Virus record (IMG/VR): IMGVR_UViG_3300006846_000001
Span: 37,314 to 101,313 of that record
Direction: 5' to 3' (one strand)
DNA length: 64,000 bases
Origin: a virus
Taxonomy: Duplodnaviria; Caudoviricetes
Part shown: positions 1 through 64,000 of the stretch, one piece after another
Layout: every line of letters begins with the position of its first letter
Position numbering within the stretch: position 1 is the first letter of the stretch
Notes under the pieces: model-generated
What the model saw: only the letters and a program-made list of their open reading frames with translations
Database searches by the model: none
What the model was told of the DNA's origin: nothing
Program-made: the position numbers and the translations under genes

Positions 1-204
1 ATCCGGCTCATCGAGCGGGATGGGAGTTGAGGGCCGCGGGGCGTCAGCGAGTTGCGCCTCCACGGCGGCGGCGATCCAGCCGTTGCGGGTGACCTTCGGG
101 GCGCCCTCCGGTCGGCGCTCATTGGCGAGCTCGACGGCGGCCGTGATCCGGGCGGCCAGCCCGTCAGGGAGGCGCACGGAGATGGGCGCGGGCTGAGGTG
201 CCAT
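1..204 (-). CDS. Ribbon-helix-helix (Arc/CopG-like) DNA-binding protein, runs off window edge
   Basis: Manual translation from ATG at 204: MAPQPAPISVRLPDGLAARITAAVELANERRPEGAPKVTRNGWIAAAVEAQL; beta strand plus two helices pattern. Leaderless -10 TAGTAT just upstream. Not in the ORF track. Confidence 0.65.
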   Translation of the reverse strand, partial: MAPQPAPISVRLPDGLAARITAAVELANERRPEGAPKVTRNGWIAAAVEAQLADAPRPSTPIPLDEPD

Positions 205-548
205 AGGTAGTAATACTAACGGGGCGTGCCGGGGCGTGCAGTACTACTACCCGGGGACCTCACCGGCCGCCGTCCAGGCCCCGCGGTACACCCAGGAGTG
301 GCCGCAGGAGCAGTGCAGGCGGGGCAGCAGGAAGTCGGTGTCGGCGCTGCGGGCCAGCCACTCCACGTGGAGGGTGTCCTGGTCAGAGCCGGTCACGAGG
401 GCGGACCATGCGACCTTGGCGACGACCTCGAAGATGACCTCGTTGTCACCGCTGTCGTCGCTCCCATGGCACCGCGGGCAGGTAATACCACTGGTTGTGT
501 CACAGGTCTCAGCCCGGGAATTCGGGGGACCTGCTGCCACCTCGGGGG

Positions 549-917
549 TCATGAGGCGCGGGTCCGTTGGTGCCGGCGCATGGCCACGCCACCAGCCCGG
601 AGGATGCGCCACACCCTCCCCTCTGACAGACCAAAGGCCACGGCGACCGTCTTGCACGTGGCCTGCTCGTCGGTCTCGTAAGCCTGGCAGATGGCCTCGT
701 CGCGCTCGTCGCGGGGCACCGGGTGGGCCACGACGCCACGCAGCCGGTAGAGGGCCCGGCAGCGGTGACACGTCCACCGGTAGGCAGGTGGCTCATCAGG
801 GCCGGGGCACCGGTCGAAGTGAGCTCCGCCCAGGCACGGCGTGCGCTCCAGGGAGTCGAGGACGTCCTCGAGGACGTCCCTGGTCAGGGCTGGGTTCGTG
901 ACGGTCGGGCTGCTCAC
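549..917 (-). CDS. Helix-turn-helix DNA-binding protein
   Basis: C-terminal RDEAICQAYE...TCKTVAVAFGLSEGRVWRILR is HTH-like; N-terminal Cys cluster. Confidence 0.55.
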   Translation of the reverse strand: MSSPTVTNPALTRDVLEDVLDSLERTPCLGGAHFDRCPGPDEPPAYRWTCHRCRALYRLRGVVAHPVPRDERDEAICQAYETDEQATCKTVAVAFGLSEGRVWRILRAGGVAMRRHQRTRAS

Positions 918-1391
918 TGGCCGGTCTCATCCAGAGGTACGGCCAGGCCGTCACCCTGGTTGTAGCGGGTGGTGTGGTGCCGGATGGACTCCAGCTCGCG
1001 GGCCAGGCGCGCCCACCGGATGGCCAGGCCGTTTGCGATCTCACCTCGGGGCCGGCCGGCGTGCGCGTCACGGGCGGCAGCCCACCGGGCCGCCGCAGCG
1101 CGGGCAGACGCGATGGCCTCGGCGTGGGCGTCCTCGTCCAGCTCAGCGGGCACGGTCGCCGTCCACGGTCCCGCGGGTCGAGGTGTGCCGGCCCGTCGAC
1201 CCGCCACCCCCGAGGGTGGGGCCGTCCTCTTTGCCGGGGTTGTCGTAGAGGGGCACCGGCGTGGAACGGACGGGCGGGGGGCCGGAGAGGATGCGATCGG
1301 CGGCGGCAGCGTCGAAGCCGGAGTCGAGGATCATCTGGCGGACGAGGTCGGGGGTGTCGTCAGGATCGTTGCGGGGCACGGTTCCTCCTGG

Positions 1392-2174
1392 TCAGGTGGG
1401 CTGGTCGCCCGGGTCAGGTGGGCGCTGGTCCGCCTCGTCGATGACGTCCACGTCGATGATCTGGTCCTCGGTGACGCCCGCGGCGGAGAGTTGGGTGAGG
1501 GCCTCAGTCTTGCGGCGGTGCAGGGCGATGAGGGCGTCGTTGATCTCGTCGACGGGGTCGGTGCCCAGATCGAGCTCGTCGAGGTCGGCTCCGCCGTTGA
1601 GGTCGATGTCGATGCGGGTGTGGTGGCCCCAGCGGGTGGGGAAGCGGCGTTCCATGCGCCACTGGATGGCCTGGCGGTCGGGGAGGGTGTGGGTGGTCTT
1701 GACGGAGCGTTCGATGACGTCGTAGATGGGTTCGCCGTCGGGGCCGCGGATGATGTTGCCGGCGGCGTTGCGGCGGGCTTCGACCTTCTCGGTGGTGGTG
1801 GTTTGGGGGATGCCGCCGAGGGCGAGGCGGGCGAGTAGTTGCAGGTCACGGGCCTCCGCCTCGGCCAGCGCGGAGCGGAGAGAGAGTGAGAATTCGCGGG
1901 CTAGGCGTTGGGCTTTGCGGAGCTTGGAGGGGCGAGTCCCTTCGAGGACGAGGCGGTGGGCGCGGGCGCCTTCGCGGAGCCAACCTTGCACGACCATGCG
2001 GTCGACTTGGACGAGGTTCGCGGCCGTCTCGAGGTAGTTGCCGCCGCGGACGTAGCGGACGATGGCATCAGCCACGGTGACGGGGGCGCCGGTTTGGGGG
2101 TTGTATTCGTGGACTTCGTCGAGGCGGGTGGGGCGACCGGCGGGTTGTCCAGTGGGCGGTCGTCCGGTGGTCAT
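1392..2174 (-). CDS. Terminase small subunit-like protein
   Basis: AIVRYVRGGNYLETAANLVQVDRMVVQGWLREG (HTH), SALAEAEARDL helix and DRQAIQWRMERRFPTRWG resemble phage TerS; leaderless -10 TACAGT. Confidence 0.6.
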   Translation of the reverse strand: MTTGRPPTGQPAGRPTRLDEVHEYNPQTGAPVTVADAIVRYVRGGNYLETAANLVQVDRMVVQGWLREGARAHRLVLEGTRPSKLRKAQRLAREFSLSLRSALAEAEARDLQLLARLALGGIPQTTTTEKVEARRNAAGNIIRGPDGEPIYDVIERSVKTTHTLPDRQAIQWRMERRFPTRWGHHTRIDIDLNGGADLDELDLGTDPVDEINDALIALHRRKTEALTQLSAAGVTEDQIIDVDVIDEADQRPPDPGDQPT

Positions 2175-2198
2175 GGTGGGACTGTATACAGGTGGGGG

Positions 2199-2543
2199 TT
2201 AGGTGGTGGCGGGGGTCGGCGGTGGTGACTGGTCCCTGAGATGCTCGATCTCGTCGACCAGCGCCTGGATGGTCTGGGCGTCGCGGGACCGCTCGTCACC
2301 CACGAGGTGCCCGGCCAGCTTCTCGGCACGCACCAGGAGGTCGTCGTGAGCGGGGCGGGCAGGCAGCAGAGCCACGAGGTCGGAGCTGATCGTGCGGATG
2401 CGGTAGGCGGCGTCGCCCATCACGGCCGATGTGTGACCGCTGGCAGGGACAGCGTCCAGTTCGTCGGCAGTGCGGCGCAGCTCAGCGACCAGTTCCCGGA
2501 TCTGCTCTCGGGTGGGGCCGGGTACCGGCTGGTCGACGCTCAC
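2199..2543 (-). CDS. Hypothetical protein
   Basis: Helical 114-aa ORF in the co-oriented gene string. Confidence 0.5.
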   Translation of the reverse strand: MSVDQPVPGPTREQIRELVAELRRTADELDAVPASGHTSAVMGDAAYRIRTISSDLVALLPARPAHDDLLVRAEKLAGHLVGDERSRDAQTIQALVDEIEHLRDQSPPPTPATT

Positions 2544-2797
2544 CGGTTGTTCCCGAAGATGCCAGCGAACAGGCGACGCATGGAGCCGACCATTACCAGC
2601 GTCAGGCGACAGGTCTCGCAGGCTCGGGCAGCACCGAAGCCGTGCGGGCAGCGGCCAGCGAGCGTCTCGTCCAGCGCATCCGGCTCAGGACTGGCCATCG
2701 CCGGCCACCTCCGTCAGCTGGTCGATCATGTCGGCCCACGACTCGTACATGCTGACCTCGGCGGCGATCGCCTCTTCCCAGTCACTCATGGTGGCCA

Positions 2798-3322
2798 TCA
2801 CGGCTCCGTTGGTCGGGTGTAGAGGATCGAGTAGCGGTACCGGTCGCAGAGGCACCGCTCACCGTCAACGAGGCGGGTGCACGCCCCGGCATTGGTGGGG
2901 CCGGCGTGGGAGTCGCGGCGGCATTTGCAGCGCGAGCACGGCAGGGCCGGGTGGTCGTGGGGGACCTCAACGGCGGGGTCCAGGAGTAGGGACCCGTCAG
3001 GGCGGCGGGTCAGGATGAAGCGTTGACCGTGCTCCAACCCGAGGCGGGCCACGTTGATGCGGGCCTGAGCGTCGACGCGCACGAGGCGACTCAAGTCGCC
3101 GGCGTCGATGAGGTCGGGGAGTGCCAGGGGATCGGGGGGCTGCGGCGGCGGGGTGATGGTGAAGCCCAGTTCCTCGAGTGCGGCGCAGCCGAGGCGGACG
3201 CCCTCGATGACGTCGCCGGTGCCCCAGGGTCGGCCCTCGCTGGCCTGGGGCAGCGTGTTGTGGAGGGCCGCCGCGATCACGTCGACGTGATCGGGGTGGG
3301 CGATGGGCGGGGTGGTGGTCAT
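2798..3322 (-). CDS. Hypothetical protein with AbrB/SpoVT-like segment and Cys-rich tail
   Basis: Start ATG overlaps upstream stop; VRVDAQARINVARLGLEHGQRFILTRRPDGSLLLDP resembles a swapped-hairpin DNA-binding domain; CSRCKC...C...CLC tail. Confidence 0.4.
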   Translation of the reverse strand: MTTTPPIAHPDHVDVIAAALHNTLPQASEGRPWGTGDVIEGVRLGCAALEELGFTITPPPQPPDPLALPDLIDAGDLSRLVRVDAQARINVARLGLEHGQRFILTRRPDGSLLLDPAVEVPHDHPALPCSRCKCRRDSHAGPTNAGACTRLVDGERCLCDRYRYSILYTRPTEP

Positions 3323-4026
3323 CAGTCTCCCAGGATGCAGGCGTCGCCGCGGGTGTGATGGTCGGGGGTGCACGCCAGGCACGACGAGTAGGCGGGGTCC
3401 GACCACTGGGGTTCGGCCGTGACCACGAGGTCGGCGACCCCGACGAGGAGGCGGTTGGCGATGCGCTCCTGGAGCGGTCCCCAGAACGACTCCCACGCGG
3501 GCGGGGCCAGCATGTGGGCGGGCACGTTCTCGATGAGGACGCCGCCCTCGCCGGGGGCGTTCCAGCGGTGCGACATGGTGACGCGGCAGTACCGGGGGAC
3601 CGGCGGGTTCGCCTCATGGAGGCGATCGATCTCAGCGGCGAGGAGGGCGCCAGCGCGGGCCAGGTTCACGACGGGATCGACGTCGGGGCGCCACGTGTCG
3701 GTACCCCACGGCCAGCGGTCCGGGGCCTTGAGCTTCCCATCGCTGGTGCGGCCGCACACGTAGCCCAGGCGGTCCGGTTCCTCCTCATCGAGGATGGCCT
3801 GCATCCTGGCGGCCTCGCCTCGGTCGTTCAGGCGGTCGACGGTCTCGGGGCCTCGGACGGTGAACCACCACTCAGCGTCGGTGAGCGCGCGGGCCACGGC
3901 GATGAGGGCCTGGGCAGCGGACAGGTACTCGCTGCGATGCTCGATGGGGGCACCGGAGGGCGTGGCGTGGGAGGAGCGGTCCAGGCCCTTGCGGCGCTGC
4001 TCCCAGATGATGTCATGGCCCCTCAC
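3322..4026 (-). CDS. Phage hypothetical protein (WPW...NLARAGALLAAEIDRL motif)
   Basis: Motif commonly seen in small phage proteins; GTG start overlaps previous stop. Confidence 0.5.
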   Translation of the reverse strand: MRGHDIIWEQRRKGLDRSSHATPSGAPIEHRSEYLSAAQALIAVARALTDAEWWFTVRGPETVDRLNDRGEAARMQAILDEEEPDRLGYVCGRTSDGKLKAPDRWPWGTDTWRPDVDPVVNLARAGALLAAEIDRLHEANPPVPRYCRVTMSHRWNAPGEGGVLIENVPAHMLAPPAWESFWGPLQERIANRLLVGVADLVVTAEPQWSDPAYSSCLACTPDHHTRGDACILGD

Positions 4027-4127
4027 GGCCGGCGCCGCTTGAAGGGGTCCCAGATGCCCAGGAACCCGGCCAGGCACGCCACCCACACGACGGCGGCGAT
4101 GCCGATGATCACCTCGTCGGGGATCAC
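4023..4127 (-). CDS. Small membrane protein (34 aa)
   Basis: MIPDEVIIGIAAVVWVACLAGFLGIWDPFKRRRP: one TM helix and basic tail; GTGA overlaps on both sides. Confidence 0.55.
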   Translation of the reverse strand: MIPDEVIIGIAAVVWVACLAGFLGIWDPFKRRRP

Positions 4128-4600
4128 TGGCGGCCCAGCTCCTCGTCGATGATCCGGGCGGCCGCCTCGACCTCATCGCGGGGACCGGTGATGGTCGCCG
4201 TGACGGTGCGGGTCTGGGCCGGGGGGCGGGGACGCAGGGTCCGCAGGACGGTGAGGGCGGCCCTGACGCGCTGCTGGGCGATGGGCAGATGGTGCATCCC
4301 CGCGTCCGTGGTGGGGTCCAGGGCCTTGAGGGCGCCGTGGGCATCGAGCAGCTCAGCGATCGCGGCGTGGCACGCACCAAGGTCCGTCCTCACCCGTTCC
4401 TCATTGAGGCGGGACCGGTTGAGGCCGTGGGAGAGGCGGCGGTGGGAGGCGGCGAGGTGGGCGACGTCGCGGTTGGCGCGCAGGTCCATGGGGTCGCCCA
4501 GGTTGGATGCCAGGTTGAGGAAGGCCCGCTGGGCGGCGGCCTCGACTTCCTCGTCGGTCATCACGTCCGGGTCGGGGGCGGGTGTGGTTGGGTCAGCCAT
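4124..4600 (-). CDS. Hypothetical protein, leaderless, downstream of palindrome promoter
   Basis: ORF track; motif at 4612-4625. Confidence 0.6.
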   Translation of the reverse strand: MADPTTPAPDPDVMTDEEVEAAAQRAFLNLASNLGDPMDLRANRDVAHLAASHRRLSHGLNRSRLNEERVRTDLGACHAAIAELLDAHGALKALDPTTDAGMHHLPIAQQRVRAALTVLRTLRPRPPAQTRTVTATITGPRDEVEAAARIIDEELGRQ

Positions 4601-4611
4601 ACCCGGCGACC

Positions 4612-4625
4612 CTAACCGGGGTTAG
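4612..4625 (-). promoter_or_regulatory. Palindromic promoter/operator variant CTAACCGGGGTTAG
   Basis: One mismatch to consensus; overlaps -10 TAGGGT; 11 nt from ATG at 4600. Confidence 0.8.
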
Positions 4626-4877
4626 CGGGCGGTGTCGAGGGGTTGCACCCACCATGTGATGAGGGCGGGGTTGGCGTTGAGGGGAAGGATGTAGCGGCGC
4701 ATGCCCTCTTGGATGCGCGCCAGGTGGTCCGGCCCGTTGGGGCCGACGAGGAGGGTGGCCATCGATTCGGTGCCGTGGAACACGGCGGTGGCGGGGTCGT
4801 CGTAGCCATCCACCGGGCAGGACGCGTGGAGGAGGAAGCGGGCCTGGTCCGGGCGAGAGCAGAGGTCTCTGGAGGAG

Positions 4878-5210
4878 TCAGGCACCGGTGGTGCGCTCCT
4901 CGATGATGGCCCGGCGGCGTGCGAGCTCGGCCCGGCCGGCGTCCGTGAGGCGCCACGGCAGGGCTTGGCCGTGGCCCCACATCGGGGGGTGGAACTTCTC
5001 GGCCAGGCCCTGGGCCTTGAGGCGGCGTAGGCCCTTGTCGGCCCACCCGGCGAGGACTGAGCGGGCGACGTCGGGGGCGCGGTCGGTCATGTGCTGGCAG
5101 AACGCTGACACGATGCCGGTGGTGGTGGCCCACCCGTCGTGGAGGTTCTCTTGCCGTTCGATCTCCCAGAGGAGCCAGCGGGCCGCCTTGTGCGGGCCAC
5201 GGGCGCTCAC
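4878..5210 (-). CDS. Winged-helix-like protein
   Basis: WADKGLRRLKAQGLAEK...WRLTDAGRAEL is a wHTH-type ending. Confidence 0.45.
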   Translation of the reverse strand: MSARGPHKAARWLLWEIERQENLHDGWATTTGIVSAFCQHMTDRAPDVARSVLAGWADKGLRRLKAQGLAEKFHPPMWGHGQALPWRLTDAGRAELARRRAIIEERTTGA

Positions 5211-5968
5211 GTGGCCGGGAGGGGGTAACCGGGCCGGGCGGGCCGGGGGTGGGTGCGGACCTCGAGGAAGACGGGCATCGTCGAGGAGGGGCGCCAGTCG
5301 GCGCCGTCGAGGCGCAGGTTGAGGCGCACCTCCTGCCCCGGCGTGAGGCCATCCAACCACCGGCCGGGCTGGCCGGCCAGCCCGGCCCGGCCGTCGTCTC
5401 GGATCACGGTCACACGCTCGGGGGTGGTGGCATCGAAGCGGCCCTGGATGACGTAGCGGGGCTGGAAGTCCGGGGGTTGGGCCTCGTCGAGGACGGTGAC
5501 GGCCCAGTGGGTGGCGCCCGGTCGGGGCACGACGATGCCGGCCAGCTCCACCCACACCCGCGTCAGGTCCGGGGGGACGGTGAAGTTCACCGCGGGGTCC
5601 GGGACCGGGGTGCCGGGGAAGTGGCCCGTGACGCGCTCGTAGCCGATGAGTCCCTCACAGGGGCCGGCCACGCTGTGGTTGTACGCGGGGGGCTGGGCGA
5701 GGTAGGGGTCAGCGTCGGGGTGGCCGGCGCCGTCCCAGTCGAGGAGCTGCGCCGCGTCGATCTCGATATGAGCGTCGGGGGCGGCCGTGAGGAGGCGCAC
5801 GAAGTCGGGCCAGTCCTCGGTGCCCATGATGAGCTGCCCGACCTTCGCTCCGTTGCGGTCGGCGTGTTGGGCGGCGTTGCCTACCCAGATGCCCACGTGG
5901 ACGTGATCGCCCGGTACGTGCTGGCGTGCTCGGATGCGCCAGTGGCGGATCTGGTGCGGGGGTGTCAT
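5207..5968 (-). CDS. Hypothetical protein
   Basis: 253-aa ORF with overlapping start/stop junctions. Confidence 0.55.
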   Translation of the reverse strand: MTPPHQIRHWRIRARQHVPGDHVHVGIWVGNAAQHADRNGAKVGQLIMGTEDWPDFVRLLTAAPDAHIEIDAAQLLDWDGAGHPDADPYLAQPPAYNHSVAGPCEGLIGYERVTGHFPGTPVPDPAVNFTVPPDLTRVWVELAGIVVPRPGATHWAVTVLDEAQPPDFQPRYVIQGRFDATTPERVTVIRDDGRAGLAGQPGRWLDGLTPGQEVRLNLRLDGADWRPSSTMPVFLEVRTHPRPARPGYPLPAT

Positions 5969-6273
5969 GGGGTCACCTCAGGAGGGGAAGAGTCAGCGGA
6001 ATGGGGGCGGGGCGGCGGAGGGCCCGGAGGGCGGGGCGGCCACGGAGGCGGGGGTGTGGGCGGGGTGCGCCTGTGCCGGGCCACCAGGTCCTCGGCGGCC
6101 TCCGTCAGGGCGTTGATGAGATACGCGAAGCCCATGCCCATGAGGAGCAGCACGAAGCACACGAAGGCCACGGCCTGCCAGGACAGCTCCGGTATGAAGA
6201 CGCGGATCATGACGAGGGCGCCGGTGGCCACGCCCAGCCCGTAGTCGTACGGGTCGAACAGGGGCCGCTTCAC
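5965..6273 (-). CDS. Membrane protein
   Basis: Two hydrophobic segments and a Pro-rich tail. Confidence 0.55.
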   Translation of the reverse strand: MKRPLFDPYDYGLGVATGALVMIRVFIPELSWQAVAFVCFVLLLMGMGFAYLINALTEAAEDLVARHRRTPPTPPPPWPPRPPGPPPPRPHSADSSPPEVTP

Positions 6274-6728
6274 GGCGTGTCCAGGGTGCGGAGGCGCCCC
6301 GGGTCGTGGTGGACGGGCGCCAGGTTCTCGCTCGCCTCCAGGGGGCTGAGGCGGTCGAGGGCGTTGGGGGTGGCGCCGGCCGTCCAGTCCCGGATGCGCT
6401 GGTTGAAGACGAGGCGCCGGTCGTAGGCGTCGACCGCGGCGTTCGCCAGCGCTGGGCCGTGCTCGTCAGAGAAGGCCACAGCCTCCCGCCAGCTCTGGCA
6501 GCGGAGGGTCCTGGTGATCGTCGTGACCCGGTCGGCGATGAGGGGCAACTCCACGGTGACCTTCCACACCTGGAGGCCGTCCTCGTCGCCGTCGATGTCG
6601 AGCTCGGCGCTGATGGACAGCTCGTAGGGGCCGGCCAGGTTGGGGCGGTCAACGACGTACGTGGAGGTGAAGCGTTCCCACCGGAAGTTGGTGAGGGTCT
6701 CCTCGACGGTCGGGGCGGGGCTAGTCAT
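6270..6728 (-). CDS. Hypothetical protein
   Basis: ATG at 6728 with AGGAGA SD. Confidence 0.55.
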   Translation of the reverse strand: MTSPAPTVEETLTNFRWERFTSTYVVDRPNLAGPYELSISAELDIDGDEDGLQVWKVTVELPLIADRVTTITRTLRCQSWREAVAFSDEHGPALANAAVDAYDRRLVFNQRIRDWTAGATPNALDRLSPLEASENLAPVHHDPGRLRTLDTP

Positions 6729-7051
6729 GGGGTCTCTCCTGGGCAGGGGCCGTCCGCGCACGACTCGTCGCAGGCGGGCTTGCAGCACGGGCCATCACGG
6801 TCGGGCTGGTAGTGGTGGTCGGGGTTGATGTGGTAGGCGGCCACGTGGTTGGGCACGGGGTCCGTTTGGCCGGCGGCCTGGTGGTGTCGGCGGCGTTGCC
6901 CGGCGTGGCGGCCCAGGTTCGTGGTGAGGCCGACCCAGCCGCAGACGCACCGGCAGTGCGGCTCCCGGTTGTGCCTGTAGATCATCCACTGGCGGCCGCC
7001 TCGGGCGGTGCACCCCTCGATGGGACAGACGATCATGCGGGGCCTCGTCAT
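6725..7051 (-). CDS. Small Cys/His zinc-finger-like protein (paralog of 49812-50099)
   Basis: CPIEGC...RHNREPHCRCVCGWVG...H. Confidence 0.55.
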   Translation of the reverse strand: MTRPRMIVCPIEGCTARGGRQWMIYRHNREPHCRCVCGWVGLTTNLGRHAGQRRRHHQAAGQTDPVPNHVAAYHINPDHHYQPDRDGPCCKPACDESCADGPCPGETP

Positions 7052-7286
7052 GGTCGTTGGGCCTTCCACTCGTTGAGCCGTTCGATGGGTACCCACACCT
7101 CGTAGGGGACGTCGGAGTCCCACTCCACGTCGCCTGTCTCCGTCAGGTACACGGCAGCGCCGTTGATGTGCACCCGGGCAGTCGATGCGCCGGCGTCAAG
7201 CTCGAGGCGCTGGACGCGCCCATCTGAGGTGGTGCCCGTCATCCGGTAGACGACGGTCCGGTAGGCGCGGCCGTGGTGCACCGCCG

Positions 7287-8105
7287 CTACCAATCCCAGA
7301 AGGACGCGTGGTGTTTGCGGATGCGCTCAGCGAGGGAGTAGGGCACGACGTGGCGGAAGCCGTGCGCCTCGCCCGTCACGATGTGGCAGATGGGGGCGAT
7401 GACCTCAGCGGGATCAGTAGCACCGCGAAGGTGCGGGTCGTCAGAGGCCGGCCCGGGCTCGTCGAGGGGGTTGCGGTGGCGCAAGTCCCGGGCGGCGATG
7501 GCGGCCCGGTCGAAGCCCGTGTCCAGGAGGCCGGGGTTGATGACGGCCACGCTGATGCCCTGGTCGATACGCTCGACGTGGATGGTCTCGGCGATGCCCT
7601 CGATGGCCCGCTTGGACGCGGCGTAGGCGCCCATCTGCTCCACGGGGATGAGGCCCGAGATGCTCGACATGAACACCAGGCGGCCCCGGGGAGCGTCGCG
7701 GCTCCCGTCGCGCCGGGCGAGGAAGGTGGGCAGGACGGCCCGGGTCAGGGCGTAGGTCCCGAAGACGTTCACGTCGAAGACCTCCCGCATGAGGCTGACG
7801 GGCACGCTCCCGAGGACGCCAGCCTCGATGATCCCGGCGTTGTTGAAGAGGACGTCGACGCGGTGCTGCTCGGCCAGGAGGCCGGCCTGGTTGATGTCAT
7901 CGGTGCGGGTCAAGTCGAGCCGGAAGGGCCGCACATCAAGGGGGCCGGCGTCATGCAACTCGGCCATGTCCAGGAGGTCAGTGACCTGGGGGCGGATCTG
8001 GCAACCGGCGAGGACGGTGTGGCCCAGGGCGCCCAGGGCCAGGGCCACCAAGCGGCCCAGGCCGGATCCGGCGCCGGTCATGAGGATCGTCTTGTGATCG
8101 GTCAC
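7287..8105 (-). CDS. Short-chain dehydrogenase/reductase (SDR)
   Basis: TGAGSGLG, NNAG, SS, YAASK and NPG motifs. Confidence 0.9.
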   Translation of the reverse strand: MTDHKTILMTGAGSGLGRLVALALGALGHTVLAGCQIRPQVTDLLDMAELHDAGPLDVRPFRLDLTRTDDINQAGLLAEQHRVDVLFNNAGIIEAGVLGSVPVSLMREVFDVNVFGTYALTRAVLPTFLARRDGSRDAPRGRLVFMSSISGLIPVEQMGAYAASKRAIEGIAETIHVERIDQGISVAVINPGLLDTGFDRAAIAARDLRHRNPLDEPGPASDDPHLRGATDPAEVIAPICHIVTGEAHGFRHVVPYSLAERIRKHHASFWDW

Positions 8106-9751
8106 GCTGCCTCCATGGCCTGTACGACGCGGCCGACGATCCATTGCATCTTGGGGTGCGGGACGGCGTTGCCGGCGAGTTTGATCTGGTGCTTCTTCGG
8201 GAGGTCGGTGGGGATGTAGCCCGGGGGGAATGCTTGGAAGCCGGCGATCTCGGGGGGTTCCAGCATCCGGTATAGGCAGGCGTCAATGGCCTCCTCGAGG
8301 GTGGCCCGGTCCCGTGGGGTGAGGAGGGCCCACGCGTCCTTCGTGAGGATGGTGCCCACCGGGCCGTCCGTGGGTAGGGCCAGGCCGGTCCGGTTGTAGG
8401 GCAGGAGGAGGCTCTGGGCGGCCGTGCTCGTCAAGGTGCGGGCCGGCTCGTCGACGGAGGTGACCATCTCGGCGCCGCCGCGGTTGTTGCGCATGAGGAG
8501 GGCGTGGCGGTTCCCGGAGGTGGTGATGGTCCCGATGGGCTGGTCGGTGGAGCGCGCCGTGTTGTGGGGGTTGTTGGCGATGACCAGCCCGTCAGGTGGC
8601 GGCCCGAGGAGGGCGTGGTGGGTTCCGCCTGCCGTCACGGTGGGTGCTGGGCCGGATGTGGGCCATGCTCGGCCGTTGTTGCGCGACGGGATGATCATCG
8701 GTTCCAGGAGCGCGGGCCGGTCGTCTGACGCGGCGACGGTCCACATGGGCTCCTGCACGCTGCGGGTGCGGCAGTTGTCTGAGCCGCCGTGGTGGGACTG
8801 GACGAGGTAGGGATGCGGCTCCACGAGGGCGTGGGTGGCCGTGGTCGACACGACGGTCAGCGGCTCTGATACGGGGTGGGAGCGGTTGCCGGGGGTGCGC
8901 TCATGAACGTGCCCGGCGCCGGCCGTGACGAGGGGCACCCACCCGTGTTTCACGAGGCCGGCGGCTACCCGAAAGCGGGTGTTGGGGACGAGGGCTTTCT
9001 TGCGGCCGCCGATGGGCTCGGATGGGAGGCGGAAGTCGATCACGTCAGTGGCGGGGCGCACGGGGGGCTCAGCGGGCTTGCCGCAGCGGATGCACGCCCA
9101 GAACCACTGTTGGCGGTAGCGGCCTACCGTCCGGCCGTTCTTCCAGGCTTGGCGCACGGTGGTGGCCACGTCGCAGCGGGGGCAGTGGGCGGGGAGCTCC
9201 AGCTCCAGGTTGGGGCGGAGGCCCGGCCGCCAGAAGACCATGTAGACCCGGTCCCGGCTCTGGGGGATGCCGAAGTGCATGGCGTTGTGGGAGAGGATGG
9301 CGTGCTCGTAGCCGAGGTCCTTCATGGCCTGGAGCCACGACGGGAACAGGACCCAGCGGGTCACCTCCACCACGTTCTCCACGATGACGGCCGCGTAGAT
9401 CATCTGCTCAGCGAAGCGCACGACGTCCCACATCGTGGCCCGGGAGCGTTCGGCGGCCGGGTCGGGGGCGTCCCACAGGGTGGGGTCCTGACGCCGGCGT
9501 GAGACGCCGCGGGCTTGGGAGTGGTTCACGCATTCGGGTGACGCGATGAGGATGTCGGTCCTGGGCCAGCGGCGGGGGTCGACGCCGGAGATGTCGGCCA
9601 GGTCGTGGGCGGCGTTGGGGAAGTTGGCCTGGTGAACGTCGATGGCCACCTCCCAGTGGTTGGCGGCCATCACCAGCTCGACGCCGGCGCCGGAGGCTCC
9701 CAGGCTGGAGCCTCCGGCGCCGCAGAACATGTCGGTGGCCGTGATCGTCAC
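8102..9751 (-). CDS. DNA (cytosine-5) methyltransferase
   Basis: Motif I FCGAGG, IV SPEC, VI ENV, VIII QSRDRVY, X AGNAV. Confidence 0.92.
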   Translation of the reverse strand: MTITATDMFCGAGGSSLGASGAGVELVMAANHWEVAIDVHQANFPNAAHDLADISGVDPRRWPRTDILIASPECVNHSQARGVSRRRQDPTLWDAPDPAAERSRATMWDVVRFAEQMIYAAVIVENVVEVTRWVLFPSWLQAMKDLGYEHAILSHNAMHFGIPQSRDRVYMVFWRPGLRPNLELELPAHCPRCDVATTVRQAWKNGRTVGRYRQQWFWACIRCGKPAEPPVRPATDVIDFRLPSEPIGGRKKALVPNTRFRVAAGLVKHGWVPLVTAGAGHVHERTPGNRSHPVSEPLTVVSTTATHALVEPHPYLVQSHHGGSDNCRTRSVQEPMWTVAASDDRPALLEPMIIPSRNNGRAWPTSGPAPTVTAGGTHHALLGPPPDGLVIANNPHNTARSTDQPIGTITTSGNRHALLMRNNRGGAEMVTSVDEPARTLTSTAAQSLLLPYNRTGLALPTDGPVGTILTKDAWALLTPRDRATLEEAIDACLYRMLEPPEIAGFQAFPPGYIPTDLPKKHQIKLAGNAVPHPKMQWIVGRVVQAMEAA

Positions 9752-9953
9752 TGATCCTCAGCTTCCACGGTGGCCCGGTACGACTCGGCCGCCGCCCTCG
9801 TGGCCTCGATGTTGATCTTGGCCATGCGCTCGGCGTGGTTGCGGCGGTTGTACTTCAGGCATCCGATCGTCACGGAGGCGACTGACACGGCGGCGGAGGC
9901 GGCCCAGGCGGCCATGGCCCACGCGTCGTAAACGTTGGTCGCGGTGGCGGTGA

Positions 9954-10586
9954 TCACAGCTCGTGCTTCCTTTCCTGGATGACCTGGTACCGCACGTACG
10001 CCACGATGCCCTCGGGGTAGCGGTCCATGATGCGGCCCAGGCGGGCCAGAGACTCGGGGGTCTCTTGGCGGTCGAAGCGCTGGGCCTGGCGCCCCTCGAA
10101 GTCTCGGATGTCCACGAGCTGGAGGAGGGGCTGGATCTCGCCGATCTCGAGGAGGTCCGTCACGGTCCCAGCGATGCCCGGACAGCCGAGGGCCGCCCAG
10201 CGGGCGCAGGGCTCGCAGCACGGCGGCTCGATCAGGTACTGGCCTCCGTGGTTGTCGGTGGTCTCCACGAGGCCGGGGTGGTTGGGCAGGAAGCCGTGCT
10301 CGTGGATCTCATCGCCGCAGATTTGGCAGACGCCGTGGAGGACGGCGCGGCGCTGGCGCTCGGCGTTCATGACCCCGAAGACGGGCGTGCCCCGTCCGGG
10401 CCGGCCCTTCGTGAAGTAGGCGACCCGACCGACTAGGGGGTCGTAGCGGACGGTGCTCTGACCCTCACTCGACCAGGACGCCACCCACGGGACGGGCAGG
10501 CCCCGGCGGATGGGCAGGTGCTGGAGGAAGGTCGGGATGGGTGGCCGGGGGTGCGGGCCCCGACGCGGCGGGGATGGGGTGCTCAC
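9954..10586 (-). CDS. Phage hypothetical protein with CxxC motifs
   Basis: RGLPVPWVASW...RQRRAVLHGVCQICG...EPPCCEPCA. Confidence 0.55.
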   Translation of the reverse strand: MSTPSPPRRGPHPRPPIPTFLQHLPIRRGLPVPWVASWSSEGQSTVRYDPLVGRVAYFTKGRPGRGTPVFGVMNAERQRRAVLHGVCQICGDEIHEHGFLPNHPGLVETTDNHGGQYLIEPPCCEPCARWAALGCPGIAGTVTDLLEIGEIQPLLQLVDIRDFEGRQAQRFDRQETPESLARLGRIMDRYPEGIVAYVRYQVIQERKHEL

Positions 10587-11041
10587 GGCCGCAGGAGCCA
10601 CTCGTTGATGGCGGCGAGTGTCCCGCGGCGCAGGTGCGGGGGTTGGCGGCGCATGATGTCACGCAGGCCGTGGAGTGTGATGGCGCCGATGTCGCCGTTG
10701 TCCCGGGCGAGGCGAGCGGCGGCCTGGTTGGCGCTGACCTCCTGCTCGGCGGCCATGGCCTCGGCGCGCCAGCGGTTCATGTCCTCAGCGTCATCGTGCA
10801 TGCCGGCATAGCGGACCGAGTCGAAGTTGGCCGAGATGCGGCCCTCTTCACGGTGCCAGACGGTGAGTGTGTAGCGGCCTCCGATGGCGGGGTGGCGTAT
10901 GACCTTCCCGTTGAAGGCCCGGCTCTTGCCGCTCGGATCGAGGAACACGTGGGCCGGCTTGCCATCCTCGTAGCCGCCGCGGCGGCCGATGTACGTCCAG
11001 GTCTCAGTGGTGCCCTCATCAGGGTCAGTGGTGGTGCTCAT
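10583..11041 (-). CDS. Hypothetical protein (MSTTTDP...), leaderless cassette gene
   Basis: ATGAGCAC start 10 nt from the palindrome; the ORF track start is over-extended. Confidence 0.7.
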   Translation of the reverse strand: MSTTTDPDEGTTETWTYIGRRGGYEDGKPAHVFLDPSGKSRAFNGKVIRHPAIGGRYTLTVWHREEGRISANFDSVRYAGMHDDAEDMNRWRAEAMAAEQEVSANQAAARLARDNGDIGAITLHGLRDIMRRQPPHLRRGTLAAINEWLLRP

Positions 11042-11051
11042 ACCGAGGACA

Positions 11052-11065
11052 CTAACCCGGGTTAG
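11052..11065 (-). promoter_or_regulatory. Palindromic promoter/operator CTAACCCGGGTTAG
   Basis: Exact copy; -10 TAGTGT, -35-like CTAGAC. Confidence 0.9.
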
Positions 11066-11688
11066 CGGGGCGTGTCTAGTGGGGCGTCGACGGGGAGGCG
11101 TGGATTCACAGCCTCGTCGTGGATGCCCTGGCGCTGGAGGTCCCACAGCGCCTCGCCGAGGGGGGAGCGGGTCAACTCGGAGCGGACCTCCCGCTCCCGG
11201 GCGGCCTCGCCCCACACGTGGCGGCAGGATCGGCAGAACAGGAACCACTTCGTGCCGTGGTCCGCCGTCTGGTAGGACACGGCGCGGCGGGTGGGGTCGT
11301 CCTGTTGGTAGACGGCGCGGCAGGCGGGGCAGGCCACGACTTGGAGGTGGCGGCGGCCGGCGCAGTCGGCGGGGCCGTGGAGGGGGCGGGGCATCCACCC
11401 GGGGAGGGGGATCATGCCGTCGTAGCTGGCCTCGATGAGGCGCACATCGCAGCCTGCGTGGCCGAGGGTGATGACGGCGCCCGTGTCCCAGCCGCCGGTC
11501 TGGGCGTCGTAGAAGGGCACGTCCCCGATGCTGTAGCCGTCAAACCAGCGGGTCCAGTCGTCGCGGGCGGTGGCGGCGTTGGCCTTGGGGCGGCCGGGGT
11601 AGCTGCGTTGTGTGATCGTCTTGGCGATGACGAGGGTGGGGCCGATGACCTCGCAGGTGTTGCAGGCCAGCACGAGGCGGGTCGTCAC
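11062..11688 (-). CDS. Hypothetical Cys-rich protein
   Basis: CNTC, CPAC and CRSC pairs. Confidence 0.55.
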   Translation of the reverse strand: MTTRLVLACNTCEVIGPTLVIAKTITQRSYPGRPKANAATARDDWTRWFDGYSIGDVPFYDAQTGGWDTGAVITLGHAGCDVRLIEASYDGMIPLPGWMPRPLHGPADCAGRRHLQVVACPACRAVYQQDDPTRRAVSYQTADHGTKWFLFCRSCRHVWGEAAREREVRSELTRSPLGEALWDLQRQGIHDEAVNPRLPVDAPLDTPR

Positions 11689-11978
11689 AGGATGCTCCCA
11701 ACGGGCTTGCGGTCAAGGCCGCGGATGGTGTTGTTGTAGCGGGCGTCGAGGTCGGCGCACATGTCCCACACGTCGATCATGTCGGGGGCGCCGCGGGCGT
11801 GGCGTTGGCCGGGGTAGCAGTCGCGGCAGGCGGGCCAGTCGCGGGCCTCGTCGAAGTCCACGACGGTCACGGTCCGGCCGCAGCGGGCCCGGTCGGTGGG
11901 CGCCCCCGTCGGTTGGTTGACGGCGTGGACGCGGTCGATGTTGCCGCGCAGGGCCAGGGCATGGGCGAGGGTGCTCAC
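11685..11978 (-). CDS. Hypothetical protein (GTGAGCAC start, leaderless -10 TACCCT)
   Basis: ORF track; preceded by a GC hairpin at about 11994-12030. Confidence 0.55.
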   Translation of the reverse strand: MSTLAHALALRGNIDRVHAVNQPTGAPTDRARCGRTVTVVDFDEARDWPACRDCYPGQRHARGAPDMIDVWDMCADLDARYNNTIRGLDRKPVGSIL

Positions 11979-12032
11979 GGGGGTAAGGGTACGTCCGGGC
12001 CGGGGCGCCGAAGGGGGGCCCCGGCCCGGAGA

Positions 12033-13373
12033 TCAGTCGCTCACCCGGGGGGCCGCGGTGGTGCCGGCGGCCTTCCACGCGTCGATGGCGGAGCGAAGGC
12101 GGCCGCGCTTGCGGGGACTGGGGCCGAGGGAGGAGCGGGGCATGGACGGGTCTGGGCGGGTGACGATGGCCGGCGTCCCGCCGGATGTGCGGCGGCTCGG
12201 CGGCTCAGACGGATCGTGGGGCATGGGGATCAGGCCCATGGCCGCGGTGGGGGCCTGCGGCTCGGGGAGGATCTCGACGCCGGTGATGTCGCCCGTCATG
12301 TCAGCGTCACCGTTGCCGGGCCGGCCCTTGCGGTCGTAGAAGCCCTCGAACTCCTCGGTCGCCTCCCTGGGGGCGGGGCGGGCAGTGACGGGCGGAGCGG
12401 GCACGTGGGCCTGGCGTGCGGCCCCCTCAGCCTCAGGGTGCCACTCGTTGGCGTTGGTGAAGCCCAGGGCGCCGATCAGCTCCTGAGCGGCGGTGAGCCA
12501 GTCGAACCATCGCCAGCCGGCCACCGCGGGCAGGCGGCCGCCGTTGGGATCCACGAAGTCTCGGGTCTCCCGGAAGGCGGCGATGGCCTCGACGAGTATC
12601 TCGACGAGGGCTTCCTCGCGGGCGAGGGGGTGTTGGCCCGTCAGCTCTCGGGCGATGATGCCCTGGAGCCACCGGACGTCCGCGGCGTCTACATGCTGGT
12701 TTTCGCCGTTCGGTGTGACGAACAGGGCGTAGGGCGGGGAGGTGCTGCCCTCGGGGAAGCCGAAGGACTCGACCGTCCAGCCGGTGCGGGTCGGGCGGCC
12801 GTGCCCGTCGGTGGGGCAGTTGGGGCACGCCACCTCGATATAGAAGCCCTCCTCGCCGTTGTTCAGCGGCATCGGGTTGGGCAGGCCGGGCGACCACGGG
12901 TAGGCGGTGAAGTCACCCTCCCAGACGTGGGCGCTGTCCCGGCGGGCTTCGAGGGTCACCCACCAGCCGCGCACCTCAGGGCGGTAGTCGCGTAGCGCCT
13001 CGACGGCCGCCTCGATGAGGCCGGCCCGGTTGGCGCCGGGGACCACGAACGTCACCCGTCCTGACAGTTGGGCCACCGGCGCCGGGGCGGCCGTCAGGAG
13101 GCCGGCGGCCTCGTCGCTGATGCGCTGCTCCTCCCTGTCGAGGAGGGACGAGATGGCGGAGCGGACCTCGGTCTCATCGACGCTGGGGTCGACGGGGGGC
13201 AGCCCGTCGAGGACGTCGCCCGTCGCCTCAGCGGCGGGCACCCGGTCGCGCTCGTCGCCGGGGAGGTCGAAGTCGTCCGGGTCGTGGTCCGGGCTGGGCG
13301 GGTCCTCGAACGTGCCGACGGTCGTAGTGTCCAGCTCGGGGACGGGCGGGGTGCCCTTGGGGGGCGTGGGCAT
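12033..13373 (-). CDS. Hypothetical acidic/Pro-rich protein
   Basis: 446-aa ORF with GAAGGAG SD. Confidence 0.6.
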   Translation of the reverse strand: MPTPPKGTPPVPELDTTTVGTFEDPPSPDHDPDDFDLPGDERDRVPAAEATGDVLDGLPPVDPSVDETEVRSAISSLLDREEQRISDEAAGLLTAAPAPVAQLSGRVTFVVPGANRAGLIEAAVEALRDYRPEVRGWWVTLEARRDSAHVWEGDFTAYPWSPGLPNPMPLNNGEEGFYIEVACPNCPTDGHGRPTRTGWTVESFGFPEGSTSPPYALFVTPNGENQHVDAADVRWLQGIIARELTGQHPLAREEALVEILVEAIAAFRETRDFVDPNGGRLPAVAGWRWFDWLTAAQELIGALGFTNANEWHPEAEGAARQAHVPAPPVTARPAPREATEEFEGFYDRKGRPGNGDADMTGDITGVEILPEPQAPTAAMGLIPMPHDPSEPPSRRTSGGTPAIVTRPDPSMPRSSLGPSPRKRGRLRSAIDAWKAAGTTAAPRVSD

Positions 13374-13417
13374 GGCAGGGGGCTCCTTCGGTGATCGATG
13401 GCGTCCAGGGGCTGGGG

Positions 13418-13993
13418 TCAGCCCTTGGCGGCGTCGGCCTGGCGGGCCAGGGTGTCGGCCAGGAGGGTGGCGGCGTGGTTGGTGAGGGCGTCCTTGATCT
13501 GGGCCTTGCCCTTGTCCAGAGCACCGCGCAGCTCGGCCGTCAGGGTGCGGTCGAGGGCCTCGTTGATGATCTGGGTGATGCGGGTCTGGCGGCCGCCGCG
13601 GGAGGTGCTGACGGACTCACCGAGCCACGCCTCGCCCTTCGCCGCGATCAGGTCGGTGAGGGTCGTGGCCTCACAGACGCCCTCGCCCATGCGGTTGGTG
13701 GGCTGGATGGCCCGAGTCAACGCGTCCGCCAGGATGGGCTCGAGGAGCTTGGCCAGCAACTCGTCTCGGATCTGGCCGATGCGGTGGGTCAGACCGGTCC
13801 ACATGGACTTGTCCTGGGTGGCCTGCTCGATGAGGGCGGCGATGACGCCGTCAAGGACCAGGTCCTCAAGGGTGGCCGGCTCGTCGTAGTGCTCCTCGTA
13901 GGGCCCGTCGCTGGTGTAGGTCACGACGCGGCGGCGCCGGGACAGGGCCTGGTCGAGGTTGACGGTGACCTGGACGGTGATGGGCTCGGTCAA
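13418..13993 (-). CDS. Hypothetical protein
   Basis: TTG start coupled to a 12-codon upstream ORF. Confidence 0.6.
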   Translation of the reverse strand: MTEPITVQVTVNLDQALSRRRRVVTYTSDGPYEEHYDEPATLEDLVLDGVIAALIEQATQDKSMWTGLTHRIGQIRDELLAKLLEPILADALTRAIQPTNRMGEGVCEATTLTDLIAAKGEAWLGESVSTSRGGRQTRITQIINEALDRTLTAELRGALDKGKAQIKDALTNHAATLLADTLARQADAAKG

Positions 13994-14184
13994 CCCTCGT
14001 CCTCCATCATCCGGTTGAGGTTGGGCATGGCTCTCCTAGGGGTTGGGGTGGTGGTTGGAGAACGGGCCGGCCGCCGCCCGGCCCTGAGCACGAGGCCATG
14101 TGGGCGGCGGCCGGTCGCACCGCGAGGAGTCCCGGTGCGAGGGTGGGAGGCCCCAGCCGGCAGCAGGCCGGGGCCTCCCATGAG

Positions 14185-15372
14185 CTACGCAGCGGCGGCG
14201 GCCAACTCCAGCGATCGCACAGCGTCAGCCTCCATGGCGTGGGCCGTGTCGGCGTTGAGTTGCTGCTGTGCCGCGGCGGTGACGGCGTGCATCACGCCAC
14301 CGGCGGTGCGGACGCCGCCGTCCATGAACATGGAGAAGACGGATTCGCGCTGGGCGTCGGTGTAGAGGAGGCTCTTGGCCACGTGCTCGATGACGGCGGC
14401 CGGCTCATCGACGGGCGTGCCGGCCAACTCGTTCAGCTCGGCGACCTTGCGCTTCACGTACTCGGCGTCGAGGAAGGTGCGGACGACGTCGGTGGTCTCG
14501 GCCTTGACGAGGGCCAGGTAGGCGATCTGCGTCTCGCGGCTGGGCTCGACGATGCCGGTGTCGGGCTTGCCGCCGCCGAGGTGGACCTTGCGGAACACGT
14601 CGCGCGTCATGGTCATGCCGTTGCCGCAAATCTGGACGGTGAGCTGGGGCGTCAGGGTGTAGGCGCCGCCGCCCGTCTCGCTGTTCGTCAGGACGAACCC
14701 GGCGAAGACGGTGGGGTTCTCGTCGCCCGTCTGGCCGCTGTAGGGCGACCGGTATCCGGCGAGTAGCTCGGGGGCGGCGATGGCCACGGAGGGGGCCTGG
14801 ATCTTGACGTACATGCGCGACTCGGTGAGGTCGCACTGCCCGACTTGGACCTCCAGCCCGGAGGACTGGACGGCGTCGAGGGCGGTGACGAGGACGTCGA
14901 GGTGGTCGATGATGCCGTAGCCCTGGGATAGGACGGCCCGGAGGATGCCCTTGCCCTCGTCGCCGCGGAAGGTCCGCAGGAGCCAGGGCTTCGTGAGGGG
15001 GTCGCCGCCCTCGGTGTAGCCGGCGCACCAGCCGTTCGCTGCGGCGCCTAGGGGGCTGCGGCCGTGCAACATGCCATTGACGGCCACATCGAAGATGTCG
15101 GGGCGCTGGTCGCGGAGGGCCCGCAGGTAGGGGGCGGGGGTGTTGATGCGCTCGGCGAGGCCGCCGATGGCCGTGTCGGTGATGACGTAGGTCCCGTCGG
15201 CCATGGTCACCCCGTCGGCGGTGATCTGCGGGTCGACGCCGGTGATCGTCAGGTTGCCCTCGTGGGCGGCGATGAGGCCGCCGTGGGCTATGACGTCGAC
15301 CTTGCGGGTGTGCTGCTCCTGGAGGAGTTGACTCAGCTCTGCCAGGCCCTGGTTGCGGAGGTCGGTGTGCAT
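14185..15372 (-). CDS. DUF932/DUF945-like phage/plasmid protein
   Basis: RAVLSQGYGIIDH, GFVLTNSETGGGA, ICGNGM and H motifs; SD GAAGGGGA; palindrome promoter upstream. Confidence 0.7.
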   Translation of the reverse strand: MHTDLRNQGLAELSQLLQEQHTRKVDVIAHGGLIAAHEGNLTITGVDPQITADGVTMADGTYVITDTAIGGLAERINTPAPYLRALRDQRPDIFDVAVNGMLHGRSPLGAAANGWCAGYTEGGDPLTKPWLLRTFRGDEGKGILRAVLSQGYGIIDHLDVLVTALDAVQSSGLEVQVGQCDLTESRMYVKIQAPSVAIAAPELLAGYRSPYSGQTGDENPTVFAGFVLTNSETGGGAYTLTPQLTVQICGNGMTMTRDVFRKVHLGGGKPDTGIVEPSRETQIAYLALVKAETTDVVRTFLDAEYVKRKVAELNELAGTPVDEPAAVIEHVAKSLLYTDAQRESVFSMFMDGGVRTAGGVMHAVTAAAQQQLNADTAHAMEADAVRSLELAAAAA

Positions 15373-15427
15373 GCTCAGATTCCCCTTCTCGAGGCCCCGG
15401 GTGGGGTCCGGGGCCGCTGCGGGGAAC

Positions 15428-15441
15428 CTTACCCGGGTTAG
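15428..15441 (-). promoter_or_regulatory. Palindrome variant CTTACCCGGGTTAG
   Basis: -10 TAAGGT and -35-like CTAGAC at the same spacing as the other copies. Confidence 0.8.
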
Positions 15442-15451
15442 TGCGGGGTGT

Positions 15452-16561
15452 CTAGGCGTTGCGGAGGTACTCGCCGGTGGTGCGGGCGATGGCCTCGTTG
15501 ATGGCCTCGACGTCGCCCTGGCTCCAGCCCTTGTCGGGGTAGGCGGGGCCGGTGCGGGCCATCTGCACGGCGATCTCTAGGGTTGCCTGGGTGGCGGCGC
15601 TCGCGGCCAGTTCCTTGGACATGGCGCGGGGGTGGGGGATGTGCACGGCCAGCCACGGCGTCGGGGTGTGGTTGATGAGGTCGTGGCCGATGACGGCGCA
15701 GCGATGCACGGGCACCTCGGCGCGGGCGACGGCATGCGTCACGGTCTCGCCGGCCAGGAGGACGACCCGGCCCCCGATGTTGGGCAGGATGCGGTGGACG
15801 GCGAACTCCTGCCACGTGACGGTGCTGACGCGGGACCAGTCGGCGATGGGCTCGGGGGAGAGGTTGATGGTGTCGAGGGCGTCAAGGAGCCGCCCGGGCC
15901 CCAGGCGCAGGTACTGCTCCAGGCGCTCGCCTCCCACGGTGCCTATGAAGGGCGCAGCGTCGGCCAGCTCCGGGCGGGGGGCGAGGCCCACGAGGAGGGG
16001 CTTGCGGAGGCCGGCGTCGGCGGGGGCGTGGCGGCAGCCGGTCGCGGCCAGCTCTGCTGCGGTGCCGGTGGGGGAGCCGGGGCACACGAGGCAGCGCATG
16101 CGCCCGAGGTCCGCGGCGACGGCGCTGTACTCGGTGAGGGCGGCGCGGTCCGCTGCGCTGATGTCGCGGTGGGGTGCGCCCACGGCGAGGATCACATGCG
16201 GCGAGTCGGGGCGGGCGGACACGGCGTGGGGCACGGCGCCCTCGACCATGTAGACCTGCCCGGCCTCGGTGGGGTAGATGGTGCCCTCCACGGTGATGGT
16301 GCCGTAGCCGCCCACGACGATCAGGAGGTGGTCGCCGGGGTGGGTGTGGGGGGCGAAGCCCTTGCCGGGAGGCACTGAGATCAGGTCGACGCCCAGGAAG
16401 CCGTTGCCCACGAGGGTGCGGCCCGTCGCCTCGGTGCCGTACATGGGTTGGGGGCCGGGACCGAGGCGGACTTGGACGGTGGACCGGTCAGCGTCCTGGC
16501 CGGTGTGCTCGGCCCACTGGGCGAGGATCAGGGACCCGTCGTCGTGCTGGTACGTCATCAC
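15452..16561 (-). CDS. Cupin domain fused to uracil-DNA-glycosylase-superfamily domain
   Basis: N-term FAPHTHPGDH...GAVPHAV (cupin His motifs); linker CLVC...CRH; C-term LLVGLAP, PFIG..GERL, TIN, VVLLAG, IPHP (UDG-like). Confidence 0.65.
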   Translation of the reverse strand: MMTYQHDDGSLILAQWAEHTGQDADRSTVQVRLGPGPQPMYGTEATGRTLVGNGFLGVDLISVPPGKGFAPHTHPGDHLLIVVGGYGTITVEGTIYPTEAGQVYMVEGAVPHAVSARPDSPHVILAVGAPHRDISAADRAALTEYSAVAADLGRMRCLVCPGSPTGTAAELAATGCRHAPADAGLRKPLLVGLAPRPELADAAPFIGTVGGERLEQYLRLGPGRLLDALDTINLSPEPIADWSRVSTVTWQEFAVHRILPNIGGRVVLLAGETVTHAVARAEVPVHRCAVIGHDLINHTPTPWLAVHIPHPRAMSKELAASAATQATLEIAVQMARTGPAYPDKGWSQGDVEAINEAIARTTGEYLRNA

Positions 16562-17178
16562 ATGCTCCAGATGAGATGGGCCTCGTCGGCTTCTAGGAGG
16601 CGGCCGGCGGGCAGCGGCGCCGAGGACACGGCCGCGTAGTCGCGGGTCACCTCGGCGTACAGGGGGTGGGCCGCTACCCTAACGCCCGTTACCCTCCCGG
16701 CGTACAGCCCGTCCGCGTCTGCCCAGATGAGGGCCTGTGGCGCACGGCATGCCAGTTGCAGGAGGGCGAAGCGGGCGCCCGGTGGGCGGTCCTGGCGGGC
16801 CAGGATGCGGAGGATGGCCTCCGAGTCGATGGTCACCTTGGCGGGGTCCTGGCCGAGGTCGGTGATGCACTCGGCGGTGAGGGTCCCGTTGTGGGCGAAG
16901 GCGACGCCGGCGTCGACCAGGGGCTGGCCCTCGTCAGGGTCGGGGGCGTCGCCGGGCCGGCGGGTGGAGGTGGCGAGGCGGGAGTGTCCAATTGCTATTG
17001 GACCGGGGGCGGGGGCGTCCTGTGCGGTGAGGCGCCCGGGGCGGCGGGTGACGGTCCAGCCTCCGGGGGCGGGGGTGGCCCAGCCGTGGGAGTGCGGGCC
17101 TCGGGCGGCGGCCCCGATGATGGCCGTTGCTCGGACCTCGGGGGGCACCTCTCCGGCGAGGGCTACGAGGCCGCACAT
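16558..17178 (-). CDS. Class II (Ntn) glutamine amidotransferase
   Basis: N-terminal MCG, RGPHSHG, GHSRLAT, QP, AHNG, DSE. Confidence 0.85.
   Translation of the reverse strand: MCGLVALAGEVPPEVRATAIIGAAARGPHSHGWATPAPGGWTVTRRPGRLTAQDAPAPGPIAIGHSRLATSTRRPGDAPDPDEGQPLVDAGVAFAHNGTLTAECITDLGQDPAKVTIDSEAILRILARQDRPPGARFALLQLACRAPQALIWADADGLYAGRVTGVRVAAHPLYAEVTRDYAAVSSAPLPAGRLLEADEAHLIWSM
16679..16692 (-). promoter_or_regulatory. Intragenic palindrome variant CTAACGCCCGTTAC
   Basis: Overlaps -10 TAGGGT; coincides with rare codons GTA/GTT/AGG in the GATase gene; upstream of the cupin-UDG gene. Confidence 0.5.
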
Positions 17179-17969
17179 CGCAGGGCCTCAGCGGCGCCGG
17201 GGATGCCGGCGGTGGCGGCGAGCTCGGCGACGCCGGCGTCGATGCTGGCGACCTCACGCCAGCCGTGGGCGCGGTCGCGTGTCCACTGGCGGGCGGGCCA
17301 CGCTCCCGTTCCGACGCGGAAGCCGCGGGGCCAGCCGTAGCAGGGGGGCAGCGGCGCGCGGTGCGCGCCGAGGACGCAGAGGAGGTCCTCGTGGGACCAG
17401 CCGGCGATGGGCGAGATCCTGTCGAAGCCGGCGCGGTCGCGGTAGCGGCCGCCGCCGGTGTGGTTCCCATCGGCGGTGCGGCGCCCGAGGACCAGAGCGT
17501 CGATGCCGGCCTGTCGGGCGTAGGCGCGTTGGCCGGTGTGCTGAACGAGGCGGAACCACCGGGCCGCCGTCTTGGCGTCTGCGGGGAAGAGCATGTCGGG
17601 GTTGCGGGCCAGCCACGCCAGGTCGAGGGGCCGGGCCTCCACGGTGCAGCCCCATGGCATGTGGTCGGTGGCCCAGGTGAGGAAGGCGGGGTACTCCAGC
17701 TCGGAGATGACCAGGACGCACTCGGTGATGCCGGCCGCCTCACAGACGATGCGTAGGCCCTGGGAGTCCTTGCCGCCCGACCAGCCGTAGGCGACGTGGT
17801 AGCCCTCCGTCGCCTGGCGCAACCAGGCGACGGCGGCCTCCACGAGGCGGCGGGCCCGGGGGACGTCGGGGTGCTGGTAGGCGTCGCGGACGGCGCCTAC
17901 CCAGTCGGCCTGGGTGGAGCGTTGCTTCTGGGGGATCACGTGGCGCGGGTCTTGGGGGCGGGGCGCCAC
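17163..17969 (-). CDS. PAPS-reductase-like PP-loop protein
   Basis: GWSGGKDS PP-loop, LGRRTADG, SPIAGWS. Confidence 0.8.
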   Translation of the reverse strand: MAPRPQDPRHVIPQKQRSTQADWVGAVRDAYQHPDVPRARRLVEAAVAWLRQATEGYHVAYGWSGGKDSQGLRIVCEAAGITECVLVISELEYPAFLTWATDHMPWGCTVEARPLDLAWLARNPDMLFPADAKTAARWFRLVQHTGQRAYARQAGIDALVLGRRTADGNHTGGGRYRDRAGFDRISPIAGWSHEDLLCVLGAHRAPLPPCYGWPRGFRVGTGAWPARQWTRDRAHGWREVASIDAGVAELAATAGIPGAAEALRCAAS

Positions 17970-18484
17970 GCCTGCCCGAAGCCCTCGGGGCTGGAGCCAC
18001 GCTCCAGCATGTTGCCGCGCTGGAGGAGGCGCTTCACCTCCTCGGCGTCCATGCCCAGCCGGCGGCGGACCTCGTCAGTGTCCATGCCCGACTCGACGAG
18101 GGTGGCCACGATGTCGGCCATCTTCACGACGTGGTGGGTGCCACGGGCTCGGTTGTGGCGCACGGTGGAGAGGCGCCGCTCGGCCTCGTCCTTGTCGATG
18201 GGGACGATGGGCACGTACCCCTCGGTGAGCTTCCACACGTCGGGGTCATCCGAGGTCAGCCACCGGTGGTAGCCGTCGACGACCTCGAAGTGATCGGCGA
18301 TGGTGTCGTGGGGGCCGGCCACGATGGGCTGCGTCCACCCGTCCTCGAGGATGCTGGTTCGGAGGAGCTTCAACTCGGGGGGTGCCACGTGGTTGGGATT
18401 CCAGGCGTTGGCGTGGAGGCGCTCACGCTCGACCCACATGACGTTGCTGATGGGCTGGAGGGGGCGGCCGATGGGGGCGGTCAC
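17936..18484 (-). CDS. ibrB: ParB/Srx-like protein, IbrB/YbdM family
   Basis: LHANAWNPNHVAPPELKLLRTSILEDGWTQPIV, VVDGYHR, STVRHNRARGTH. Confidence 0.8.
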   Translation of the reverse strand: MTAPIGRPLQPISNVMWVERERLHANAWNPNHVAPPELKLLRTSILEDGWTQPIVAGPHDTIADHFEVVDGYHRWLTSDDPDVWKLTEGYVPIVPIDKDEAERRLSTVRHNRARGTHHVVKMADIVATLVESGMDTDEVRRRLGMDAEEVKRLLQRGNMLERGSSPEGFGQAWRPAPKTRAT

Positions 18485-19716
18485 TCGATGTCTCCGTTCG
18501 CGCGGGACGCCTCGACGTCCTCCCGGTAGGCGGCCCAGCCGGCGGGGGTGTTGAGGTGGGGCTGGGCTTGCATGATCTCGTTGCGGTCTTTGAGGTCACC
18601 GCGCAGAGCGATGGTCGCCACCCACTCCCAGGAGACGCCGGTGTAGGGGTGGCGGGCCTTGCCGGGAATGGGGTCGGTCGTCTTGGAGTAGTGGTTGCGG
18701 ATGATGCGACGGCACTTGTGGGCGACGAAGCGGCGCACGGCCGGCTCGGTGTGGTCCTCCACGAGGGTCCGCACGAAGGTCTGCCACGTCATGCCGTCGG
18801 GCTTGGAGGGCGCGTCGCCGTAGGCGAACAACTCCGTCCGCGAGTAGCGGGCCCCGCAGGCTGCGCCGGGGACCCGGTACACCATCCGTGACCACAGGTC
18901 CGGGAAGCACGCGGCCCACTGGTCGAGGTCCCGGGCGGGCTGCTCACCGAAGGGCGGCGCTATGCGCTGCTGGGAGGGGGAGAAGCCGTGCATGGATAGG
19001 AGGTCGTAGCTGCGGTTGTAGTCCCATCCGAGGGTGGCCGGCGCCGTCCACACGTCGGCCGCCGTCCAGTCGTAGACGGGATACACCTTGTAGTAGGCGG
19101 GGTTGTCGCTGGGCATCACGAAGTTGTCGGGGCGCTTGTTCGACACGGCCTTGCGGCGGATGATGGACTCGTCGGCCCGGATGCCCATGAGGGCGCAGCT
19201 CGTCCCGTACCGGTCGTGCGGTGACACCAGGTGCGTCATCGTGTCGGGGATGGACATGCGAGCGTCGGGCGGCTCGACGGGGAAGCCGTCGAGCTCGGTG
19301 ATGGCCTCCGGGGGCAGGGGCCACACCCACCGGTCGCGGGCCTCCGGTGCCCATGGCCACCAGTGCGGCTCATCCATGGAGCAGGCGTTGCGGTGCTTCA
19401 CCGGGAGGCAGAACCACTCCAGCCCGACCTCAGGCAGCTCGGCCACGCGGCGGGTGTACTCGATCGTCAGGTCGCTGATGCACTCCTCGTCGAAGAACAC
19501 GACGCGCAGGGGCAGGCGGTCCAACTCGGCGGCCACGGCGAGGGCCACGTTCAGGACGGCGGTGGAGTCCTTGCCCCCGGAGAAGCTGACGAAGACGTGG
19601 TCGAAGCGGGTGTAGGCGTAGCGGGTCCGTTCGAGGGCCGCCTCCCATACGGATTGCCCGGTGCGCTCGCGGCCCCACCAGCCCGTCGCCTCGGGGACGG
19701 CGGGAGTGGCCGTCAT
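18481..19716 (-). CDS. ibrA: PAPS-reductase-family protein, IbrA/YbdN (DUF3440) type
   Basis: V.EAALER, SFSGGKDS, FFDEE, CLP...RNACS, GIRADES..R, YPVYDW...DVW, YN..YD, QRIAPPFG. Confidence 0.82.
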   Translation of the reverse strand: MTATPAVPEATGWWGRERTGQSVWEAALERTRYAYTRFDHVFVSFSGGKDSTAVLNVALAVAAELDRLPLRVVFFDEECISDLTIEYTRRVAELPEVGLEWFCLPVKHRNACSMDEPHWWPWAPEARDRWVWPLPPEAITELDGFPVEPPDARMSIPDTMTHLVSPHDRYGTSCALMGIRADESIIRRKAVSNKRPDNFVMPSDNPAYYKVYPVYDWTAADVWTAPATLGWDYNRSYDLLSMHGFSPSQQRIAPPFGEQPARDLDQWAACFPDLWSRMVYRVPGAACGARYSRTELFAYGDAPSKPDGMTWQTFVRTLVEDHTEPAVRRFVAHKCRRIIRNHYSKTTDPIPGKARHPYTGVSWEWVATIALRGDLKDRNEIMQAQPHLNTPAGWAAYREDVEASRANGDIE

Positions 19717-20432
19717 GCCGTGAGGCCGCGGAGGATCTCGAGGAGCGTCTCGACGAGGGTGTCCTTGTTCCGGGCCCCGGCCTGCTGGCGCAGGATGAGG
19801 ATGGCCTCGTCGCGTTGGGCCTGCGTCATGGCCAGCCGGAAGTCCACGACGTCGGTTCCGGTGCGGGCCGTGTCCCGGGCCGGCGCAGCGTCACCATCGA
19901 CGGGGGGCAGGTCCTCCAGGTCGGCGAGGAAGCCGGCTTCCTGGTCGCCGAGGATGCCAGCCTCCTGGATGAGGGCCCGATACTCCTCATCGTCAAAGCC
20001 GGCGCCCAGGGCGAAGCCGGCGACGTCCTGCTCGTAGCGGGCGAGCATCTGGGCCAGCTCGTCGGGCTTCCAGCCGCCCCGCTCGGGGGAGCGGTTGGAG
20101 ACGATCAGGTACTTGTCGGCCTGCTCGTCGCTATCACTGGCCCAGCCGTGCACGACGGGCATCGTCCACCGGCCGTCCTTGTCGACCACGATGCCCTCGG
20201 GGGGGTCGCCACCGGCCGCCTCTTGGCGGATGAGGGACTCGAGGCGGCCGTGCCCCACGACGAGGCGGCCGGTGCGCTGATCCAGGAGGCTGGGCTCGAC
20301 GAACCCGAACTCCTGGATCTTGTCGTCGAGGAAGTCGTCGTCGTGGCCCTTGGGGTTGGCGAGGGCGGGCGTCACCTGGTCGAGGCGGTGGTACTCGATC
20401 CAGCGGGGAGGGTTGGGGGCGGTGGCGGCCAT
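19713..20432 (-). CDS. ParB-like N-terminal domain protein
   Basis: NPKGH, IQEFGFVEP, LVVGHGRLE, SNR...GGW: the type usually linked to phage DNA-modification genes. Confidence 0.75.
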   Translation of the reverse strand: MAATAPNPPRWIEYHRLDQVTPALANPKGHDDDFLDDKIQEFGFVEPSLLDQRTGRLVVGHGRLESLIRQEAAGGDPPEGIVVDKDGRWTMPVVHGWASDSDEQADKYLIVSNRSPERGGWKPDELAQMLARYEQDVAGFALGAGFDDEEYRALIQEAGILGDQEAGFLADLEDLPPVDGDAAPARDTARTGTDVVDFRLAMTQAQRDEAILILRQQAGARNKDTLVETLLEILRGLTA

Positions 20433-20442
20433 GCCCGGAATC

Positions 20443-20456
20443 CTAAGCGGTGTAAC
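20443..20456 (-). promoter_or_regulatory. Degenerate palindrome/leaderless promoter of the ParB-IbrAB operon
   Basis: CTAAGCGGTGTAAC at the same 10-nt offset from ATG; -10 TAGGAT. Confidence 0.55.
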
Positions 20457-20471
20457 TGCCCGGAAGCCCGG

Positions 20472-20688
20472 TACGCGCAGCTCCCCCGGGGGAGGCTCTT
20501 CCCACAGATACCCACCCGGGGGCGCTGCTAGTGCGGAGGTCTACTTCACCGACGATCCAGGTTCCGGTGTGCGCCACGACCGGAGACGTCCCCGCGGCGC
20601 GAGGCCAGCCTACGCGCTGGCGCTCCCGCAGCCCGGAGGCCACGGGAGCGCCACCCCGTCCGGTAACGGTCTCGGGCGGGGCTGCGGC
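20472..20688. ncRNA. Candidate structured non-coding RNA/DNA element
   Basis: Intergenic; five hairpins found by eye, three enclosed by a closing stem (see findings). Confidence 0.45.
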
Positions 20689-20689
20689 C

Positions 20690-21097
20690 TCACTCGCCGG
20701 GCAGGGCTACCCGTGCGATGGTGTCGCAGACCAGCTCCGTCATGCGCAGCGCGTCGGGGAGGGTGACGCCCCCATCGGTGCGGTCATTGAGGGCAAGCGC
20801 GATCTTGCGGCGGTGGTGGGGCAGCACGAGGTCGGAGACCTCATCGATGTCATCGAGGCCAGGCATGTGCCCCAGGTCCTTCTCCTGCTCCCGGAGCAGC
20901 TCGACGTACCGGAGGCCGAAGCGGTGCCGGTAGCGGTCCCTCTGGTCCCGTGTCAGGTCCGGGCCCCACGTCCCCAGGGCCATGGCCAGAAGGGCCCGCT
21001 CGTGGCGAGCGAGGCGCCTGAGGCGGCGCATGACGCGCTGCCACACCTCGTCGTCGGCGGGGACGGTGGCACCGTAGGGGCGGGCGGCGGCGCTCAT
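20690..21097 (-). CDS. Hypothetical protein
   Basis: ORF track, ATGA overlap. Confidence 0.55.
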   Translation of the reverse strand: MSAAARPYGATVPADDEVWQRVMRRLRRLARHERALLAMALGTWGPDLTRDQRDRYRHRFGLRYVELLREQEKDLGHMPGLDDIDEVSDLVLPHHRRKIALALNDRTDGGVTLPDALRMTELVCDTIARVALPGE

Positions 21098-21606
21098 CGG
21101 GGGAACCCGGCGAAGGGATCGTCATCGGCGGGGGCGGGCGGGGCGGCCGGGGGTTGCCCGGCCAGCTCGGCGATGAGGTGCTGCGCCCGCACGTCATCGG
21201 CCAGCTTGTCGGTAGCCAGCCAGCAGGAGCCGCCCGAGGCCCGACTCGACTCCAGGTCCACGAACGAGGCGACGAAGCGGACGAGGTCGGCGTCACGCTC
21301 CAGGCGGCGCAGGACGCCCGCCGCGTGCTTGCAGCAGGCCCGGCCGTTGGAGCGGTGGGTGTCGCCGTGATCGTCGACTCGGCCGCCGCCCTGGGGCTGG
21401 CAGCGAGTGAAGACGGGGCGGCCGGCGCCTCGGTGGGCGATGACCGTGACGCGGTACGTCTTGTCCCGCTCAGTGTCTGAGTGGATGAGGCAGTGCCACC
21501 CCTCGGCGTCGTGGCGAAGCCAGGTGTGATGGCCCTCCTCGACGAAGCGAACCTCAGCGTCCACGTTGGTGTCTCCGGTGGCGGGAGTGACGGTGTCGGT
21601 GCTCAT
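21094..21606 (-). CDS. SWIM-zinc-finger-like protein, leaderless cassette gene
   Basis: TYRV...C...CCKH; ATGAGCAC start. Confidence 0.5.
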   Translation of the reverse strand: MSTDTVTPATGDTNVDAEVRFVEEGHHTWLRHDAEGWHCLIHSDTERDKTYRVTVIAHRGAGRPVFTRCQPQGGGRVDDHGDTHRSNGRACCKHAAGVLRRLERDADLVRFVASFVDLESSRASGGSCWLATDKLADDVRAQHLIAELAGQPPAAPPAPADDDPFAGFPR

Positions 21607-21616
21607 GCCTCCGATC

Positions 21617-21630
21617 CTAACCGGGGTTAG
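21617..21630 (-). promoter_or_regulatory. Palindrome variant CTAACCGGGGTTAG
   Basis: -10 TAGGAT, -35-like CTAGAC; 10 nt to ATG. Confidence 0.85.
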
Positions 21631-21656
21631 CGTCGTCGTCTAGTGGGTGGCGCGAT

Positions 21657-21687
21657 GAGGCCCCCGCCCGGGGTGGGCGGGGGCCTC
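21657..21687 (-). terminator. GC hairpin terminator
   Basis: GAGGCCCCCGCCC/GGGCGGGGGCCTC 13-bp stem just after the stop at 21699. Confidence 0.65.
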
Positions 21688-21698
21688 TGGGTTGGGGA

Positions 21699-22610
21699 TC
21701 AGGCCGGGGCCTTCCAGCCCACCTGCTCGGCGAACTTCATGAGCCACTCGTTGAGCTTGCAGGCGGCCTTGTCGCCGTCCTTGCACAGCGGGGCCAGGCC
21801 GGTGAGGAGGGCCCGCACCCCGTCAGCGTCCACGTCGACCCGCTTGGCCTCGGCGGCCACGGCGGCCCGCAGGGCCTTGATGGAGCCGGCGGCGTCCTCG
21901 GGGAGGGCGGCCAGCATGACGGTCCGGCGGACGGGCGAGAGGTTCAGGTCGGTGACCCGGCCCTCCGGTGCCCGGCTCTTGCGGGTGCGCTTGGCGGTGG
22001 TGGGCTGGTCTGCGGTCATGTTGGACGAGTCCACCATGCCGATGGGACCCTGCGCCACGCCCAGGCCCATGGGGTTGGCCGGATCGATGGGAGCGGTGCC
22101 GGGCTTGCGACCCTCCACCTCGGCGGCTTTGTCGGCGGCCTCTGCGGCCTTCTCCGCCTCGATGGCATCGAGGTTGGGGGTAGCGGGCCGGTCGCCCTTC
22201 TCGCCGCCCTCGGTCCACGCCTTGAGGGCGCGGGCCTCGGCGGTGGCCTTGACGACGCGGGGACCGCGCTTGGCCTCGGCCTGGGGCGCCTCAGGGGCGT
22301 CATCAGCCTCGGGGGCGTCGGCCGCCTCGATCTCGTCGACCTCGGCCAGCACATCAGCGGGGATGGGATCGGCCTCAGGGGCCTCCGACTCACCGGTGTC
22401 GGCGATGGTGAGGACGGCCTTGATCCGGCGGGTGGGGGCGCCGCCCGACTTCTTGGCCGGGCACTTGCCGCACTCGACGGTCTGGCCCATGAGGTTGTCG
22501 GCGGTGGGCTTACCCTCGGCCTGCTCGATGTCGATGACGTGCCGGCAGGACAGGCGGACCGTGACGGTGGGGGCGGTGCTGGCGGCGGGGGTGTTGGTGT
22601 CTGTGCTCAT
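21699..22610 (-). CDS. Hypothetical protein with N-terminal Zn ribbon, leaderless cassette gene
   Basis: LSCRH...CGKC; Ala/Glu-rich; ATGAGCAC start. Confidence 0.7.
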   Translation of the reverse strand: MSTDTNTPAASTAPTVTVRLSCRHVIDIEQAEGKPTADNLMGQTVECGKCPAKKSGGAPTRRIKAVLTIADTGESEAPEADPIPADVLAEVDEIEAADAPEADDAPEAPQAEAKRGPRVVKATAEARALKAWTEGGEKGDRPATPNLDAIEAEKAAEAADKAAEVEGRKPGTAPIDPANPMGLGVAQGPIGMVDSSNMTADQPTTAKRTRKSRAPEGRVTDLNLSPVRRTVMLAALPEDAAGSIKALRAAVAAEAKRVDVDADGVRALLTGLAPLCKDGDKAACKLNEWLMKFAEQVGWKAPA

Positions 22611-22620
22611 GCCGATGACA

Positions 22621-22647
22621 CTAACCCGGGTTAGCGGCGTCGGTCAA
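22621..22647 (-). promoter_or_regulatory. Palindrome CTAACCCGGGTTAG with -35 TTGACC
   Basis: TTGACC-N18-TAGTGT-N7-ATG on the minus strand. Confidence 0.9.
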
Positions 22648-25406
22648 GCCGGGACGTCGGATTCCCTGGTCGCGGCCTCGGGTTGTGGCGGTGAGCTGGG
22701 CTTTGGTTTGGATGATCGGCGCCGCTCGGCGAGGGCGGTGATGGCGTCGGAGAGGTCGCCGGCCGTCTTGTACTTGCCGACGTCCTTGAGCTTCCAGCGC
22801 TTCGCCGCGTCGAGTTGGCGGGGACTGGGCTTGCGCTTGCGCCACCCAGCGTCGGAGCTGGTGAGGCGGGTGTCGCCGTGTAGGCGGGCGTAGTCCTCGC
22901 CGACGCCCTGGCACGTCTCGAGGTCCACGTCGCGGATGAGGGTGCGGGCGCCTTGGGTGGGGTGCTGGTCCTGGACGGCCCACGACTCGTCGCTGTTGGG
23001 GTCGAGTTGGACCATGACGAGGCGGGATGCGCCCTGCCTGCCCAGGGGCAGCACGTAGCGGAGGCGGTCGTCGTTGCGGCGGGGGGCCGTGACCCAGGCC
23101 AGGCCGTCGCCGCGGAGGCGCTTGAAGAGGTCGGCGGCCTCGGCGCGGAGGCGGCCGGCGGCGATCTCAGCCTCTTCGTGCTGGGCGACCAGCACGGACA
23201 CGGGCGCCTCGCCGGTCGTGGCGCGGCGGGCCAGCTTGGCCGGGAGGCCGAAGAGGCTGGGCACGGTGATGAGGCTGTTCTCGCGGGAGGCGCCCACCAC
23301 GTCGAGGACGAGGCAGTCGACCTTGTCAGGGTGCTTGCGGGTGCCGCGGCCGATCATCTGGGTGTAGAGGCCCGACGATTTGGTGGGCCGCCCGATGACG
23401 ATGCAGTCAGTGCGGGGCGCGTCGAAGCCCTCCGTCAGGACCATGCAATTGGTGACGACGTCCACCTCGTGGCGCCGGTACCGGTCCAGGAGGTTGCGCC
23501 GCTCGGTGGGCGGCGTCTTGTCCGAGACGCAGCCGGCCCGGAGGCCGACTTGGCGGCAGGCGTCGGCCGTCTGCTCGGCCGTCTCCACAGTGGGAAGGAA
23601 GGCCAGGGTCAGGCGGTGGGGGGCGTACTCGCGGATGGCCTGGGCGATCGTCCAGGGGGCGCCGGCGTCCTGGAGGGCCCGGCCGGTGTCGCCGGCCTGG
23701 TAGTCCCCGCGGCTCACCTTGACCTTGCCCAGGTCGAGGTCATCGAGGATGACGCGCTGGCCTCGCACGTCGGAGAGGTAGCCGGCGCGGATGCCCCACA
23801 GGATGTCGTAGGTGAAGGCGACCTCATCGAAGACGCCGTCGAGGCCCTGCCCGTCACCGCGTTGGGGGGTGGCGGTGGTGCCGTAGAGGATGGGGCCGCC
23901 GGGCTGGCCGACGCCGCACCAGTCAAAGATGCGCCGGTAGCTCGCGGCGGCGGCGTGGTGCGCCTCATCCACGATGACGAGGCCGAAGGGCCGGCCAGCC
24001 GTCGGATCGGGACCGACGCCGGGCTGCCACTCTGGGCACAGGCGGGCGAGGCGGCGGCGGTTGGCGAGGGTCTGCACGGACCCGACGATCACGTCGGCGT
24101 GCACGCCGTTCTCTGGGCCTTTGACGATGCCGAGGCTGGGCACATCGGGCCACGAGTTGAGGATGCTCTTGACGGCCTGGCGGATCAGCTCGTCGCGGTG
24201 GGCGAGGATCAGGGTGCGCAGCCCCAGCCGCTCGGCCAGCGCGCAGAAGATGACCGTGTTGTGGGTGACGACGTACCCGCGGGTGACGAAGAGGCCGTCG
24301 GGGTTGGCGACCTTGATGCAGACCATCTCGGCGTCGCCGGCCGGCTCGATGCCGGTGATGCGACGCTGGGGGTGGTACTTGGTCCGGGGCTTCCAGGCGT
24401 CGGCCTTGCGCTTCCAGCGGAAGGGGCAGATATCCATGGCGATGGAGAGTCGCCAGGCGGTGCCCTGGTGCTGTTCACCGTTGTAGGTCCAGGTGGTGCG
24501 TTTGTACCTGAGGCGGGCTGTGCCGCCGAGGCTACGGACGAGGTGGGCGGTGTCCTGTGCCAGTTGATGGTTGGCGAGCGTGAGCTCGATGTGACCGTCG
24601 CTAGGTCGCACGTGGCCGTCAGCGTCCATGATGCCGCGGAGGAGGTTGAGCCGGTCCGCTGCGGGGGCGAACTTGTAGAGGTCGGGAACAGCCTTGCTCG
24701 TCGCTCGGCTTCCTTCTAGTCCTAGGACGCGGATGGCGGACAGGATGGGGTTGTCGCCACGGCCGGTGGGTCCTCCGATTATCCAGGTCCCGGCTCCGCC
24801 GCCGCAGTCAGCGAGGCGCTTCCATCGGCAGGGCGCTGGTAAGTCGATGGTCTCGACTAGCTCATCCTCGGTGTGCACCAGGACGCGGCCGGGGACGGAG
24901 AGGCCGCCGTCGCCTAGGAGCACGCCTAGGAGGTACGGGTCGAGGGGCAACGTCACGGCGCTGTGCTGGACTGGTGCTACGAGCGGGGTCTCCCAGCGGT
25001 GGCCGGCTCCTTCTCGGAGGCCAACGTCGAGGAGCTGCTGAGTCGTGAGTGTCCGCCATGGGCGGCCACGGAGGCGGTCGTGTTTGGTGCGGACGGCCCA
25101 GAGGTGGTCGGCGTCACAGACGACTTGCTGCCCCTCGGTGAAGTGCACGCGGTAGGCAGGACGGATGCCCTGGGGGAAGACACCTTCAACCGTGGTTGGA
25201 AGGCCGTCGCCGCCGATGACCTGGTCGCCGGGGGTGAGTCTGCCGATCGGGGTCCAGCCGGTAGGGGTGAGGACAGGCTCGTCAGCGGCGAGGGCTTTCC
25301 CGAGGCCGGTGGCGGCTACGCCCAGTAGACGGCGGACGCCCTCGCCGAGTCGGGCATCGACTCGGGCGAGGGCGTCCTGCTGGTAGGGCCTGGGGGTCAG
25401 GCGCAT
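22644..25406 (-). CDS. Superfamily 2 DEAH helicase containing an intein
   Basis: RPYQ, ATGLGK|T, DEAHH, TATP.R, LTEGFD, QMIGRG.R. Confidence 0.92.
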   Translation of the reverse strand: MRLTPRPYQQDALARVDARLGEGVRRLLGVAATGLGKALAADEPVLTPTGWTPIGRLTPGDQVIGGDGLPTTVEGVFPQGIRPAYRVHFTEGQQVVCDADHLWAVRTKHDRLRGRPWRTLTTQQLLDVGLREGAGHRWETPLVAPVQHSAVTLPLDPYLLGVLLGDGGLSVPGRVLVHTEDELVETIDLPAPCRWKRLADCGGGAGTWIIGGPTGRGDNPILSAIRVLGLEGSRATSKAVPDLYKFAPAADRLNLLRGIMDADGHVRPSDGHIELTLANHQLAQDTAHLVRSLGGTARLRYKRTTWTYNGEQHQGTAWRLSIAMDICPFRWKRKADAWKPRTKYHPQRRITGIEPAGDAEMVCIKVANPDGLFVTRGYVVTHNTVIFCALAERLGLRTLILAHRDELIRQAVKSILNSWPDVPSLGIVKGPENGVHADVIVGSVQTLANRRRLARLCPEWQPGVGPDPTAGRPFGLVIVDEAHHAAAASYRRIFDWCGVGQPGGPILYGTTATPQRGDGQGLDGVFDEVAFTYDILWGIRAGYLSDVRGQRVILDDLDLGKVKVSRGDYQAGDTGRALQDAGAPWTIAQAIREYAPHRLTLAFLPTVETAEQTADACRQVGLRAGCVSDKTPPTERRNLLDRYRRHEVDVVTNCMVLTEGFDAPRTDCIVIGRPTKSSGLYTQMIGRGTRKHPDKVDCLVLDVVGASRENSLITVPSLFGLPAKLARRATTGEAPVSVLVAQHEEAEIAAGRLRAEAADLFKRLRGDGLAWVTAPRRNDDRLRYVLPLGRQGASRLVMVQLDPNSDESWAVQDQHPTQGARTLIRDVDLETCQGVGEDYARLHGDTRLTSSDAGWRKRKPSPRQLDAAKRWKLKDVGKYKTAGDLSDAITALAERRRSSKPKPSSPPQPEAATRESDVPA
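24258..25295 (-). mobile_element. Class 3 (Ala1, WCT) intein with LAGLIDADG homing endonuclease
   Basis: Splits Walker A; starts ALAADEPVLTPTGW, ends VVTHN|T; LLGVLLGDG and LLRGIMDADG motifs. Confidence 0.88.
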
Positions 25407-25417
25407 GGCGGGGTCCC

Positions 25418-25690
25418 CTAGCGGGTGACGTCCTGGGGCTGGACGACGCGGATGGCGGTGGACCCATCCGTGAGCTGGTCGGGGAAGATGGTGAACTCGT
25501 CGCCGCGGGTGTCCAGGTTGATGCCGGGGTCCCCGTCATTCCACTCGGCGAGGATGCGGACGGTGAGAGCGGTGCCCTGGTGGGTGTCCTCGACGGTGGC
25601 CAGGACCACGTCCTCACCGAAGTGAACTTGCAGCAGAGCGCCCAGGTGGTAGGGCATGGTGGCGGGGCGGGGAAGGGCAGAGGTGCTCAT
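25418..25690 (-). CDS. Hypothetical protein, leaderless cassette gene
   Basis: ATGAGCAC start 10 nt from an exact palindrome. Confidence 0.7.
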   Translation of the reverse strand: MSTSALPRPATMPYHLGALLQVHFGEDVVLATVEDTHQGTALTVRILAEWNDGDPGINLDTRGDEFTIFPDQLTDGSTAIRVVQPQDVTR

Positions 25691-25700
25691 GCCCCGGATA

Positions 25701-25714
25701 CTAACCCGGGTTAG
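25701..25714 (-). promoter_or_regulatory. Palindrome CTAACCCGGGTTAG
   Basis: Exact copy; -10 TAGTAT. Confidence 0.9.
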
Positions 25715-26058
25715 CTAGCGGCGTCTACCGCGACCTGGAGGCGGGGTGGGGGACCGAACTTCGTGCGGGCGCCCTTGACGATGGCGTTGACGCGGGGCCC
25801 GGTGACGCTGAGGCTCCCGGCCAGCCGCTCCTGGGTGACGCGCGGTTCCATGCCGTCCTGGCCGTAGAGGGCGAGTTGAGCGATCACCGCGTGGGCGGCA
25901 TCAGCGATGGCCTGGTGCCTGGCGGCGATGCGAGCCAGGCGCCCGAGCTGATGCAGGAGGCCGGCCTCGTCCTGGGGGTAGACGGCCAGACGGACCAGTT
26001 CCTTCGGGAGGGCGACGTCGCCGTCGGGGATCTTGGCGGAGGTGGTGGGAGACGTCAT
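25711..26058 (-). CDS. HTH DNA-binding protein (candidate palindrome regulator)
   Basis: VTQERLAGSLSVTGPRVNAIVK HTH; own promoter carries a variant palindrome. Confidence 0.6.
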   Translation of the reverse strand: MTSPTTSAKIPDGDVALPKELVRLAVYPQDEAGLLHQLGRLARIAARHQAIADAAHAVIAQLALYGQDGMEPRVTQERLAGSLSVTGPRVNAIVKGARTKFGPPPRLQVAVDAAS

Positions 26059-26067
26059 GGGGGTTAC

Positions 26068-26081
26068 CTTACCGGTGTTAG
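26068..26081 (-). promoter_or_regulatory. Palindrome variant CTTACCGGTGTTAG
   Basis: -10 TAAGGT, -35 TTGCGG; 9 nt to ATG at 26058. Confidence 0.7.
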
Positions 26082-26447
26082 TTACCGCAACAGGGCTTTG
26101 ATGGCCGGCCAGTGTCGGGGCCTCCACACGTGCACCTCCACGCCGGGCACCTCGGCGAGATCCCGTAGCCAGAGGTCCTGGGCGTCGGAGGTGTGGCCCT
26201 TCTCCCGTTTGAACTCGGCGATGACGAGGACGCCGCGTCGCACGGCGATGAAGTCGGGGAAGCCGGGGTCGCCTTGAAAGGCGGTGCGGACCTTGCCGTC
26301 TGGCATGCGGCAGGGGAGGTCGTGCTTGCGTCGCCACCCCTTGTCGAGGGCGTAGCGCATGACGACCTTCTGGAGGTCGGTCTCTGAGGCGGTGCGGTCC
26401 TGGACGCGGGCCAGGGCCTGGCGGATCTCCAGGGGGAGGCCGGGCAT
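26082..26447 (-). CDS. VRR-NUC domain nuclease
   Basis: SETDLQ, GFPD, AEFK, S.AQ..W. Confidence 0.85.
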   Translation of the reverse strand: MPGLPLEIRQALARVQDRTASETDLQKVVMRYALDKGWRRKHDLPCRMPDGKVRTAFQGDPGFPDFIAVRRGVLVIAEFKREKGHTSDAQDLWLRDLAEVPGVEVHVWRPRHWPAIKALLR

Positions 26448-26709
26448 TAGCGGCGCCGGTCTTGGATGGTGGCCTTGAGCTTCTCGGTGGCGCTCACCTT
26501 GCGGGGGAGCTCGACGCCACCGGCCGTGCGCTCCTCGATGGTGGCGGCCTGCCCGGTGATCTTCTGGTGCGCCTCCAGGGCGAGGCAGCACGCGGGGCAC
26601 TCGAAGTCGAAGGCCGTTTGCTTCGTGGCCGGCCGCTCCGGGAAGTCGCAGGCGTACCAGGCGCCGGGGCGGAGGCCGTCGCGCGGGTGCAGGGCCCTCG
26701 CTGGTCCCG

Positions 26710-27531
26710 TCATGTGATCGGCTCGGCGTAGTTGTGGGGGGCGCCGCGGCGGGCGCGGTCGGCGAGGGCCATGCGGACCGTCTGACCGATGGCGTCCTCG
26801 ATGGTGCGGCCCGGCCCGGATGCGGCGAAGGTCCCGTCGCCGCCGCAGTCCCAGGCGTTCTCGCCCTTGCCGGGGATCGGGATGTACCCATCAGGGCGCT
26901 TGCCGTCGGGGCCGTCCTCGGGGAGGTAGGGACCGTCAGGGCCTGGCCGGGACAGGATGTCGATGTCGTAGCCGTGGTGGATGACGGGCCAGGGCCAGCG
27001 GGGCCGGCGCCAGGTCACGGTCTCGAGGACGACGGTGGCCCGGTAGTTGCCTTCGGGCATGGGCACGTCGACCTCGACGGGCTCGGTGCTCGTCTTGCTC
27101 TTGGCGGGCTTGCCTGCGATCCAGTCGAACAACTGGAAGTTCCCGGAGCGCCAGCGGGGCGTGCCCCTCGTCCAGCTCCACTTGTCGTGCCACACCTCCC
27201 ACCAGATGGCCCGGTCGTGGGCCGTCAGGGTGGCGATGTTCCGTTCCGTCAGGTCGGGCCAGCGGGCGGCCAGGAAGCGGCGGATGGGCGGGCCGCCGAT
27301 GATCACCCACACCGAGGCGATGTGCGCGATGCCTGCGGTGAGCTTGAGTCCGCCCGAGTCGTCATCACCGGCGAGGCCGATGCCGGTGTGGCGGGCGCCA
27401 GAGGCGATGTACGCCTCGACGCGAGCCTCCAGGATGTCGTTGCCCTCCTGGCCCTTCGGGTGGTCGTAGAGGGTGGCGAACCAGCGGACGCCGCGGGTGC
27501 CTTCGCGGATGGTGAAGCGGTGCAGGTGCAT
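26710..27531 (-). CDS. Hypothetical Trp-rich protein
   Basis: ATG at 27531 overlaps the previous stop. Confidence 0.55.
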   Translation of the reverse strand: MHLHRFTIREGTRGVRWFATLYDHPKGQEGNDILEARVEAYIASGARHTGIGLAGDDDSGGLKLTAGIAHIASVWVIIGGPPIRRFLAARWPDLTERNIATLTAHDRAIWWEVWHDKWSWTRGTPRWRSGNFQLFDWIAGKPAKSKTSTEPVEVDVPMPEGNYRATVVLETVTWRRPRWPWPVIHHGYDIDILSRPGPDGPYLPEDGPDGKRPDGYIPIPGKGENAWDCGGDGTFAASGPGRTIEDAIGQTVRMALADRARRGAPHNYAEPIT

Positions 27532-27914
27532 CAGGCGGGTGTCTCCCAGGACCAGCGGCGCAGGCCCAGAGCGTGCGCCTCGGCGGGGTGGGTGGTCTTC
27601 CACTCGTGGTGGGCGTGGCAGAGGACTTGCGTCTGGTCCGGTTCCAGGTGGGCGCCGGGCCGGACGCCGCGGGGTGTGATCTCATCGACCTCCAGGCCCC
27701 CAGCGCAGCGCACCTCCGGGACGAGGCTCCGGGCGGTGCACTGGTAGCCGGCGGCGGCGAGCGCCTGCTCCCTGACGGCGGCCCTGGCGGCCTTCTCTTG
27801 TCGTCGTCGGGCGGACTGCGCCGGGAGGCGCCCGGTGCGTTTGAGGCTGCCCGTGCGGGCCAGAGGGGCGCCTCTGGCCAGGGGCTTGCCTCGCTTGATC
27901 CCGGTGCGCTTCAA
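27531..27914 (-). CDS. HNH endonuclease-like protein
   Basis: MKRT basic leader, C...C, EVDEITPRG, LCHAHHEWK. Confidence 0.6.
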   Translation of the reverse strand: MKRTGIKRGKPLARGAPLARTGSLKRTGRLPAQSARRRQEKAARAAVREQALAAAGYQCTARSLVPEVRCAGGLEVDEITPRGVRPGAHLEPDQTQVLCHAHHEWKTTHPAEAHALGLRRWSWETPA

Positions 27915-28543
27915 GAGCTGCGGCGCCGGGGCTTCCGGGTGGCGGCCTTGTCCTTCAGGTCAGTCACGGCCCCATCGAGGTCGGGGGGCACCGGGCCCTC
28001 ACCCTCAGCCTCGGTGTCGGCCGTCTGTGCCTGGGTGTCGGCGGGCCAGCCCTCCTCGTCGACGGGACCATCGGGCTCGGGGGCCACGGGCAGTTCGTGG
28101 ACGTTGGTCGCCTCGTCGCCCTGGTCGACCTTGGCGTCTTCGTCATCCCAACCATCGGAGCCGGGGAGGCGCTGGTTGCCCTTGGCGTCATCGGCGGCGC
28201 GCTGGTTGCGGAGCTTCTGCATGCGGATGCGCTCGTCGGCGAAGTCCCCGTCGACGATGGTGACCGTCTTGCCGATGAGGGTCATCACGAGGCGCAGGGG
28301 GGCGTCGGTCTCCTCATCGTCGTAGCCGCGGAGGACGCGGATCTGGTGGGGGCCGACGACGCATCGCACGAGGAGGTCGACCTCCTGGCCCTGCTCCAGC
28401 TCGTGGGCGCCCACGCCGAGGGACTCGGAGAGGCCGTCGCCCACGTTCGTGACCTTGGCCTCGACGCGGACGACGGGGCGCCCGCGGTAGGGCTGGAGGT
28501 TGCCGGGCTCGGGGGCGGCGAGGGCAGAGGCGAGATCGGACAT
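27911..28543 (-). CDS. Hypothetical protein with acidic tail
   Basis: AAGGAG SD; palindrome variant CATACCGGGGTTAG at 28580-28593 upstream. Confidence 0.6.
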   Translation of the reverse strand: MSDLASALAAPEPGNLQPYRGRPVVRVEAKVTNVGDGLSESLGVGAHELEQGQEVDLLVRCVVGPHQIRVLRGYDDEETDAPLRLVMTLIGKTVTIVDGDFADERIRMQKLRNQRAADDAKGNQRLPGSDGWDDEDAKVDQGDEATNVHELPVAPEPDGPVDEEGWPADTQAQTADTEAEGEGPVPPDLDGAVTDLKDKAATRKPRRRSS

Positions 28544-28737
28544 GGGGCGGGTCTCCTTGCCGGCGGGTGAGGTGGCCAACATACCGGGGTTAGCGCCCCG
28601 GTGGCCGGATGGCCCACGTCGCGTTCCTGGGGACGTGGGGGGCAAGGCGGGCGATGAGGTTGCAGGGGTCAGCGCCGGGTTGGATGGGGTGCTCCATGCG
28701 CCCGGCGGGAAGGGTGATGACGATGACGGGGTGGGGG

Positions 28738-29532
28738 TCACGCCGCCGCGAGGGGGGCGTGATAGGCGATGACGTGCTCATGGGCGACGCGGGCATCGTG
28801 GTTTGCTCCGTTGCGGTTGCGGTCCGTCTTCACATCGACGAGGTCAGCGATGTCGTAGCCGAGGCTGGCGAGGTGGTTGTGGTGGAAGGCCGAGACGTGC
28901 TGGCGCCGCTGGCGGCCCCCGACCTTGCGCAGGTGATCGGAGATGTTGAGGATGAGCCAGCCGCCCAGCGCGGGGTCCTCAGCGACGTGGGGCCGCAGGA
29001 CCCGAGTCGCCTCCGCCCATGCGAGCTTGTGGAAGCGCCTGTACTCGGGTCCCCACTTCATGCCGGCCGAGCTCCCAGCGGTCAGGGCGCGGCCGAGGCT
29101 GAGGCGGTAGGTGTAGCGGGTGGAGGTGTCATGGCCGACGCCGCCACAGCGGGCGCAGGGCGGCGAGTCGAAGAGGTCGGTGGGGTGGCCCTTGCACTTG
29201 CGGCAGACGCCGAGGCCGTCATACAGGTCGGCCATGCGGTTGCCGTAGCAGGGACTGGTGATGATGGCGTCGAAGGTCCCGTCAGCGAAGGGCAGGCGGA
29301 GCGCGTCAGCAGCGAGGGCCCGGGGCCGGCCAGCGGCGGCCCACTCCCACTCCAGCTCCGACGCGACCGTGAGGCGCCCGTTGGCCAGCTCGTGGATGAG
29401 GCCGACGCCGGCGAAGGGGTCCAGGATCGTCCATCGGCGGTCGGGGTCCTCCCGCTCGAGGATGCCGGCGATGGCGTCGCGGATGGGCGAGGAGAATTTG
29501 GCGCAGTGGTCGGGGATGTCACGAACGGTCAC
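28738..29532 (-). CDS. Amino (N4C/N6A-type) DNA methyltransferase-like protein
   Basis: ILDPFAGVG (SAM binding), ITSPCY (SPPY-like), RVLRP; CxxC...CxxC insert. Confidence 0.65.
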   Translation of the reverse strand: MTVRDIPDHCAKFSSPIRDAIAGILEREDPDRRWTILDPFAGVGLIHELANGRLTVASELEWEWAAAGRPRALAADALRLPFADGTFDAIITSPCYGNRMADLYDGLGVCRKCKGHPTDLFDSPPCARCGGVGHDTSTRYTYRLSLGRALTAGSSAGMKWGPEYRRFHKLAWAEATRVLRPHVAEDPALGGWLILNISDHLRKVGGRQRRQHVSAFHHNHLASLGYDIADLVDVKTDRNRNGANHDARVAHEHVIAYHAPLAAA

Positions 29533-29782
29533 GGCGCCTCCGGGTGGGGCGTGGGGGGCGGCACTCCTCGCAGCGGTGACCGGGGCGCATGTGGCCCTGG
29601 CGGAAGAGGCGGTGCTGTCGGGGTTGGCACTCCTCGCACGGAACGGCGCTGTTCTCCGCGGCGGCCCGGCGTTGAGCGATGGTGGTGGGCTCCGTGTCGA
29701 GGCGAAGCTGTTCGCTCACCTCCTCGGGGGTGGCCTCGCGCCAGCCTGAGCCTCGGCACCGTGGGCAGGCGGGCGGCGTCAC
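29519..29782 (-). CDS. Small Zn-finger protein
   Basis: CPRCRGSGW...PCEEC...CEEC. Confidence 0.55.
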   Translation of the reverse strand: MTPPACPRCRGSGWREATPEEVSEQLRLDTEPTTIAQRRAAAENSAVPCEECQPRQHRLFRQGHMRPGHRCEECRPPRPTRRRRDRS

Positions 29783-30438
29783 GGGTCCAGTCTCCTGTCT
29801 GGGCCGCCGACTCCCAGCACGACGGCGCCGCAGCCCAGGACCCGGGACGCGATGCGCTCGCCCACGGCGGTCATGAGGTCCTCTGGCGCGAGGTTGGTGG
29901 TGACGATGGTGGGCCGCTCATCCAGCCACCGGCGGTTGATGAGGGCGTAGAGGCGTTCGTCGGTCCAGTCCGTGGCGCGGCTGGCGCCCAGGTCATCGAG
30001 GATGAGCGTGTCAGCGTCGGTCACGGCGCGGTCCCACACCTCCAAGTCGCCGCCGGGGCGGAGGCCATCGAGCAACTCCACGACGGGCCAGAACTGCACC
30101 TCGTCTCCGGCGTCGAAGCGCAGGCGGGCGGCGGCCACGGCGGCGTGCGTCTTGCCGGTGCCGGTGGGGCCGTACAGGACGAGGTTGGGGGCCGGGCCCT
30201 CGGTGGTGGCCCACGCCTCCACGTCGCCGCGCCACGCCTCGGCCAGGTCCTCGATCTTCGCCCACCGGAAGCGGTTGGGGATCTGCTCCCATCGGGCCTC
30301 CCGCCAGCGGGGGGTGAGGGGCTGGTCCTCGTCATGGGCGCGGGGTTTGAAGCGGTCGAGTTGCTTGGCGGCGACCGTCCACACTTGCTGCGTGAGGCGG
30401 GCGGGCCCGTCTACCTGGTCGCTGTCGCTGGGGTCCAT
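29779..30438 (-). CDS. DnaC/IstB-like AAA+ helicase loader
   Basis: IP.RF, GPTGTGKT, LILDDLG, INRR, TTN, RIASR. Confidence 0.9.
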   Translation of the reverse strand: MDPSDSDQVDGPARLTQQVWTVAAKQLDRFKPRAHDEDQPLTPRWREARWEQIPNRFRWAKIEDLAEAWRGDVEAWATTEGPAPNLVLYGPTGTGKTHAAVAAARLRFDAGDEVQFWPVVELLDGLRPGGDLEVWDRAVTDADTLILDDLGASRATDWTDERLYALINRRWLDERPTIVTTNLAPEDLMTAVGERIASRVLGCGAVVLGVGGPDRRLDP

Positions 30439-31259
30439 CGTCCACTCACGGTGCGGTCGGTCGCGATCTGCTGGCGGCCGGCGGGCGGGGGCGTCGGCCG
30501 CACCGGCGGGGAGTCAGGTGGCAGGGGTGTTTGCCAGTCCGGCCATAGCTTCTTCTCCAGCCACCGGAAGGCGTCCATGGCCCCGGCCTTGCCACGCTCT
30601 GAGGCGTCGGCGTAGTGGCGGGCGCCGGTCAGAGCGGCGGTCCGCTCGGCCCGCGTGAGGCCCCTCCACTTCTGGTGGGCCTGGCCCTTGCTCAGCTTGC
30701 GCCCGTTGCGCCTCGGCCACGCATCCCAGAACGCAGCGAAGGAAGCGGCATCGTCGCTGCCCTCCAGCGTCAGTTCCAGCGGAGCGGGGTCCGGCGCGCG
30801 CGCGTCGCGCGACACATGTTCTTTGTAGGGGTTAACCGTTGTAACCGTAGGGGTCGCGGAGGGGCTGGTGGGAGGGGGTGGGAGTGGACCGTTTCGCGTT
30901 ACAAGTGCACCGTTTGTTTGTGTCGAGTGCACCGTTTGTTGTGTAAACGGTCCGCTTACCGGACTGTTTTCTACGTACCCGAGGGGCGCGTCGATGACAC
31001 CAGGGATGTCATATGTGGTGGCCTTGCCGCGGCCGCCACCGGGCTCGGTTATGACGATCCAGCCGGCCTCTTGGAGGCGGTCGAGGATCTTGAAGACTTG
31101 CGTCCTCGAGTACAGGGACCCTTCGATGATTGCCGCTAGCCCGGGGTGGCTGTCTTTGCCATCACGGTTGGCGCTGTCTGCGATGGGCAGGAGGACGGCT
31201 CGCATGGCTCGGTCGCGTGGCCCATATCGCAGAACCCAGCCGGTGGCCTGGCCGCTCAT
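30411..31259 (-). CDS. Replication initiator (N-terminal wHTH, lambda-O-like arrangement)
   Basis: HPGLAAI...SRTQVFKILDRLQEAGWI; FAAFWDAWPR..K..A..KW; internal iterons; upstream of the loader gene. Confidence 0.8.
   Translation of the reverse strand: MSGQATGWVLRYGPRDRAMRAVLLPIADSANRDGKDSHPGLAAIIEGSLYSRTQVFKILDRLQEAGWIVITEPGGGRGKATTYDIPGVIDAPLGYVENSPVSGPFTQQTVHSTQTNGALVTRNGPLPPPPTSPSATPTVTTVNPYKEHVSRDARAPDPAPLELTLEGSDDAASFAAFWDAWPRRNGRKLSKGQAHQKWRGLTRAERTAALTGARHYADASERGKAGAMDAFRWLEKKLWPDWQTPLPPDSPPVRPTPPPAGRQQIATDRTVSGRWTPATATR
30883..30969. repeat. Iteron array / putative replication origin
   Basis: AGTGGACCGTTT 30883, AGTGCACCGTTT 30904 and 30926, inverted copy 30945-30956, ACCGGACTGTTT 30958; locally AT-rich. 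Confidence 0.75.
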
Positions 31260-31349
31260 TGGCGGTAGCCCTCGGGGGTGCCTTGGGGGGTAGTAGGGTC
31301 GTTCACATCTGCTCCTCGCCGTAATGCATCTATCGGAGTGGATGATCTG

Positions 31350-31379
31350 AGGTCCCCGGGAGTCGCGGCCCGGGGACCT
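31350..31379. terminator. Hairpin in the leader of the replication operon
   Basis: AGGTCCCCGGG/CCCGGGGACCT 11-bp stem. Confidence 0.55.
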
Positions 31380-31406
31380 TTCGCGTGTTGGTAGCGGACG
31401 TTATAG

Positions 31407-32744
31407 CTACTGGGCGGGGGGCTGCTCCTGGGCCGGCTCGTTGGTCTGCTGGGCGGCGATGCGGGCAGCGGCGTCCGCCTCGATGGTGGCCAAGTCGAGG
31501 CCGGCCAGGTTGCCCAGATGGTTGACGAGGGTCGCCACGTTGCGGGCAGGATCGTCGGTCACCTCCAGGTCCTCGCCGGTCAGGGCGTCGCTGAGCGCCT
31601 CGGTGGTGAGGGCCCGCACCGCGTCGATGACGTCGTTCCACGAGCCTGGCGGCGCCTCCGGGAACATCCGCTCTAGGACCGCTGGGCGGCCGTCCTCTGC
31701 GGGCAGGGCGTCCGGTGCCGGTGTGGGCGCCTCGGTGGCAGGGAAGGTCTTCTGTCGGGCCTGGGAGACCAGCGACTCGACTTGGCGGACCATGTTGACC
31801 TTGAGGTGGCGCATGGAGGGCTTGCCGTCCACGACGGGCAGGAGGGTGTCCTCCTCTCCCATGGGGTCCTCGGCCATCCACTGCTCCCGGATCCAGGCTT
31901 GGCGCTCCGGGGCCAGGGATTTGATGAGGCCGTTGAGGCGGTCCCAGGTGTCTTGGTCGATCCACTCCTGCGGGGCAGCGGCGGGCGGCTCGTCGCTGGT
32001 GCGCTGCTGCTGGCCTCGCTGGCCTCGCTGGCGGCCGCCGGTGCTGTGCTGCTGGTATTGGTCCTCGCCGGGCGGCTCCTGCGATTCGGTCTCCTCTCGC
32101 TTGTCCCCGATGTTGAACAGGGTGTTGAGGAAGCCCTTGCGCGCTTGGGTGCGGGCCTTGGCGATTTGCTTGTCGGACTTGTCCCGGCCCTGCCCGTAGG
32201 TGACGGGCAACTCACCGTCGGGGCCTCGGAGGAAGTCCCCGGCGGGTCCCTGGACGTACCAGGTGAGGCGGAGCCTCACCTCCATCCAGCCCGGGTTCAT
32301 GTTGATGGCCTCGTTGTCGAGCTGCTCGACGATCTCCTCGATGCTCCAGTAGACGACGCCGTGCCGGGCGCACACGTCTTGGAGGCGACCGACGATGGCC
32401 TCGATGCCCCGGAACATGTACCCCTCAGGGGAGCGGTCGTCCTTGCCGATGCCGGGGAGCTCGGCCATCACCCGGGCGATGGCCACCTGAACCGGCGGCG
32501 GGACGGCCGCCTGGGAGGCCAGGTCGAGGACACGGATCTTGTCGGGGTCGATGTTGGCGGGGATGACCATGAGGCGGGAGTTGGCGACGAGGCCGGCCAG
32601 GGCGGCCATGTCGCTGGGCTCGATGCCGGCGGCCTTGGCCAGGGCCTCCCGGACATCTTCCTCGCGGATGGCGTCACGTTCGGGCGTCTTGTCCGGCGGG
32701 GCGTTGCCGGCGGTGGCCTTCGCTGGGGTCGCGCGGGGGGCCAT
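31407..32744 (-). CDS. erf: ERF-family ssDNA annealing protein
   Basis: IARVMAELPGIGKD..GYMFRGIEAIV, G.GRDKSDKQIAKARTQARKGFL..LFNI. Confidence 0.8.
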   Translation of the reverse strand: MAPRATPAKATAGNAPPDKTPERDAIREEDVREALAKAAGIEPSDMAALAGLVANSRLMVIPANIDPDKIRVLDLASQAAVPPPVQVAIARVMAELPGIGKDDRSPEGYMFRGIEAIVGRLQDVCARHGVVYWSIEEIVEQLDNEAINMNPGWMEVRLRLTWYVQGPAGDFLRGPDGELPVTYGQGRDKSDKQIAKARTQARKGFLNTLFNIGDKREETESQEPPGEDQYQQHSTGGRQRGQRGQQQRTSDEPPAAAPQEWIDQDTWDRLNGLIKSLAPERQAWIREQWMAEDPMGEEDTLLPVVDGKPSMRHLKVNMVRQVESLVSQARQKTFPATEAPTPAPDALPAEDGRPAVLERMFPEAPPGSWNDVIDAVRALTTEALSDALTGEDLEVTDDPARNVATLVNHLGNLAGLDLATIEADAAARIAAQQTNEPAQEQPPAQ

Positions 32745-33526
32745 CAGTCCCGCACCTCCGGGAGGTGGGGGTGCGGGGTGGCGGTGATGCGGGGCCACTC
32801 GACGCCGGCGCCGGGGACGGGCTCGGTCCCGAGGGTCACCTCCCCGTCGTCGTCGACTTTGCGGTGCACGACGATGAGGGCGTCCCGGTCGCCGGGCTCA
32901 GGGACGAGGGCCACGTGCTGGCGCAGGTCCGTGACGTTGACCTTGCGGGTCGTCGTGACTGCGTCGGGGCACTCGCGGCGCGCCCACGCCAGGAGGTCCG
33001 CGTCAGCCTGGATGATCGCGACGGGCTCGGCGGCGCAGCGGGTGGAGACGCTCCCGGAGGGGAGGTGGAACGTCTTGGGGTACGTCTTGCGGCCAGCGGC
33101 CTCAGCGGCGGCCATGGCCTCGTCGCGCTGGGCGATGCCCCACTGCTCCAGGTGCGCCCCGAAGAACGTGGCGATGCGACGCCAGTACGCGGCTTGCTTC
33201 CAGTACGCCTCCTGTGCCCTCGTGATGTAGGCGTCCCTCTGGCGGGCGAGGGACTCGAGGACGTGGTGGGCCTCGGCCAGGCGGCCCATGCACCACTCAG
33301 CGTCAGACTCGGTGGTGGGCGTCCAGCGGGGGGCACGGCCTGCTGCGGTCTCGCCCTGGCCGATGTAGCCGGTGATGACGGCACGGTCGTGGCTGTCGGT
33401 CTGGGTGGCGGCATCCACGCTGGTGGCCTGGTTGAACTCGTCGGCGAGCCGGCGACCCACTAGGTGTTCGATCTCAGCGTCAACGTCGATGGGGGCGGGG
33501 GTGATGTCGAGGTGGGGTACTGCCAT
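32744..33526 (-). CDS. gam: Mu Gam-like host-nuclease inhibitor
   Basis: AEWCMGRLA, long coiled coil, KTFHLPSGSVSTR, VPGAGV. Confidence 0.7.
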   Translation of the reverse strand: MAVPHLDITPAPIDVDAEIEHLVGRRLADEFNQATSVDAATQTDSHDRAVITGYIGQGETAAGRAPRWTPTTESDAEWCMGRLAEAHHVLESLARQRDAYITRAQEAYWKQAAYWRRIATFFGAHLEQWGIAQRDEAMAAAEAAGRKTYPKTFHLPSGSVSTRCAAEPVAIIQADADLLAWARRECPDAVTTTRKVNVTDLRQHVALVPEPGDRDALIVVHRKVDDDGEVTLGTEPVPGAGVEWPRITATPHPHLPEVRD

Positions 33527-33554
33527 GGGGCCTCCTGGTCGCGGGGCCAGGACC

Positions 33555-33568
33555 CTAACACCGGTTAG
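33555..33568 (-). promoter_or_regulatory. Palindrome variant CTAACACCGGTTAG
   Basis: -10 TAGGGT; upstream of gam-erf. Confidence 0.8.
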
Positions 33569-33593
33569 CGCATGGCGGGGTGGATGCGGACGC

Positions 33594-33622
33594 GAAAGCG
33601 CCCCCGCCGAAGCGGGGGCGCT
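33594..33622 (-). terminator. Intrinsic terminator
   Basis: 11-bp stem, C(UUCG)G loop and short U run on the minus strand. Confidence 0.75.
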
Positions 33623-33633
33623 GGCGGCCCGGA

Positions 33634-33978
33634 TCAGCCGGACTGGAGGATGCGACGGGAGACCGAGTCGACGTAGCCGTGGAAGACCCGGCCCTCAGCG
33701 GTCCAACGCTCGGCGTAGACCCAGCCGTTGTCCTCTCCGGTGTGCCAGCAGTTGGTGATGGCCTGACGGCCGTCCTCAGTGAGGGTCACGTCGATGAGGG
33801 GGCAGCGGCCGGCCATGACGTCAGCAACGTCGACGTGGCCGTAGTTGCCCGTCACGACGGTGAGGGGCGTGGCCTCGAAGGTGATGGCCTGGTCGCGCAG
33901 GTCCAGCCAGGACAGGATGTCGAAGCTGGTGGTGCGGACGACGGGGAAGGTGGTGCGGGGAAGGGCGGTCGTGCTCAT
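33634..33978 (-). CDS. Hypothetical protein, leaderless cassette gene
   Basis: ATGAGCAC start; flanked by palindrome promoter and terminator. Confidence 0.75.
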   Translation of the reverse strand: MSTTALPRTTFPVVRTTSFDILSWLDLRDQAITFEATPLTVVTGNYGHVDVADVMAGRCPLIDVTLTEDGRQAITNCWHTGEDNGWVYAERWTAEGRVFHGYVDSVSRRILQSG

Positions 33979-33987
33979 GCCCTGATA

Positions 33988-34014
33988 CTAACCCGGGTTA
34001 GCGTCATCGGTCAA
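33988..34014 (-). promoter_or_regulatory. Palindrome CTAACCCGGGTTAG with -35 TTGACC
   Basis: Exact copy; -10 TAGTAT. Confidence 0.9.
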
Positions 34015-34094
34015 GGGTGGTAGCGCGGCTGAGGCCCCGGACCGTCTCCCCGGCAGGCGGTATGGGGGGGGGAGGTGGCCGGGGCCTCAGCGGG

Positions 34095-34484
34095 TCATCG
34101 TAGGGGCCGGATGACGCCTGGCCCGGTGGCCTGGTTGAGGCCGCCCCTCGACCGGAGGAGGGGGTCCCAGACGCCGAGGTACGTGCCGATGCCGGTGGCG
34201 AAGATGATGAGCGTCTGGAGGAGCCACTCCTGCGAGAGGATCGCCGTCCCGTCGTCCTGGATTGTCTGCACGAAGGCGTTGCCCACGGCGGCCAGGGCAC
34301 CGGCGAGGCCGATCTTCACCCACGCGGGGTTGCTGGGGTGGTTGAGGAGGCCGTTCACCAGGGGCAGCACGAAGCCCACCAGGAGGAGGACGAGGCTGTT
34401 GTTGATGGTGAAGACCGTCCCGACGGGTGAGTCGGGGGTGGCGTTGCCGGCATCCTGTGCCAGCGCTGTGAGGGTGGCGAGCAT
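34095..34484 (-). CDS. Holin-like membrane protein
   Basis: Three hydrophobic segments; directly after the endolysin. Confidence 0.65.
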   Translation of the reverse strand: MLATLTALAQDAGNATPDSPVGTVFTINNSLVLLLVGFVLPLVNGLLNHPSNPAWVKIGLAGALAAVGNAFVQTIQDDGTAILSQEWLLQTLIIFATGIGTYLGVWDPLLRSRGGLNQATGPGVIRPLR

Positions 34485-34495
34485 GTGGTCTCCGT

Positions 34496-35230
34496 TCAGC
34501 CGTAGAGGAGCTGGTGCCAGGTCGCTGTGCCGCCGATGCCGTCGATCTTGAGGCCGTGCTTGCGCTGCCAATCCATGACGACGTGGTTCGTGGCCAGCCC
34601 GAAGACGCCGTCGACTTTGAGGCGGTAGCCCCGGTCCACGAGGAGTTGCTGCCACACCTTCACGGCGGGGCTTGGCCGCTCGGGTGTGCCCATGCCCAGC
34701 CTGACGGGACCGGGGTACTTGCGCCACGCGGGCTTGCCGGCGAGGGCCGGTGGGGTGGCGGGGGGCTTGGGGGTGGCCGGGTTGCTGTCCTCGAGGAAGG
34801 CCCGGAGGCGTGCGGTGATGGCGCGGGCTTGGGCGACGGTGCCCATGAACTCCATGTGCATGGGGTCCGGCGTGGAGGTCTGGTAGTCGCCGCCCCACCG
34901 GAAGCCGTGGTTCTTCCAGAGGTCCACGACCCGCTTGGGCATGTTCGTCTTGATGGGCCGACGCTGCGGGTTCTGGAGGCTGTTGATGTCGAGGGCCGTG
35001 CCCCACGAGTGGTTGCTCGGGGTTTGGGTCCCGCGGATGGGCCGGCACGCGGCGCCCCACGTCTGCCCGACCTGGATGTCGTAGCCCATCATCTCGGTCA
35101 GGTCGATGAGCATGGAGAACAGGTCGGCCAGCTCGCGGTGGACCACGACGCGAAGGCCGCCGGCCTTGGACAGGGTGACCTTGGGGTAGGAGCAGTCGGG
35201 GTACCCGCGGCCGAAGCTGGCGTCAGCCAC
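34496..35230 (-). CDS. Endolysin: M15 peptidase plus peptidoglycan-binding domain
   Basis: SNHSWGTALDIN, GFRWGG, DPMHME; C-term VDGVFG..T...WQRKHGLKIDGIGG..TW. Confidence 0.9.
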   Translation of the reverse strand: MADASFGRGYPDCSYPKVTLSKAGGLRVVVHRELADLFSMLIDLTEMMGYDIQVGQTWGAACRPIRGTQTPSNHSWGTALDINSLQNPQRRPIKTNMPKRVVDLWKNHGFRWGGDYQTSTPDPMHMEFMGTVAQARAITARLRAFLEDSNPATPKPPATPPALAGKPAWRKYPGPVRLGMGTPERPSPAVKVWQQLLVDRGYRLKVDGVFGLATNHVVMDWQRKHGLKIDGIGGTATWHQLLYG

Positions 35231-35558
35231 CGGTCGGCCCTCGGAGTTGGCGTCGCACGTCCGCCTCGTAGGCCGCCTCGTCCTCGGCCGCCTCGGGCTC
35301 GGGGGTGGGGGGCGTGGGTTCGTGGTCTTCGGTGCCGTCGCCGTAGGTGGCGGCAGCCTCGTCGTTGTCGGGGAGGTTGACGCCATCCAGACCTTCGACG
35401 GGGACCGTCAGCGTGGCGGCCAGCTCGTCGTCGGCGGTGAGCTGGTCGACGGTCCCCTCCAGGGTGGCGCCGGTGCAGTCGTCGATGCCTCCGCCCGGCG
35501 CGTCGTCGTGGTCGGTGGCCTCTTCGATGATCCAGCCGACGGTGTCGGTTTCGCTCAT
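35223..35558 (-). CDS. Acidic hypothetical protein
   Basis: Asp/Glu-rich; leaderless -10 TACCCT. Confidence 0.55.
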   Translation of the reverse strand: MSETDTVGWIIEEATDHDDAPGGGIDDCTGATLEGTVDQLTADDELAATLTVPVEGLDGVNLPDNDEAAATYGDGTEDHEPTPPTPEPEAAEDEAAYEADVRRQLRGPTGG

Positions 35559-35577
35559 ACCGGTGAGGGTACCGGCC

Positions 35578-35997
35578 TCACCCGCCAGGGGTGGGGTACA
35601 GGTCGTGGGCCTGGCGGTTGCACGTCTCCACAGCTCCGGCGCGGCGTTCCTCGGCGGCGTCCTTCTGCCTCTTCAGGTCAACGAGGTGCCCGACGACGGT
35701 GAGGGCCTGGTCCCGGTCCTCGGCGGCGAGGGCTGAGAGGAGGTCGCTCATCCCGTCGAGTTGCTCACCCTCGATGACGAGGACGTCCAGGTTGAGCGTG
35801 AAGCGACACTCGGCCTCGTAGTCAGCGCGTTGGGACCGCAGTCGGGCCGCCTCGTCGTTGGCCACATCGGACCGCTCGTCGAGGTAGTTGGTGCCCACGG
35901 AGATGCCGGCGGTGAGGGACAGGGTGAGGCCTGATGCGGCGGCGGCCGTCTGCCAGCGCCACCAGCGGCGAGCTCGTAGAGTCTCACGGACGCTCAT
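35578..35997 (-). CDS. Membrane-anchored protein (lysis region)
   Basis: N-terminal TM followed by helices. Confidence 0.55.
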   Translation of the reverse strand: MSVRETLRARRWWRWQTAAAASGLTLSLTAGISVGTNYLDERSDVANDEAARLRSQRADYEAECRFTLNLDVLVIEGEQLDGMSDLLSALAAEDRDQALTVVGHLVDLKRQKDAAEERRAGAVETCNRQAHDLYPTPGG

Positions 35998-36364
35998 CGT
36001 GTTCCTCCCGGTCGAGGCCCAGGCGCTGGTCGAGGACTTTGTTGCGTTCCTCGCATCGGGCCACGAGGACACGCACGTCACTTAGGGCCTGTTGGAGGGC
36101 GGCGACCTGTTCGGCGTGCTCCCGGCGCAGCCGCTCCTCGGAGGCTCTCCGCTCGGCGCGCTCAGCGTTCAGTTCGGACCGGAGGGTTTGCTCGGCGGTC
36201 GTGCGGTCAGCGAGTTGCCGTTCGAGGCTCGCGATCGCCGCGTCTGTGCGGGTGCTGGCGGCGTTGGTCGTGTCCTGGCGCATGGATCGCCAGAGGGCCC
36301 CGCCTCCCAGGAGGACCGAGCCGGCGGTGGTGATGGCGGTGAGGATCGTGGCGGGCTCGGCCAC
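35984..36364 (-). CDS. TM plus coiled-coil protein (lysis region)
   Basis: ILTAITTAGSVLLGGGALW then coiled coil. Confidence 0.6.
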   Translation of the reverse strand: MAEPATILTAITTAGSVLLGGGALWRSMRQDTTNAASTRTDAAIASLERQLADRTTAEQTLRSELNAERAERRASEERLRREHAEQVAALQQALSDVRVLVARCEERNKVLDQRLGLDREEHDERP

Positions 36365-36606
36365 GGGGCCGCTAGTCGTCCCAGACGAGGACGGTGGCCC
36401 ATCCGCTGTTCTCGTTGACGGACGCGACCTGCGCCTCGAGTTGCCCGAGGGGCATCTCGACTTGCCGCTCGGCGGGGAACAGGAGCGTGAGGTGCACCGT
36501 GTCGTCGCCGTCGTTGATGGTGCCGTGGGCCAGCTCGACGAGGCCGCCCAGCTCGGGAGTCCTCTGTTGGGTGACTCGCAAGTGTCGCTCGGCCATGGTG
36601 GCGATC

Positions 36607-37398
36607 CTAGGAGTTGGCGTCGATGGTCGTCGCTATCCACTCGGCGACCTCGGTGATGGGGGTGATGAGGTTGGAATCGTGGTCGCCGGGTCGCATGTGC
36701 AACTCGGCGCCGTAGGTGTTGGCGTACAGGATGGGCTCGGTGGAGGGAACGACCTCGTCATCGCTGGTGGCGTCGAGGCGGGTGCGGCCTCCGAAGGATG
36801 TGAGGACGCCGTGGGCGGTGGTGTTGGCGGGGTCGGCGGGGTCGTGGGTGGGGTAGGCGGCGGAGAGGCCGGCGATGTTGGTGTACGCGGTTTCCATGGT
36901 GGAAGGGATGCCGGAGAGGGTGGGGTGCCCGAGGAGGCGGTTGTGGAGTTCTTGCATGCGGGTGATGGGCGCCCGTAGCCAGATGCCGGCGCAGCGGGTG
37001 GGGTTGCGCCACGCCCAGTTCAGGGCGGCCAGGCTTCCCATGGACTCCCCGGCGATGAAGACCTTGTCCGTTCGGGTGCCCAGGTTCGTTCCGGCCCACG
37101 CGACGAGGACGTCGATGCGGCCCGTCGTCACGGCTACAACCGTGTCGTTGGCCCATGTGGCGAGGCCGCCCAGATCGGCGACGAGGACGGGACCGGCCAA
37201 CTCGGCGATGGCCCCGAAGCGGGGCACATAGGACGTCTTGCGCAGGTCCGCGGCTGCGGCGAGGAGGCCGTGGCAGTAGATGATGGGCACGCGGCCGGTG
37301 CTCGACCGCAGGCTGCTCTTGTACTCGATTTGCGTCTCAGAGGCGACGTAGGCGCCGACGCGGCGGGTGGTGTAGGCGCGCCAGAGGCGGGACGTCAT
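36607..37398 (-). CDS. Alpha/beta hydrolase (esterase)
   Basis: YCHG, GESMG nucleophile elbow, DEVV, GDH. Confidence 0.8.
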   Translation of the reverse strand: MTSRLWRAYTTRRVGAYVASETQIEYKSSLRSSTGRVPIIYCHGLLAAAADLRKTSYVPRFGAIAELAGPVLVADLGGLATWANDTVVAVTTGRIDVLVAWAGTNLGTRTDKVFIAGESMGSLAALNWAWRNPTRCAGIWLRAPITRMQELHNRLLGHPTLSGIPSTMETAYTNIAGLSAAYPTHDPADPANTTAHGVLTSFGGRTRLDATSDDEVVPSTEPILYANTYGAELHMRPGDHDSNLITPITEVAEWIATTIDANS

Positions 37399-37844
37399 GC
37401 GCGGCGTGCCCATGCCTGGATGGGTGTGACGGCGTTGCCGACGGCGGCGCCGGTGTCGGAGCCTGTCTCGCGCCAGGCTCCCAGGATGTAGTCGCCGGGG
37501 GAGTGGGCGGGGATGCGCCGCTCGACGCGCAGTTTGCGGCCGGGGGGCTCAGTCGTGGAGCCGCCCACGTTGATGACGCCGTGCGCGTCGATGGCGGAGG
37601 CGGCCGAGAGGGTCCCGGCCGCTGATGCGGGGCCGATGACGAGGTACACGTCCAGGTTGCTGTTGCCGGCGGTGGCGTTCTGGACGGCGGCCTGGCCGCC
37701 TACGTACACGGGGGCGGGCAAGTCCGGGACTGACACGCGGAGCAGCTCCGTCACAGCGGTCACGGTGAGGATGTTGCCGATGGCCGAGATCGTGACGTTT
37801 GACAGGAGCTCGTCGAAGTCGATCTCGTTGGTGTCGCAGGTCAA
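37395..37844 (-). CDS. Minor tail protein (putative)
   Basis: Beta-rich; position in the tail module. Confidence 0.5.
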   Translation of the reverse strand: MTCDTNEIDFDELLSNVTISAIGNILTVTAVTELLRVSVPDLPAPVYVGGQAAVQNATAGNSNLDVYLVIGPASAAGTLSAASAIDAHGVINVGGSTTEPPGRKLRVERRIPAHSPGDYILGAWRETGSDTGAAVGNAVTPIQAWARRA

Positions 37845-37856
37845 GGGCGGGCCCTC

Positions 37857-38165
37857 CTATGGGATGACGCCCACGGCGTAGACGGCGCCGCGCAGCTCGC
37901 TGGAGAAGATCAGGAGGCAGCGGGTGCCGGCCACCTGGGATGCCGATAGGCGGGTCGCCTCGATGGTCGTGGACGGGTCATCGTCGGGGGCCACGTAGAC
38001 GACGTCGCCATCAGCATCCTGCACGCTCGCGCCCACGAAGCGGGTGATGCGGACTCGGGCCAGGGCCACGTTGACTGATGAGGTGACGGCCTGCTGGAGG
38101 AGGGGCGCGACCTGGCGGAGGACGTCGGCCACGATGCGGTCACGTTCGGCGCTGGAGAGGGCCAT
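37857..38165 (-). CDS. Minor tail protein (putative)
   Basis: Small beta-rich ORF after the hub-like gene. Confidence 0.5.
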   Translation of the reverse strand: MALSSAERDRIVADVLRQVAPLLQQAVTSSVNVALARVRITRFVGASVQDADGDVVYVAPDDDPSTTIEATRLSASQVAGTRCLLIFSSELRGAVYAVGVIP

Positions 38166-39238
38166 CAGTAGACCGTCCTCGCGGTGTGCGTCATGACGCC
38201 GCCTGGCACGCACGGAAGCGACCATGCCGTCTCGATGTAGGTGATGCCCAGGACGGTGACGGGGTCCCACGCGTCGTGGCGGGGGTCGGCGGGCGTCGAC
38301 CAGTTCACCCACTTGAACGTCTCGGAGCGGGTGGTGGCCATGGCCTTCGCGGCCTTGTTGGCCTGGGCGGTCGTCCTCAGGCCGGTGCGCCCCTCGACTT
38401 TGGGCACGGGGAAGCCGCGGGCGTCCTCGGAGTGCGGCTCGGAGGAGTCGATGTTGTACTCGCCGCGGACGGTGGACTGCCCGGACGTCTCATACACGAT
38501 GTAGGTGTTGGGCGCCTGGAGGCCATCGTCGCTGCGGGTGACGCTGTTCACGATGACCCGCGAGTCAGCGCCCACGGTGTACGCGGGGATGGTGGGCGTG
38601 ACCATCGTCAGGTCGGGCGTATCGGTGAGGCGCAGCTTCCCGTCCCGGTTGAAGTGGGGGGGCAGGAACCCGACGAGCTCCATGAAGTCGGCCAGGATCT
38701 GCGTCCTGGAGGTGCCCGGCGCATCGGCGCGGGAGGCGCCCAGGTCCGCGCTGATGGCATCCAGGATGATCTCATCGAGGGCCAGGACCTCCAGGGCCAC
38801 GCCCAGCGCAGCGATGCCAACATCGGCGCCCCGGTTGAAGCCGATCGTCTTCTTGATGCCCTGGTTGAGGATCAGGCTCTTGTCTACGAGGGAGGACACG
38901 AGGGCCTCGCCCCACGAGTAGTAGGGGCGGTCGCCGTTGCCCCACAGGAAGATCCCGAGGCTGTAACTATCGCCGTTCTCCAGGTCCATGAAGACCTGCA
39001 CCCGGTCGCTGAGGATGTTGATGTCGGCTTGCTGGTCGGGCGTCAGGTCGAAGTTCGTGAGGCTCCGGGGATTCTGCCCGGAGCTGTTGAAGCCCACGGT
39101 GGGGGTGCGACTCAGGTTGGGGTACAGGTCACCGATGGTCTGCTCGTCACGGTCGAGGAGGACGAAGCGGAAGCTGTCGCTGCGCTGGTACACGCCATCC
39201 AGGTTGAGGAGCTGGTCAGTGGTGGGGGCGTAGACCAT
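38165..39238 (-). CDS. Minor tail/baseplate hub-like protein
   Basis: FNRDGKL, PN..IV, DPRHDAWD; second gene after the tape measure. Confidence 0.65.
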   Translation of the reverse strand: MVYAPTTDQLLNLDGVYQRSDSFRFVLLDRDEQTIGDLYPNLSRTPTVGFNSSGQNPRSLTNFDLTPDQQADINILSDRVQVFMDLENGDSYSLGIFLWGNGDRPYYSWGEALVSSLVDKSLILNQGIKKTIGFNRGADVGIAALGVALEVLALDEIILDAISADLGASRADAPGTSRTQILADFMELVGFLPPHFNRDGKLRLTDTPDLTMVTPTIPAYTVGADSRVIVNSVTRSDDGLQAPNTYIVYETSGQSTVRGEYNIDSSEPHSEDARGFPVPKVEGRTGLRTTAQANKAAKAMATTRSETFKWVNWSTPADPRHDAWDPVTVLGITYIETAWSLPCVPGGVMTHTARTVY

Positions 39239-39244
39239 CGGGCC

Positions 39245-41674
39245 TCAGGGGGTGGCGACGGTCGGCGTGCCGGTGAGGGGCGTTATGACGAGGCGGGCGT
39301 GGTACCGGAAGGCCGGTTCCTGGTTGCGCGCCTGGTCGATCTCGATGTGCGCGTACGTGACGTTGCCGTAGTGGTCGAGGACGCAGACGTAGGGCAGCGA
39401 CGCGTCCACGAGGGCCTCCAGCGGCGCCCACACAGCGTCCAGACCGATGTCCTGGCCGACTTGGTTGGTGGGCTGCTGCCCGAAGTTGGCCACGATGGTC
39501 AGCGTCTTGGACATGCCTCGGCGCTGGGGGTCCTTGAAGGCCACCTGGTACTCGCGGCCCTCTAGCTGGAGGAGGACGTCGGAGCGCAGGGGGGTGTAGT
39601 CGACGCCCGGCTCCCGGGTGTAGACGACTTGGAGGCTCGGGTCGGCGTTGCTGGTGAGGATCAGCTCGCACCCGTAGGTGAGGGGGATGATCCAGTCGGT
39701 CGTCGCCCAGTCAGAGAAGGCGGCGGTCGTGGCCACGGAGCGGATGCGGTACTGGGCCGACCGGTTGCGGCGGGCCTCGTAGTCAGCGAAGAACGTCGTC
39801 GCCTCGGTGTCGATGCTGGCCACGTCCTCCCACACCGGCTCTGTGCCGTCCCCGGAGTCGTAGCGCCGTTGGATCTCGTAGCGCGAGAAGCTCCCGGCGA
39901 GGGCGGTGGCCGTCCAGCGGACGAGGCTCTGATCGATGTAGGGCACCCTGCAGAAGCACCGGGCGTCACCGGTGGGTTGCTGGTCGACCTCGGCTCGCAC
40001 GTTCGTGGGCGCCGCGGGCTGGATGAGGATGGTGACCATGGCGTCAGCGTCAGCGACGGCCACGCCGCCTACCCGGAGGCTGTCCGTGGTACCACCGAAT
40101 GATGAGGAGGCGTCGCCGGTGTAGCAGTAGGGCGTCTCCACGACCCAGTCATCGGTCGTGTCGACGTCGAGGCGCACGTCGTATTGCGTCGCCGCTGACA
40201 GGGCCACCACCGCGGAGAAGAAGCCCTCCACGTACCGCAGCTCCGTGTCGTTGATGCGGGGCAGGGCCCGCACCTCCTCGGCGGTGATGGTGAAGGCCCC
40301 GGTGCCGACTTGGGCGCCGCCCGTCGTGAAGACCCGAACGGTGAGGGTCGCGTCCGCTGTGCTGGGGGGAATGATGACGAGGCGCACCCCCAGGTAGTTG
40401 TTGGCGCCCGGGCTCGTGATGCGCTGCGCGATCGAGGTCCCCGAGTCGAGGACGCGCAGGTGGTCCCCGGAGAACTCCATGGTGTAGGGCTGGGAGTCAT
40501 CCGAGTCGGCCGGTGCCGATGTGCGCAGCACGAAGCGGCCCATGCGCCGGCTCGTTCCCTCGAATGCCTGCACCGGCTCACCGTGGGACCCGACTTGCCA
40601 ATTCGTTTGGGAGACGAGGCCGGGCACCGACGGGTAGCTGATGCCCGCAGGGTTCCCGCCATCGCCCAGGTCCTGGTAACTGGACAGCCACCGGATGTCT
40701 GACGCCGGCGTCGTGGACCCTGACAGGAGGGTGTCGCGGCCCCAGCGGGGAGCGAGGAGGTAGTCGGTCGCGTTGACCTTCGACCAGTTCGTGGCCCACC
40801 CACCGGCCCCGTCCGGCTCGACGAGGGTGTCACTGGAGACGATCGTGGCGAGGGCCCCGGCGGGGCGCTGCCACACGCCCACGGCGTCGCGGTTCTCCGT
40901 CGTCCAGTAGGAGACCTTCAGCGACATGGACAGGACGACGGCGCCGCACGCGACCGTGCCTAGTGCCGTGATGCGAAGGTGCCAGTCCCCGGAGTCGAAG
41001 CTGCGCACATCATCGGGGCACCAGGGCAGCCCCGTCACGGGGTTGATTTCGCCCATCGAGACCTCGATGGGGTTGGGTGCCAGGCCGTTGTTCACGAAGC
41101 TGGCGCCGGGGGGCTGGTAGACGGTGGAGGTGGGCTGGTGGAAGAAGGACAGGGTGAAGGTGCGGGGGATGGTGCTGGTGCGATTCGGGTCCAGGCCCAC
41201 CACGGCGCGCATGGACAGCCTCGAGACGCGGGCCGTCAGAGGGAAGGCGCTGGAGTCAACGGAGCATCGGTACTGGGAGGTGCCGCCACCGATGTTGAGG
41301 ATGTAGTCCGTCGCTGACGCTGGAGGGAACACGACGGGATCGTCGATGTAGAGGTAGAGGTTGGTGGTGCCGCCCAGCGGGTCCGTCCAGGAGCCGATGG
41401 ACTCGTCGAGGATCGGCGCGTACTCCACGACTTGGAGGGTCCCGGGGTCCTCGGCGCCCTGCGTGAAGACCTCCCACAGGGTGTAGAGGGGCGCCGTCAC
41501 GGCAGGGTCGGAGGCGAGGGCCAACTCGATGTCTGTGATCGTCTCTGTGGCCGTCGAGGTGAAGCCCTGGACGAGGCCGGGTTGTGATTGGGCTATGGGG
41601 TCGGACGAGCCGACGGTGTTCATCGTCTCGTTGCCGAGGACGGCAGGGGCGTTGGTGTTCCAGTCGTTGGCCAC
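39245..41674 (-). CDS. Large minor tail protein with FN3-like domain
   Basis: PAAPTNV...VRW...YEIQR...YRIRSV; follows the tape measure. Confidence 0.7.
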   Translation of the reverse strand: MANDWNTNAPAVLGNETMNTVGSSDPIAQSQPGLVQGFTSTATETITDIELALASDPAVTAPLYTLWEVFTQGAEDPGTLQVVEYAPILDESIGSWTDPLGGTTNLYLYIDDPVVFPPASATDYILNIGGGTSQYRCSVDSSAFPLTARVSRLSMRAVVGLDPNRTSTIPRTFTLSFFHQPTSTVYQPPGASFVNNGLAPNPIEVSMGEINPVTGLPWCPDDVRSFDSGDWHLRITALGTVACGAVVLSMSLKVSYWTTENRDAVGVWQRPAGALATIVSSDTLVEPDGAGGWATNWSKVNATDYLLAPRWGRDTLLSGSTTPASDIRWLSSYQDLGDGGNPAGISYPSVPGLVSQTNWQVGSHGEPVQAFEGTSRRMGRFVLRTSAPADSDDSQPYTMEFSGDHLRVLDSGTSIAQRITSPGANNYLGVRLVIIPPSTADATLTVRVFTTGGAQVGTGAFTITAEEVRALPRINDTELRYVEGFFSAVVALSAATQYDVRLDVDTTDDWVVETPYCYTGDASSSFGGTTDSLRVGGVAVADADAMVTILIQPAAPTNVRAEVDQQPTGDARCFCRVPYIDQSLVRWTATALAGSFSRYEIQRRYDSGDGTEPVWEDVASIDTEATTFFADYEARRNRSAQYRIRSVATTAAFSDWATTDWIIPLTYGCELILTSNADPSLQVVYTREPGVDYTPLRSDVLLQLEGREYQVAFKDPQRRGMSKTLTIVANFGQQPTNQVGQDIGLDAVWAPLEALVDASLPYVCVLDHYGNVTYAHIEIDQARNQEPAFRYHARLVITPLTGTPTVATP

Positions 41675-44600
41675 TAGCCGCCCATCCTCGCGTTCGTGTC
41701 GATGCTGCGGCGAGCGATCGTCCACTCGGCCAGGACGGCGTTGGCAGCGCCCCGGGCCTTGCGCTCGAACGTCGCCTGGTCCTCCCCGGGCGTGGACTGG
41801 ATGACGACGGCGCCGGGCAGCACGTTGACCGTCGTGTCCCCGCCTGCCGCTGAGGTGGCCGTGACGGCGGCCAGAGCAGCCGGAGCGAGGCCGGCGGCCA
41901 CATCCAGGCCCTGGGCTGCCACATCGAGGGTCCCGGCCGCAGCGGCGGCCGCTGAGGTGACGAGGCCAGCGGCACTCTCGGCCACGGTTGGGGCGGTGGC
42001 GTCGAGGCCCACGGCGACGCCCTCGCCCATGTCGATGCCCAACTCGGCGAAGAGTCTGGAAGGGGAACCCGTCTTGGCCTTTGACCGGGCAGCGGCGATG
42101 GCCGCCTCCACGAGGTTCGCGGCGGCGTTCGCTGCGGCCTGCGCGGCGGCGTTGATGCCCGACTGCATGCCCTGGGCCAGTGCCGTGCCGAGGCTGTAGC
42201 CGGCGCCGCTGGCGGCGGACTGCTTGGCCGCCACCTTGGCGATGGCAGAGTTGGCGGCTCCTACCGCAGCGGTGGGCATGCCGGCCGCCCCGATCCTGGT
42301 GCCCCCGGTGAAGCCACCACCGAAGACGCCGCCAGCGACGCCGGCGGCGGGGGCCCTGCCGCTGATGCCTCCGATCGTCAAATCCGCGGAGCGGGCGCCC
42401 ACACCGGGCATGGGTGAGACGCCAGTCCCGAAGCCCAGGGTCGCGCCGCCACCAAAGAGGGCCCCGGCGATGACGGCTCCGGCCTGGTGGGCTTGGATCT
42501 CCTTGACGGTCAACTCAGCTTCACCGGCCCCCTCGATGGACATGCCGCCGATGCCGTCCTTGAAGCCTTGCTTGCCGGCCTCCCCGAGGCCGGCGCCAGC
42601 GGAGGCCATGTTGGCGTTCTCGTCCTCGATGGAGGCGATGGTCCCGCGGGTGGCTGCCGCTGCCTCAGCCTGCGGGTTGAAGTGCTCCCCGAATGCCTCC
42701 GTGGCGAGCTGGCCTATGAGGCCCGTCGCCTCAGCGGTGCGGGGGCCGATCTCGTTGCGGGCCTTGTCGTCGATGCCAGCGAGACTGAGGTCGTAGATGG
42801 CGAGCTGCTCCTCGGCGGCCGCCGCGATCTCGGGGTTGCCGGACCGGATGGCATCAGCGAAGGCCGCTGCCACCTCCGGGCCCTGCGTGGCGGCGATGCG
42901 CTGGAGGCGCGGGAAGTCGGCGAGGACATCAAGGTTCTCACCGAAGTTTGCGATGGCCTCGTTGGCCTTCTCCAGCTCCTCAACAAAGTTCTCAGCGGAA
43001 AACTCGTCGCCCAGCCCGCTGATGATGTCACCAATAGTCGGCAGACTTGAGACGGTGTCTTCAGCAAATTGGTTGATGGAATCGTTGACTGATTCGACGA
43101 AGCCCTTGAGGTCATCAAGGCTCACGCCCAGGGTGTCAGCGACGTTCTGGAGGTCCTCCTCCGCGACCCTCGCGTCGCCGGCCACGGTGGCCAGGCCCAC
43201 CAGCTCCAGGTTCAGGTTGCCGCTGTCATCAGTGACTTGGGCGAGGGAAAGGGCCAGGCGGTCAGCGGCCAGCGCAGCGGGGCCAGTGGCCTCCACGAGG
43301 TTGCCCGTCTCATCGACGGTCACGCCGATCTGCTCGGCCAGCCGTGCCTGCTCGTCGGTGAGGATCTGGAGGACCGTGGTGTAGTCAGTCGACGCGACCG
43401 TGACCCCCAACACCTCTTCCTTTGAGGTGTTGGCCTTGACCGCCATGTCCACGAACTCATCGGACAGGCCCGACGATGCTGTGACCGCGTCGACCTGGCG
43501 TTTCGCGGCCTGGTTGATCTTGTCGTTGACCTGGTCGAGGATCGGCCCGAGGATCCCCAGTTCTTCTCTCGTGGTCCCCAGCGCCTCCGCCCACGCGTCG
43601 GTGTCAGCGCCGTTCTTGGAGACGATCTGACCGAACTCTTCGGCGCTCAACCCAAGCGCTGCGAGCAGGCCGACGCCGCTGTCGCCCTGCTCAACGAGGT
43701 CCTCGAACGCCGCAGCAAACGCGTCGACCCCGGTCGCCCCCTCATCGAAGGCATCACCAAACGCTGTCTGGATTTGCACGACGCTGCGCTCGAACTCGGC
43801 GGCTTCCTTGGCGCTTTCCTCGAACGCCAGGCCAATGGCAGCGAGCCCGAGTGACAGGCCGATGCTCGCCGCGTTCGCGGCGACCATGTCCCCGACGGAT
43901 TGCTTGAGGCTGACGCCGAAGCCGCCCGGTCCCTTCTTGGGGTCGGCCAGGTCCGAGAATCCCAGCTTGAGGTTCTGGAAGAGGTCCGAGCCGCCGACCC
44001 TCTTGAAGGCAGCGAGGAGGCCCAGGAGGGTAATCAGCTCGGGGGGCACGCTGGCGATGGCACGGGCCACAGCCTCAAGAGCGGGGGCCGTGGATACCAG
44101 AAGCCGGGTGAAGGACCCGGCCACGGGGAGCAGGGCCACGAAGATGTCCGCGAGCGCGGGGAGGACTGAGGTGCCCAGCTCGATGAAGGCGGGGATCAGT
44201 TCCTCGCGGGCGACTCCCACCCCCTCCAGCAGGGCGGGGAGGAGGGCCTGGCCGAGGGTGGTGACGGCGTTCTGGAACTCGGCGGTGAGGATGCGCTGCT
44301 GGTTGGCCAGCCCGTCACTCGTCCGGGCGAAGTCACCCTGGGCCGTTGTGGACTGCTCGAGGATGAGGGCCCAGCGGGCTTGGAGCTTGGCCCCCTCGGT
44401 GATCTCCCCATTGGCTGATGCGAGGCCCAGCTCCATGGCCTTCGCCTCGACCTCGGCCGCGCCGAAGCTGATGCCCAGGGACCGCAGCGGTTCGATCTCG
44501 CCGACGAGGCCCGACCGGAGCTTCTCGAGGGTCTCATCGACGGAGAGGTTGTTGAAGGACGCCAGGTCGGCGGCCAGGGTGACGACGCCGGGGGCCAGTT

Positions 44601-45669
44601 CGGTGGCCGCTTCCTTCGTGGCGCCGAGCGCGACGAAGAGGTTGCCGAAGGTCGCGGTCGCTTCTAGGGCGGCGGCCTCGCTGAGGCCCACGCTCTCGGC
44701 GCTGACGTCCGCGAACTCTTGGACGGTGGTGATGCCCTCCCCGAAGACGACCGTCGCCTTGGAGGTGGACTCCTGGAGGTCTGAGGCGGCCTGAGCGGCT
44801 TGGAAGAGGCCAGTGGCTATGCCGGCGCCGCCCAGGGCTGTGAAGACGGCACGGAGGCGTACGCCTGACCCTGAGGCTGCGATGAGGCTGACGTCGAGGT
44901 CATCGAGGACGTCCCCAAGGCCGCTCACACCCCCGGCGGCGTCGCCGGCCGCAGCGCCTACGGAGGCGACTTGCCCATCAACCCGGTCGAGTTGGGCCCC
45001 GACTTGGGATAGGGCGGCGGTCGCGGCGGCGATGTCGACGCGCACGGCGGTGGAGACGTCGCCTGCGTCGATCTCGTTGAGGCGGGTCTGGATGCGGCCC
45101 AGCTCGGCGATGGCCTCGTCGTCGCTGATATCGACGCCCACGGTCTGGTTGTCCAGGCGCAGGAGGGCATCTCGGAGGCCGGCGATCTCTCGCTGCGCCT
45201 GGCTGGTGTCGGTGCCGACCTCAACGTCAGGTAGGGCCTTGACGGCCGCTGACACGGACCGGGAGAAGGCTTTGGCGAAGGCGCCGCCCACGGCGGTGCC
45301 CTTGCCCGGGGCCTGGCGCTGCTGCTCAGAGGTGCCCTCCTCGAAGCCGTCGTCGAGGCCCTCTTTGACGGACTGCTTGAGGGGACCGGAGTCACCATCA
45401 ACAGTGACCTCCGTGTCGGCCGCGTCCACAGCGGCGGTGACGTCGCTCGTGAGGTCAGTCGCGTCGCCGGTGACGACGACTTGGCTATCGGCCGCGTCTA
45501 CGGCGGCGGTGACCTCGGCGGCTAGGCCAGCAGTGTCCGCCTCGATGCGGATGGTCTGGCCGCTGGTGGCCTGGTCGAGGGTGGCCCGGAGGCGCTCGGC
45601 GGCCTGGAGGGCTGACCGAATATCGAGGGTGAGGTCAGCGTCAAGGCCGAGGTCGGACACGGCGCTCAT
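41674..45669 (-). CDS. Tape measure protein
   Basis: About 1330 aa, Ala/Gly-rich; LAADLASFNN, GEIEPLRSLGI, AQGDFARTSDGLANQQR, SPSRLF. Confidence 0.92.
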   Translation of the reverse strand: MSAVSDLGLDADLTLDIRSALQAAERLRATLDQATSGQTIRIEADTAGLAAEVTAAVDAADSQVVVTGDATDLTSDVTAAVDAADTEVTVDGDSGPLKQSVKEGLDDGFEEGTSEQQRQAPGKGTAVGGAFAKAFSRSVSAAVKALPDVEVGTDTSQAQREIAGLRDALLRLDNQTVGVDISDDEAIAELGRIQTRLNEIDAGDVSTAVRVDIAAATAALSQVGAQLDRVDGQVASVGAAAGDAAGGVSGLGDVLDDLDVSLIAASGSGVRLRAVFTALGGAGIATGLFQAAQAASDLQESTSKATVVFGEGITTVQEFADVSAESVGLSEAAALEATATFGNLFVALGATKEAATELAPGVVTLAADLASFNNLSVDETLEKLRSGLVGEIEPLRSLGISFGAAEVEAKAMELGLASANGEITEGAKLQARWALILEQSTTAQGDFARTSDGLANQQRILTAEFQNAVTTLGQALLPALLEGVGVAREELIPAFIELGTSVLPALADIFVALLPVAGSFTRLLVSTAPALEAVARAIASVPPELITLLGLLAAFKRVGGSDLFQNLKLGFSDLADPKKGPGGFGVSLKQSVGDMVAANAASIGLSLGLAAIGLAFEESAKEAAEFERSVVQIQTAFGDAFDEGATGVDAFAAAFEDLVEQGDSGVGLLAALGLSAEEFGQIVSKNGADTDAWAEALGTTREELGILGPILDQVNDKINQAAKRQVDAVTASSGLSDEFVDMAVKANTSKEEVLGVTVASTDYTTVLQILTDEQARLAEQIGVTVDETGNLVEATGPAALAADRLALSLAQVTDDSGNLNLELVGLATVAGDARVAEEDLQNVADTLGVSLDDLKGFVESVNDSINQFAEDTVSSLPTIGDIISGLGDEFSAENFVEELEKANEAIANFGENLDVLADFPRLQRIAATQGPEVAAAFADAIRSGNPEIAAAAEEQLAIYDLSLAGIDDKARNEIGPRTAEATGLIGQLATEAFGEHFNPQAEAAAATRGTIASIEDENANMASAGAGLGEAGKQGFKDGIGGMSIEGAGEAELTVKEIQAHQAGAVIAGALFGGGATLGFGTGVSPMPGVGARSADLTIGGISGRAPAAGVAGGVFGGGFTGGTRIGAAGMPTAAVGAANSAIAKVAAKQSAASGAGYSLGTALAQGMQSGINAAAQAAANAAANLVEAAIAAARSKAKTGSPSRLFAELGIDMGEGVAVGLDATAPTVAESAAGLVTSAAAAAAGTLDVAAQGLDVAAGLAPAALAAVTATSAAGGDTTVNVLPGAVVIQSTPGEDQATFERKARGAANAVLAEWTIARRSIDTNARMGG

Positions 45670-45765
45670 CGTAGGTGCGACGCTGGCCCGGCGGCCGGGA
45701 CGGTGACACCCCACGTCACCGTCCCGGGCCGCTGCTACCCCGCAACTGCCCGCGTGCCGGCCACT

Positions 45766-46110
45766 CTACTGGTCGGTCATCTCCTCCTCCCACCACCGGT
45801 CCGGGAGGGTCCCGGCGCGGCGACGGGCGGCGAGCTCGGCGACCTCGTTGCGCATCTGGGCGTCCACGTCAATGCCGGCGCCGATGAGGACGCCGACGGT
45901 GGACACGTCCATCTCGTCGACCTCAGTGGGGGCGAAGCCTCGGCGGAGCTTCGTGGGGCGGGCCATCTCCCGGTACACCCCGTTGAACATGTCGATGATG
46001 GTGCCGGTGCGCCACTCCGGCTCGTCGGGCTTCATCTCTTCGAGGAGGACGGCCCCGCCGGGGATCTGCTCGGCCTGGTTGATGGGATCGGGGCCGGGCT
46101 TGGCCTTCAC
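45766..46110 (-). CDS. Tail assembly chaperone, frameshifted C-terminal part
   Basis: Reached from the upstream ORF by a -1 shift at CCCTTTG. Confidence 0.65.
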   Translation of the reverse strand: MKAKPGPDPINQAEQIPGGAVLLEEMKPDEPEWRTGTIIDMFNGVYREMARPTKLRRGFAPTEVDEMDVSTVGVLIGAGIDVDAQMRNEVAELAARRRAGTLPDRWWEEEMTDQ

Positions 46111-46691
46111 CCACGGCCCAAAGGGACCGACCTCCAGTGCTCCAGGAGCTTCGTGGGCAGGCTCCCGTCAGCGACCCAGGCGGGCCACTCTCGGGGCACG
46201 ATGCCCTTGGAGCGTTCCGTCTCTCCGGAGCGTTGCACGTTGGCGATCTCGAAGGCCCTCGTCCACCACTCCATGCGCAGCTCGTCGGCCTTGTCCCGGA
46301 TGCTGCGCACGATGCTCCGGAGTTGGATGGCGATGTCGGCCTGGGCCTGCCACTTCTCCTCGCACTCCTCCATGGGATCGATCGTCTCCGTGAGGCGCTT
46401 CTTGAGGGCGTTCTCCTGGCGGAGGCACGTCTCGCGGTGGCGGGTCACGAGGTCCTGCTGCTCCTCGAGGAGCGTGAACAGGACCTTGAGCTGCCCGAAC
46501 TTGAGGTTGCGGAGGCGGTGCTCCTCGCCGCCGGCCTTGATGCGCACCCACCCGTTCTTGACGAACTGGATGTTGTCATCACCCTCATCGTCGCGGGCGT
46601 CGACGCGCACGTCGGCGCCCGCCCCTTGCGTCTTGAGGAACTCGACGAAGGCGGCGGTGAGCATGCTCTCAGCGTTGGCGGCGTCTGACAC
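46107..46691 (-). CDS. Tail assembly chaperone
   Basis: Two genes upstream of the tape measure; slippery heptamer near its 3' end; palindrome variant GTAACGCAGGTTAG at 46721-46734. Confidence 0.7.
   Translation of the reverse strand: MSDAANAESMLTAAFVEFLKTQGAGADVRVDARDDEGDDNIQFVKNGWVRIKAGGEEHRLRNLKFGQLKVLFTLLEEQQDLVTRHRETCLRQENALKKRLTETIDPMEECEEKWQAQADIAIQLRSIVRSIRDKADELRMEWWTRAFEIANVQRSGETERSKGIVPREWPAWVADGSLPTKLLEHWRSVPLGRG
46119..46125 (-). other. -1 ribosomal frameshift slippery site C CCT TTG
   Basis: X XXY YYZ in the correct frame; the -1 frame reads PFGPWVKAKPG into 45766-46110. Confidence 0.75.
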
Positions 46692-46730
46692 GGGGGGCCT
46701 CCAGGGGGGTGCGGCGGTCAGTAACGCAGG

Positions 46731-47192
46731 TTAGACGCCGGGGCCCACGAGGACGGGAACGGACACGTACGCCACGCCGGTCGAGGGTCCCTGGAAGGTG
46801 CCAGGCTCCACGGTGATGCGCCCGCACCCCTGCGCCAGGGACAAGTCCAGGAGGGCACCTTGCAGGGACTCGCACCGGTCCACGTAGATCTTCGTCCACT
46901 CCGTCACCGCGTCAGCGTCGGGGAGGCTGCGCTTCTCGACGTCGACGGTGGGGTAGCAGTCCCGGGCGTAGATGACCCTCCACCGGATGGACGGGAAGTA
47001 CATGCACTGCCCGCCGGGCAGGCCCGACGCCTCGCCGCCCTGGCGCTGCGGGTCAGCCGTCTCGGGGTACACGGCGATCATCTCGCAGGTGATCGCGAGG
47101 CTGGGGCCGGCGGCCAGGATTGCCCGGCCCACATCGGGTAGGGCCGCCTTCGCCGTATCGAGGAGGAGCTGGCCGTCAGCGGAAGTCGTCAC
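46731..47192 (-). CDS. Tail terminator/completion-like protein (putative)
   Basis: Position, size and leaderless -10 TACCCT. Confidence 0.45.
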   Translation of the reverse strand: MTTSADGQLLLDTAKAALPDVGRAILAAGPSLAITCEMIAVYPETADPQRQGGEASGLPGGQCMYFPSIRWRVIYARDCYPTVDVEKRSLPDADAVTEWTKIYVDRCESLQGALLDLSLAQGCGRITVEPGTFQGPSTGVAYVSVPVLVGPGV

Positions 47193-47275
47193 ACCGCTGA
47201 GGGTAGACGCGTGACGGCCCAGCCTCCCGGGGTCGGGAGGCTGGGCCGCTGAGCACACTCCTGCTGTGCCGGACG

Positions 47276-47446
47276 CTAGCCGGCCTCGACCTCCTCGACC
47301 TTGAAGACGGACGACTCGTCTCCGGCGTCGAACTCCAGGGTGCCGATCTCGTCATGGAGGGTGGCTTCGACGTCCTCGTCGTCCACGGCGGGCCCGTCGA
47401 CGCGCCTGACCTTGACCTTCACGGTGAAGGTCTGCTCTGTGGCCAT
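47276..47446 (-). CDS. Small hypothetical protein
   Basis: AGGAG SD; MATEQTFTVKVKV. Confidence 0.55.
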   Translation of the reverse strand: MATEQTFTVKVKVRRVDGPAVDDEDVEATLHDEIGTLEFDAGDESSVFKVEEVEAG

Positions 47447-47541
47447 GGTGGCATCTCCTACTTTGTTGGTTGGTGCGGGGGGTGCGGTCGGGCCGAGGCC
47501 GGGAGGCGGGCACGGAGGGGCGCCTCCCGGGCCTGTGGCCG

Positions 47542-48537
47542 CTAGACGCGGGTGGCGCAGTCCGGGCCGATGCCGGCGGCGCGGGAGGCCTCGTCGGTGA
47601 GGGTGCGGTTGCACTTCCAGCACCGGCCGATCTCCTGGCCGTACAGCTCGCCCGCAGCCTCAGGGCCGGCGGCCTCGATGCGGGCCAGGATGCCGGCGAT
47701 GGCGTCGCGGCGCACGTTGCGGTCAGGCTTGCCGCCCACGATCATCTTGACGAAGACCCGGCCGGCGAAGGCGCCCTCGGTGGGCCGGTCGACGCGGTAG
47801 AAGACCAGGTCGTTCTCGCCGGTGGAGGGCAGGGCGTAGTGCCCCTCCGGGACGGTGGCGGCCACGGTGTTGATGGCCGGAGCGGTGGGGCAGGTGCCGT
47901 TGTGCTCGACGGTCCATCGTCCGGTGGCGTCCTTGCACAGGAGGCCGGCCTGCTCGGCGATGTGCTGGCCACAGTGGCGGCAGTTGCCTGCGTAGCGGTT
48001 GGGGCGGCACCCGGCGGGGAGCGGCGCCGGGGCAGGGGCGGGGCCGGCCAGGTAAGCCTTCAGGGCGAAGAGGTCGTCAATGAGCGCTGAGGCGGTGCCG
48101 TCGCGGCCGCCGGTCAGGTCGGCGCACACGTCCATGACGTCGGCGGCGGTGATGAGCGGATCGATCTCGTGGAGGAGCCGCTCGATGAGGCCGCCCTGCG
48201 CGTCGCTGAGGGGGGCACGGTGGCGCCCCCGGCCCGTGCCGGAGCCGGGCTCGCCATCACCCCACGGGCGGTAGTCGACGTCGTCGGAGGGGCGGATCTG
48301 GGAGGCGTCACCGGGGATGAAGCCCCGGACGCTGGCCAGCCGCTCGCAGTCGTGGAAGAACTCGTCGGCCACGGAGGGGAAGGTCTCGCCGCAGGTCCCG
48401 CAGGTGGTGGGGCGGTTCATCTCCTCGTCGATGACCTGGCGCCAGTCGGGGCGGCGGGTGAGGCCACGGATGGGGTCGATGTAGGCGATCGTCCCGGGGA
48501 TCTCGATGGCGCCGTCTGGGAGGGGCTGCGTGCTCAT
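47542..48537 (-). CDS. DUF6011-like Zn-finger protein, leaderless cassette gene
   Basis: C-term GRCWKCNRTLTDEASRAAGIGPDC; NRYAGNCRHCG; ATGAGCAC start. Confidence 0.7.
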   Translation of the reverse strand: MSTQPLPDGAIEIPGTIAYIDPIRGLTRRPDWRQVIDEEMNRPTTCGTCGETFPSVADEFFHDCERLASVRGFIPGDASQIRPSDDVDYRPWGDGEPGSGTGRGRHRAPLSDAQGGLIERLLHEIDPLITAADVMDVCADLTGGRDGTASALIDDLFALKAYLAGPAPAPAPLPAGCRPNRYAGNCRHCGQHIAEQAGLLCKDATGRWTVEHNGTCPTAPAINTVAATVPEGHYALPSTGENDLVFYRVDRPTEGAFAGRVFVKMIVGGKPDRNVRRDAIAGILARIEAAGPEAAGELYGQEIGRCWKCNRTLTDEASRAAGIGPDCATRV

Positions 48538-48547
48538 ACCCACGACA

Positions 48548-48574
48548 CTAACCCGGGTTAGCGGCGTCGGTCAA
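48548..48574 (-). promoter_or_regulatory. Palindrome CTAACCCGGGTTAG with -35 TTGACC
   Basis: Exact copy; GACACTAACCCGGGTTAGCGGCGTCGGTCAAG is identical to the copy around 22617. Confidence 0.9.
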
Positions 48575-48629
48575 GGGGCGGGCGCGGTGAGGCCGCCGAA
48601 CCCCGCAGGTCCGGCGGCCTCTGTGGTGG

Positions 48630-49079
48630 TCAGACGGAGCGCAGAGCGTCCGAGGGGCGGTGCACCTCCAGGGGCAGGATCTGCTCTGGGAGCACGTGCA
48701 CCGGGTCGAAGCCCATGGACGCCACGGCGTACGCCTGCTCGCCGGGGCCGGTCCCGTCCGGGAGGGGGCCACCGGCCTTGCCGCCGATGACGACGACGTC
48801 GCCGACGGACAGGGAGCGCAGGCGGACGGTCCGGTACGACTCGGCGGTGAAGCGGGCGCAGCCGACAAGGATGCACTCGTCGTCGGTGCAGCGGGCGTCG
48901 TGGGGGATCGCGTCAGTGTCCTGGTTGAACAGGTAGAAGGCGTTCTCGAGGACCTCGTGGACGTTGAGGGCTGTCACGTCCCGCTCGTACTGGTAGACGC
49001 CCTGGATCTTCGTGGAGTCGGTGAAGCGCTCGAAGGCGCCCTGGCCGAGCTCAGCGTGGTAGACGGTGATCGTGCTCAT
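48630..49079 (-). CDS. YodL-like domain protein, leaderless cassette gene
   Basis: LENAFYLFN...RSLSVGDVVV. Confidence 0.55.
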   Translation of the reverse strand: MSTITVYHAELGQGAFERFTDSTKIQGVYQYERDVTALNVHEVLENAFYLFNQDTDAIPHDARCTDDECILVGCARFTAESYRTVRLRSLSVGDVVVIGGKAGGPLPDGTGPGEQAYAVASMGFDPVHVLPEQILPLEVHRPSDALRSV

Positions 49080-49089
49080 GCCGACGACA

Positions 49090-49116
49090 CTAACCCGGGT
49101 TAGGGGCCTCGGTCAA
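49090..49116 (-). promoter_or_regulatory. Palindrome CTAACCCGGGTTAG with -35 TTGACC
   Basis: Exact copy; -10 TAGTGT. Confidence 0.9.
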
Positions 49117-49118
49117 GG

Positions 49119-49547
49119 TCACTGGGGGAAGACGCGGCGGGCGGCGATGGGCAGGGCCTGGCGGTAGCTCTGGGTGATGACGTCGCGCCACCAGGGCATG
49201 GGCAGGTTGCCGGGGTGGTTTACCTTCTTGAGGGCCACGACTTGCCCGGCCTTGGGCCAGTAGAAGACGAGGAGGCCGCCCGGGTTGCGGGGCCGGATGA
49301 CGTGGGGTCGGGCGCCCTTGTCCGTGGTGGTGGCTTGGATGACGGGGGCTCGGACCTTGCCCCTGCTCACGGGGCCAGCGAGGATGATGCCGGGGTCGCG
49401 GCGGATGCTCCCTCGGAGTTGGCCCTTGTCGTGGGGCACGAAGGGGTGACGGCGCGCCTGGTCGACGGTCTCGTCGATGGCGGCCGACAGGATGCGGGGG
49501 CCGACTGAGCGGAGGCCGTTGATGAGGCGGTCGGCTCTGACGGTCAC
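49119..49547 (-). CDS. HK97 gp10-like tail completion protein
   Basis: VPHDKGQLRGSI, GARPHVIRP...L.F, VNHPG..P.PW. Confidence 0.75.
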   Translation of the reverse strand: MTVRADRLINGLRSVGPRILSAAIDETVDQARRHPFVPHDKGQLRGSIRRDPGIILAGPVSRGKVRAPVIQATTTDKGARPHVIRPRNPGGLLVFYWPKAGQVVALKKVNHPGNLPMPWWRDVITQSYRQALPIAARRVFPQ

Positions 49548-49811
49548 GCTGCCCTCCGGCGCCGGCGTCGGGTGTGGCCGGGGAGGCGCAGAGCGACGAC
49601 GCCCTTGCTCGTGCAGGAGCCGCAGCACCCGGCCGGGGCGCGGGTGCCCACGGGACGGCCGCAGCACGGGCAGCAGAAGTGGGGGCGGACGCGCACGATG
49701 GGCGGCCGGCCGTCATCGTCGGGCCAGCAGAAGAGGCACGTCTCGCGTCGGTGGAAGCACAGGCGCTTGTCCACGTGCCCACGGTACCGAGGGTGCCGGC
49801 GCTAGCCGGGG

Positions 49812-50099
49812 TTAGATCTCGATGACGGGCCGAGAGTCGGCCGGCGGCGGGACCGGTGCCGGGAGTACCGGCGGCCGGAGGTGGTCGCGCAGCACGGCGG
49901 CCCGCTCATGGGGCACGGACTCGCGGCCGAGGGCCCGGTCCGCTCGGCGGATGCTCCCCACGTGGGACCGGAAGGACTTGGCCATCCCGACCCAGCCGCA
50001 CGAGCATCGGACGTGGGGCTGGCGGATGTGGCGCTCCCGGTAGCTCCCCCGTCCCAGGCTGGCGGTGCACCCCTCCACGGGGCAGCCGTTGCCCGTCAC
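49812..50099 (-). CDS. Small zinc-finger-like protein (paralog of 6725-7051)
   Basis: CPVEGC...RHIRQPHVRCSCGWVG...H. Confidence 0.55.
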   Translation of the reverse strand: MTGNGCPVEGCTASLGRGSYRERHIRQPHVRCSCGWVGMAKSFRSHVGSIRRADRALGRESVPHERAAVLRDHLRPPVLPAPVPPPADSRPVIEI

Positions 50100-50821
50100 T
50101 GGGGCGGGGGCCGGTGCTCGGCCAGGCGGGCGTAGAACAGGTCCCTGTCGACGTGGAGGCCGTCAGTGGCGAGTTGGTAGGTGGCGTCGACGGGGGCCGT
50201 CCCGAAGACGTGGTGGAGGTGCTGGATGATGGCCTTGGGGGCCTTGGCCCACATGTTGGGGCCCTCGTCGGGGGCGCCCGTGCGCCCGTCGGGGTGCCGG
50301 TTCTTCGCTGCGGCCATGATCTCAGCGTCGACGTAGTAGTGCCGATAGCCCTCGTGGCACACGACGCCCGGGCCGTCGAAGCTGGCGCCGTAGGCGTCCA
50401 CGTAGGCCCGGGAGATGAGGGGGTGGGAGGGGCCGGCGGCGTCCTTGTGGAAGCCCAGGTCGTTCGTGTTCACGACGCTGGCGCCCGTCTCCTGGGCGAC
50501 GGTCAGGACCTCATCGAGCCACCCCGCGTGGAAGCGCACGTCATCGCCGAGGAGGAGCATCCACGGGGCTGGCGTCCCGAGGTCGGGGATCTGGCGGTAC
50601 GCCAGGTTCACCTTCCTCGAGAAGGTCCCCGGCTCGTCGCAGACCATCACGTCAGCACCTACTTGCTGCCAGGCGCGTGCGGTGGCCACGTCCCGCTCCG
50701 ACGCGATCGCGACGAGGGCGACCCTGTCCATGTCCACGCTCTCGCGGAGGCTGTGCACGAAGGGCCGGGCGCTGTCGGGGCGCCACAGCACGGGCACGAT
50801 GAGGTCTACGACGGGCTCCAT
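50096..50821 (-). CDS. Glycosyltransferase, GT-A/GT2-like
   Basis: LIVPVLWRP, LLGDDV.F..GW, HYYVDAE, IQHLH. Confidence 0.8.
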   Translation of the reverse strand: MEPVVDLIVPVLWRPDSARPFVHSLRESVDMDRVALVAIASERDVATARAWQQVGADVMVCDEPGTFSRKVNLAYRQIPDLGTPAPWMLLLGDDVRFHAGWLDEVLTVAQETGASVVNTNDLGFHKDAAGPSHPLISRAYVDAYGASFDGPGVVCHEGYRHYYVDAEIMAAAKNRHPDGRTGAPDEGPNMWAKAPKAIIQHLHHVFGTAPVDATYQLATDGLHVDRDLFYARLAEHRPPPQ

Positions 50822-51429
50822 GACCTGCCCTCGTTCCAGTCGCCGAAGCGGTAGAAGACGGTGCGCTGGCCGGTGGCGTAGAAGCGGGCGCCAGAGGTGA
50901 CGAGGCGCCGCCAGTTCGTCCAGTCAATCCACGTGCCGGACCCGGGTAGCGAGCCGGGCGGCGCCGGCTCAGCGTCCACCCACCGACCGAAGGCTGAGGC
51001 GCGGGCCACGACCATGGAGGGGACGAACCAATTGTCCCGCATGATGTCCGCGAAGTTGGTGCGGGGATCCCCGGCGACCTCACCGGCGCAGCGGCGCACG
51101 AGGGGCGGGCGGCCGCCGGTGGTGGTGCAGTCCGCGACGATCACGTCGTGGCCAGCGTCGAGGTGCTCCTCGGCGATGGCCAGGTGGCGGGGCGTCCACG
51201 TGTCATCGTCGTGGAGGAAGGCGTAGGCGAGCTCGGTGGCGTCCTGCCCGGAGGATCGGTCGGCCGCCTCCAGGAGGCGGTTCATGTTCATCACCTCACC
51301 GACGCCGGCGTAGTCGACGCCGATGAGGAGGTGGTCGGGCTGGCGGGTCTGGCGGTACACGCTGTCGATGGCCTCGGCCAGCAGGTCCCCGCGTGAGGGG
51401 AGGCTGACGCAGATGGCGGCGATCTCCAC
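50806..51429 (-). CDS. Glycosyltransferase family 2-like
   Basis: LLAEAIDSVYRQT, AFLHDDDTW, DW..WRRL, YR. Confidence 0.85.
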   Translation of the reverse strand: MEIAAICVSLPSRGDLLAEAIDSVYRQTRQPDHLLIGVDYAGVGEVMNMNRLLEAADRSSGQDATELAYAFLHDDDTWTPRHLAIAEEHLDAGHDVIVADCTTTGGRPPLVRRCAGEVAGDPRTNFADIMRDNWFVPSMVVARASAFGRWVDAEPAPPGSLPGSGTWIDWTNWRRLVTSGARFYATGQRTVFYRFGDWNEGRSWSPS

Positions 51430-51431
51430 GG

Positions 51432-51953
51432 TCAGCGCCTGGCGGTGGCGTAAACGTCGCCGTGCTGGGCGCCGGGCCGCAACGCGGCCGGGACGCCGCG
51501 GGCCTCGCGCACGACGGCCGATGAGTAGGACCGGGACAGGATGCCGGACAGCTCTGTGGAGTCGATGTTCTCGTAGAACTCGCCGGGCCGGAGGGCCCCG
51601 CCATCCTCGGCCGAGTGGGGCAGACGCCCGGGGCCCGCAGCGGTGAAGATGAGGTACCCGTCCGGGCGGAGGAGGGTGGAGGCGTGGGTGAGGTGGTCGC
51701 GCCAGTCGGGGGTGTGCTCGGCGACCTCCAGGTGAAGGATCATGTCGAAGGGCTCGGCCTCGCCGTGGTAGTGCAGGAAGTCGCACTGCACGTCGACGCC
51801 GGGGCCTGGGCGAATGTCCAGGGTGGTGTAGCTGGCGGGGGTGAAGAGGTCCCGGACGGTGCCGTTGATGTTGCGGCCGCCCACATCCAGGATGCGGGCC
51901 TGGTGGCCGGCGGCGGCGAAGCGTTCTACCCACTGGCGGGCGTCGAGGTGCAC
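51432..51953 (-). CDS. Class I SAM-dependent methyltransferase
   Basis: ILDVGGRNING, LDIRPGPGVD, FD..LEVAEH, LLRPDG. Confidence 0.85.
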   Translation of the reverse strand: MHLDARQWVERFAAAGHQARILDVGGRNINGTVRDLFTPASYTTLDIRPGPGVDVQCDFLHYHGEAEPFDMILHLEVAEHTPDWRDHLTHASTLLRPDGYLIFTAAGPGRLPHSAEDGGALRPGEFYENIDSTELSGILSRSYSSAVVREARGVPAALRPGAQHGDVYATARR

Positions 51954-51962
51954 GGGTCGTCC

Positions 51963-52715
51963 TTACGCGTCGGGGTCGTGGATGAGGGGCTGGGTGACGT
52001 ACTGGTCCCACCAGGCGTCCAGGGTGCCGGCGGCGGCCATGCCGGCGAGGTCGCGCCAGTAGGACCCTGATGATGCGCGGGCTGCTCCGGCGGCGTTGTA
52101 CGCCTCCATGCCGTTGCGGATCTTGCGGCGCAGGTGGTCGAGGCTCCTGAACTGGTAGTGGCGGCAGCCGAGGGCGTGGTGGTGGACGCGGTGGCCGGCG
52201 CCGTCTACGCCGTGGTTGCCCATGTGAAGTCGGGCGTAGGGGTTGGCCCGGAAGACGACTTTCGGGAGGGGCTCGGGGCCGGGGGTGCGCCACAACATCC
52301 GGGTGATGGGGTTGGGGTCGTCAGCATCGTCGCCGGGTTGGGGGACCATCACGTACGGGCGGGCCGTCAAGATGTCGTAGGGCGGGTCCTCGCGGAGCTG
52401 GTCGAGGTGGTACCACGCTTCGTCCGCGTCCCAGGGCACGACCCAGGTGGCGCCCATCTGCCACGCCTGGTGGGCCAGGCCCGTCATCTTGTCATCCTGG
52501 TAGTAGGCGGGCTCGGGGTCCTCGATGACGGTGACGCGGGAAGTGGTGGTGGGCGGCGGCATGTTCCGCTCGGCGTACGCGATGGCGGCCTCGACGCACC
52601 CGTCCACGGACCGGTTGTCAGCGATGATCACGTGGTCGACTTGGGCGAGCATGTGCTCAAGCGTCCACGGGAGGATGTCCGCCTCATCCCGGACCATCGT
52701 TATAGCTATAAGCAA
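51963..52715 (-). CDS. Glycosyltransferase family 2-like (MVRDEAD type)
   Basis: MVRDEADI, DNRSVDG, WVVPWDADE, GNH, HYQFRS. Confidence 0.85.
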   Translation of the reverse strand: MLIAITMVRDEADILPWTLEHMLAQVDHVIIADNRSVDGCVEAAIAYAERNMPPPTTTSRVTVIEDPEPAYYQDDKMTGLAHQAWQMGATWVVPWDADEAWYHLDQLREDPPYDILTARPYVMVPQPGDDADDPNPITRMLWRTPGPEPLPKVVFRANPYARLHMGNHGVDGAGHRVHHHALGCRHYQFRSLDHLRRKIRNGMEAYNAAGAARASSGSYWRDLAGMAAAGTLDAWWDQYVTQPLIHDPDA

Positions 52716-52790
52716 GAGTCGGCTCCTTCCAAGGACTTGGCGAGTGGGACCTGCGCCCCGGTCATGAGCTGATGGCGATGAGCTTCACGG

Positions 52791-53399
52791 CTAGCGGCGC
52801 AGGAAGAGGGCGTCATCGACGCGCTGGAGGGGAGCGAAGCCCCCGTTGATGGCCTGGTCGACGGTGGCCTGGATGCCGGGGATGGGCACGTCGTGGAACG
52901 CGAGGATGCCGGCGGGAGCGATGCGGGGCGCCCAGATGAGGAAGTCGTCCATGACGGTCTGGTCGTCGTGGCCACCGTCGATGAACAGGAAGCTGATGGG
53001 CGTCTGCCAGCGGCGGCCCACGATGCCGGACTTGCCCACGACGGGCACGACGTGGTCCTCGAGGCCGGCCACGTGCATCGTCCGTTGGAAGAAGGGCAGG
53101 CTGTTGAAGCGCCCGTCGGGGCCGACCATCTCGGGGTGGTGGCACTCGCGGCCCGGGGCCATCTCCGGTGACCCGCGGTGCCAGTCCACCGAGTAGAGGA
53201 TGGTGCTGTGCTGGCGGGCGGCCTCGCCGATCCAGCAGGCGCTCTTGCCGGCGTAGCCGCCGATCTCCACGAGGGGCAGGCCGGGGTGGGCCTGGGCGGC
53301 CATCGCGGCGTGACGGGCCAGCTCGGGGCCCTCAGAGGGGTGGAGCCACCCCAGCGCGTCCTCGGCGGCCTTGCGCCATGTCTCGGTAGGACCAGTCAT
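52791..53399 (-). CDS. Class I SAM-dependent methyltransferase (Methyltransf_24-like)
   Basis: VEIGGYAGKS, FLFIDGGH, GILAFHD; palindrome variant CTTACCGGGGTTAC at 53410-53423. Confidence 0.85.
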   Translation of the reverse strand: MTGPTETWRKAAEDALGWLHPSEGPELARHAAMAAQAHPGLPLVEIGGYAGKSACWIGEAARQHSTILYSVDWHRGSPEMAPGRECHHPEMVGPDGRFNSLPFFQRTMHVAGLEDHVVPVVGKSGIVGRRWQTPISFLFIDGGHDDQTVMDDFLIWAPRIAPAGILAFHDVPIPGIQATVDQAINGGFAPLQRVDDALFLRR

Positions 53400-53940
53400 A
53401 CGCCAGGACCTTACCGGGGTTACCGGCGACCACTGCCCCCGGGGGCACGTCATCGATGATCACGGCGCCGGCCCCGACGAAGGCCCCGGCGCCGATGGTG
53501 ATGCCGCCGTGGGACACGGTCGCGTTGGATCCGATGACGACGTCAGGGCCGACGGTCGTGTCCCCGCCCAGGACGGCCCCGGCACAGATGAGGGTGAACT
53601 CGCCGACGCTCGATCCGTGGGCGATGACGGCGTTGTACTGGATGTGGGTGTGGTGGCCGATGGTCACCTCATCGCCGAGGTGAGCGCCGGGCCAGAGCAT
53701 GACGCCGCCGCCCCGGGGTCCCACGATGCGCCGGTCGTAGAGGCGCTGGACGAGGGCCCGGCGCTGCTCGGGCCATGCTTGGCCGGCGATCCAGGGGTGC
53801 GTCTTGGCGCCCTCTACGCAGTCCAGGAGGTGGGGGTGCTGGCCCTGGTCGTCATCGTAGAGGACCGGGCCTCGGCCCTCGTCGCGGAGGATGGCGGCGA
53901 TCTGGCGGCCGTGCGGGCCGGCCCCGAGGACAGCGATCAT
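53332..53940 (-). CDS. Hexapeptide-repeat sugar acetyltransferase (NeuD/PglD-like)
   Basis: LGAGPHG, left-handed beta-helix repeats, VGAGAVIIDDVP...AGNPGK. Confidence 0.88.
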   Translation of the reverse strand: MIAVLGAGPHGRQIAAILRDEGRGPVLYDDDQGQHPHLLDCVEGAKTHPWIAGQAWPEQRRALVQRLYDRRIVGPRGGGVMLWPGAHLGDEVTIGHHTHIQYNAVIAHGSSVGEFTLICAGAVLGGDTTVGPDVVIGSNATVSHGGITIGAGAFVGAGAVIIDDVPPGAVVAGNPGKVLAYDWSYRDMAQGRRGRAGVAPPL

Positions 53941-54018
53941 CCCGGGACGGTATCCCGGGCGGGGCCGGTGGCGGGGCACCTCGAATGGGGCGTAAGAGGC
54001 GCCCCGCCAGCGGAGGAC

Positions 54019-54696
54019 TCAGGCCGCCCGAAGGCGGCGGCGGGCGATGGCCATGATGGTGCCGCCCGCAGCGATGAGGCCCGCTCCGGTGGCCACCATG
54101 GGGCCGGTCGTGGAGCCGGTTTGGGGCAACTGCCCTGTTGAGGTGGGCGTCTGCGGGGCGGCGACGAAGGACGGCTCGTTGCAGGCGACGCCGTCACCGT
54201 CAGCGTCGAGGCCGGGGCGGTAGCCCACGTCACCGGAGGCGAGGGGCGCTCGGCCCGCGGCGCGCACGTCGTCGCAGTCCTGGTACAGGTTGGCGTCGCC
54301 GGCCGTCGTGGAGGTCGTGGCCGGGAGGGGAGGCATCGTGGTGGAGGTCGTCAGGATGGTAGAGGTCGTGGTTGGGGCCACGGTCGTGGACGTCGTCGTG
54401 GGTGGGGCTGTGGTGGAGGTCGTCGTCGGGGGCGGCTCGGCGCACACGCACCGGCCCTCCTCGTCGATCTCACCGATGAGGTCCGGGGTGGACTCGTCGC
54501 CGTCGTGGTCGAAGGTGCACCGGTTGCCGGGCTCGGCGTCGTCGCTGGACTCCCCATCGCAGTCGACGTCGGGGCTGGAGCATGGGGGCTTCTGCGTCTG
54601 GGGGCTGGCCGATGCTGGCGAGGCGGACGATGCCACACCGATGGTCAGGCCCAGCGTCAGGGCCACGAGGGCCAGGATGGCTCGGAGCGAGCGCAT
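54019..54696 (-). CDS. Secreted Excalibur Ca-binding protein with Thr-rich linker and LPXTG anchor
   Basis: Signal peptide, poly-Thr/Ser linker, YQDCDDVRAAGRAPL..GD.GY...LDADGDGVAC, LPQTG, TM and RRRLR tail; palindrome variant at 54735-54748. Confidence 0.85.
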   Translation of the reverse strand: MRSLRAILALVALTLGLTIGVASSASPASASPQTQKPPCSSPDVDCDGESSDDAEPGNRCTFDHDGDESTPDLIGEIDEEGRCVCAEPPPTTTSTTAPPTTTSTTVAPTTTSTILTTSTTMPPLPATTSTTAGDANLYQDCDDVRAAGRAPLASGDVGYRPGLDADGDGVACNEPSFVAAPQTPTSTGQLPQTGSTTGPMVATGAGLIAAGGTIMAIARRRLRAA

Positions 54697-54772
54697 AGGG
54701 CTTCCTTCCCTGGGGGGTTGGTAAGCCAGCGACCCTAACCCGGGTGACCACCCGTGCGCGCAACCCGGCCGA

Positions 54773-55486
54773 TCACGGCCTCACGAGGTAGGCAGGGAAG
54801 CGCCCGTCGGAGTCCTCCAGGAGGGTGAGCTTGCCCAGCGCTCGAAGGTCGGCCATGGCTCCGTCGCGGTCGGCGATCCACGGCCAGTGCATGGAGATGA
54901 TCATGGGGCAGCGCACATCCGTGAGGCGCCCCAGGATGTCCGCCTCGCCTCCCTCGATGTCGATCTTCACGAGGGCCAGGTCCTGGCCGGCGCGGGCCAG
55001 GACGTCGCCGATGTCCACGGCCGGTGCCGTCACCTCTTGGATGATCGGCGCCTCCCCCTCGGAGTGGCGGAGGTACAACTCGGGGGCGATCGTCGTGGAC
55101 CCGGAGTTGCCCCAGTCAGCCCGGTTGCGGAGGATGATGGACCCGACGATGCCGTTGGTGACGGCGGCGGGCCAGATGCTCACGTTCTCCGCGTTCATGG
55201 CCACGTTCGATAGGAGGACGGGCACGGCGTAGGGGTCGGGCTCGATGGCAATGACGTGGTCGGCTCGCTGGGCGCCCCACAGGACGGTCGGGCCAACCCA
55301 GGCGCCGATGTCCAGATAGGTGCCACCATCCGTGAGGTGCCGATGGATGGCCTCCAGGACCTGGGGCTCCCAGACGCCAGAGGCGTACTGCTGCTCCCAG
55401 AAGTTCCAAGATCGGGTCTGGTCATCGTCCATGACGGCGAAGGTGTACCGGCCCCGGGTGACATCAATGATCCTCACAGGCGCCAC
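54773..55486 (-). CDS. FkbM-family methyltransferase
   Basis: WEP, LDIGAWVG, IAIEP, LVKIDIEGGE. Confidence 0.88.
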   Translation of the reverse strand: MAPVRIIDVTRGRYTFAVMDDDQTRSWNFWEQQYASGVWEPQVLEAIHRHLTDGGTYLDIGAWVGPTVLWGAQRADHVIAIEPDPYAVPVLLSNVAMNAENVSIWPAAVTNGIVGSIILRNRADWGNSGSTTIAPELYLRHSEGEAPIIQEVTAPAVDIGDVLARAGQDLALVKIDIEGGEADILGRLTDVRCPMIISMHWPWIADRDGAMADLRALGKLTLLEDSDGRFPAYLVRP

Positions 55487-56103
55487 CCCTCGCCGCGAGT
55501 GTCACCCACGTGGATGACGCGGGGCGGGTCGTCGCGGCGGCCGTAGTACCCGAAGCTCAGGCCCTGGTCGAGGCACCGCTGGGTGAAGCCAGCCTCGTTG
55601 CCCACACCGAGGGGACCGGAAGGCCACTCCAACTCAAGGATGCGGCGGGGGATGAGGCACGGGTTGAGTGAGAAGAGGCGCCCCTGCACGAGGAAGCCCT
55701 GCCGCTGGCGCAGCTCGTGGGGGGGCCAGGTGGCGAAGATGTCACCGGCGGCCCGCTCCTCAGGTGACCAGGGCTGGCGCTTGAGGCACATCTGGGCCAG
55801 GTAGGTGGAGCGCTCCAGGATGCTGGCCATGTGCCACACGTCAACGGGACCAGCGAAGCGGAAGTCCTCCTCGATGTGCAGGAGGTAGTCGGCGCCCTCG
55901 GCGAGGGCCCAGGCCCAGGCCGTCTGGACGGCGCCGGCCATCCCCAGGTGGTGCTCCTGGTCATCCACGATGAGCGTCGAGAGGTCCACCGGGGCGGCGG
56001 CCAGGCTGGGGAGGATGTGCTCGCGGTAACTCTCGCGGCAGTCCGGGAGGTGCAGGTCTCCGCGGTCGCTGATGAAGGCGACGGCGATGCGGGGGGCGGT
56101 CAC
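55474..56103 (-). CDS. Glycosyltransferase-like (GT-A) protein
   Basis: IVDD, LLHIEEDF, SLNP, VIHVG. Confidence 0.7.
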   Translation of the reverse strand: MTAPRIAVAFISDRGDLHLPDCRESYREHILPSLAAAPVDLSTLIVDDQEHHLGMAGAVQTAWAWALAEGADYLLHIEEDFRFAGPVDVWHMASILERSTYLAQMCLKRQPWSPEERAAGDIFATWPPHELRQRQGFLVQGRLFSLNPCLIPRRILELEWPSGPLGVGNEAGFTQRCLDQGLSFGYYGRRDDPPRVIHVGDTRGEGWRL

Positions 56104-56729
56104 TCCTCGTCGTCGAGGTGCTTGTCGATCTCGGCCTTGACGGTGGTCCGCATCTCGGGGCGTGCGAGCTCGACGAGCCAGGCGGCCTGGGACCGCTCGG
56201 CGGCGTCGGCCTCATCGGCGGCGCTCTGGATCCAGACGATCACGTCGGCCGCGTTCTTGGGGACGTCGTCGCTGGCGTACCGCGGGGTGGGCGCCACCTC
56301 GGCCTCATCGGTGGGGGCGTCCTGGGGACCGGCCTCGTCGGCGGGCTCCTCGGCCTCGGGGGCCTCGGTGGACTGCTCGTCGGGTTCGGTGGGAGCGTCC
56401 TGGATGCTGCCAGCCTGGGCGAGGGCCTGGCGCATGGCGGCCTCCCAGGACTCGTCACCGTCGGCGGTGGCGCCGGTGATGACGCCGCGGTTCCACGCGA
56501 CGGCCGTGAGGATGATGGAGCGCATGCGCCCGGGGCGGGCGTGCTCCACCTCCTCGACGAGGTCCACGCGCCGGGACCGTTCGGCGTGGTCGGCGCCGGG
56601 CTCCCGGAGGAAGGCCAGGATGTCCTCAGGGTGGCCGGGCACGTGGTCGGCCGGATCGGGGGGCGGCTCCACGTAGACGCGGTGGGGACCGACCTTTGAC
56701 TTGGGGGCGTACGGGTCGTGGGCACTCAT
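56100..56729 (-). CDS. Hypothetical acidic protein with two repeated helical units
   Basis: VPGHPEDILAF...VEHARPGRMRS and VPKNAADVIVW...VELARPEMRT. Confidence 0.6.
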   Translation of the reverse strand: MSAHDPYAPKSKVGPHRVYVEPPPDPADHVPGHPEDILAFLREPGADHAERSRRVDLVEEVEHARPGRMRSIILTAVAWNRGVITGATADGDESWEAAMRQALAQAGSIQDAPTEPDEQSTEAPEAEEPADEAGPQDAPTDEAEVAPTPRYASDDVPKNAADVIVWIQSAADEADAAERSQAAWLVELARPEMRTTVKAEIDKHLDDEE

Positions 56730-57934
56730 ACCGGTGACGCTACTTGCGCCGGCTCAGCGATCGGGGGTGCGGTCATGGTGGAGGGGTTGAGGGCGCCGCA
56801 CGTCTCGAGGATGCGGTTCCACTCGTTGAGGTCACCCTGCGCTTGGAGGGTCAGCTCTGAGGCGCGCTGGTAGGAGGCGAGGCTGACCCGGCGGTAGTAG
56901 TCCTCGTCGTCGAGCATCGAGAGGACGGCCTGCCACCCGTCGATGTCGGTCCGGTCCACGAAGATGCCGGCGGTGCCCAGCGCCTCAACGAGGCCGTCGG
57001 TGGGGTTCGCGATCACGGGGATGCCCGAGCACATCGCCTCGGTGGCGACGCGGCCCCACGACTCGTACCAGGAGGGCACGAGGAGGACGCGGGTGTGGGC
57101 GTACACGTCGTTGAGCATGTCGCCCGTCTGGGGCTGCCACGTGACGTTCGGGGTGGTGTGGTTGGGGCGGGTCTGCTCGCCGTAGGCGCCCTCCACGGTC
57201 AGGTAGCGGCGCGCCGGCGGCCGGCGGGCCAGGGTGTAGAAGACCTCGGCGCCCTTCTCCTTCGTGGGGTTGGAGAGCGTCACGAAGGGTGCCGTCCACG
57301 GGTCCCGGGCGAGGGCGTAGTCATCGATGAGGACCGGCGGCCGCACCAGGCCCACCGCGCCCCGGGCCTGCTCCCACTTGGCCACCGATGAGGCGCCGAT
57401 CCACCGGGAGTTGGCCACGGCGATCGTCAGGTTGTCGGGCGTGAGCTTCCAGTGGTGGAGCTGGGCGTCGTTGTGCACCAGGTACACGAGGGGCCGCTGG
57501 TAGAGGGCGGCCGTCTCGACGGCCTCACGGGTCCACATGAGGTGCCCCACCATCACGTCGGCTTGGGGGGCCAGCTCGTGGAGGTCGCGGTGGGGCACGA
57601 CGCGGACGCCCTCCAGGGTGTACGCATCCGGTGTGGCCGTGACGACGATGGCCCGGTGCCCGCGGCGCACGCTGTCACGCAGCAGGTGGTGGAGCATCCA
57701 CTCGGCGCCGGCGTTCTGGATGGGCGGGTACCGGTCCACGCACGCCAGGATGTTGACCTGCGGTCGGCGCTCCTGGCCATCCTCGAGGCGCCCGCCGGGG
57801 AGCTGGGGCACGTCGTAGCGGCGGTGGTGGGCGAAGGGGTCGTGGTTGCGCACGAGGCGACCGTAGCGGCGCGGCGCCGCGGGAGACGGCTCTGCCGGGG
57901 GCTCGCCGACGATGACGCGGTGGGGGCCGGGCAT
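56726..57934 (-). CDS. Glycosyltransferase family 4 (GT-B)
   Basis: YPP..NAGAE, KG, LVPSWYESWGRVATEAMCSGIPVI. Confidence 0.9.
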   Translation of the reverse strand: MPGPHRVIVGEPPAEPSPAAPRRYGRLVRNHDPFAHHRRYDVPQLPGGRLEDGQERRPQVNILACVDRYPPIQNAGAEWMLHHLLRDSVRRGHRAIVVTATPDAYTLEGVRVVPHRDLHELAPQADVMVGHLMWTREAVETAALYQRPLVYLVHNDAQLHHWKLTPDNLTIAVANSRWIGASSVAKWEQARGAVGLVRPPVLIDDYALARDPWTAPFVTLSNPTKEKGAEVFYTLARRPPARRYLTVEGAYGEQTRPNHTTPNVTWQPQTGDMLNDVYAHTRVLLVPSWYESWGRVATEAMCSGIPVIANPTDGLVEALGTAGIFVDRTDIDGWQAVLSMLDDEDYYRRVSLASYQRASELTLQAQGDLNEWNRILETCGALNPSTMTAPPIAEPAQVASPV

Positions 57935-58122
57935 CAGCGGGCCGGCCAGGTCGAGGGATCACCGCGCAAGGCGGGGTTGCAGGGCATGCCTGGGGCGCCG
58001 CAGCACCCTTCACCCTCATCCCACGGACAGTCCGGGTGCTCCTCGCAGACGTGCCCGGAGCCGGCGCAGCGAGGGCAGCCGGGGTCGCAGACGAAGGCGT
58101 CGCGGATCGAGGGGAGGGTCAC
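57934..58122 (-). CDS. Small Cys-rich protein
   Basis: CPRCAGSGHVCEEHP...CCGAPGMPC. Confidence 0.5.
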   Translation of the reverse strand: MTLPSIRDAFVCDPGCPRCAGSGHVCEEHPDCPWDEGEGCCGAPGMPCNPALRGDPSTWPAR

Positions 58123-58934
58123 GGCGGGTTGTCGCGGACGCGGTGGGCGCCGCCGAACATTTCGGCGGCGGACAGGACCTTGGCCGCGGGCTGGCCCATC
58201 GGGCGGCCGCCGTTGGCCACGACCAGGAACACGTCAACCTCGTAGATCCCGAAGCGCCCCTCCGTCAGGAAGGTGAAGGGGTCGAGGACGGTGAAGCTCG
58301 CGCCCTCGTAGGTGGCCTGGGTGAGGCGCCGGGGGAGGCGGCAGTCGTCGCAGTTGTTCGGCGGCCAGGACTTGACCAGCTCGCACGCCAGGACCTCGGC
58401 TGCGAGGACACCCTCGGGGCCGGGCACCGACCCGTACCGGTACTCGATGGTGAAGACGCCGGGGCCGGGGTCGGCGATCAGGTTGTTGCAGCAGGGCCAG
58501 ACGCCCCCGTCAGTGCGCACGAGGTACCGGTCGTCCACGATGGTGTAGGCGGTGAAGGGCGCCCCGTCGATCGTCACGGCGGTCACGTCGACGATGGGGT
58601 GGCCGGGGAGCCTCACGTTGCTGTGCATCTGGCAGGGCGTTCCCAGGGGGTCGCCTCCGCAGGAGCAGGGGCCGGTGCCCCACCAGTCCCACTCCGCCAG
58701 CGGGAGGGGCCGTGACCCCTCACCCGTGGGGTTCTGGAGCGTCTGGAGGGTGTGGCCACCGGCGCCGGGCCACACGAGGTCCGTGCAAATGCCGGGCCAC
58801 TGGTACCCGGTCGCACGGAACAGGAGGCCCGAGGCCGCCTCCAGCGCCCGCTGGAATTGCCCGTCAGGCTCCGCCTCGGGCTTGCAGTAGCGGACGTTGT
58901 CGATGTCCACCCACGGGGAGCAGAGGGCCGTCAT
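58119..58934 (-). CDS. Head-to-tail adaptor
   Basis: AASGLLFRATG..W.G.C, V.IDG, WP.C, Y.YG..P..G.LAA..LACE, G..EVD. Confidence 0.75.
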   Translation of the reverse strand: MTALCSPWVDIDNVRYCKPEAEPDGQFQRALEAASGLLFRATGYQWPGICTDLVWPGAGGHTLQTLQNPTGEGSRPLPLAEWDWWGTGPCSCGGDPLGTPCQMHSNVRLPGHPIVDVTAVTIDGAPFTAYTIVDDRYLVRTDGGVWPCCNNLIADPGPGVFTIEYRYGSVPGPEGVLAAEVLACELVKSWPPNNCDDCRLPRRLTQATYEGASFTVLDPFTFLTEGRFGIYEVDVFLVVANGGRPMGQPAAKVLSAAEMFGGAHRVRDNPP

Positions 58935-59007
58935 GGCCCTGAGCGTACGCGTGAGGGACGCCTCCCCAGTGGGAAGCGCCCCCTGTTGGGCTAGCGGCCC
59001 GGTGAGG

Positions 59008-59259
59008 TCAGAAGGCGACCAGCGCCCACGGGCGGGTGACCTCGAAGCCCTGGCCGGCGACGACGAAGTCCGTGCGGCCGAAGTCGAAGTCGATGGCCAC
59101 GACCTGGCCCGTCAGGAACCGGCCGAACGACTCGACCATCACGGTCCGCCCGATCATGTGCTCGGCCACCCCGTTGACGGACTCAACGCCCATGGCGAAC
59201 AGCTCCATGACCCGCTCGGCGGGGATCTCTCGCTTCGTGACTCGGTGCGTCGTGCTCAT
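59008..59259 (-). CDS. Hypothetical protein, leaderless cassette gene
   Basis: ATGAGCAC start 10 nt from an exact palindrome. Confidence 0.7.
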   Translation of the reverse strand: MSTTHRVTKREIPAERVMELFAMGVESVNGVAEHMIGRTVMVESFGRFLTGQVVAIDFDFGRTDFVVAGQGFEVTRPWALVAF

Positions 59260-59269
59260 AGGGAAGATA

Positions 59270-59283
59270 CTAACCCGGGTTAG
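59270..59283 (-). promoter_or_regulatory. Palindrome CTAACCCGGGTTAG
   Basis: Exact copy; -10 TAGTAT, -35 TTGCGT. Confidence 0.9.
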
Positions 59284-59343
59284 CGCCGAACGCAAGAGGG
59301 GCGCCGCCCCCGGGAGGACGACGCCCCTGTCTGGGGGTGGTGA

Positions 59344-59742
59344 TCAGCGGCCGGCGGCCACGTGGTGGACGGCGGCGTCCCAGGCCCGGAGGCCATCATC
59401 GCCGAAGTCGTGGCCGAGGCGGTGGCGGACCTGCCCGAAGGCGGCGGCCCGGTCGGCCCCGGCGGGCACCAGAGCAACGAGGGAGCGCACGGCCTGCGGG
59501 AGGGCGGGGATGAGGTTGGTGAGGGTGGGCCGCCGCCGCTCCATCTCCTCGACCATCTCGGCGATGCCGGCGATCTCCTCGTCGGTGAAGCCCAGGGCGG
59601 CACCCACGGCCTCCGGGGTGATGCCCCGGGTGTGGACCAGCACGACGGCCAGGCGCAGGGTCGGCCGCATGTTGTCGAAGAGCAGGGCCCGAAACTCGGC
59701 CGGGGTGAGGGGGGCATCTTCGTCAGTGGTGTGCGTGCTCAT
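59344..59742 (-). CDS. Hypothetical protein (possible HTH), leaderless cassette gene
   Basis: GITPEAVGAALGFTDEEI; ATGAGCAC start. Confidence 0.65.
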   Translation of the reverse strand: MSTHTTDEDAPLTPAEFRALLFDNMRPTLRLAVVLVHTRGITPEAVGAALGFTDEEIAGIAEMVEEMERRRPTLTNLIPALPQAVRSLVALVPAGADRAAAFGQVRHRLGHDFGDDGLRAWDAAVHHVAAGR

Positions 59743-59752
59743 ACCGATGACA

Positions 59753-59779
59753 CTAACCCGGGTTAGCAGGAAAGGTCAA
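59753..59779 (-). promoter_or_regulatory. Palindrome CTAACCCGGGTTAG with -35 TTGACC
   Basis: Exact copy; -10 TAGTGT. Confidence 0.9.
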
Positions 59780-59840
59780 GCGGGGCGCGGGAGGTTGAAG
59801 ATCTCCCGCCGGAATGACGGTTGGCTTGAAGTCGCCCCCG

Positions 59841-60197
59841 TCAGGTGATGCGGATCGTCCCGAGCTCGACGACGATGGTGTCCCCGCTGAAGGTGAAGCG
59901 TCCGAAGAGGCGCCAGAACCCGACGGTCAGGTCGAGGGGGCCGGTGCCGATCTGGGGGGTCTCGGCCGAGGTGCGCCAGGCGCCCGTCTCTGCGATCACG
60001 GGGCCGAGGGTCCCGGCCGTCCAGCTCGTGATGGGCCGGGTGCCTTCGGGGCCGAGGAACGCGAACTCGGCGGTCGCGCCGGTGGGGTCCTCACGGAAGA
60101 CGAGGTCCTCGACGGTGATCGTCTGGATGCTCTCGCGTGGGATGGCAACGTCGCCGCCGCAGTTGCAGCCCGGGCTCGCCGTGAGGGTGGCGCCCAT
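59841..60197 (-). CDS. Small beta-rich virion protein (putative)
   Basis: Coupled to the SGNH gene; Ig-like composition. Confidence 0.5.
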   Translation of the reverse strand: MGATLTASPGCNCGGDVAIPRESIQTITVEDLVFREDPTGATAEFAFLGPEGTRPITSWTAGTLGPVIAETGAWRTSAETPQIGTGPLDLTVGFWRLFGRFTFSGDTIVVELGTIRIT

Positions 60198-60201
60198 CAG
60201 G

Positions 60202-61782
60202 TCAGGCCGCGACGCACTTGAGGCGCATGAAGCGCAGCGCGGCGGAGCTGGCGGCCGTCTTGCGGATGGTCACGGGGTACCAGCCGGGCGTGTCGATGAC
60301 GACGGGCGTCCCCAGGGCGGTCTCTCCGATGGTGCCGGTGGTGCCGGTGGTGGCCACGGTCCCGCACGACGAGTTGCCGATGAGGACTTGGACGGTCCCG
60401 CCGGTGGTGGTGATCTGCTCGTAGCGGACGCGTGCGGTGTAGGTGCCCGGCTCGAACCACTTGCGGTGCCGGCGCTCGCGGACGGTGTTGTCCGCTGAGG
60501 TCGTGTCGTAGGTCTGGCCGTTCGTGATGCCGAAGCTGGCCGTCCAACTCGACCGGCGGGTGGGCGTGTCGGCCGCCTCGATGAGGGGGCCGCCTGGGTC
60601 CATGCGGGGCAGCCCGGAGGGGGCGGCGGGGTCGAGGATGTGGGCGACTTGGTCCGCGATCCAGAGTTGCCCGGCGTCGTTGGGGTGGCCGTTGCCGGCG
60701 TCGAAGGTCCCCCACCCGTCCGCTCCGTCAGGTAGGAGGGCGGCCAGGTCAACGGCGAAGGCCCGTTCCTCGTTGAAGAGTTGGGCGGCGTTGTGGGCCG
60801 CGTCCACGTAGGTGAAGGGCGCCGTGGGCATCATGAGGAGCATGTAGCCGGGCCGTGAGGTGATGCCCAGGCTGGCGATCTGGGCGTCGATGCGCTCCAT
60901 GATCGTCACGAGGTTGGCGCCGAAGTCGGCGGCGTCGCGGTCCTCGAGTGCGTCGTTGGGGCCGAGGCTGATGCCGATGAGGGCGGCGGTGCCGGCCATG
61001 GAGGCGAGGCTCTTGACCCAGTCGGTGTTGTCCACGAAGTGCTGTGTGGAGAAGCCGGCGTGCCCGAAGGCCAGGGTGTAGATGCTGTCGAAGGGCACAC
61101 CGAAGCCGATGCGGGTTCCATCGTGGACGAGGGCACCCTCGAGGATGAGGGGCGCGCTGGTGGCGGTGATGACGAGGGTGTGGACGCCGTAGTCCCCGAC
61201 GGTGCCGTAGGTGGCGGACTGGCCGGGGGTGAGGGTGCCGTTGGCGTTGATGACGGTTTGGGCGGCACCGTCGAGGGTCACTGCGGCGGCGGAGGGTCCG
61301 GTGGGGGTGCGGGTGTAGAGGATGTTGATGGTGTCGCCGAACCACACGATGGTCGCCGTGGCTGCGGCGGACATGGTCACGGCGTGGAGGTCGGCGCCGT
61401 AGAGGACGGAGCCGGCCACTGATCCTGTGTACGTCCAGGGGGCTTGGCCGCCGGGCCAGGTGTTCGCGGCCGTCGTGGAGAACGTGGAGGCTGCGGCGGG
61501 GTAGTAGAGGACGGTGGCCTCGCGGCGGGTGTTGAGGCGGTGGGCGAGCCGCTCGATCCATCGGAAGCTGCGCTTCGTCGGGTTGTACGCCTCGGTGAAG
61601 CTGTCGCCTAGCCATGCGGTGATGCAGGCGTTGCTCCCGGTGCGGGCCCTCACCGACTGGGCGCGGTACTCCGTGAGTGGCAAGTCGGCGCTCGTGGTGC
61701 CGCGGCGGGGTTGCTGATCCGCGGGGTAGGCCCGTACCGGCCGGCATTCGACCGGTACGGGGATCTGCGTGCAGTCGACCAT
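60202..61782 (-). CDS. SGNH/GDSL esterase with carbohydrate-binding-like domains (probably virion-associated)
   Basis: WLGDSFT, GHAG, LGPND, GHPNDAG; beta-sandwich insert and C-terminus. Confidence 0.8.
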   Translation of the reverse strand: MVDCTQIPVPVECRPVRAYPADQQPRRGTTSADLPLTEYRAQSVRARTGSNACITAWLGDSFTEAYNPTKRSFRWIERLAHRLNTRREATVLYYPAAASTFSTTAANTWPGGQAPWTYTGSVAGSVLYGADLHAVTMSAAATATIVWFGDTINILYTRTPTGPSAAAVTLDGAAQTVINANGTLTPGQSATYGTVGDYGVHTLVITATSAPLILEGALVHDGTRIGFGVPFDSIYTLAFGHAGFSTQHFVDNTDWVKSLASMAGTAALIGISLGPNDALEDRDAADFGANLVTIMERIDAQIASLGITSRPGYMLLMMPTAPFTYVDAAHNAAQLFNEERAFAVDLAALLPDGADGWGTFDAGNGHPNDAGQLWIADQVAHILDPAAPSGLPRMDPGGPLIEAADTPTRRSSWTASFGITNGQTYDTTSADNTVRERRHRKWFEPGTYTARVRYEQITTTGGTVQVLIGNSSCGTVATTGTTGTIGETALGTPVVIDTPGWYPVTIRKTAASSAALRFMRLKCVAA

Positions 61783-61797
61783 GACCCGCCGCCGGGC

Positions 61798-62463
61798 TCA
61801 GGCGACGGCCTGGTACCCGCAGGCGCTGGCCGGCACGGCGTCGTCGATGAACCACCCGTAGACGGACTCGCCCATGGAGACGGGGAAGGGATCGGCCGAG
61901 TACCCGGTGGCGAAGCCCGAGTTGGTCTGCGCGATGCCGGTGAAGCTCACGGTGCCCATGGCGTTCTCCATGGTCTTCTGGTCCACCTCCCAGTTCGTCA
62001 TGGGGAAGGTGTGGCGGTAGAAGGCCGGGGAGCCGTTGCGGAGGGCCCGCTGGCGGCCGTTCCACTGGTAGGACCACACCTCGATGGCCACGCCGTTGAC
62101 GTTGACGGTCGCGTCCGTCGAGGAGAGGTAACCGATGGTGTCGCCGCCGCCGGTGGCCGTGTCGATGACGGCGCCCCCGGCGAGGAGCTCGGTCACCTCG
62201 GCGTCATCGTTGCAGGTGGTGAGGGCGAGGTCGGCGGAGTCGACGGCCTTGGGCGGACCGATGTAGAGGGCGCACTGGTCGCCGCACCCGTCGATCTGCT
62301 CGAAGCGCTCCCGGTCGGGGCTCGTGGCCGTGTAGCTGAAGGTCGCCGGTGCTCCGTACTCGTAGCGCGACTCGGCGCCGACGAAGATCGTCCCGTCGTC
62401 GTCGAGGCGCAGGACGCGCAGGTGGCAGACCTTGAGTCGCTGGGTGCAAGTGGCGTTCGCCAT
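61798..62463 (-). CDS. Major tail protein
   Basis: LRVLRLDDDG, DGCG..C, AIEVWS, Y....P; strong SD; after the capsid genes. Confidence 0.75.
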   Translation of the reverse strand: MANATCTQRLKVCHLRVLRLDDDGTIFVGAESRYEYGAPATFSYTATSPDRERFEQIDGCGDQCALYIGPPKAVDSADLALTTCNDDAEVTELLAGGAVIDTATGGGDTIGYLSSTDATVNVNGVAIEVWSYQWNGRQRALRNGSPAFYRHTFPMTNWEVDQKTMENAMGTVSFTGIAQTNSGFATGYSADPFPVSMGESVYGWFIDDAVPASACGYQAVA

Positions 62464-62482
62464 GGTGGTGCCTTCCTCCCGG

Positions 62483-63358
62483 TCAGGCGGGCGGGGTGAA
62501 GTCGAGCTGGGCCGCGAGCTGGCAGCAGTTGCCCCAGAAGGCGGCGCCGGCTCGTTCTTGGATGATGCGGCGGGTGTTGACGCTGCGGTCCACGTCCGCG
62601 TAGTCCTGTCGATCGCCCAGGAGGACGTTGACCAGCGACGTGCCGTAGATCCACACGTCGTTGGGCGGGGTCACGGCATCGAAGTCGGGGGCGGCGGGCA
62701 GAGGGTCGGCCGCTGTGGCCCGGGGTCCCTGGCCCGTGTAGCCGGCCCCAGCGACGATGATGTTGCCGTTGGGGGAGAGCCACCGGTTGCCCTGGTAGTG
62801 CACGGCATTCGCCTCGGCCAGCACGGCCAGCGCGTATGGGGGCATGTGGATCATGCCCTGCACGTTGTGGAGGCACGTCGTCAGGCGCTGGTCCATGAGG
62901 GCAAACCCGTGCCGCGGGTCGAGGGCCGCGCCGGCCGCGATGTCCGTGGAGTTCCCATCGGCCAGGTGCATGCGATCGTCGAAGGGCGCGACGGTGTTGG
63001 CCGCCTCACCCGTCCACAGGAGCCGCTCGAGGAGTCGCGACTCGACGGTCAGGAGGTGCCGGTTGGCCCGTCCCTGCTCGTCGCCGACGCGTGACATGGT
63101 CGTGCACTTGAAGCCGCCCACGAGCATGCCGGGGATGTAGGACACGGCCGCCGGGTTGTCGCCGACTTCCTTGTCGTCATCCTCGGGGTCGGGCGTGTCG
63201 CAGTTGATCTCCAGGATGAGGCCGTCGTCGCAGGTCTCGGGGTTGAACCCGAAGCCGCCCTCCCATGCCTGCCCCTCCACCTCAGGCAGCGCGGCGAGGG
63301 CGAGGAGGCCGGTATTGGGCTGGCGGTTGGGCGGCGCCTGGATGATGTCGTTGAGCAT
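62483..63358 (-). CDS. Second capsid protein (pentamer/minor capsid-like)
   Basis: Directly after the major capsid gene; APP..GLL, W..G, E..LWTG, G.IH, GN.IV.GAGY, D...N. Confidence 0.6.
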   Translation of the reverse strand: MLNDIIQAPPNRQPNTGLLALAALPEVEGQAWEGGFGFNPETCDDGLILEINCDTPDPEDDDKEVGDNPAAVSYIPGMLVGGFKCTTMSRVGDEQGRANRHLLTVESRLLERLLWTGEAANTVAPFDDRMHLADGNSTDIAAGAALDPRHGFALMDQRLTTCLHNVQGMIHMPPYALAVLAEANAVHYQGNRWLSPNGNIIVAGAGYTGQGPRATAADPLPAAPDFDAVTPPNDVWIYGTSLVNVLLGDRQDYADVDRSVNTRRIIQERAGAAFWGNCCQLAAQLDFTPPA

Positions 63359-63379
63359 CTACGTCCTCTCTCCGGCCAC

Positions 63380-63411
63380 AGGCCCCGGGCCCACAAGGGG
63401 GCCCGGGGCCT
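63380..63411 (-). terminator. Hairpin after the major capsid gene
   Basis: 13-bp stem AGGCCCCGGGCCC/GGGCCCGGGGCCT. Confidence 0.6.
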
Positions 63412-63433
63412 TGCGTGCGCTACGTGGCCAGGA

Positions 63434-64000
63434 TCAGGTGTAGGAGGCGCAGAAGGGCGCCGGGTCGATGGTGCCGGCGACGGCACCGGAGGGGCACACG
63501 TCGATGGTCCCGTCGATGGCCTCCGGGCCGACCATGTGAACGTTCTCGAAGGTCTCCGAGAAGACCTGGAAGTCGTTCACCGCGTTGGTCGCGGTGTCGC
63601 GCACGACGCCCAGATCCAGCTCGCCGCCGTCGAGGTGGATGAAGGTCCCCGCCGGGTACATCACGTAGTTGATGGTCGGCGGGAGGGCGGCCAGGGCGGT
63701 GTCCGCGCCCTGGTTGCCGATGGTGTTCACGTCCGGTGACCACACGGGCGTGATGAACCGGGAGGCGAACCACGCGTTGATCTGCGCCTGGGCCAGCGTG
63801 AGGTTCTCCTGGAAGCTGCCGCCGGGCAGGCTGCGGGAGATGTCGATGCGGAAGATGGTGTTCAGCAGCGACGGGAGGATCACGATGAAGGGGAAGTCGT
63901 CGTCCAGGCGGTGCCGCGAGCGCATGCCGGCGGCCGTCTGGTCGAGGATCGTGAGGACGTCCCGCGACGCGGAGAAGTCCGTCATCGTGTTGGTCGTCGT
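63434..64000 (-). CDS. Major capsid protein (C-terminal part; 5' end outside window)
   Basis: YPAGTF.HLDGGELDLGVVRD...N..NDFQ.FSETFE, CPSG, as in actinophage capsids. Confidence 0.8.
   Translation of the reverse strand, partial: TTTNTMTDFSASRDVLTILDQTAAGMRSRHRLDDDFPFIVILPSLLNTIFRIDISRSLPGGSFQENLTLAQAQINAWFASRFITPVWSPDVNTIGNQGADTALAALPPTINYVMYPAGTFIHLDGGELDLGVVRDTATNAVNDFQVFSETFENVHMVGPEAIDGTIDVCPSGAVAGTIDPAPFCASYT

Follow-up and report, generated by a model that had tools for sequence, protein, structure and literature searches.

Within the 64,000-nt stretch of phage DNA analysed (the window), ORF calling finds six minus-strand ORFs exactly at the coordinates of the original prediction, 15452-20432, namely g1 (19713-20432, 239 aa), g2 (18481-19716, 411 aa), g3 (17936-18484, 182 aa), g4 (17163-17969, 268 aa), g5 (16558-17178, 206 aa) and g6 (15452-16561, 369 aa). 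The genes are co-directional and overlap at each junction (by 4, 4, 34, 16 and 4 nt, in order), and their third-position GC (GC3, 0.87-0.95) matches that of the rest of the genes in this 71% GC genome. From the overlaps and the coding GC3, g1-g6 are a real operon, and both its six-gene content and the families initially named for each gene are confirmed, the latter by the Pfam, PHROG and structure matches reported below. The true start of g4 is probably the GTG at 17939, as judged from its agreement with homologues, which would make the g3/g4 junction a GTGA overlap.

The proposed leaderless promoter was not confirmed. A consensus scan of positions 14000-21800 returned neither promoter-like nor terminator-like sites (0 of each), and only a −10-like hexamer, TAGGAT (20440..20445, minus strand), may be read by eye 7 nt 5' of the g1 ATG, with no Shine-Dalgarno sequence seen between the two. 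A GC-rich hairpin lies between g6 and the following gene (15377..15429, minus strand, inner 8-bp stem at 15393-15415); the predicted RNA fold of 15373-15451 has a free energy of −40.3 kcal/mol (z −3.25, with 1 of 200 shuffles equally stable), and the absence of a T-run explains why it escaped the terminator scan. The phage genome is complete (101 kb, with terminal repeats), and the operon is flanked by a helicase gene on one side and by other early genes on the other. A whole-genome search found no Aminotran_5, TGT, ThyA, aldehyde dehydrogenase, sodium:solute symporter (SSF) or CmoA, in agreement with the earlier statement that cysteine desulfurase and Que/Dpd genes are missing.

ParB-fold and PP-loop proteins

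The product of g1, ParB-1, has a ParB/Srx fold of the kind seen as the N-terminal domain of ParB-methyltransferase fusions. Its profile matches are to phrog_620 (1e-18), phrog_723 (1.4e-16), phrog_498 ('DNA methyltransferase', residues 6-160, 2.4e-16) and the PADLOC MTase_II model (1.9e-8), with no match in Pfam. It is 35-40% identical to the ParB-1 genes of two related contigs (L002 and L156), and a ParB-1 family HMM built in this analysis detects it with an E value of 3.7e-6 in a two-sequence search. The second ParB/Srx-fold protein, IbrB (g3), carries DGxHR and NRARGxH motifs, matches phrog_2159 (2.4e-64) and the IbrB family HMM also built here (7.5e-64), and shares 43% identity with the IbrB portion of gp104 from mycobacteriophage Gaia; Pfam ParB_N gives just 18.5 bits, under its cut-off of 26.3.

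IbrA (g2) is formed by an N-terminal PP-loop domain with the PAPS-reductase/FMN-adenylyltransferase/CysD fold and by a helical DUF3440 domain (Pfam PAPS_reduct, 1.6e-9; DUF3440, 3.3e-12; phrog_2302, 4.3e-82). With its AlphaFold model (pLDDT 87.9), Foldseek returned PAPS reductase, human FAD synthase, APS reductase, CysD and TtuA (E 3e-6 to 1e-4 over approximately 230 columns), with TtuA, NcsA and TilS (MesJ) among the weaker matches. The SGGKDS motif, D76-E77-E78, R180, E183, S184 and R187 are invariant in the family alignment, C103 and H108 are nearly so, and a four-cysteine cluster is absent from it. The same architecture, with an adjacent ParB-like partner as in g3, defines IbrA/IbrB pairs in E. 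coli and in numerous phages (e.g. Gaia gp103/gp104 and PhiR5_2 IbrA/IbrB), IbrA-like genes being present in 223 GenBank phage records. In the record of Escherichia phage PhiR5_2, IbrAB are named co-activator of prophage gene expression, and our literature search found no chemistry for any IbrAB pair. In contrast to such pairs, IbrA and IbrB are accompanied here by another PAPS-reductase-like protein, another ParB, the glutaminase and a cupin::UDG protein of SbzM-like type, so that a widespread but unexplained pair is now tied to a glutaminase and to a cysteine-oxidizing cupin::DNA-glycosylase-like enzyme.

The second PP-loop protein (g4) is small (approximately 260 aa) and PAPS-reductase-like (phrog_424, 6.4e-12). 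A Pfam search with this phage's copy gave no match, while many of its 590 homologues carry a precomputed PF01507 assignment. The g4 family alignment shows W63-S-G-G-K-D-S69, E92, R163-R164, D167-G-N169 and H193 as invariant, with no invariant or conserved Cys, and no DNA-binding domain is recognizable in g4. Thus, two SGGKDS PAPS-reductase-like proteins are encoded, as had been claimed, and by comparison with curated models neither is an ordinary APS/PAPS reductase, a DndC or a QueC.

The glutaminase and the SbzM-like cupin

Gene g5 encodes a stand-alone class II (Ntn) glutaminase domain (phrog_14519, 1e-8; Pfam GATase_6, 21.3 bits, under the cut-off of 27) with every catalytic motif kept: C2, G3, R26, G27, H65, R67, N97, G98 and D118 are invariant among the nine family members aligned, and Met/Val/Leu-Cys forms the N-terminus of 137 of the 150 best representatives. 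The proposed pairing of a PP-loop protein with an Ntn glutaminase is supported by gene adjacency (g5 adjoins g4 in 13 of 14 loci) and by a complex prediction fed with alignments made in this analysis. The predicted g4-g5 docking reached an ipSAE of 0.69 (best control, 0.00), a mark attained by 58 of 80 solved complexes and by 2 of 110 mismatched pairs, although this pass may alternatively reflect likeness to solved fused glutaminase-synthetase enzymes. At least 67% of the contacts were common to the docking runs, with a pLDDT of the partners of at least 84, and the predicted interface (g5 residues 1-2, 25-29 and 97-99; g4 residues 90-118) has the glutaminase active site facing its partner. One natural GATase::IbrB fusion was also found (P0287). 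A class II glutaminase is likewise paired with an ATP-pyrophosphatase in asparagine synthetase B, GAT-QueC and further PP-loop amidotransferases; here, in contrast, the two are separate genes, and the synthetase half belongs to the PAPS-reductase family, with no AsnB or QueC match in Pfam or NCBIfam.

The N-terminal part of g6 (residues 1-183; 16013..16561, minus strand) is a cupin (Pfam Cupin_2, 6.5e-11) of the sulfonamide-synthase family, with a metal motif (H72-T-H74-P-G-D77-H78 ... H112) and a knuckle (C157xxC160 ... C176xH178). A cupin profile matched the PDB entry of SbzM, the enzyme of altemicidin/SB-203208 biosynthesis (9ug7), with E 1.9e-59 over profile positions 10-180, Foldseek gave 1.8e-14 with 45-47% identity, and structure comparison with VIA a Z of 19.6 (rmsd 3.1, 154 aligned residues, 49% identity). 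To judge from these matches (45-49% identity over approximately 165 residues) and from the shared HxHPGxH ... H and C-terminal CxxC ... CxH motifs, the g6 cupin is a close SbzM homologue. SbzM is described as converting L-cysteine into 2-sulfamoylacetaldehyde with oxidation of the sulfur to S(VI) (PMC6331615). With a cupin of this type the operon does hold a cysteine-using enzyme, and one whose S(VI)-forming chemistry counts against phosphorothioation.

An aldehyde dehydrogenase adjoins the cupin in six of the eight bacterial loci in which neighbouring ORFs were scanned, in agreement with an aldehyde product throughout the cupin family, and the gene clusters that hold bacterial SbzM homologues are of small-molecule type, encoding aldehyde dehydrogenase together with AMP-ligases, ATP-grasp ligases and carrier proteins. 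Unlike the sbz system, the phage encodes neither an SbzJ-type aldehyde dehydrogenase nor a ligase or a carrier protein, its cupin is fused to a UDG fold, and the metal motif reads HTHPGDH instead of the HTHPGHH of 9ug7, an Asp for His exchange that is also common in bacteria. Furthermore, the phage cupins fall in a large sister clade, outside that of the characterized sbz clusters, so that their product may differ from that of SbzM.

Residues 184-340 of g6 (15542..16012, minus strand) adopt a UDG-superfamily fold, with a GLAP motif, PF..G..G..L, DT.NLS and IPHP, and are followed by a C-terminal helix (15455-15541, minus strand). With VIA, the best matches of this domain were Thermotoga maritima UDG (1l9g, Z 11.3, 142 aligned residues, rmsd 3.1), UdgX (6ail, Z 10.8) and the T. 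thermophilus enzyme (2d3y, Z 9.8). The Pfam UDG model detects 10 of the 26 members of the family (best, 3.9e-8) and not this phage's copy (at E 0.01), and phmmer with the UDG-like domain by itself retrieved no UDG. The domain may be a binding module only, and it is present in just 4 of the 21 cupin-bearing relatives, the majority being without it.

A recurrent four-gene core

ParB-1, g4, IbrA and IbrB make up a core of four genes that is shared by hundreds of uncultured phages, and the operon is one of its rare, more elaborate versions. In the best 80 IMG/VR loci selected by g4, IbrA and IbrB lie within approximately 3 kb of g4 in all 80 (IbrB in 79-80) and ParB-1 is present in 78, but many of these loci are near-identical phages from one sample, so that such counts overstate independent events. 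In 72 of the same 80 loci a sodium:solute symporter is found directly 5' of g4, replacing the glutaminase and the cupin: 71 loci have the symporter only, 6 the GATase only, 1 both and 2 neither (one of them cut at a contig end), a near-exclusive distribution (Fisher p 1.7e-7, relatedness ignored). The module lies just 5' of terminase genes in at least 28 related loci. In support of the original prediction, the gene set recurs: all six genes are present on one further metagenomic contig (L156, in the order g1-g4-g5-g2-g3-g6), and subsets on 20 others, among them L167 (g2-g3-g4-g5-g6). An SbzM-like cupin is joined to core genes on 21 distinct contigs, as compared with 0 of 67 bacterial-genome cupin loci. 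Of the 50,697 phage records in GenBank, a single one, from an uncultured phage, matches g4, and none matches the cupin. As an elaboration of the core, the operon is no isolated invention; no named system matches the whole combination, and the literature search found no paper on it.

A candidate DNA-marking pathway and its alternatives

Every functional step rests on homology and genomic context, from which we infer that DNA is the target, which atom is adenylated, what becomes of the cysteine-derived product and that the role is one of anti-defence. An unusual chemical marking of DNA is the probable function of the operon. In the full reading, to which we assign a probability of about one half, the phage synthesizes a small reactive donor and couples either this donor or nitrogen to a nucleic acid, most likely to its own DNA once replicated. 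Adenylylation logic is employed by the fold relatives CysD, FMN adenylyltransferase and DndC; similarly, IbrA and g4 would spend ATP to adenylylate an acceptor oxygen (in a carbonyl or carboxyl group of a base, or in a phosphate of the backbone), with ParB-1 and IbrB recruiting or activating the enzymes on double-stranded DNA. Glutaminase g5, docked on g4, would split glutamine and deliver ammonia into the adenylated intermediate, as in asparagine synthetase. The cupin, with O2, would oxidize and decarboxylate L-cysteine to a two-carbon sulfonate-enamine or to 2-sulfamoylacetaldehyde, and the UDG-fold domain would grip an abasic site or a flipped-out base resembling uracil or thymine, bringing the reactive product into use at the DNA. 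Donor supply would be the variable part, with the symporter importing the donor in most related phages, and evasion of host restriction-type defences would be the likely purpose of the mark. The original interpretation, adenylation followed by nitrogen and/or sulfur addition, is supported in part, by gene content, operon structure, recurrence and the PP-loop/glutaminase pairing; the S(VI)-forming type of cupin argues against a phosphorothioate.

Hints of a DNA target are given by the likeness of g1 to the ParB domain of DNA methyltransferase fusions, by the helicase/early-gene neighbourhood here and the terminase-side position in related loci, and by three precedents. According to a preprint (10.1101/2021.05.05.442762), Dnd can be escaped by means of a phage protein in which a PAPS domain is fused to Dam. 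In thymidine-hypermodification clusters, a phage thymine dioxygenase is described as requiring a ParB homologue on double-stranded, post-replication DNA, and GATases are present as well (ParB-dependent 5mYOX; PMC13229309); in our case, in contrast, the oxygenase is a cysteine-acting cupin rather than a 2-oxoglutarate TET/JBP enzyme, the six genes include no kinase or amino-acid:DNA transferase, and the genome has no ThyA-like gene. An ATP-dependent ligase forms an amide on a DNA-borne carboxylate in the CmoX/CmoY 5-carboxymethylcytosine pathway of cyanophage S-B43 (PMC12783734), with ligases of different families and a CmoA that this phage lacks; the phage does carry a C5-cytosine methylase-like gene, at 8102-9751.

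The chief competitor, doubtful but to be taken seriously, is a soluble-metabolite pathway, with a small molecule or a free nucleotide being produced or altered, for example an antimetabolite, a cofactor required by the phage, or a nucleotide analogue that bears a sulfonamide or sulfonate group. IbrA and g4 would then be adenylyltransferases for a soluble carboxylate, phosphate or sulfonate, with the ParB/Srx proteins serving as NTP-using kinases or regulators and the UDG-like domain binding a free uracil or uridine moiety. ParB/Srx-fold proteins can also act as NTPases, kinases or nucleases on small molecules, the IbrA fold relatives CysD and FMN adenylyltransferase work on soluble sulfate and FMN, and g4 lacks a conserved cysteine and a recognizable DNA-binding domain. 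The symporter of most related loci and a small-molecule-forming cupin, whose bacterial homologues sit in small-molecule clusters, suit such a pathway no less than one acting on DNA. It is disfavoured by the near-universal presence of two ParB-fold proteins, the likeness of g1 to ParB domains of DNA methyltransferases, the fusion of the cupin to a DNA-glycosylase fold, the use of PAPS-domain::Dam fusions to counter DNA-based defence and the module's position next to replication or packaging genes.

The marking of DNA by a cysteine-derived or nitrogen-bearing group is also to be distinguished from a Dnd/Ssp-like function, which we consider unlikely, with IbrA and/or g4 either moving cysteine sulfur to the DNA backbone like DndC/SspD, IbrB being the DndB analogue, or mimicking or jamming host phosphorothioate-dependent restriction. 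In both systems, set in a conflict over DNA, a PAPS-reductase-family ATP pyrophosphatase goes along with a ParB-fold protein (DndB is described as ParB-like, PMC10853773), the Dam-fusion precedent concerns Dnd itself, and IbrA weakly matches DndC models (PADLOC, 1.1e-6; TIGR03183, 3.2e-4, at 19.7 bits against a cut-off of 290.4). However, no cysteine desulfurase was found in the genome, profile searches detected no DndD/E-type family among the six genes, SspB/C are missing, and the single nearly invariant cysteine of IbrA, with none in g4, differs from the cysteine dyad described for DndC-type proteins (PMC12839542, PMC10853773). The SbzM reaction as described delivers neither sulfide nor persulfide (PMC6331615), and glutaminase and symporter would be left unexplained. 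Improbable, too, is a regulatory module in which IbrA/IbrB and their partners control phage or host transcription and the enzymes make or sense a signal, as the PhiR5_2 annotation and the NTP-dependent switching described for ParB-fold proteins (PMC13229309) would allow: catalytic motifs are strictly conserved in both PP-loop enzymes, in the glutaminase and in the metal-binding cupin, which speaks for chemistry and not for binding alone, and DNA modification could itself produce any regulatory effect. Least probable of all is a tRNA or rRNA modification pathway that the phage has adopted, as the analogy to TilS, TtcA, TtuA and QueC, all PP-loop enzymes, would suggest. The weaker Foldseek matches of IbrA and the QueC assignment of 25% of the members of one Atlas cluster of IbrA-like proteins go in this direction, but no curated tRNA-modifier model was approached, the genome has no TGT, and the ParB and UDG folds of the partners are DNA-associated in kind.

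The six-gene operon and its genomic setting

Six ORFs on the minus strand, which carries nearly all genes of the window, encode ParB-1 (g1, 19713-20432), IbrA (g2, 18481-19716), IbrB (g3, 17936-18484), a second PAPS-reductase-like PP-loop protein (g4, 17163-17969), a stand-alone Ntn or class II glutaminase (g5, 16558-17178) and a cupin fused to a UDG-fold domain (g6, 15452-16561). The third-position GC content of these ORFs is 0.87-0.95 (GC content along the whole window, approx. 0.70-0.75), and the junctions from g1 to g6 overlap by 4, 4, 34, 16 and 4 nt, in that order. The operon, as originally predicted, is thus confirmed by the ORF positions, the third-position GC and the overlaps. With an alternative GTG start for g4 at 17939, the g3/g4 junction becomes a GTGA overlap, in agreement with the N-termini of the homologues. 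The 257-nt gap 5' of g1 contains, when read by eye, a TAGGAT sequence 7 nt ahead of the ATG and no ribosome-binding motif; a consensus scan called neither promoter nor terminator around the operon, so that the leaderless promoter proposed earlier was not confirmed and is a candidate recognised by eye. A stable GC hairpin (z −3.25) lies 3' of g6, and a special fold in the intergenic region upstream of the operon was considered and dropped (z −0.9). The source record (101,313 bp, with direct terminal repeats; the window spans its positions 37314-101313) is rated 100% complete in IMG/VR, and no similar DNA was found by megablast among 50,697 GenBank phage records.

The IbrAB core and its variable partners

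Profile and fold matches bore out the gene families as they had been read from the sequence, namely two ParB-fold proteins, two PAPS-reductase-like proteins, an Ntn glutaminase and a cupin joined to a UDG-like domain. The g2 product contains PAPS_reduct (PF01507, 38.5 bits versus a cut-off of 22.5) and DUF3440 (PF11922, 47 versus 25 bits) domains, which is the IbrA architecture, and matches phrog_2302 (4.3e-82). The first approximately 230 residues of its predicted model (pLDDT 87.9) match PAPS/APS reductases, human FAD synthase, FMN adenylyltransferase, CysD and TtuA, and no structural match was listed for the helical C-terminal half. Alignment of IbrA homologues (26-70 sequences) shows no variation in the SGGKDS loop, in a DEE triad and at several Arg and Glu residues, and hardly any at C103 and His108; a four-cysteine set is absent. 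The curated models of DndC, CysD, LarE and others were all missed by g2 by a wide margin, and a search of the ESM Atlas with IbrA returned its own family only. The product of g3, which overlaps g2 by 4 nt, is the adjacent IbrB (phrog_2159, 2.4e-64) and is 43% identical to the ParB (IbrB) part of mycobacteriophage Gaia gp104, while the nearest relatives of g1, the second ParB-fold protein, are the N-terminal domains of ParB-methyltransferase families.

The g4 family (590 matches) consists of PAPS-reductase-like proteins of approximately 260 residues, in which WSGGKDS and numerous polar residues are invariant and no cysteine is conserved; by sequence, g4 alone gave chance-level matches only in the PDB. 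The only fused form, P0206 (PF01507 with PF00474), is weak evidence, as it is possibly a merged gene call. At an E value of 1e-20 no member was found in 401 genomes sampled from the class to which a Streptomyces cacaoi genome belongs, nor in two individually searched genomes, with the window's own genome, as positive control, being matched at 5.4e-126.

With the g4 alignment as query, IMG/VR yielded at least 284 relatives, the best 80 loci of which (L072-L151) were kept. IbrA and IbrB lie within approximately 3 kb of g4 in all 80 of these, clustering of the neighbouring ORFs placed a g1-type ParB-1 in 78, and a sodium:solute symporter (PF00474, 6e-20) is found directly upstream of g4 in 72 (e.g. 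L072:8635-10005). The nearest curated models of the symporter are PanF, PutP and ActP, each scoring under its cut-off. At least 28 of the 80 loci have terminase genes after the module. The symporter occurs without the glutaminase in 71 loci, the glutaminase without the symporter in six, both in one and neither in two (Fisher p 1.7e-7, a value that ignores relatedness, many of the loci being near-copies); moreover, the symporter is present in none of the 21 cupin-bearing contigs. IbrA and IbrB are thus part of a conserved four-gene core, which also includes ParB-1 and g4 and is accompanied by a variable donor-supply gene, and it becomes apparent which genes should be expressed together. The possibility that the gene set might not recur elsewhere, contemplated in the original prediction, was set aside by the neighbourhood analysis: all six genes are found in the window and on one further contig only (L156, in the order g1-g4-g5-g2-g3-g6), and subsets of them elsewhere. 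GenBank phages commonly carry an IbrA-like gene (223 records); a g4 gene is present in a single one, an uncultured phage, and an SbzM-like cupin in none.

Residues C2, R26, R67, N97-G98 and D118 of g5 are invariant in nine sequences and identify a class II glutaminase; their roles (N-terminal catalytic Cys, Arg, Asn-Gly oxyanion hole and Asp, respectively) are presumably those of GlmS, PurF and AsnB. The score of g5 with Pfam GATase_6 lies under the cut-off. The g5 family is nearly always stand-alone, with approximately 200 residues and a Cys start, and 137 of its 150 best representatives begin with Met, Val or Leu followed by Cys. The coupling of a PP-loop protein with an Ntn glutaminase, proposed earlier by analogy, gained ground from two sides: the glutaminase gene adjoins g4 on 13 of the 14 contigs that carry it, and the predicted g4-g5 complex scored 0.69, the best control 0.00. 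Of 80 solved complexes 58 attain the mark used, as do two of 110 mismatched pairs; these counts hold only roughly here because custom alignments were employed. At least 67% of the contacts agreed between runs, with a partner pLDDT of at least 84, and the predicted interface sets Cys1, R26 and N97-G98 of g5 against residues 90-118 of g4. From these models g5 appears to dock on g4; the outcome may also reflect likeness to the fused glutaminase-synthetase enzymes, since these have solved structures. In the 362-residue protein P0287, a g5-type glutaminase (residues 1-194) and IbrB (residues 188-343, HMM E 1.8e-59) are naturally fused.

The SbzM-like cupin and its UDG-fold domain

The N-terminal 183 residues of g6 are similar in sequence and fold to SbzM, the cupin sulfonamide synthase of altemicidin/SB-203208 biosynthesis (PDB 9ug7; profile E 1.9e-59; Foldseek 1.8e-14, identity 45-47%; VIA Z 19.6, rmsd 3.1 over 154 aligned residues). 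Both the metal ligands and the CxxC...CxH knuckle are present: an alignment of 26 fusion proteins shows no variation at H72, H74, H78, H112, C157, C160, C176 or H178. D77 sits where 9ug7 has a His; its use as a marker of phage versus cluster cupins was rejected, both variants being common in bacteria (35 versus 31, counted with a scan pattern itself biased toward Asp). SbzM converts L-cysteine and O2, through a sulfonate-enamine, into 2-sulfamoylacetaldehyde, which is then oxidized by SbzJ (PMC6331615); this conversion of L-cysteine is not known for any enzyme but SbzM. No aldehyde dehydrogenase (PF00171) that might act as an SbzJ-like partner is encoded in the whole phage genome; one lies beside the cupin in six of eight bacterial loci for which neighbouring ORFs were scanned, with AMP-ligases, a carrier domain, ATP-grasp ligases, TauD or aminotransferases nearby.

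The single g6 sequence found nothing in IMG/VR, where relatives were detected with an alignment query only. The cupin is joined to core genes on 21 distinct viral or metagenomic contigs and is beside IbrA, IbrB, g4, g5 or g1 in none of 67 loci of bacterial genomes, mostly Streptomyces, which include the S. antioxidans genome named in the SbzM paper (PMC6331615). In the cupin tree, from which 19 short or duplicate rows were left out, the cupins of the sbz-type clusters group together in a separate clade, and all Ibr-linked cupins are interspersed with bacterial cupins in its large sister clade. Judged by this placement, the phage cupins are SbzM-like and not orthologues of the characterized SbzM. 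A single origin of the phage cupins was not supported, as the tree needs at least two and up to eight label changes. SbzM-like cupins also occur outside actinomycetes, in assemblies of Hyphomicrobiales, Roseibium, Methylocystis, Saccharibacteria and Roizmanbacteria (L005, L007, L008, L025 and L029). A second, independent cupin-IbrB link exists in a cultured phage: Gaia gp104 (L153:5311-6210), beside the IbrA gp103, differs from the present case in that a different, ectoine-synthase-like cupin is fused to IbrB.

Residues 184-340 of g6 adopt the UDG alpha/beta fold (VIA Z 11.3 with 1l9g, 10.8 with UdgX 6ail and 9.8 with 2d3y). Pfam UDG (PF03167) matches ten of the 26 family members (best 3.9e-8) and does not match the window's copy at E 0.01; phmmer with the UDG domain alone retrieved no UDG, and against the PDB only marginal MonBI matches, taken as chance. 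By eye, the domain contains GLAP, PF..G..G..L, DT.NLS and IPHP motifs, which we take to correspond to UDG motifs A and B. UDGs of families 4 and 5 bind their iron-sulfur cluster through four cysteines in the glycosylase domain; no invariant or nearly invariant Cys follows residue 178 in the g6 family alignment. The model of residues 183-365 is also similar (Z 9.9) to a UDG-like domain in the family-A DNA polymerase of phiLo, the structure of which (9qhs) was solved 'with modified template'; this is another phage use of a UDG-like fold beside modified DNA.

Proposed pathway and alternatives

The operon is best read as a nucleic-acid modification pathway, probably acting on DNA. In the proposed scheme, two adenylylating enzymes and two ParB-fold helpers would form the core, and the donor would be supplied by the variable gene through symporter import, as ammonia from glutamine and/or as a cysteine-derived sulfonamide or sulfonate aldehyde, which the UDG fold would deliver at a flipped base. 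Each piece of this logic has a precedent: the gene clusters of ParB-dependent phage thymine dioxygenases also contain GATases (PMC13229309), fusion of a PAPS domain to Dam allows escape from Dnd (preprint 10.1101/2021.05.05.442762) and a carboxylate carried by DNA can be amidated in an ATP-dependent reaction (PMC12783734). A pathway leading to a soluble product instead of a DNA mark accounts for the data about half as well; the symporter and the small-molecule cupin fit it, and the DNA-glycosylase fold points to DNA.

Phosphorothioation is unlikely, since there is no desulfurase, there are no DndC-type features and the cupin would oxidize sulfur to S(VI): the DndC/SspD model TIGR03183 scored 19.7 bits versus a cut-off of 290.4, and no DndD/E family is found among the six operon genes. 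The earlier reading that desulfurase and Que or Dpd genes are missing was extended to the genome, which contains neither Aminotran_5 nor the TGT-family PF01702 of the Dpd/7-deazaguanine pathway, and neither g2 nor g4 matches QueC. That the PP-loop proteins might be ordinary APS/PAPS reductases, as the original prediction allowed, is not supported by the curated models, which were not reached (CysD subfamily, 23.5 bits versus a cut-off of 195; no CysH model listed), and g2 has only the fold in common with CysH and CysD. A CmoA/CmoX-type pathway was dropped, CmoA being absent from the genome. No defence-system model of PADLOC fits, with weak DndC, BrxP and MTase_II matches only.

Going back to DNA modification, we give roughly one chance in five to a more specific reading: that the group added by the operon belongs to a chemical class hitherto without an example in natural DNA, e.g. 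a cysteine-derived two-carbon sulfonamide/sulfonate (S(VI)) adduct, or nitrogen bound as an amide or amidine at a base or backbone position that has been adenylylated. The core would then be a general machine that modifies DNA by adenylylation followed by substitution, with a donor that is either taken up through the symporter or produced locally by the glutaminase or the SbzM-like cupin. If so, IbrAB would finally gain a chemistry. Hundreds of phage and prophage genomes have annotated pairs of the IbrA/IbrB type, for which no reaction was found in a literature search. The operon offers three handles on this problem, namely a partner related to an enzyme with a known reaction (SbzM, from cysteine to a sulfonamide aldehyde), a glutaminase apparently docking on the second PP-loop protein, and the glycosylase fold. 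If the product is a mark on DNA, it would add a class to the known phage DNA modifications and provide a new means of evading host defences; a soluble product would be a phage-made sulfonamide-type metabolite, so that either outcome would be new. The IbrAB pair itself is already known; the six-gene form, the core with an exchangeable donor gene and the SbzM link, like the gene combination and sulfamoyl DNA modification, were not found in print in a search whose scope excluded most subscription journals.

The phage also has a conventional DNA-modifying enzyme, as indicated by a C5-cytosine DNA methyltransferase-like gene (8102-9751, minus strand, 549 residues, PF00145, 8.6e-30). A DUF932-like gene (14185-15372, minus strand, phrog_1362, 1.4e-75) comes after the operon and may travel with the module, since a homologue also comes after the cupin-UDG gene on the metagenome contig L154. 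At 22644-25406, on the minus strand, an SF2 helicase of 920 residues (ResIII and Helicase_C) contains a LAGLIDADG-type insert at residues 253-305 approximately, which is probably an intein.
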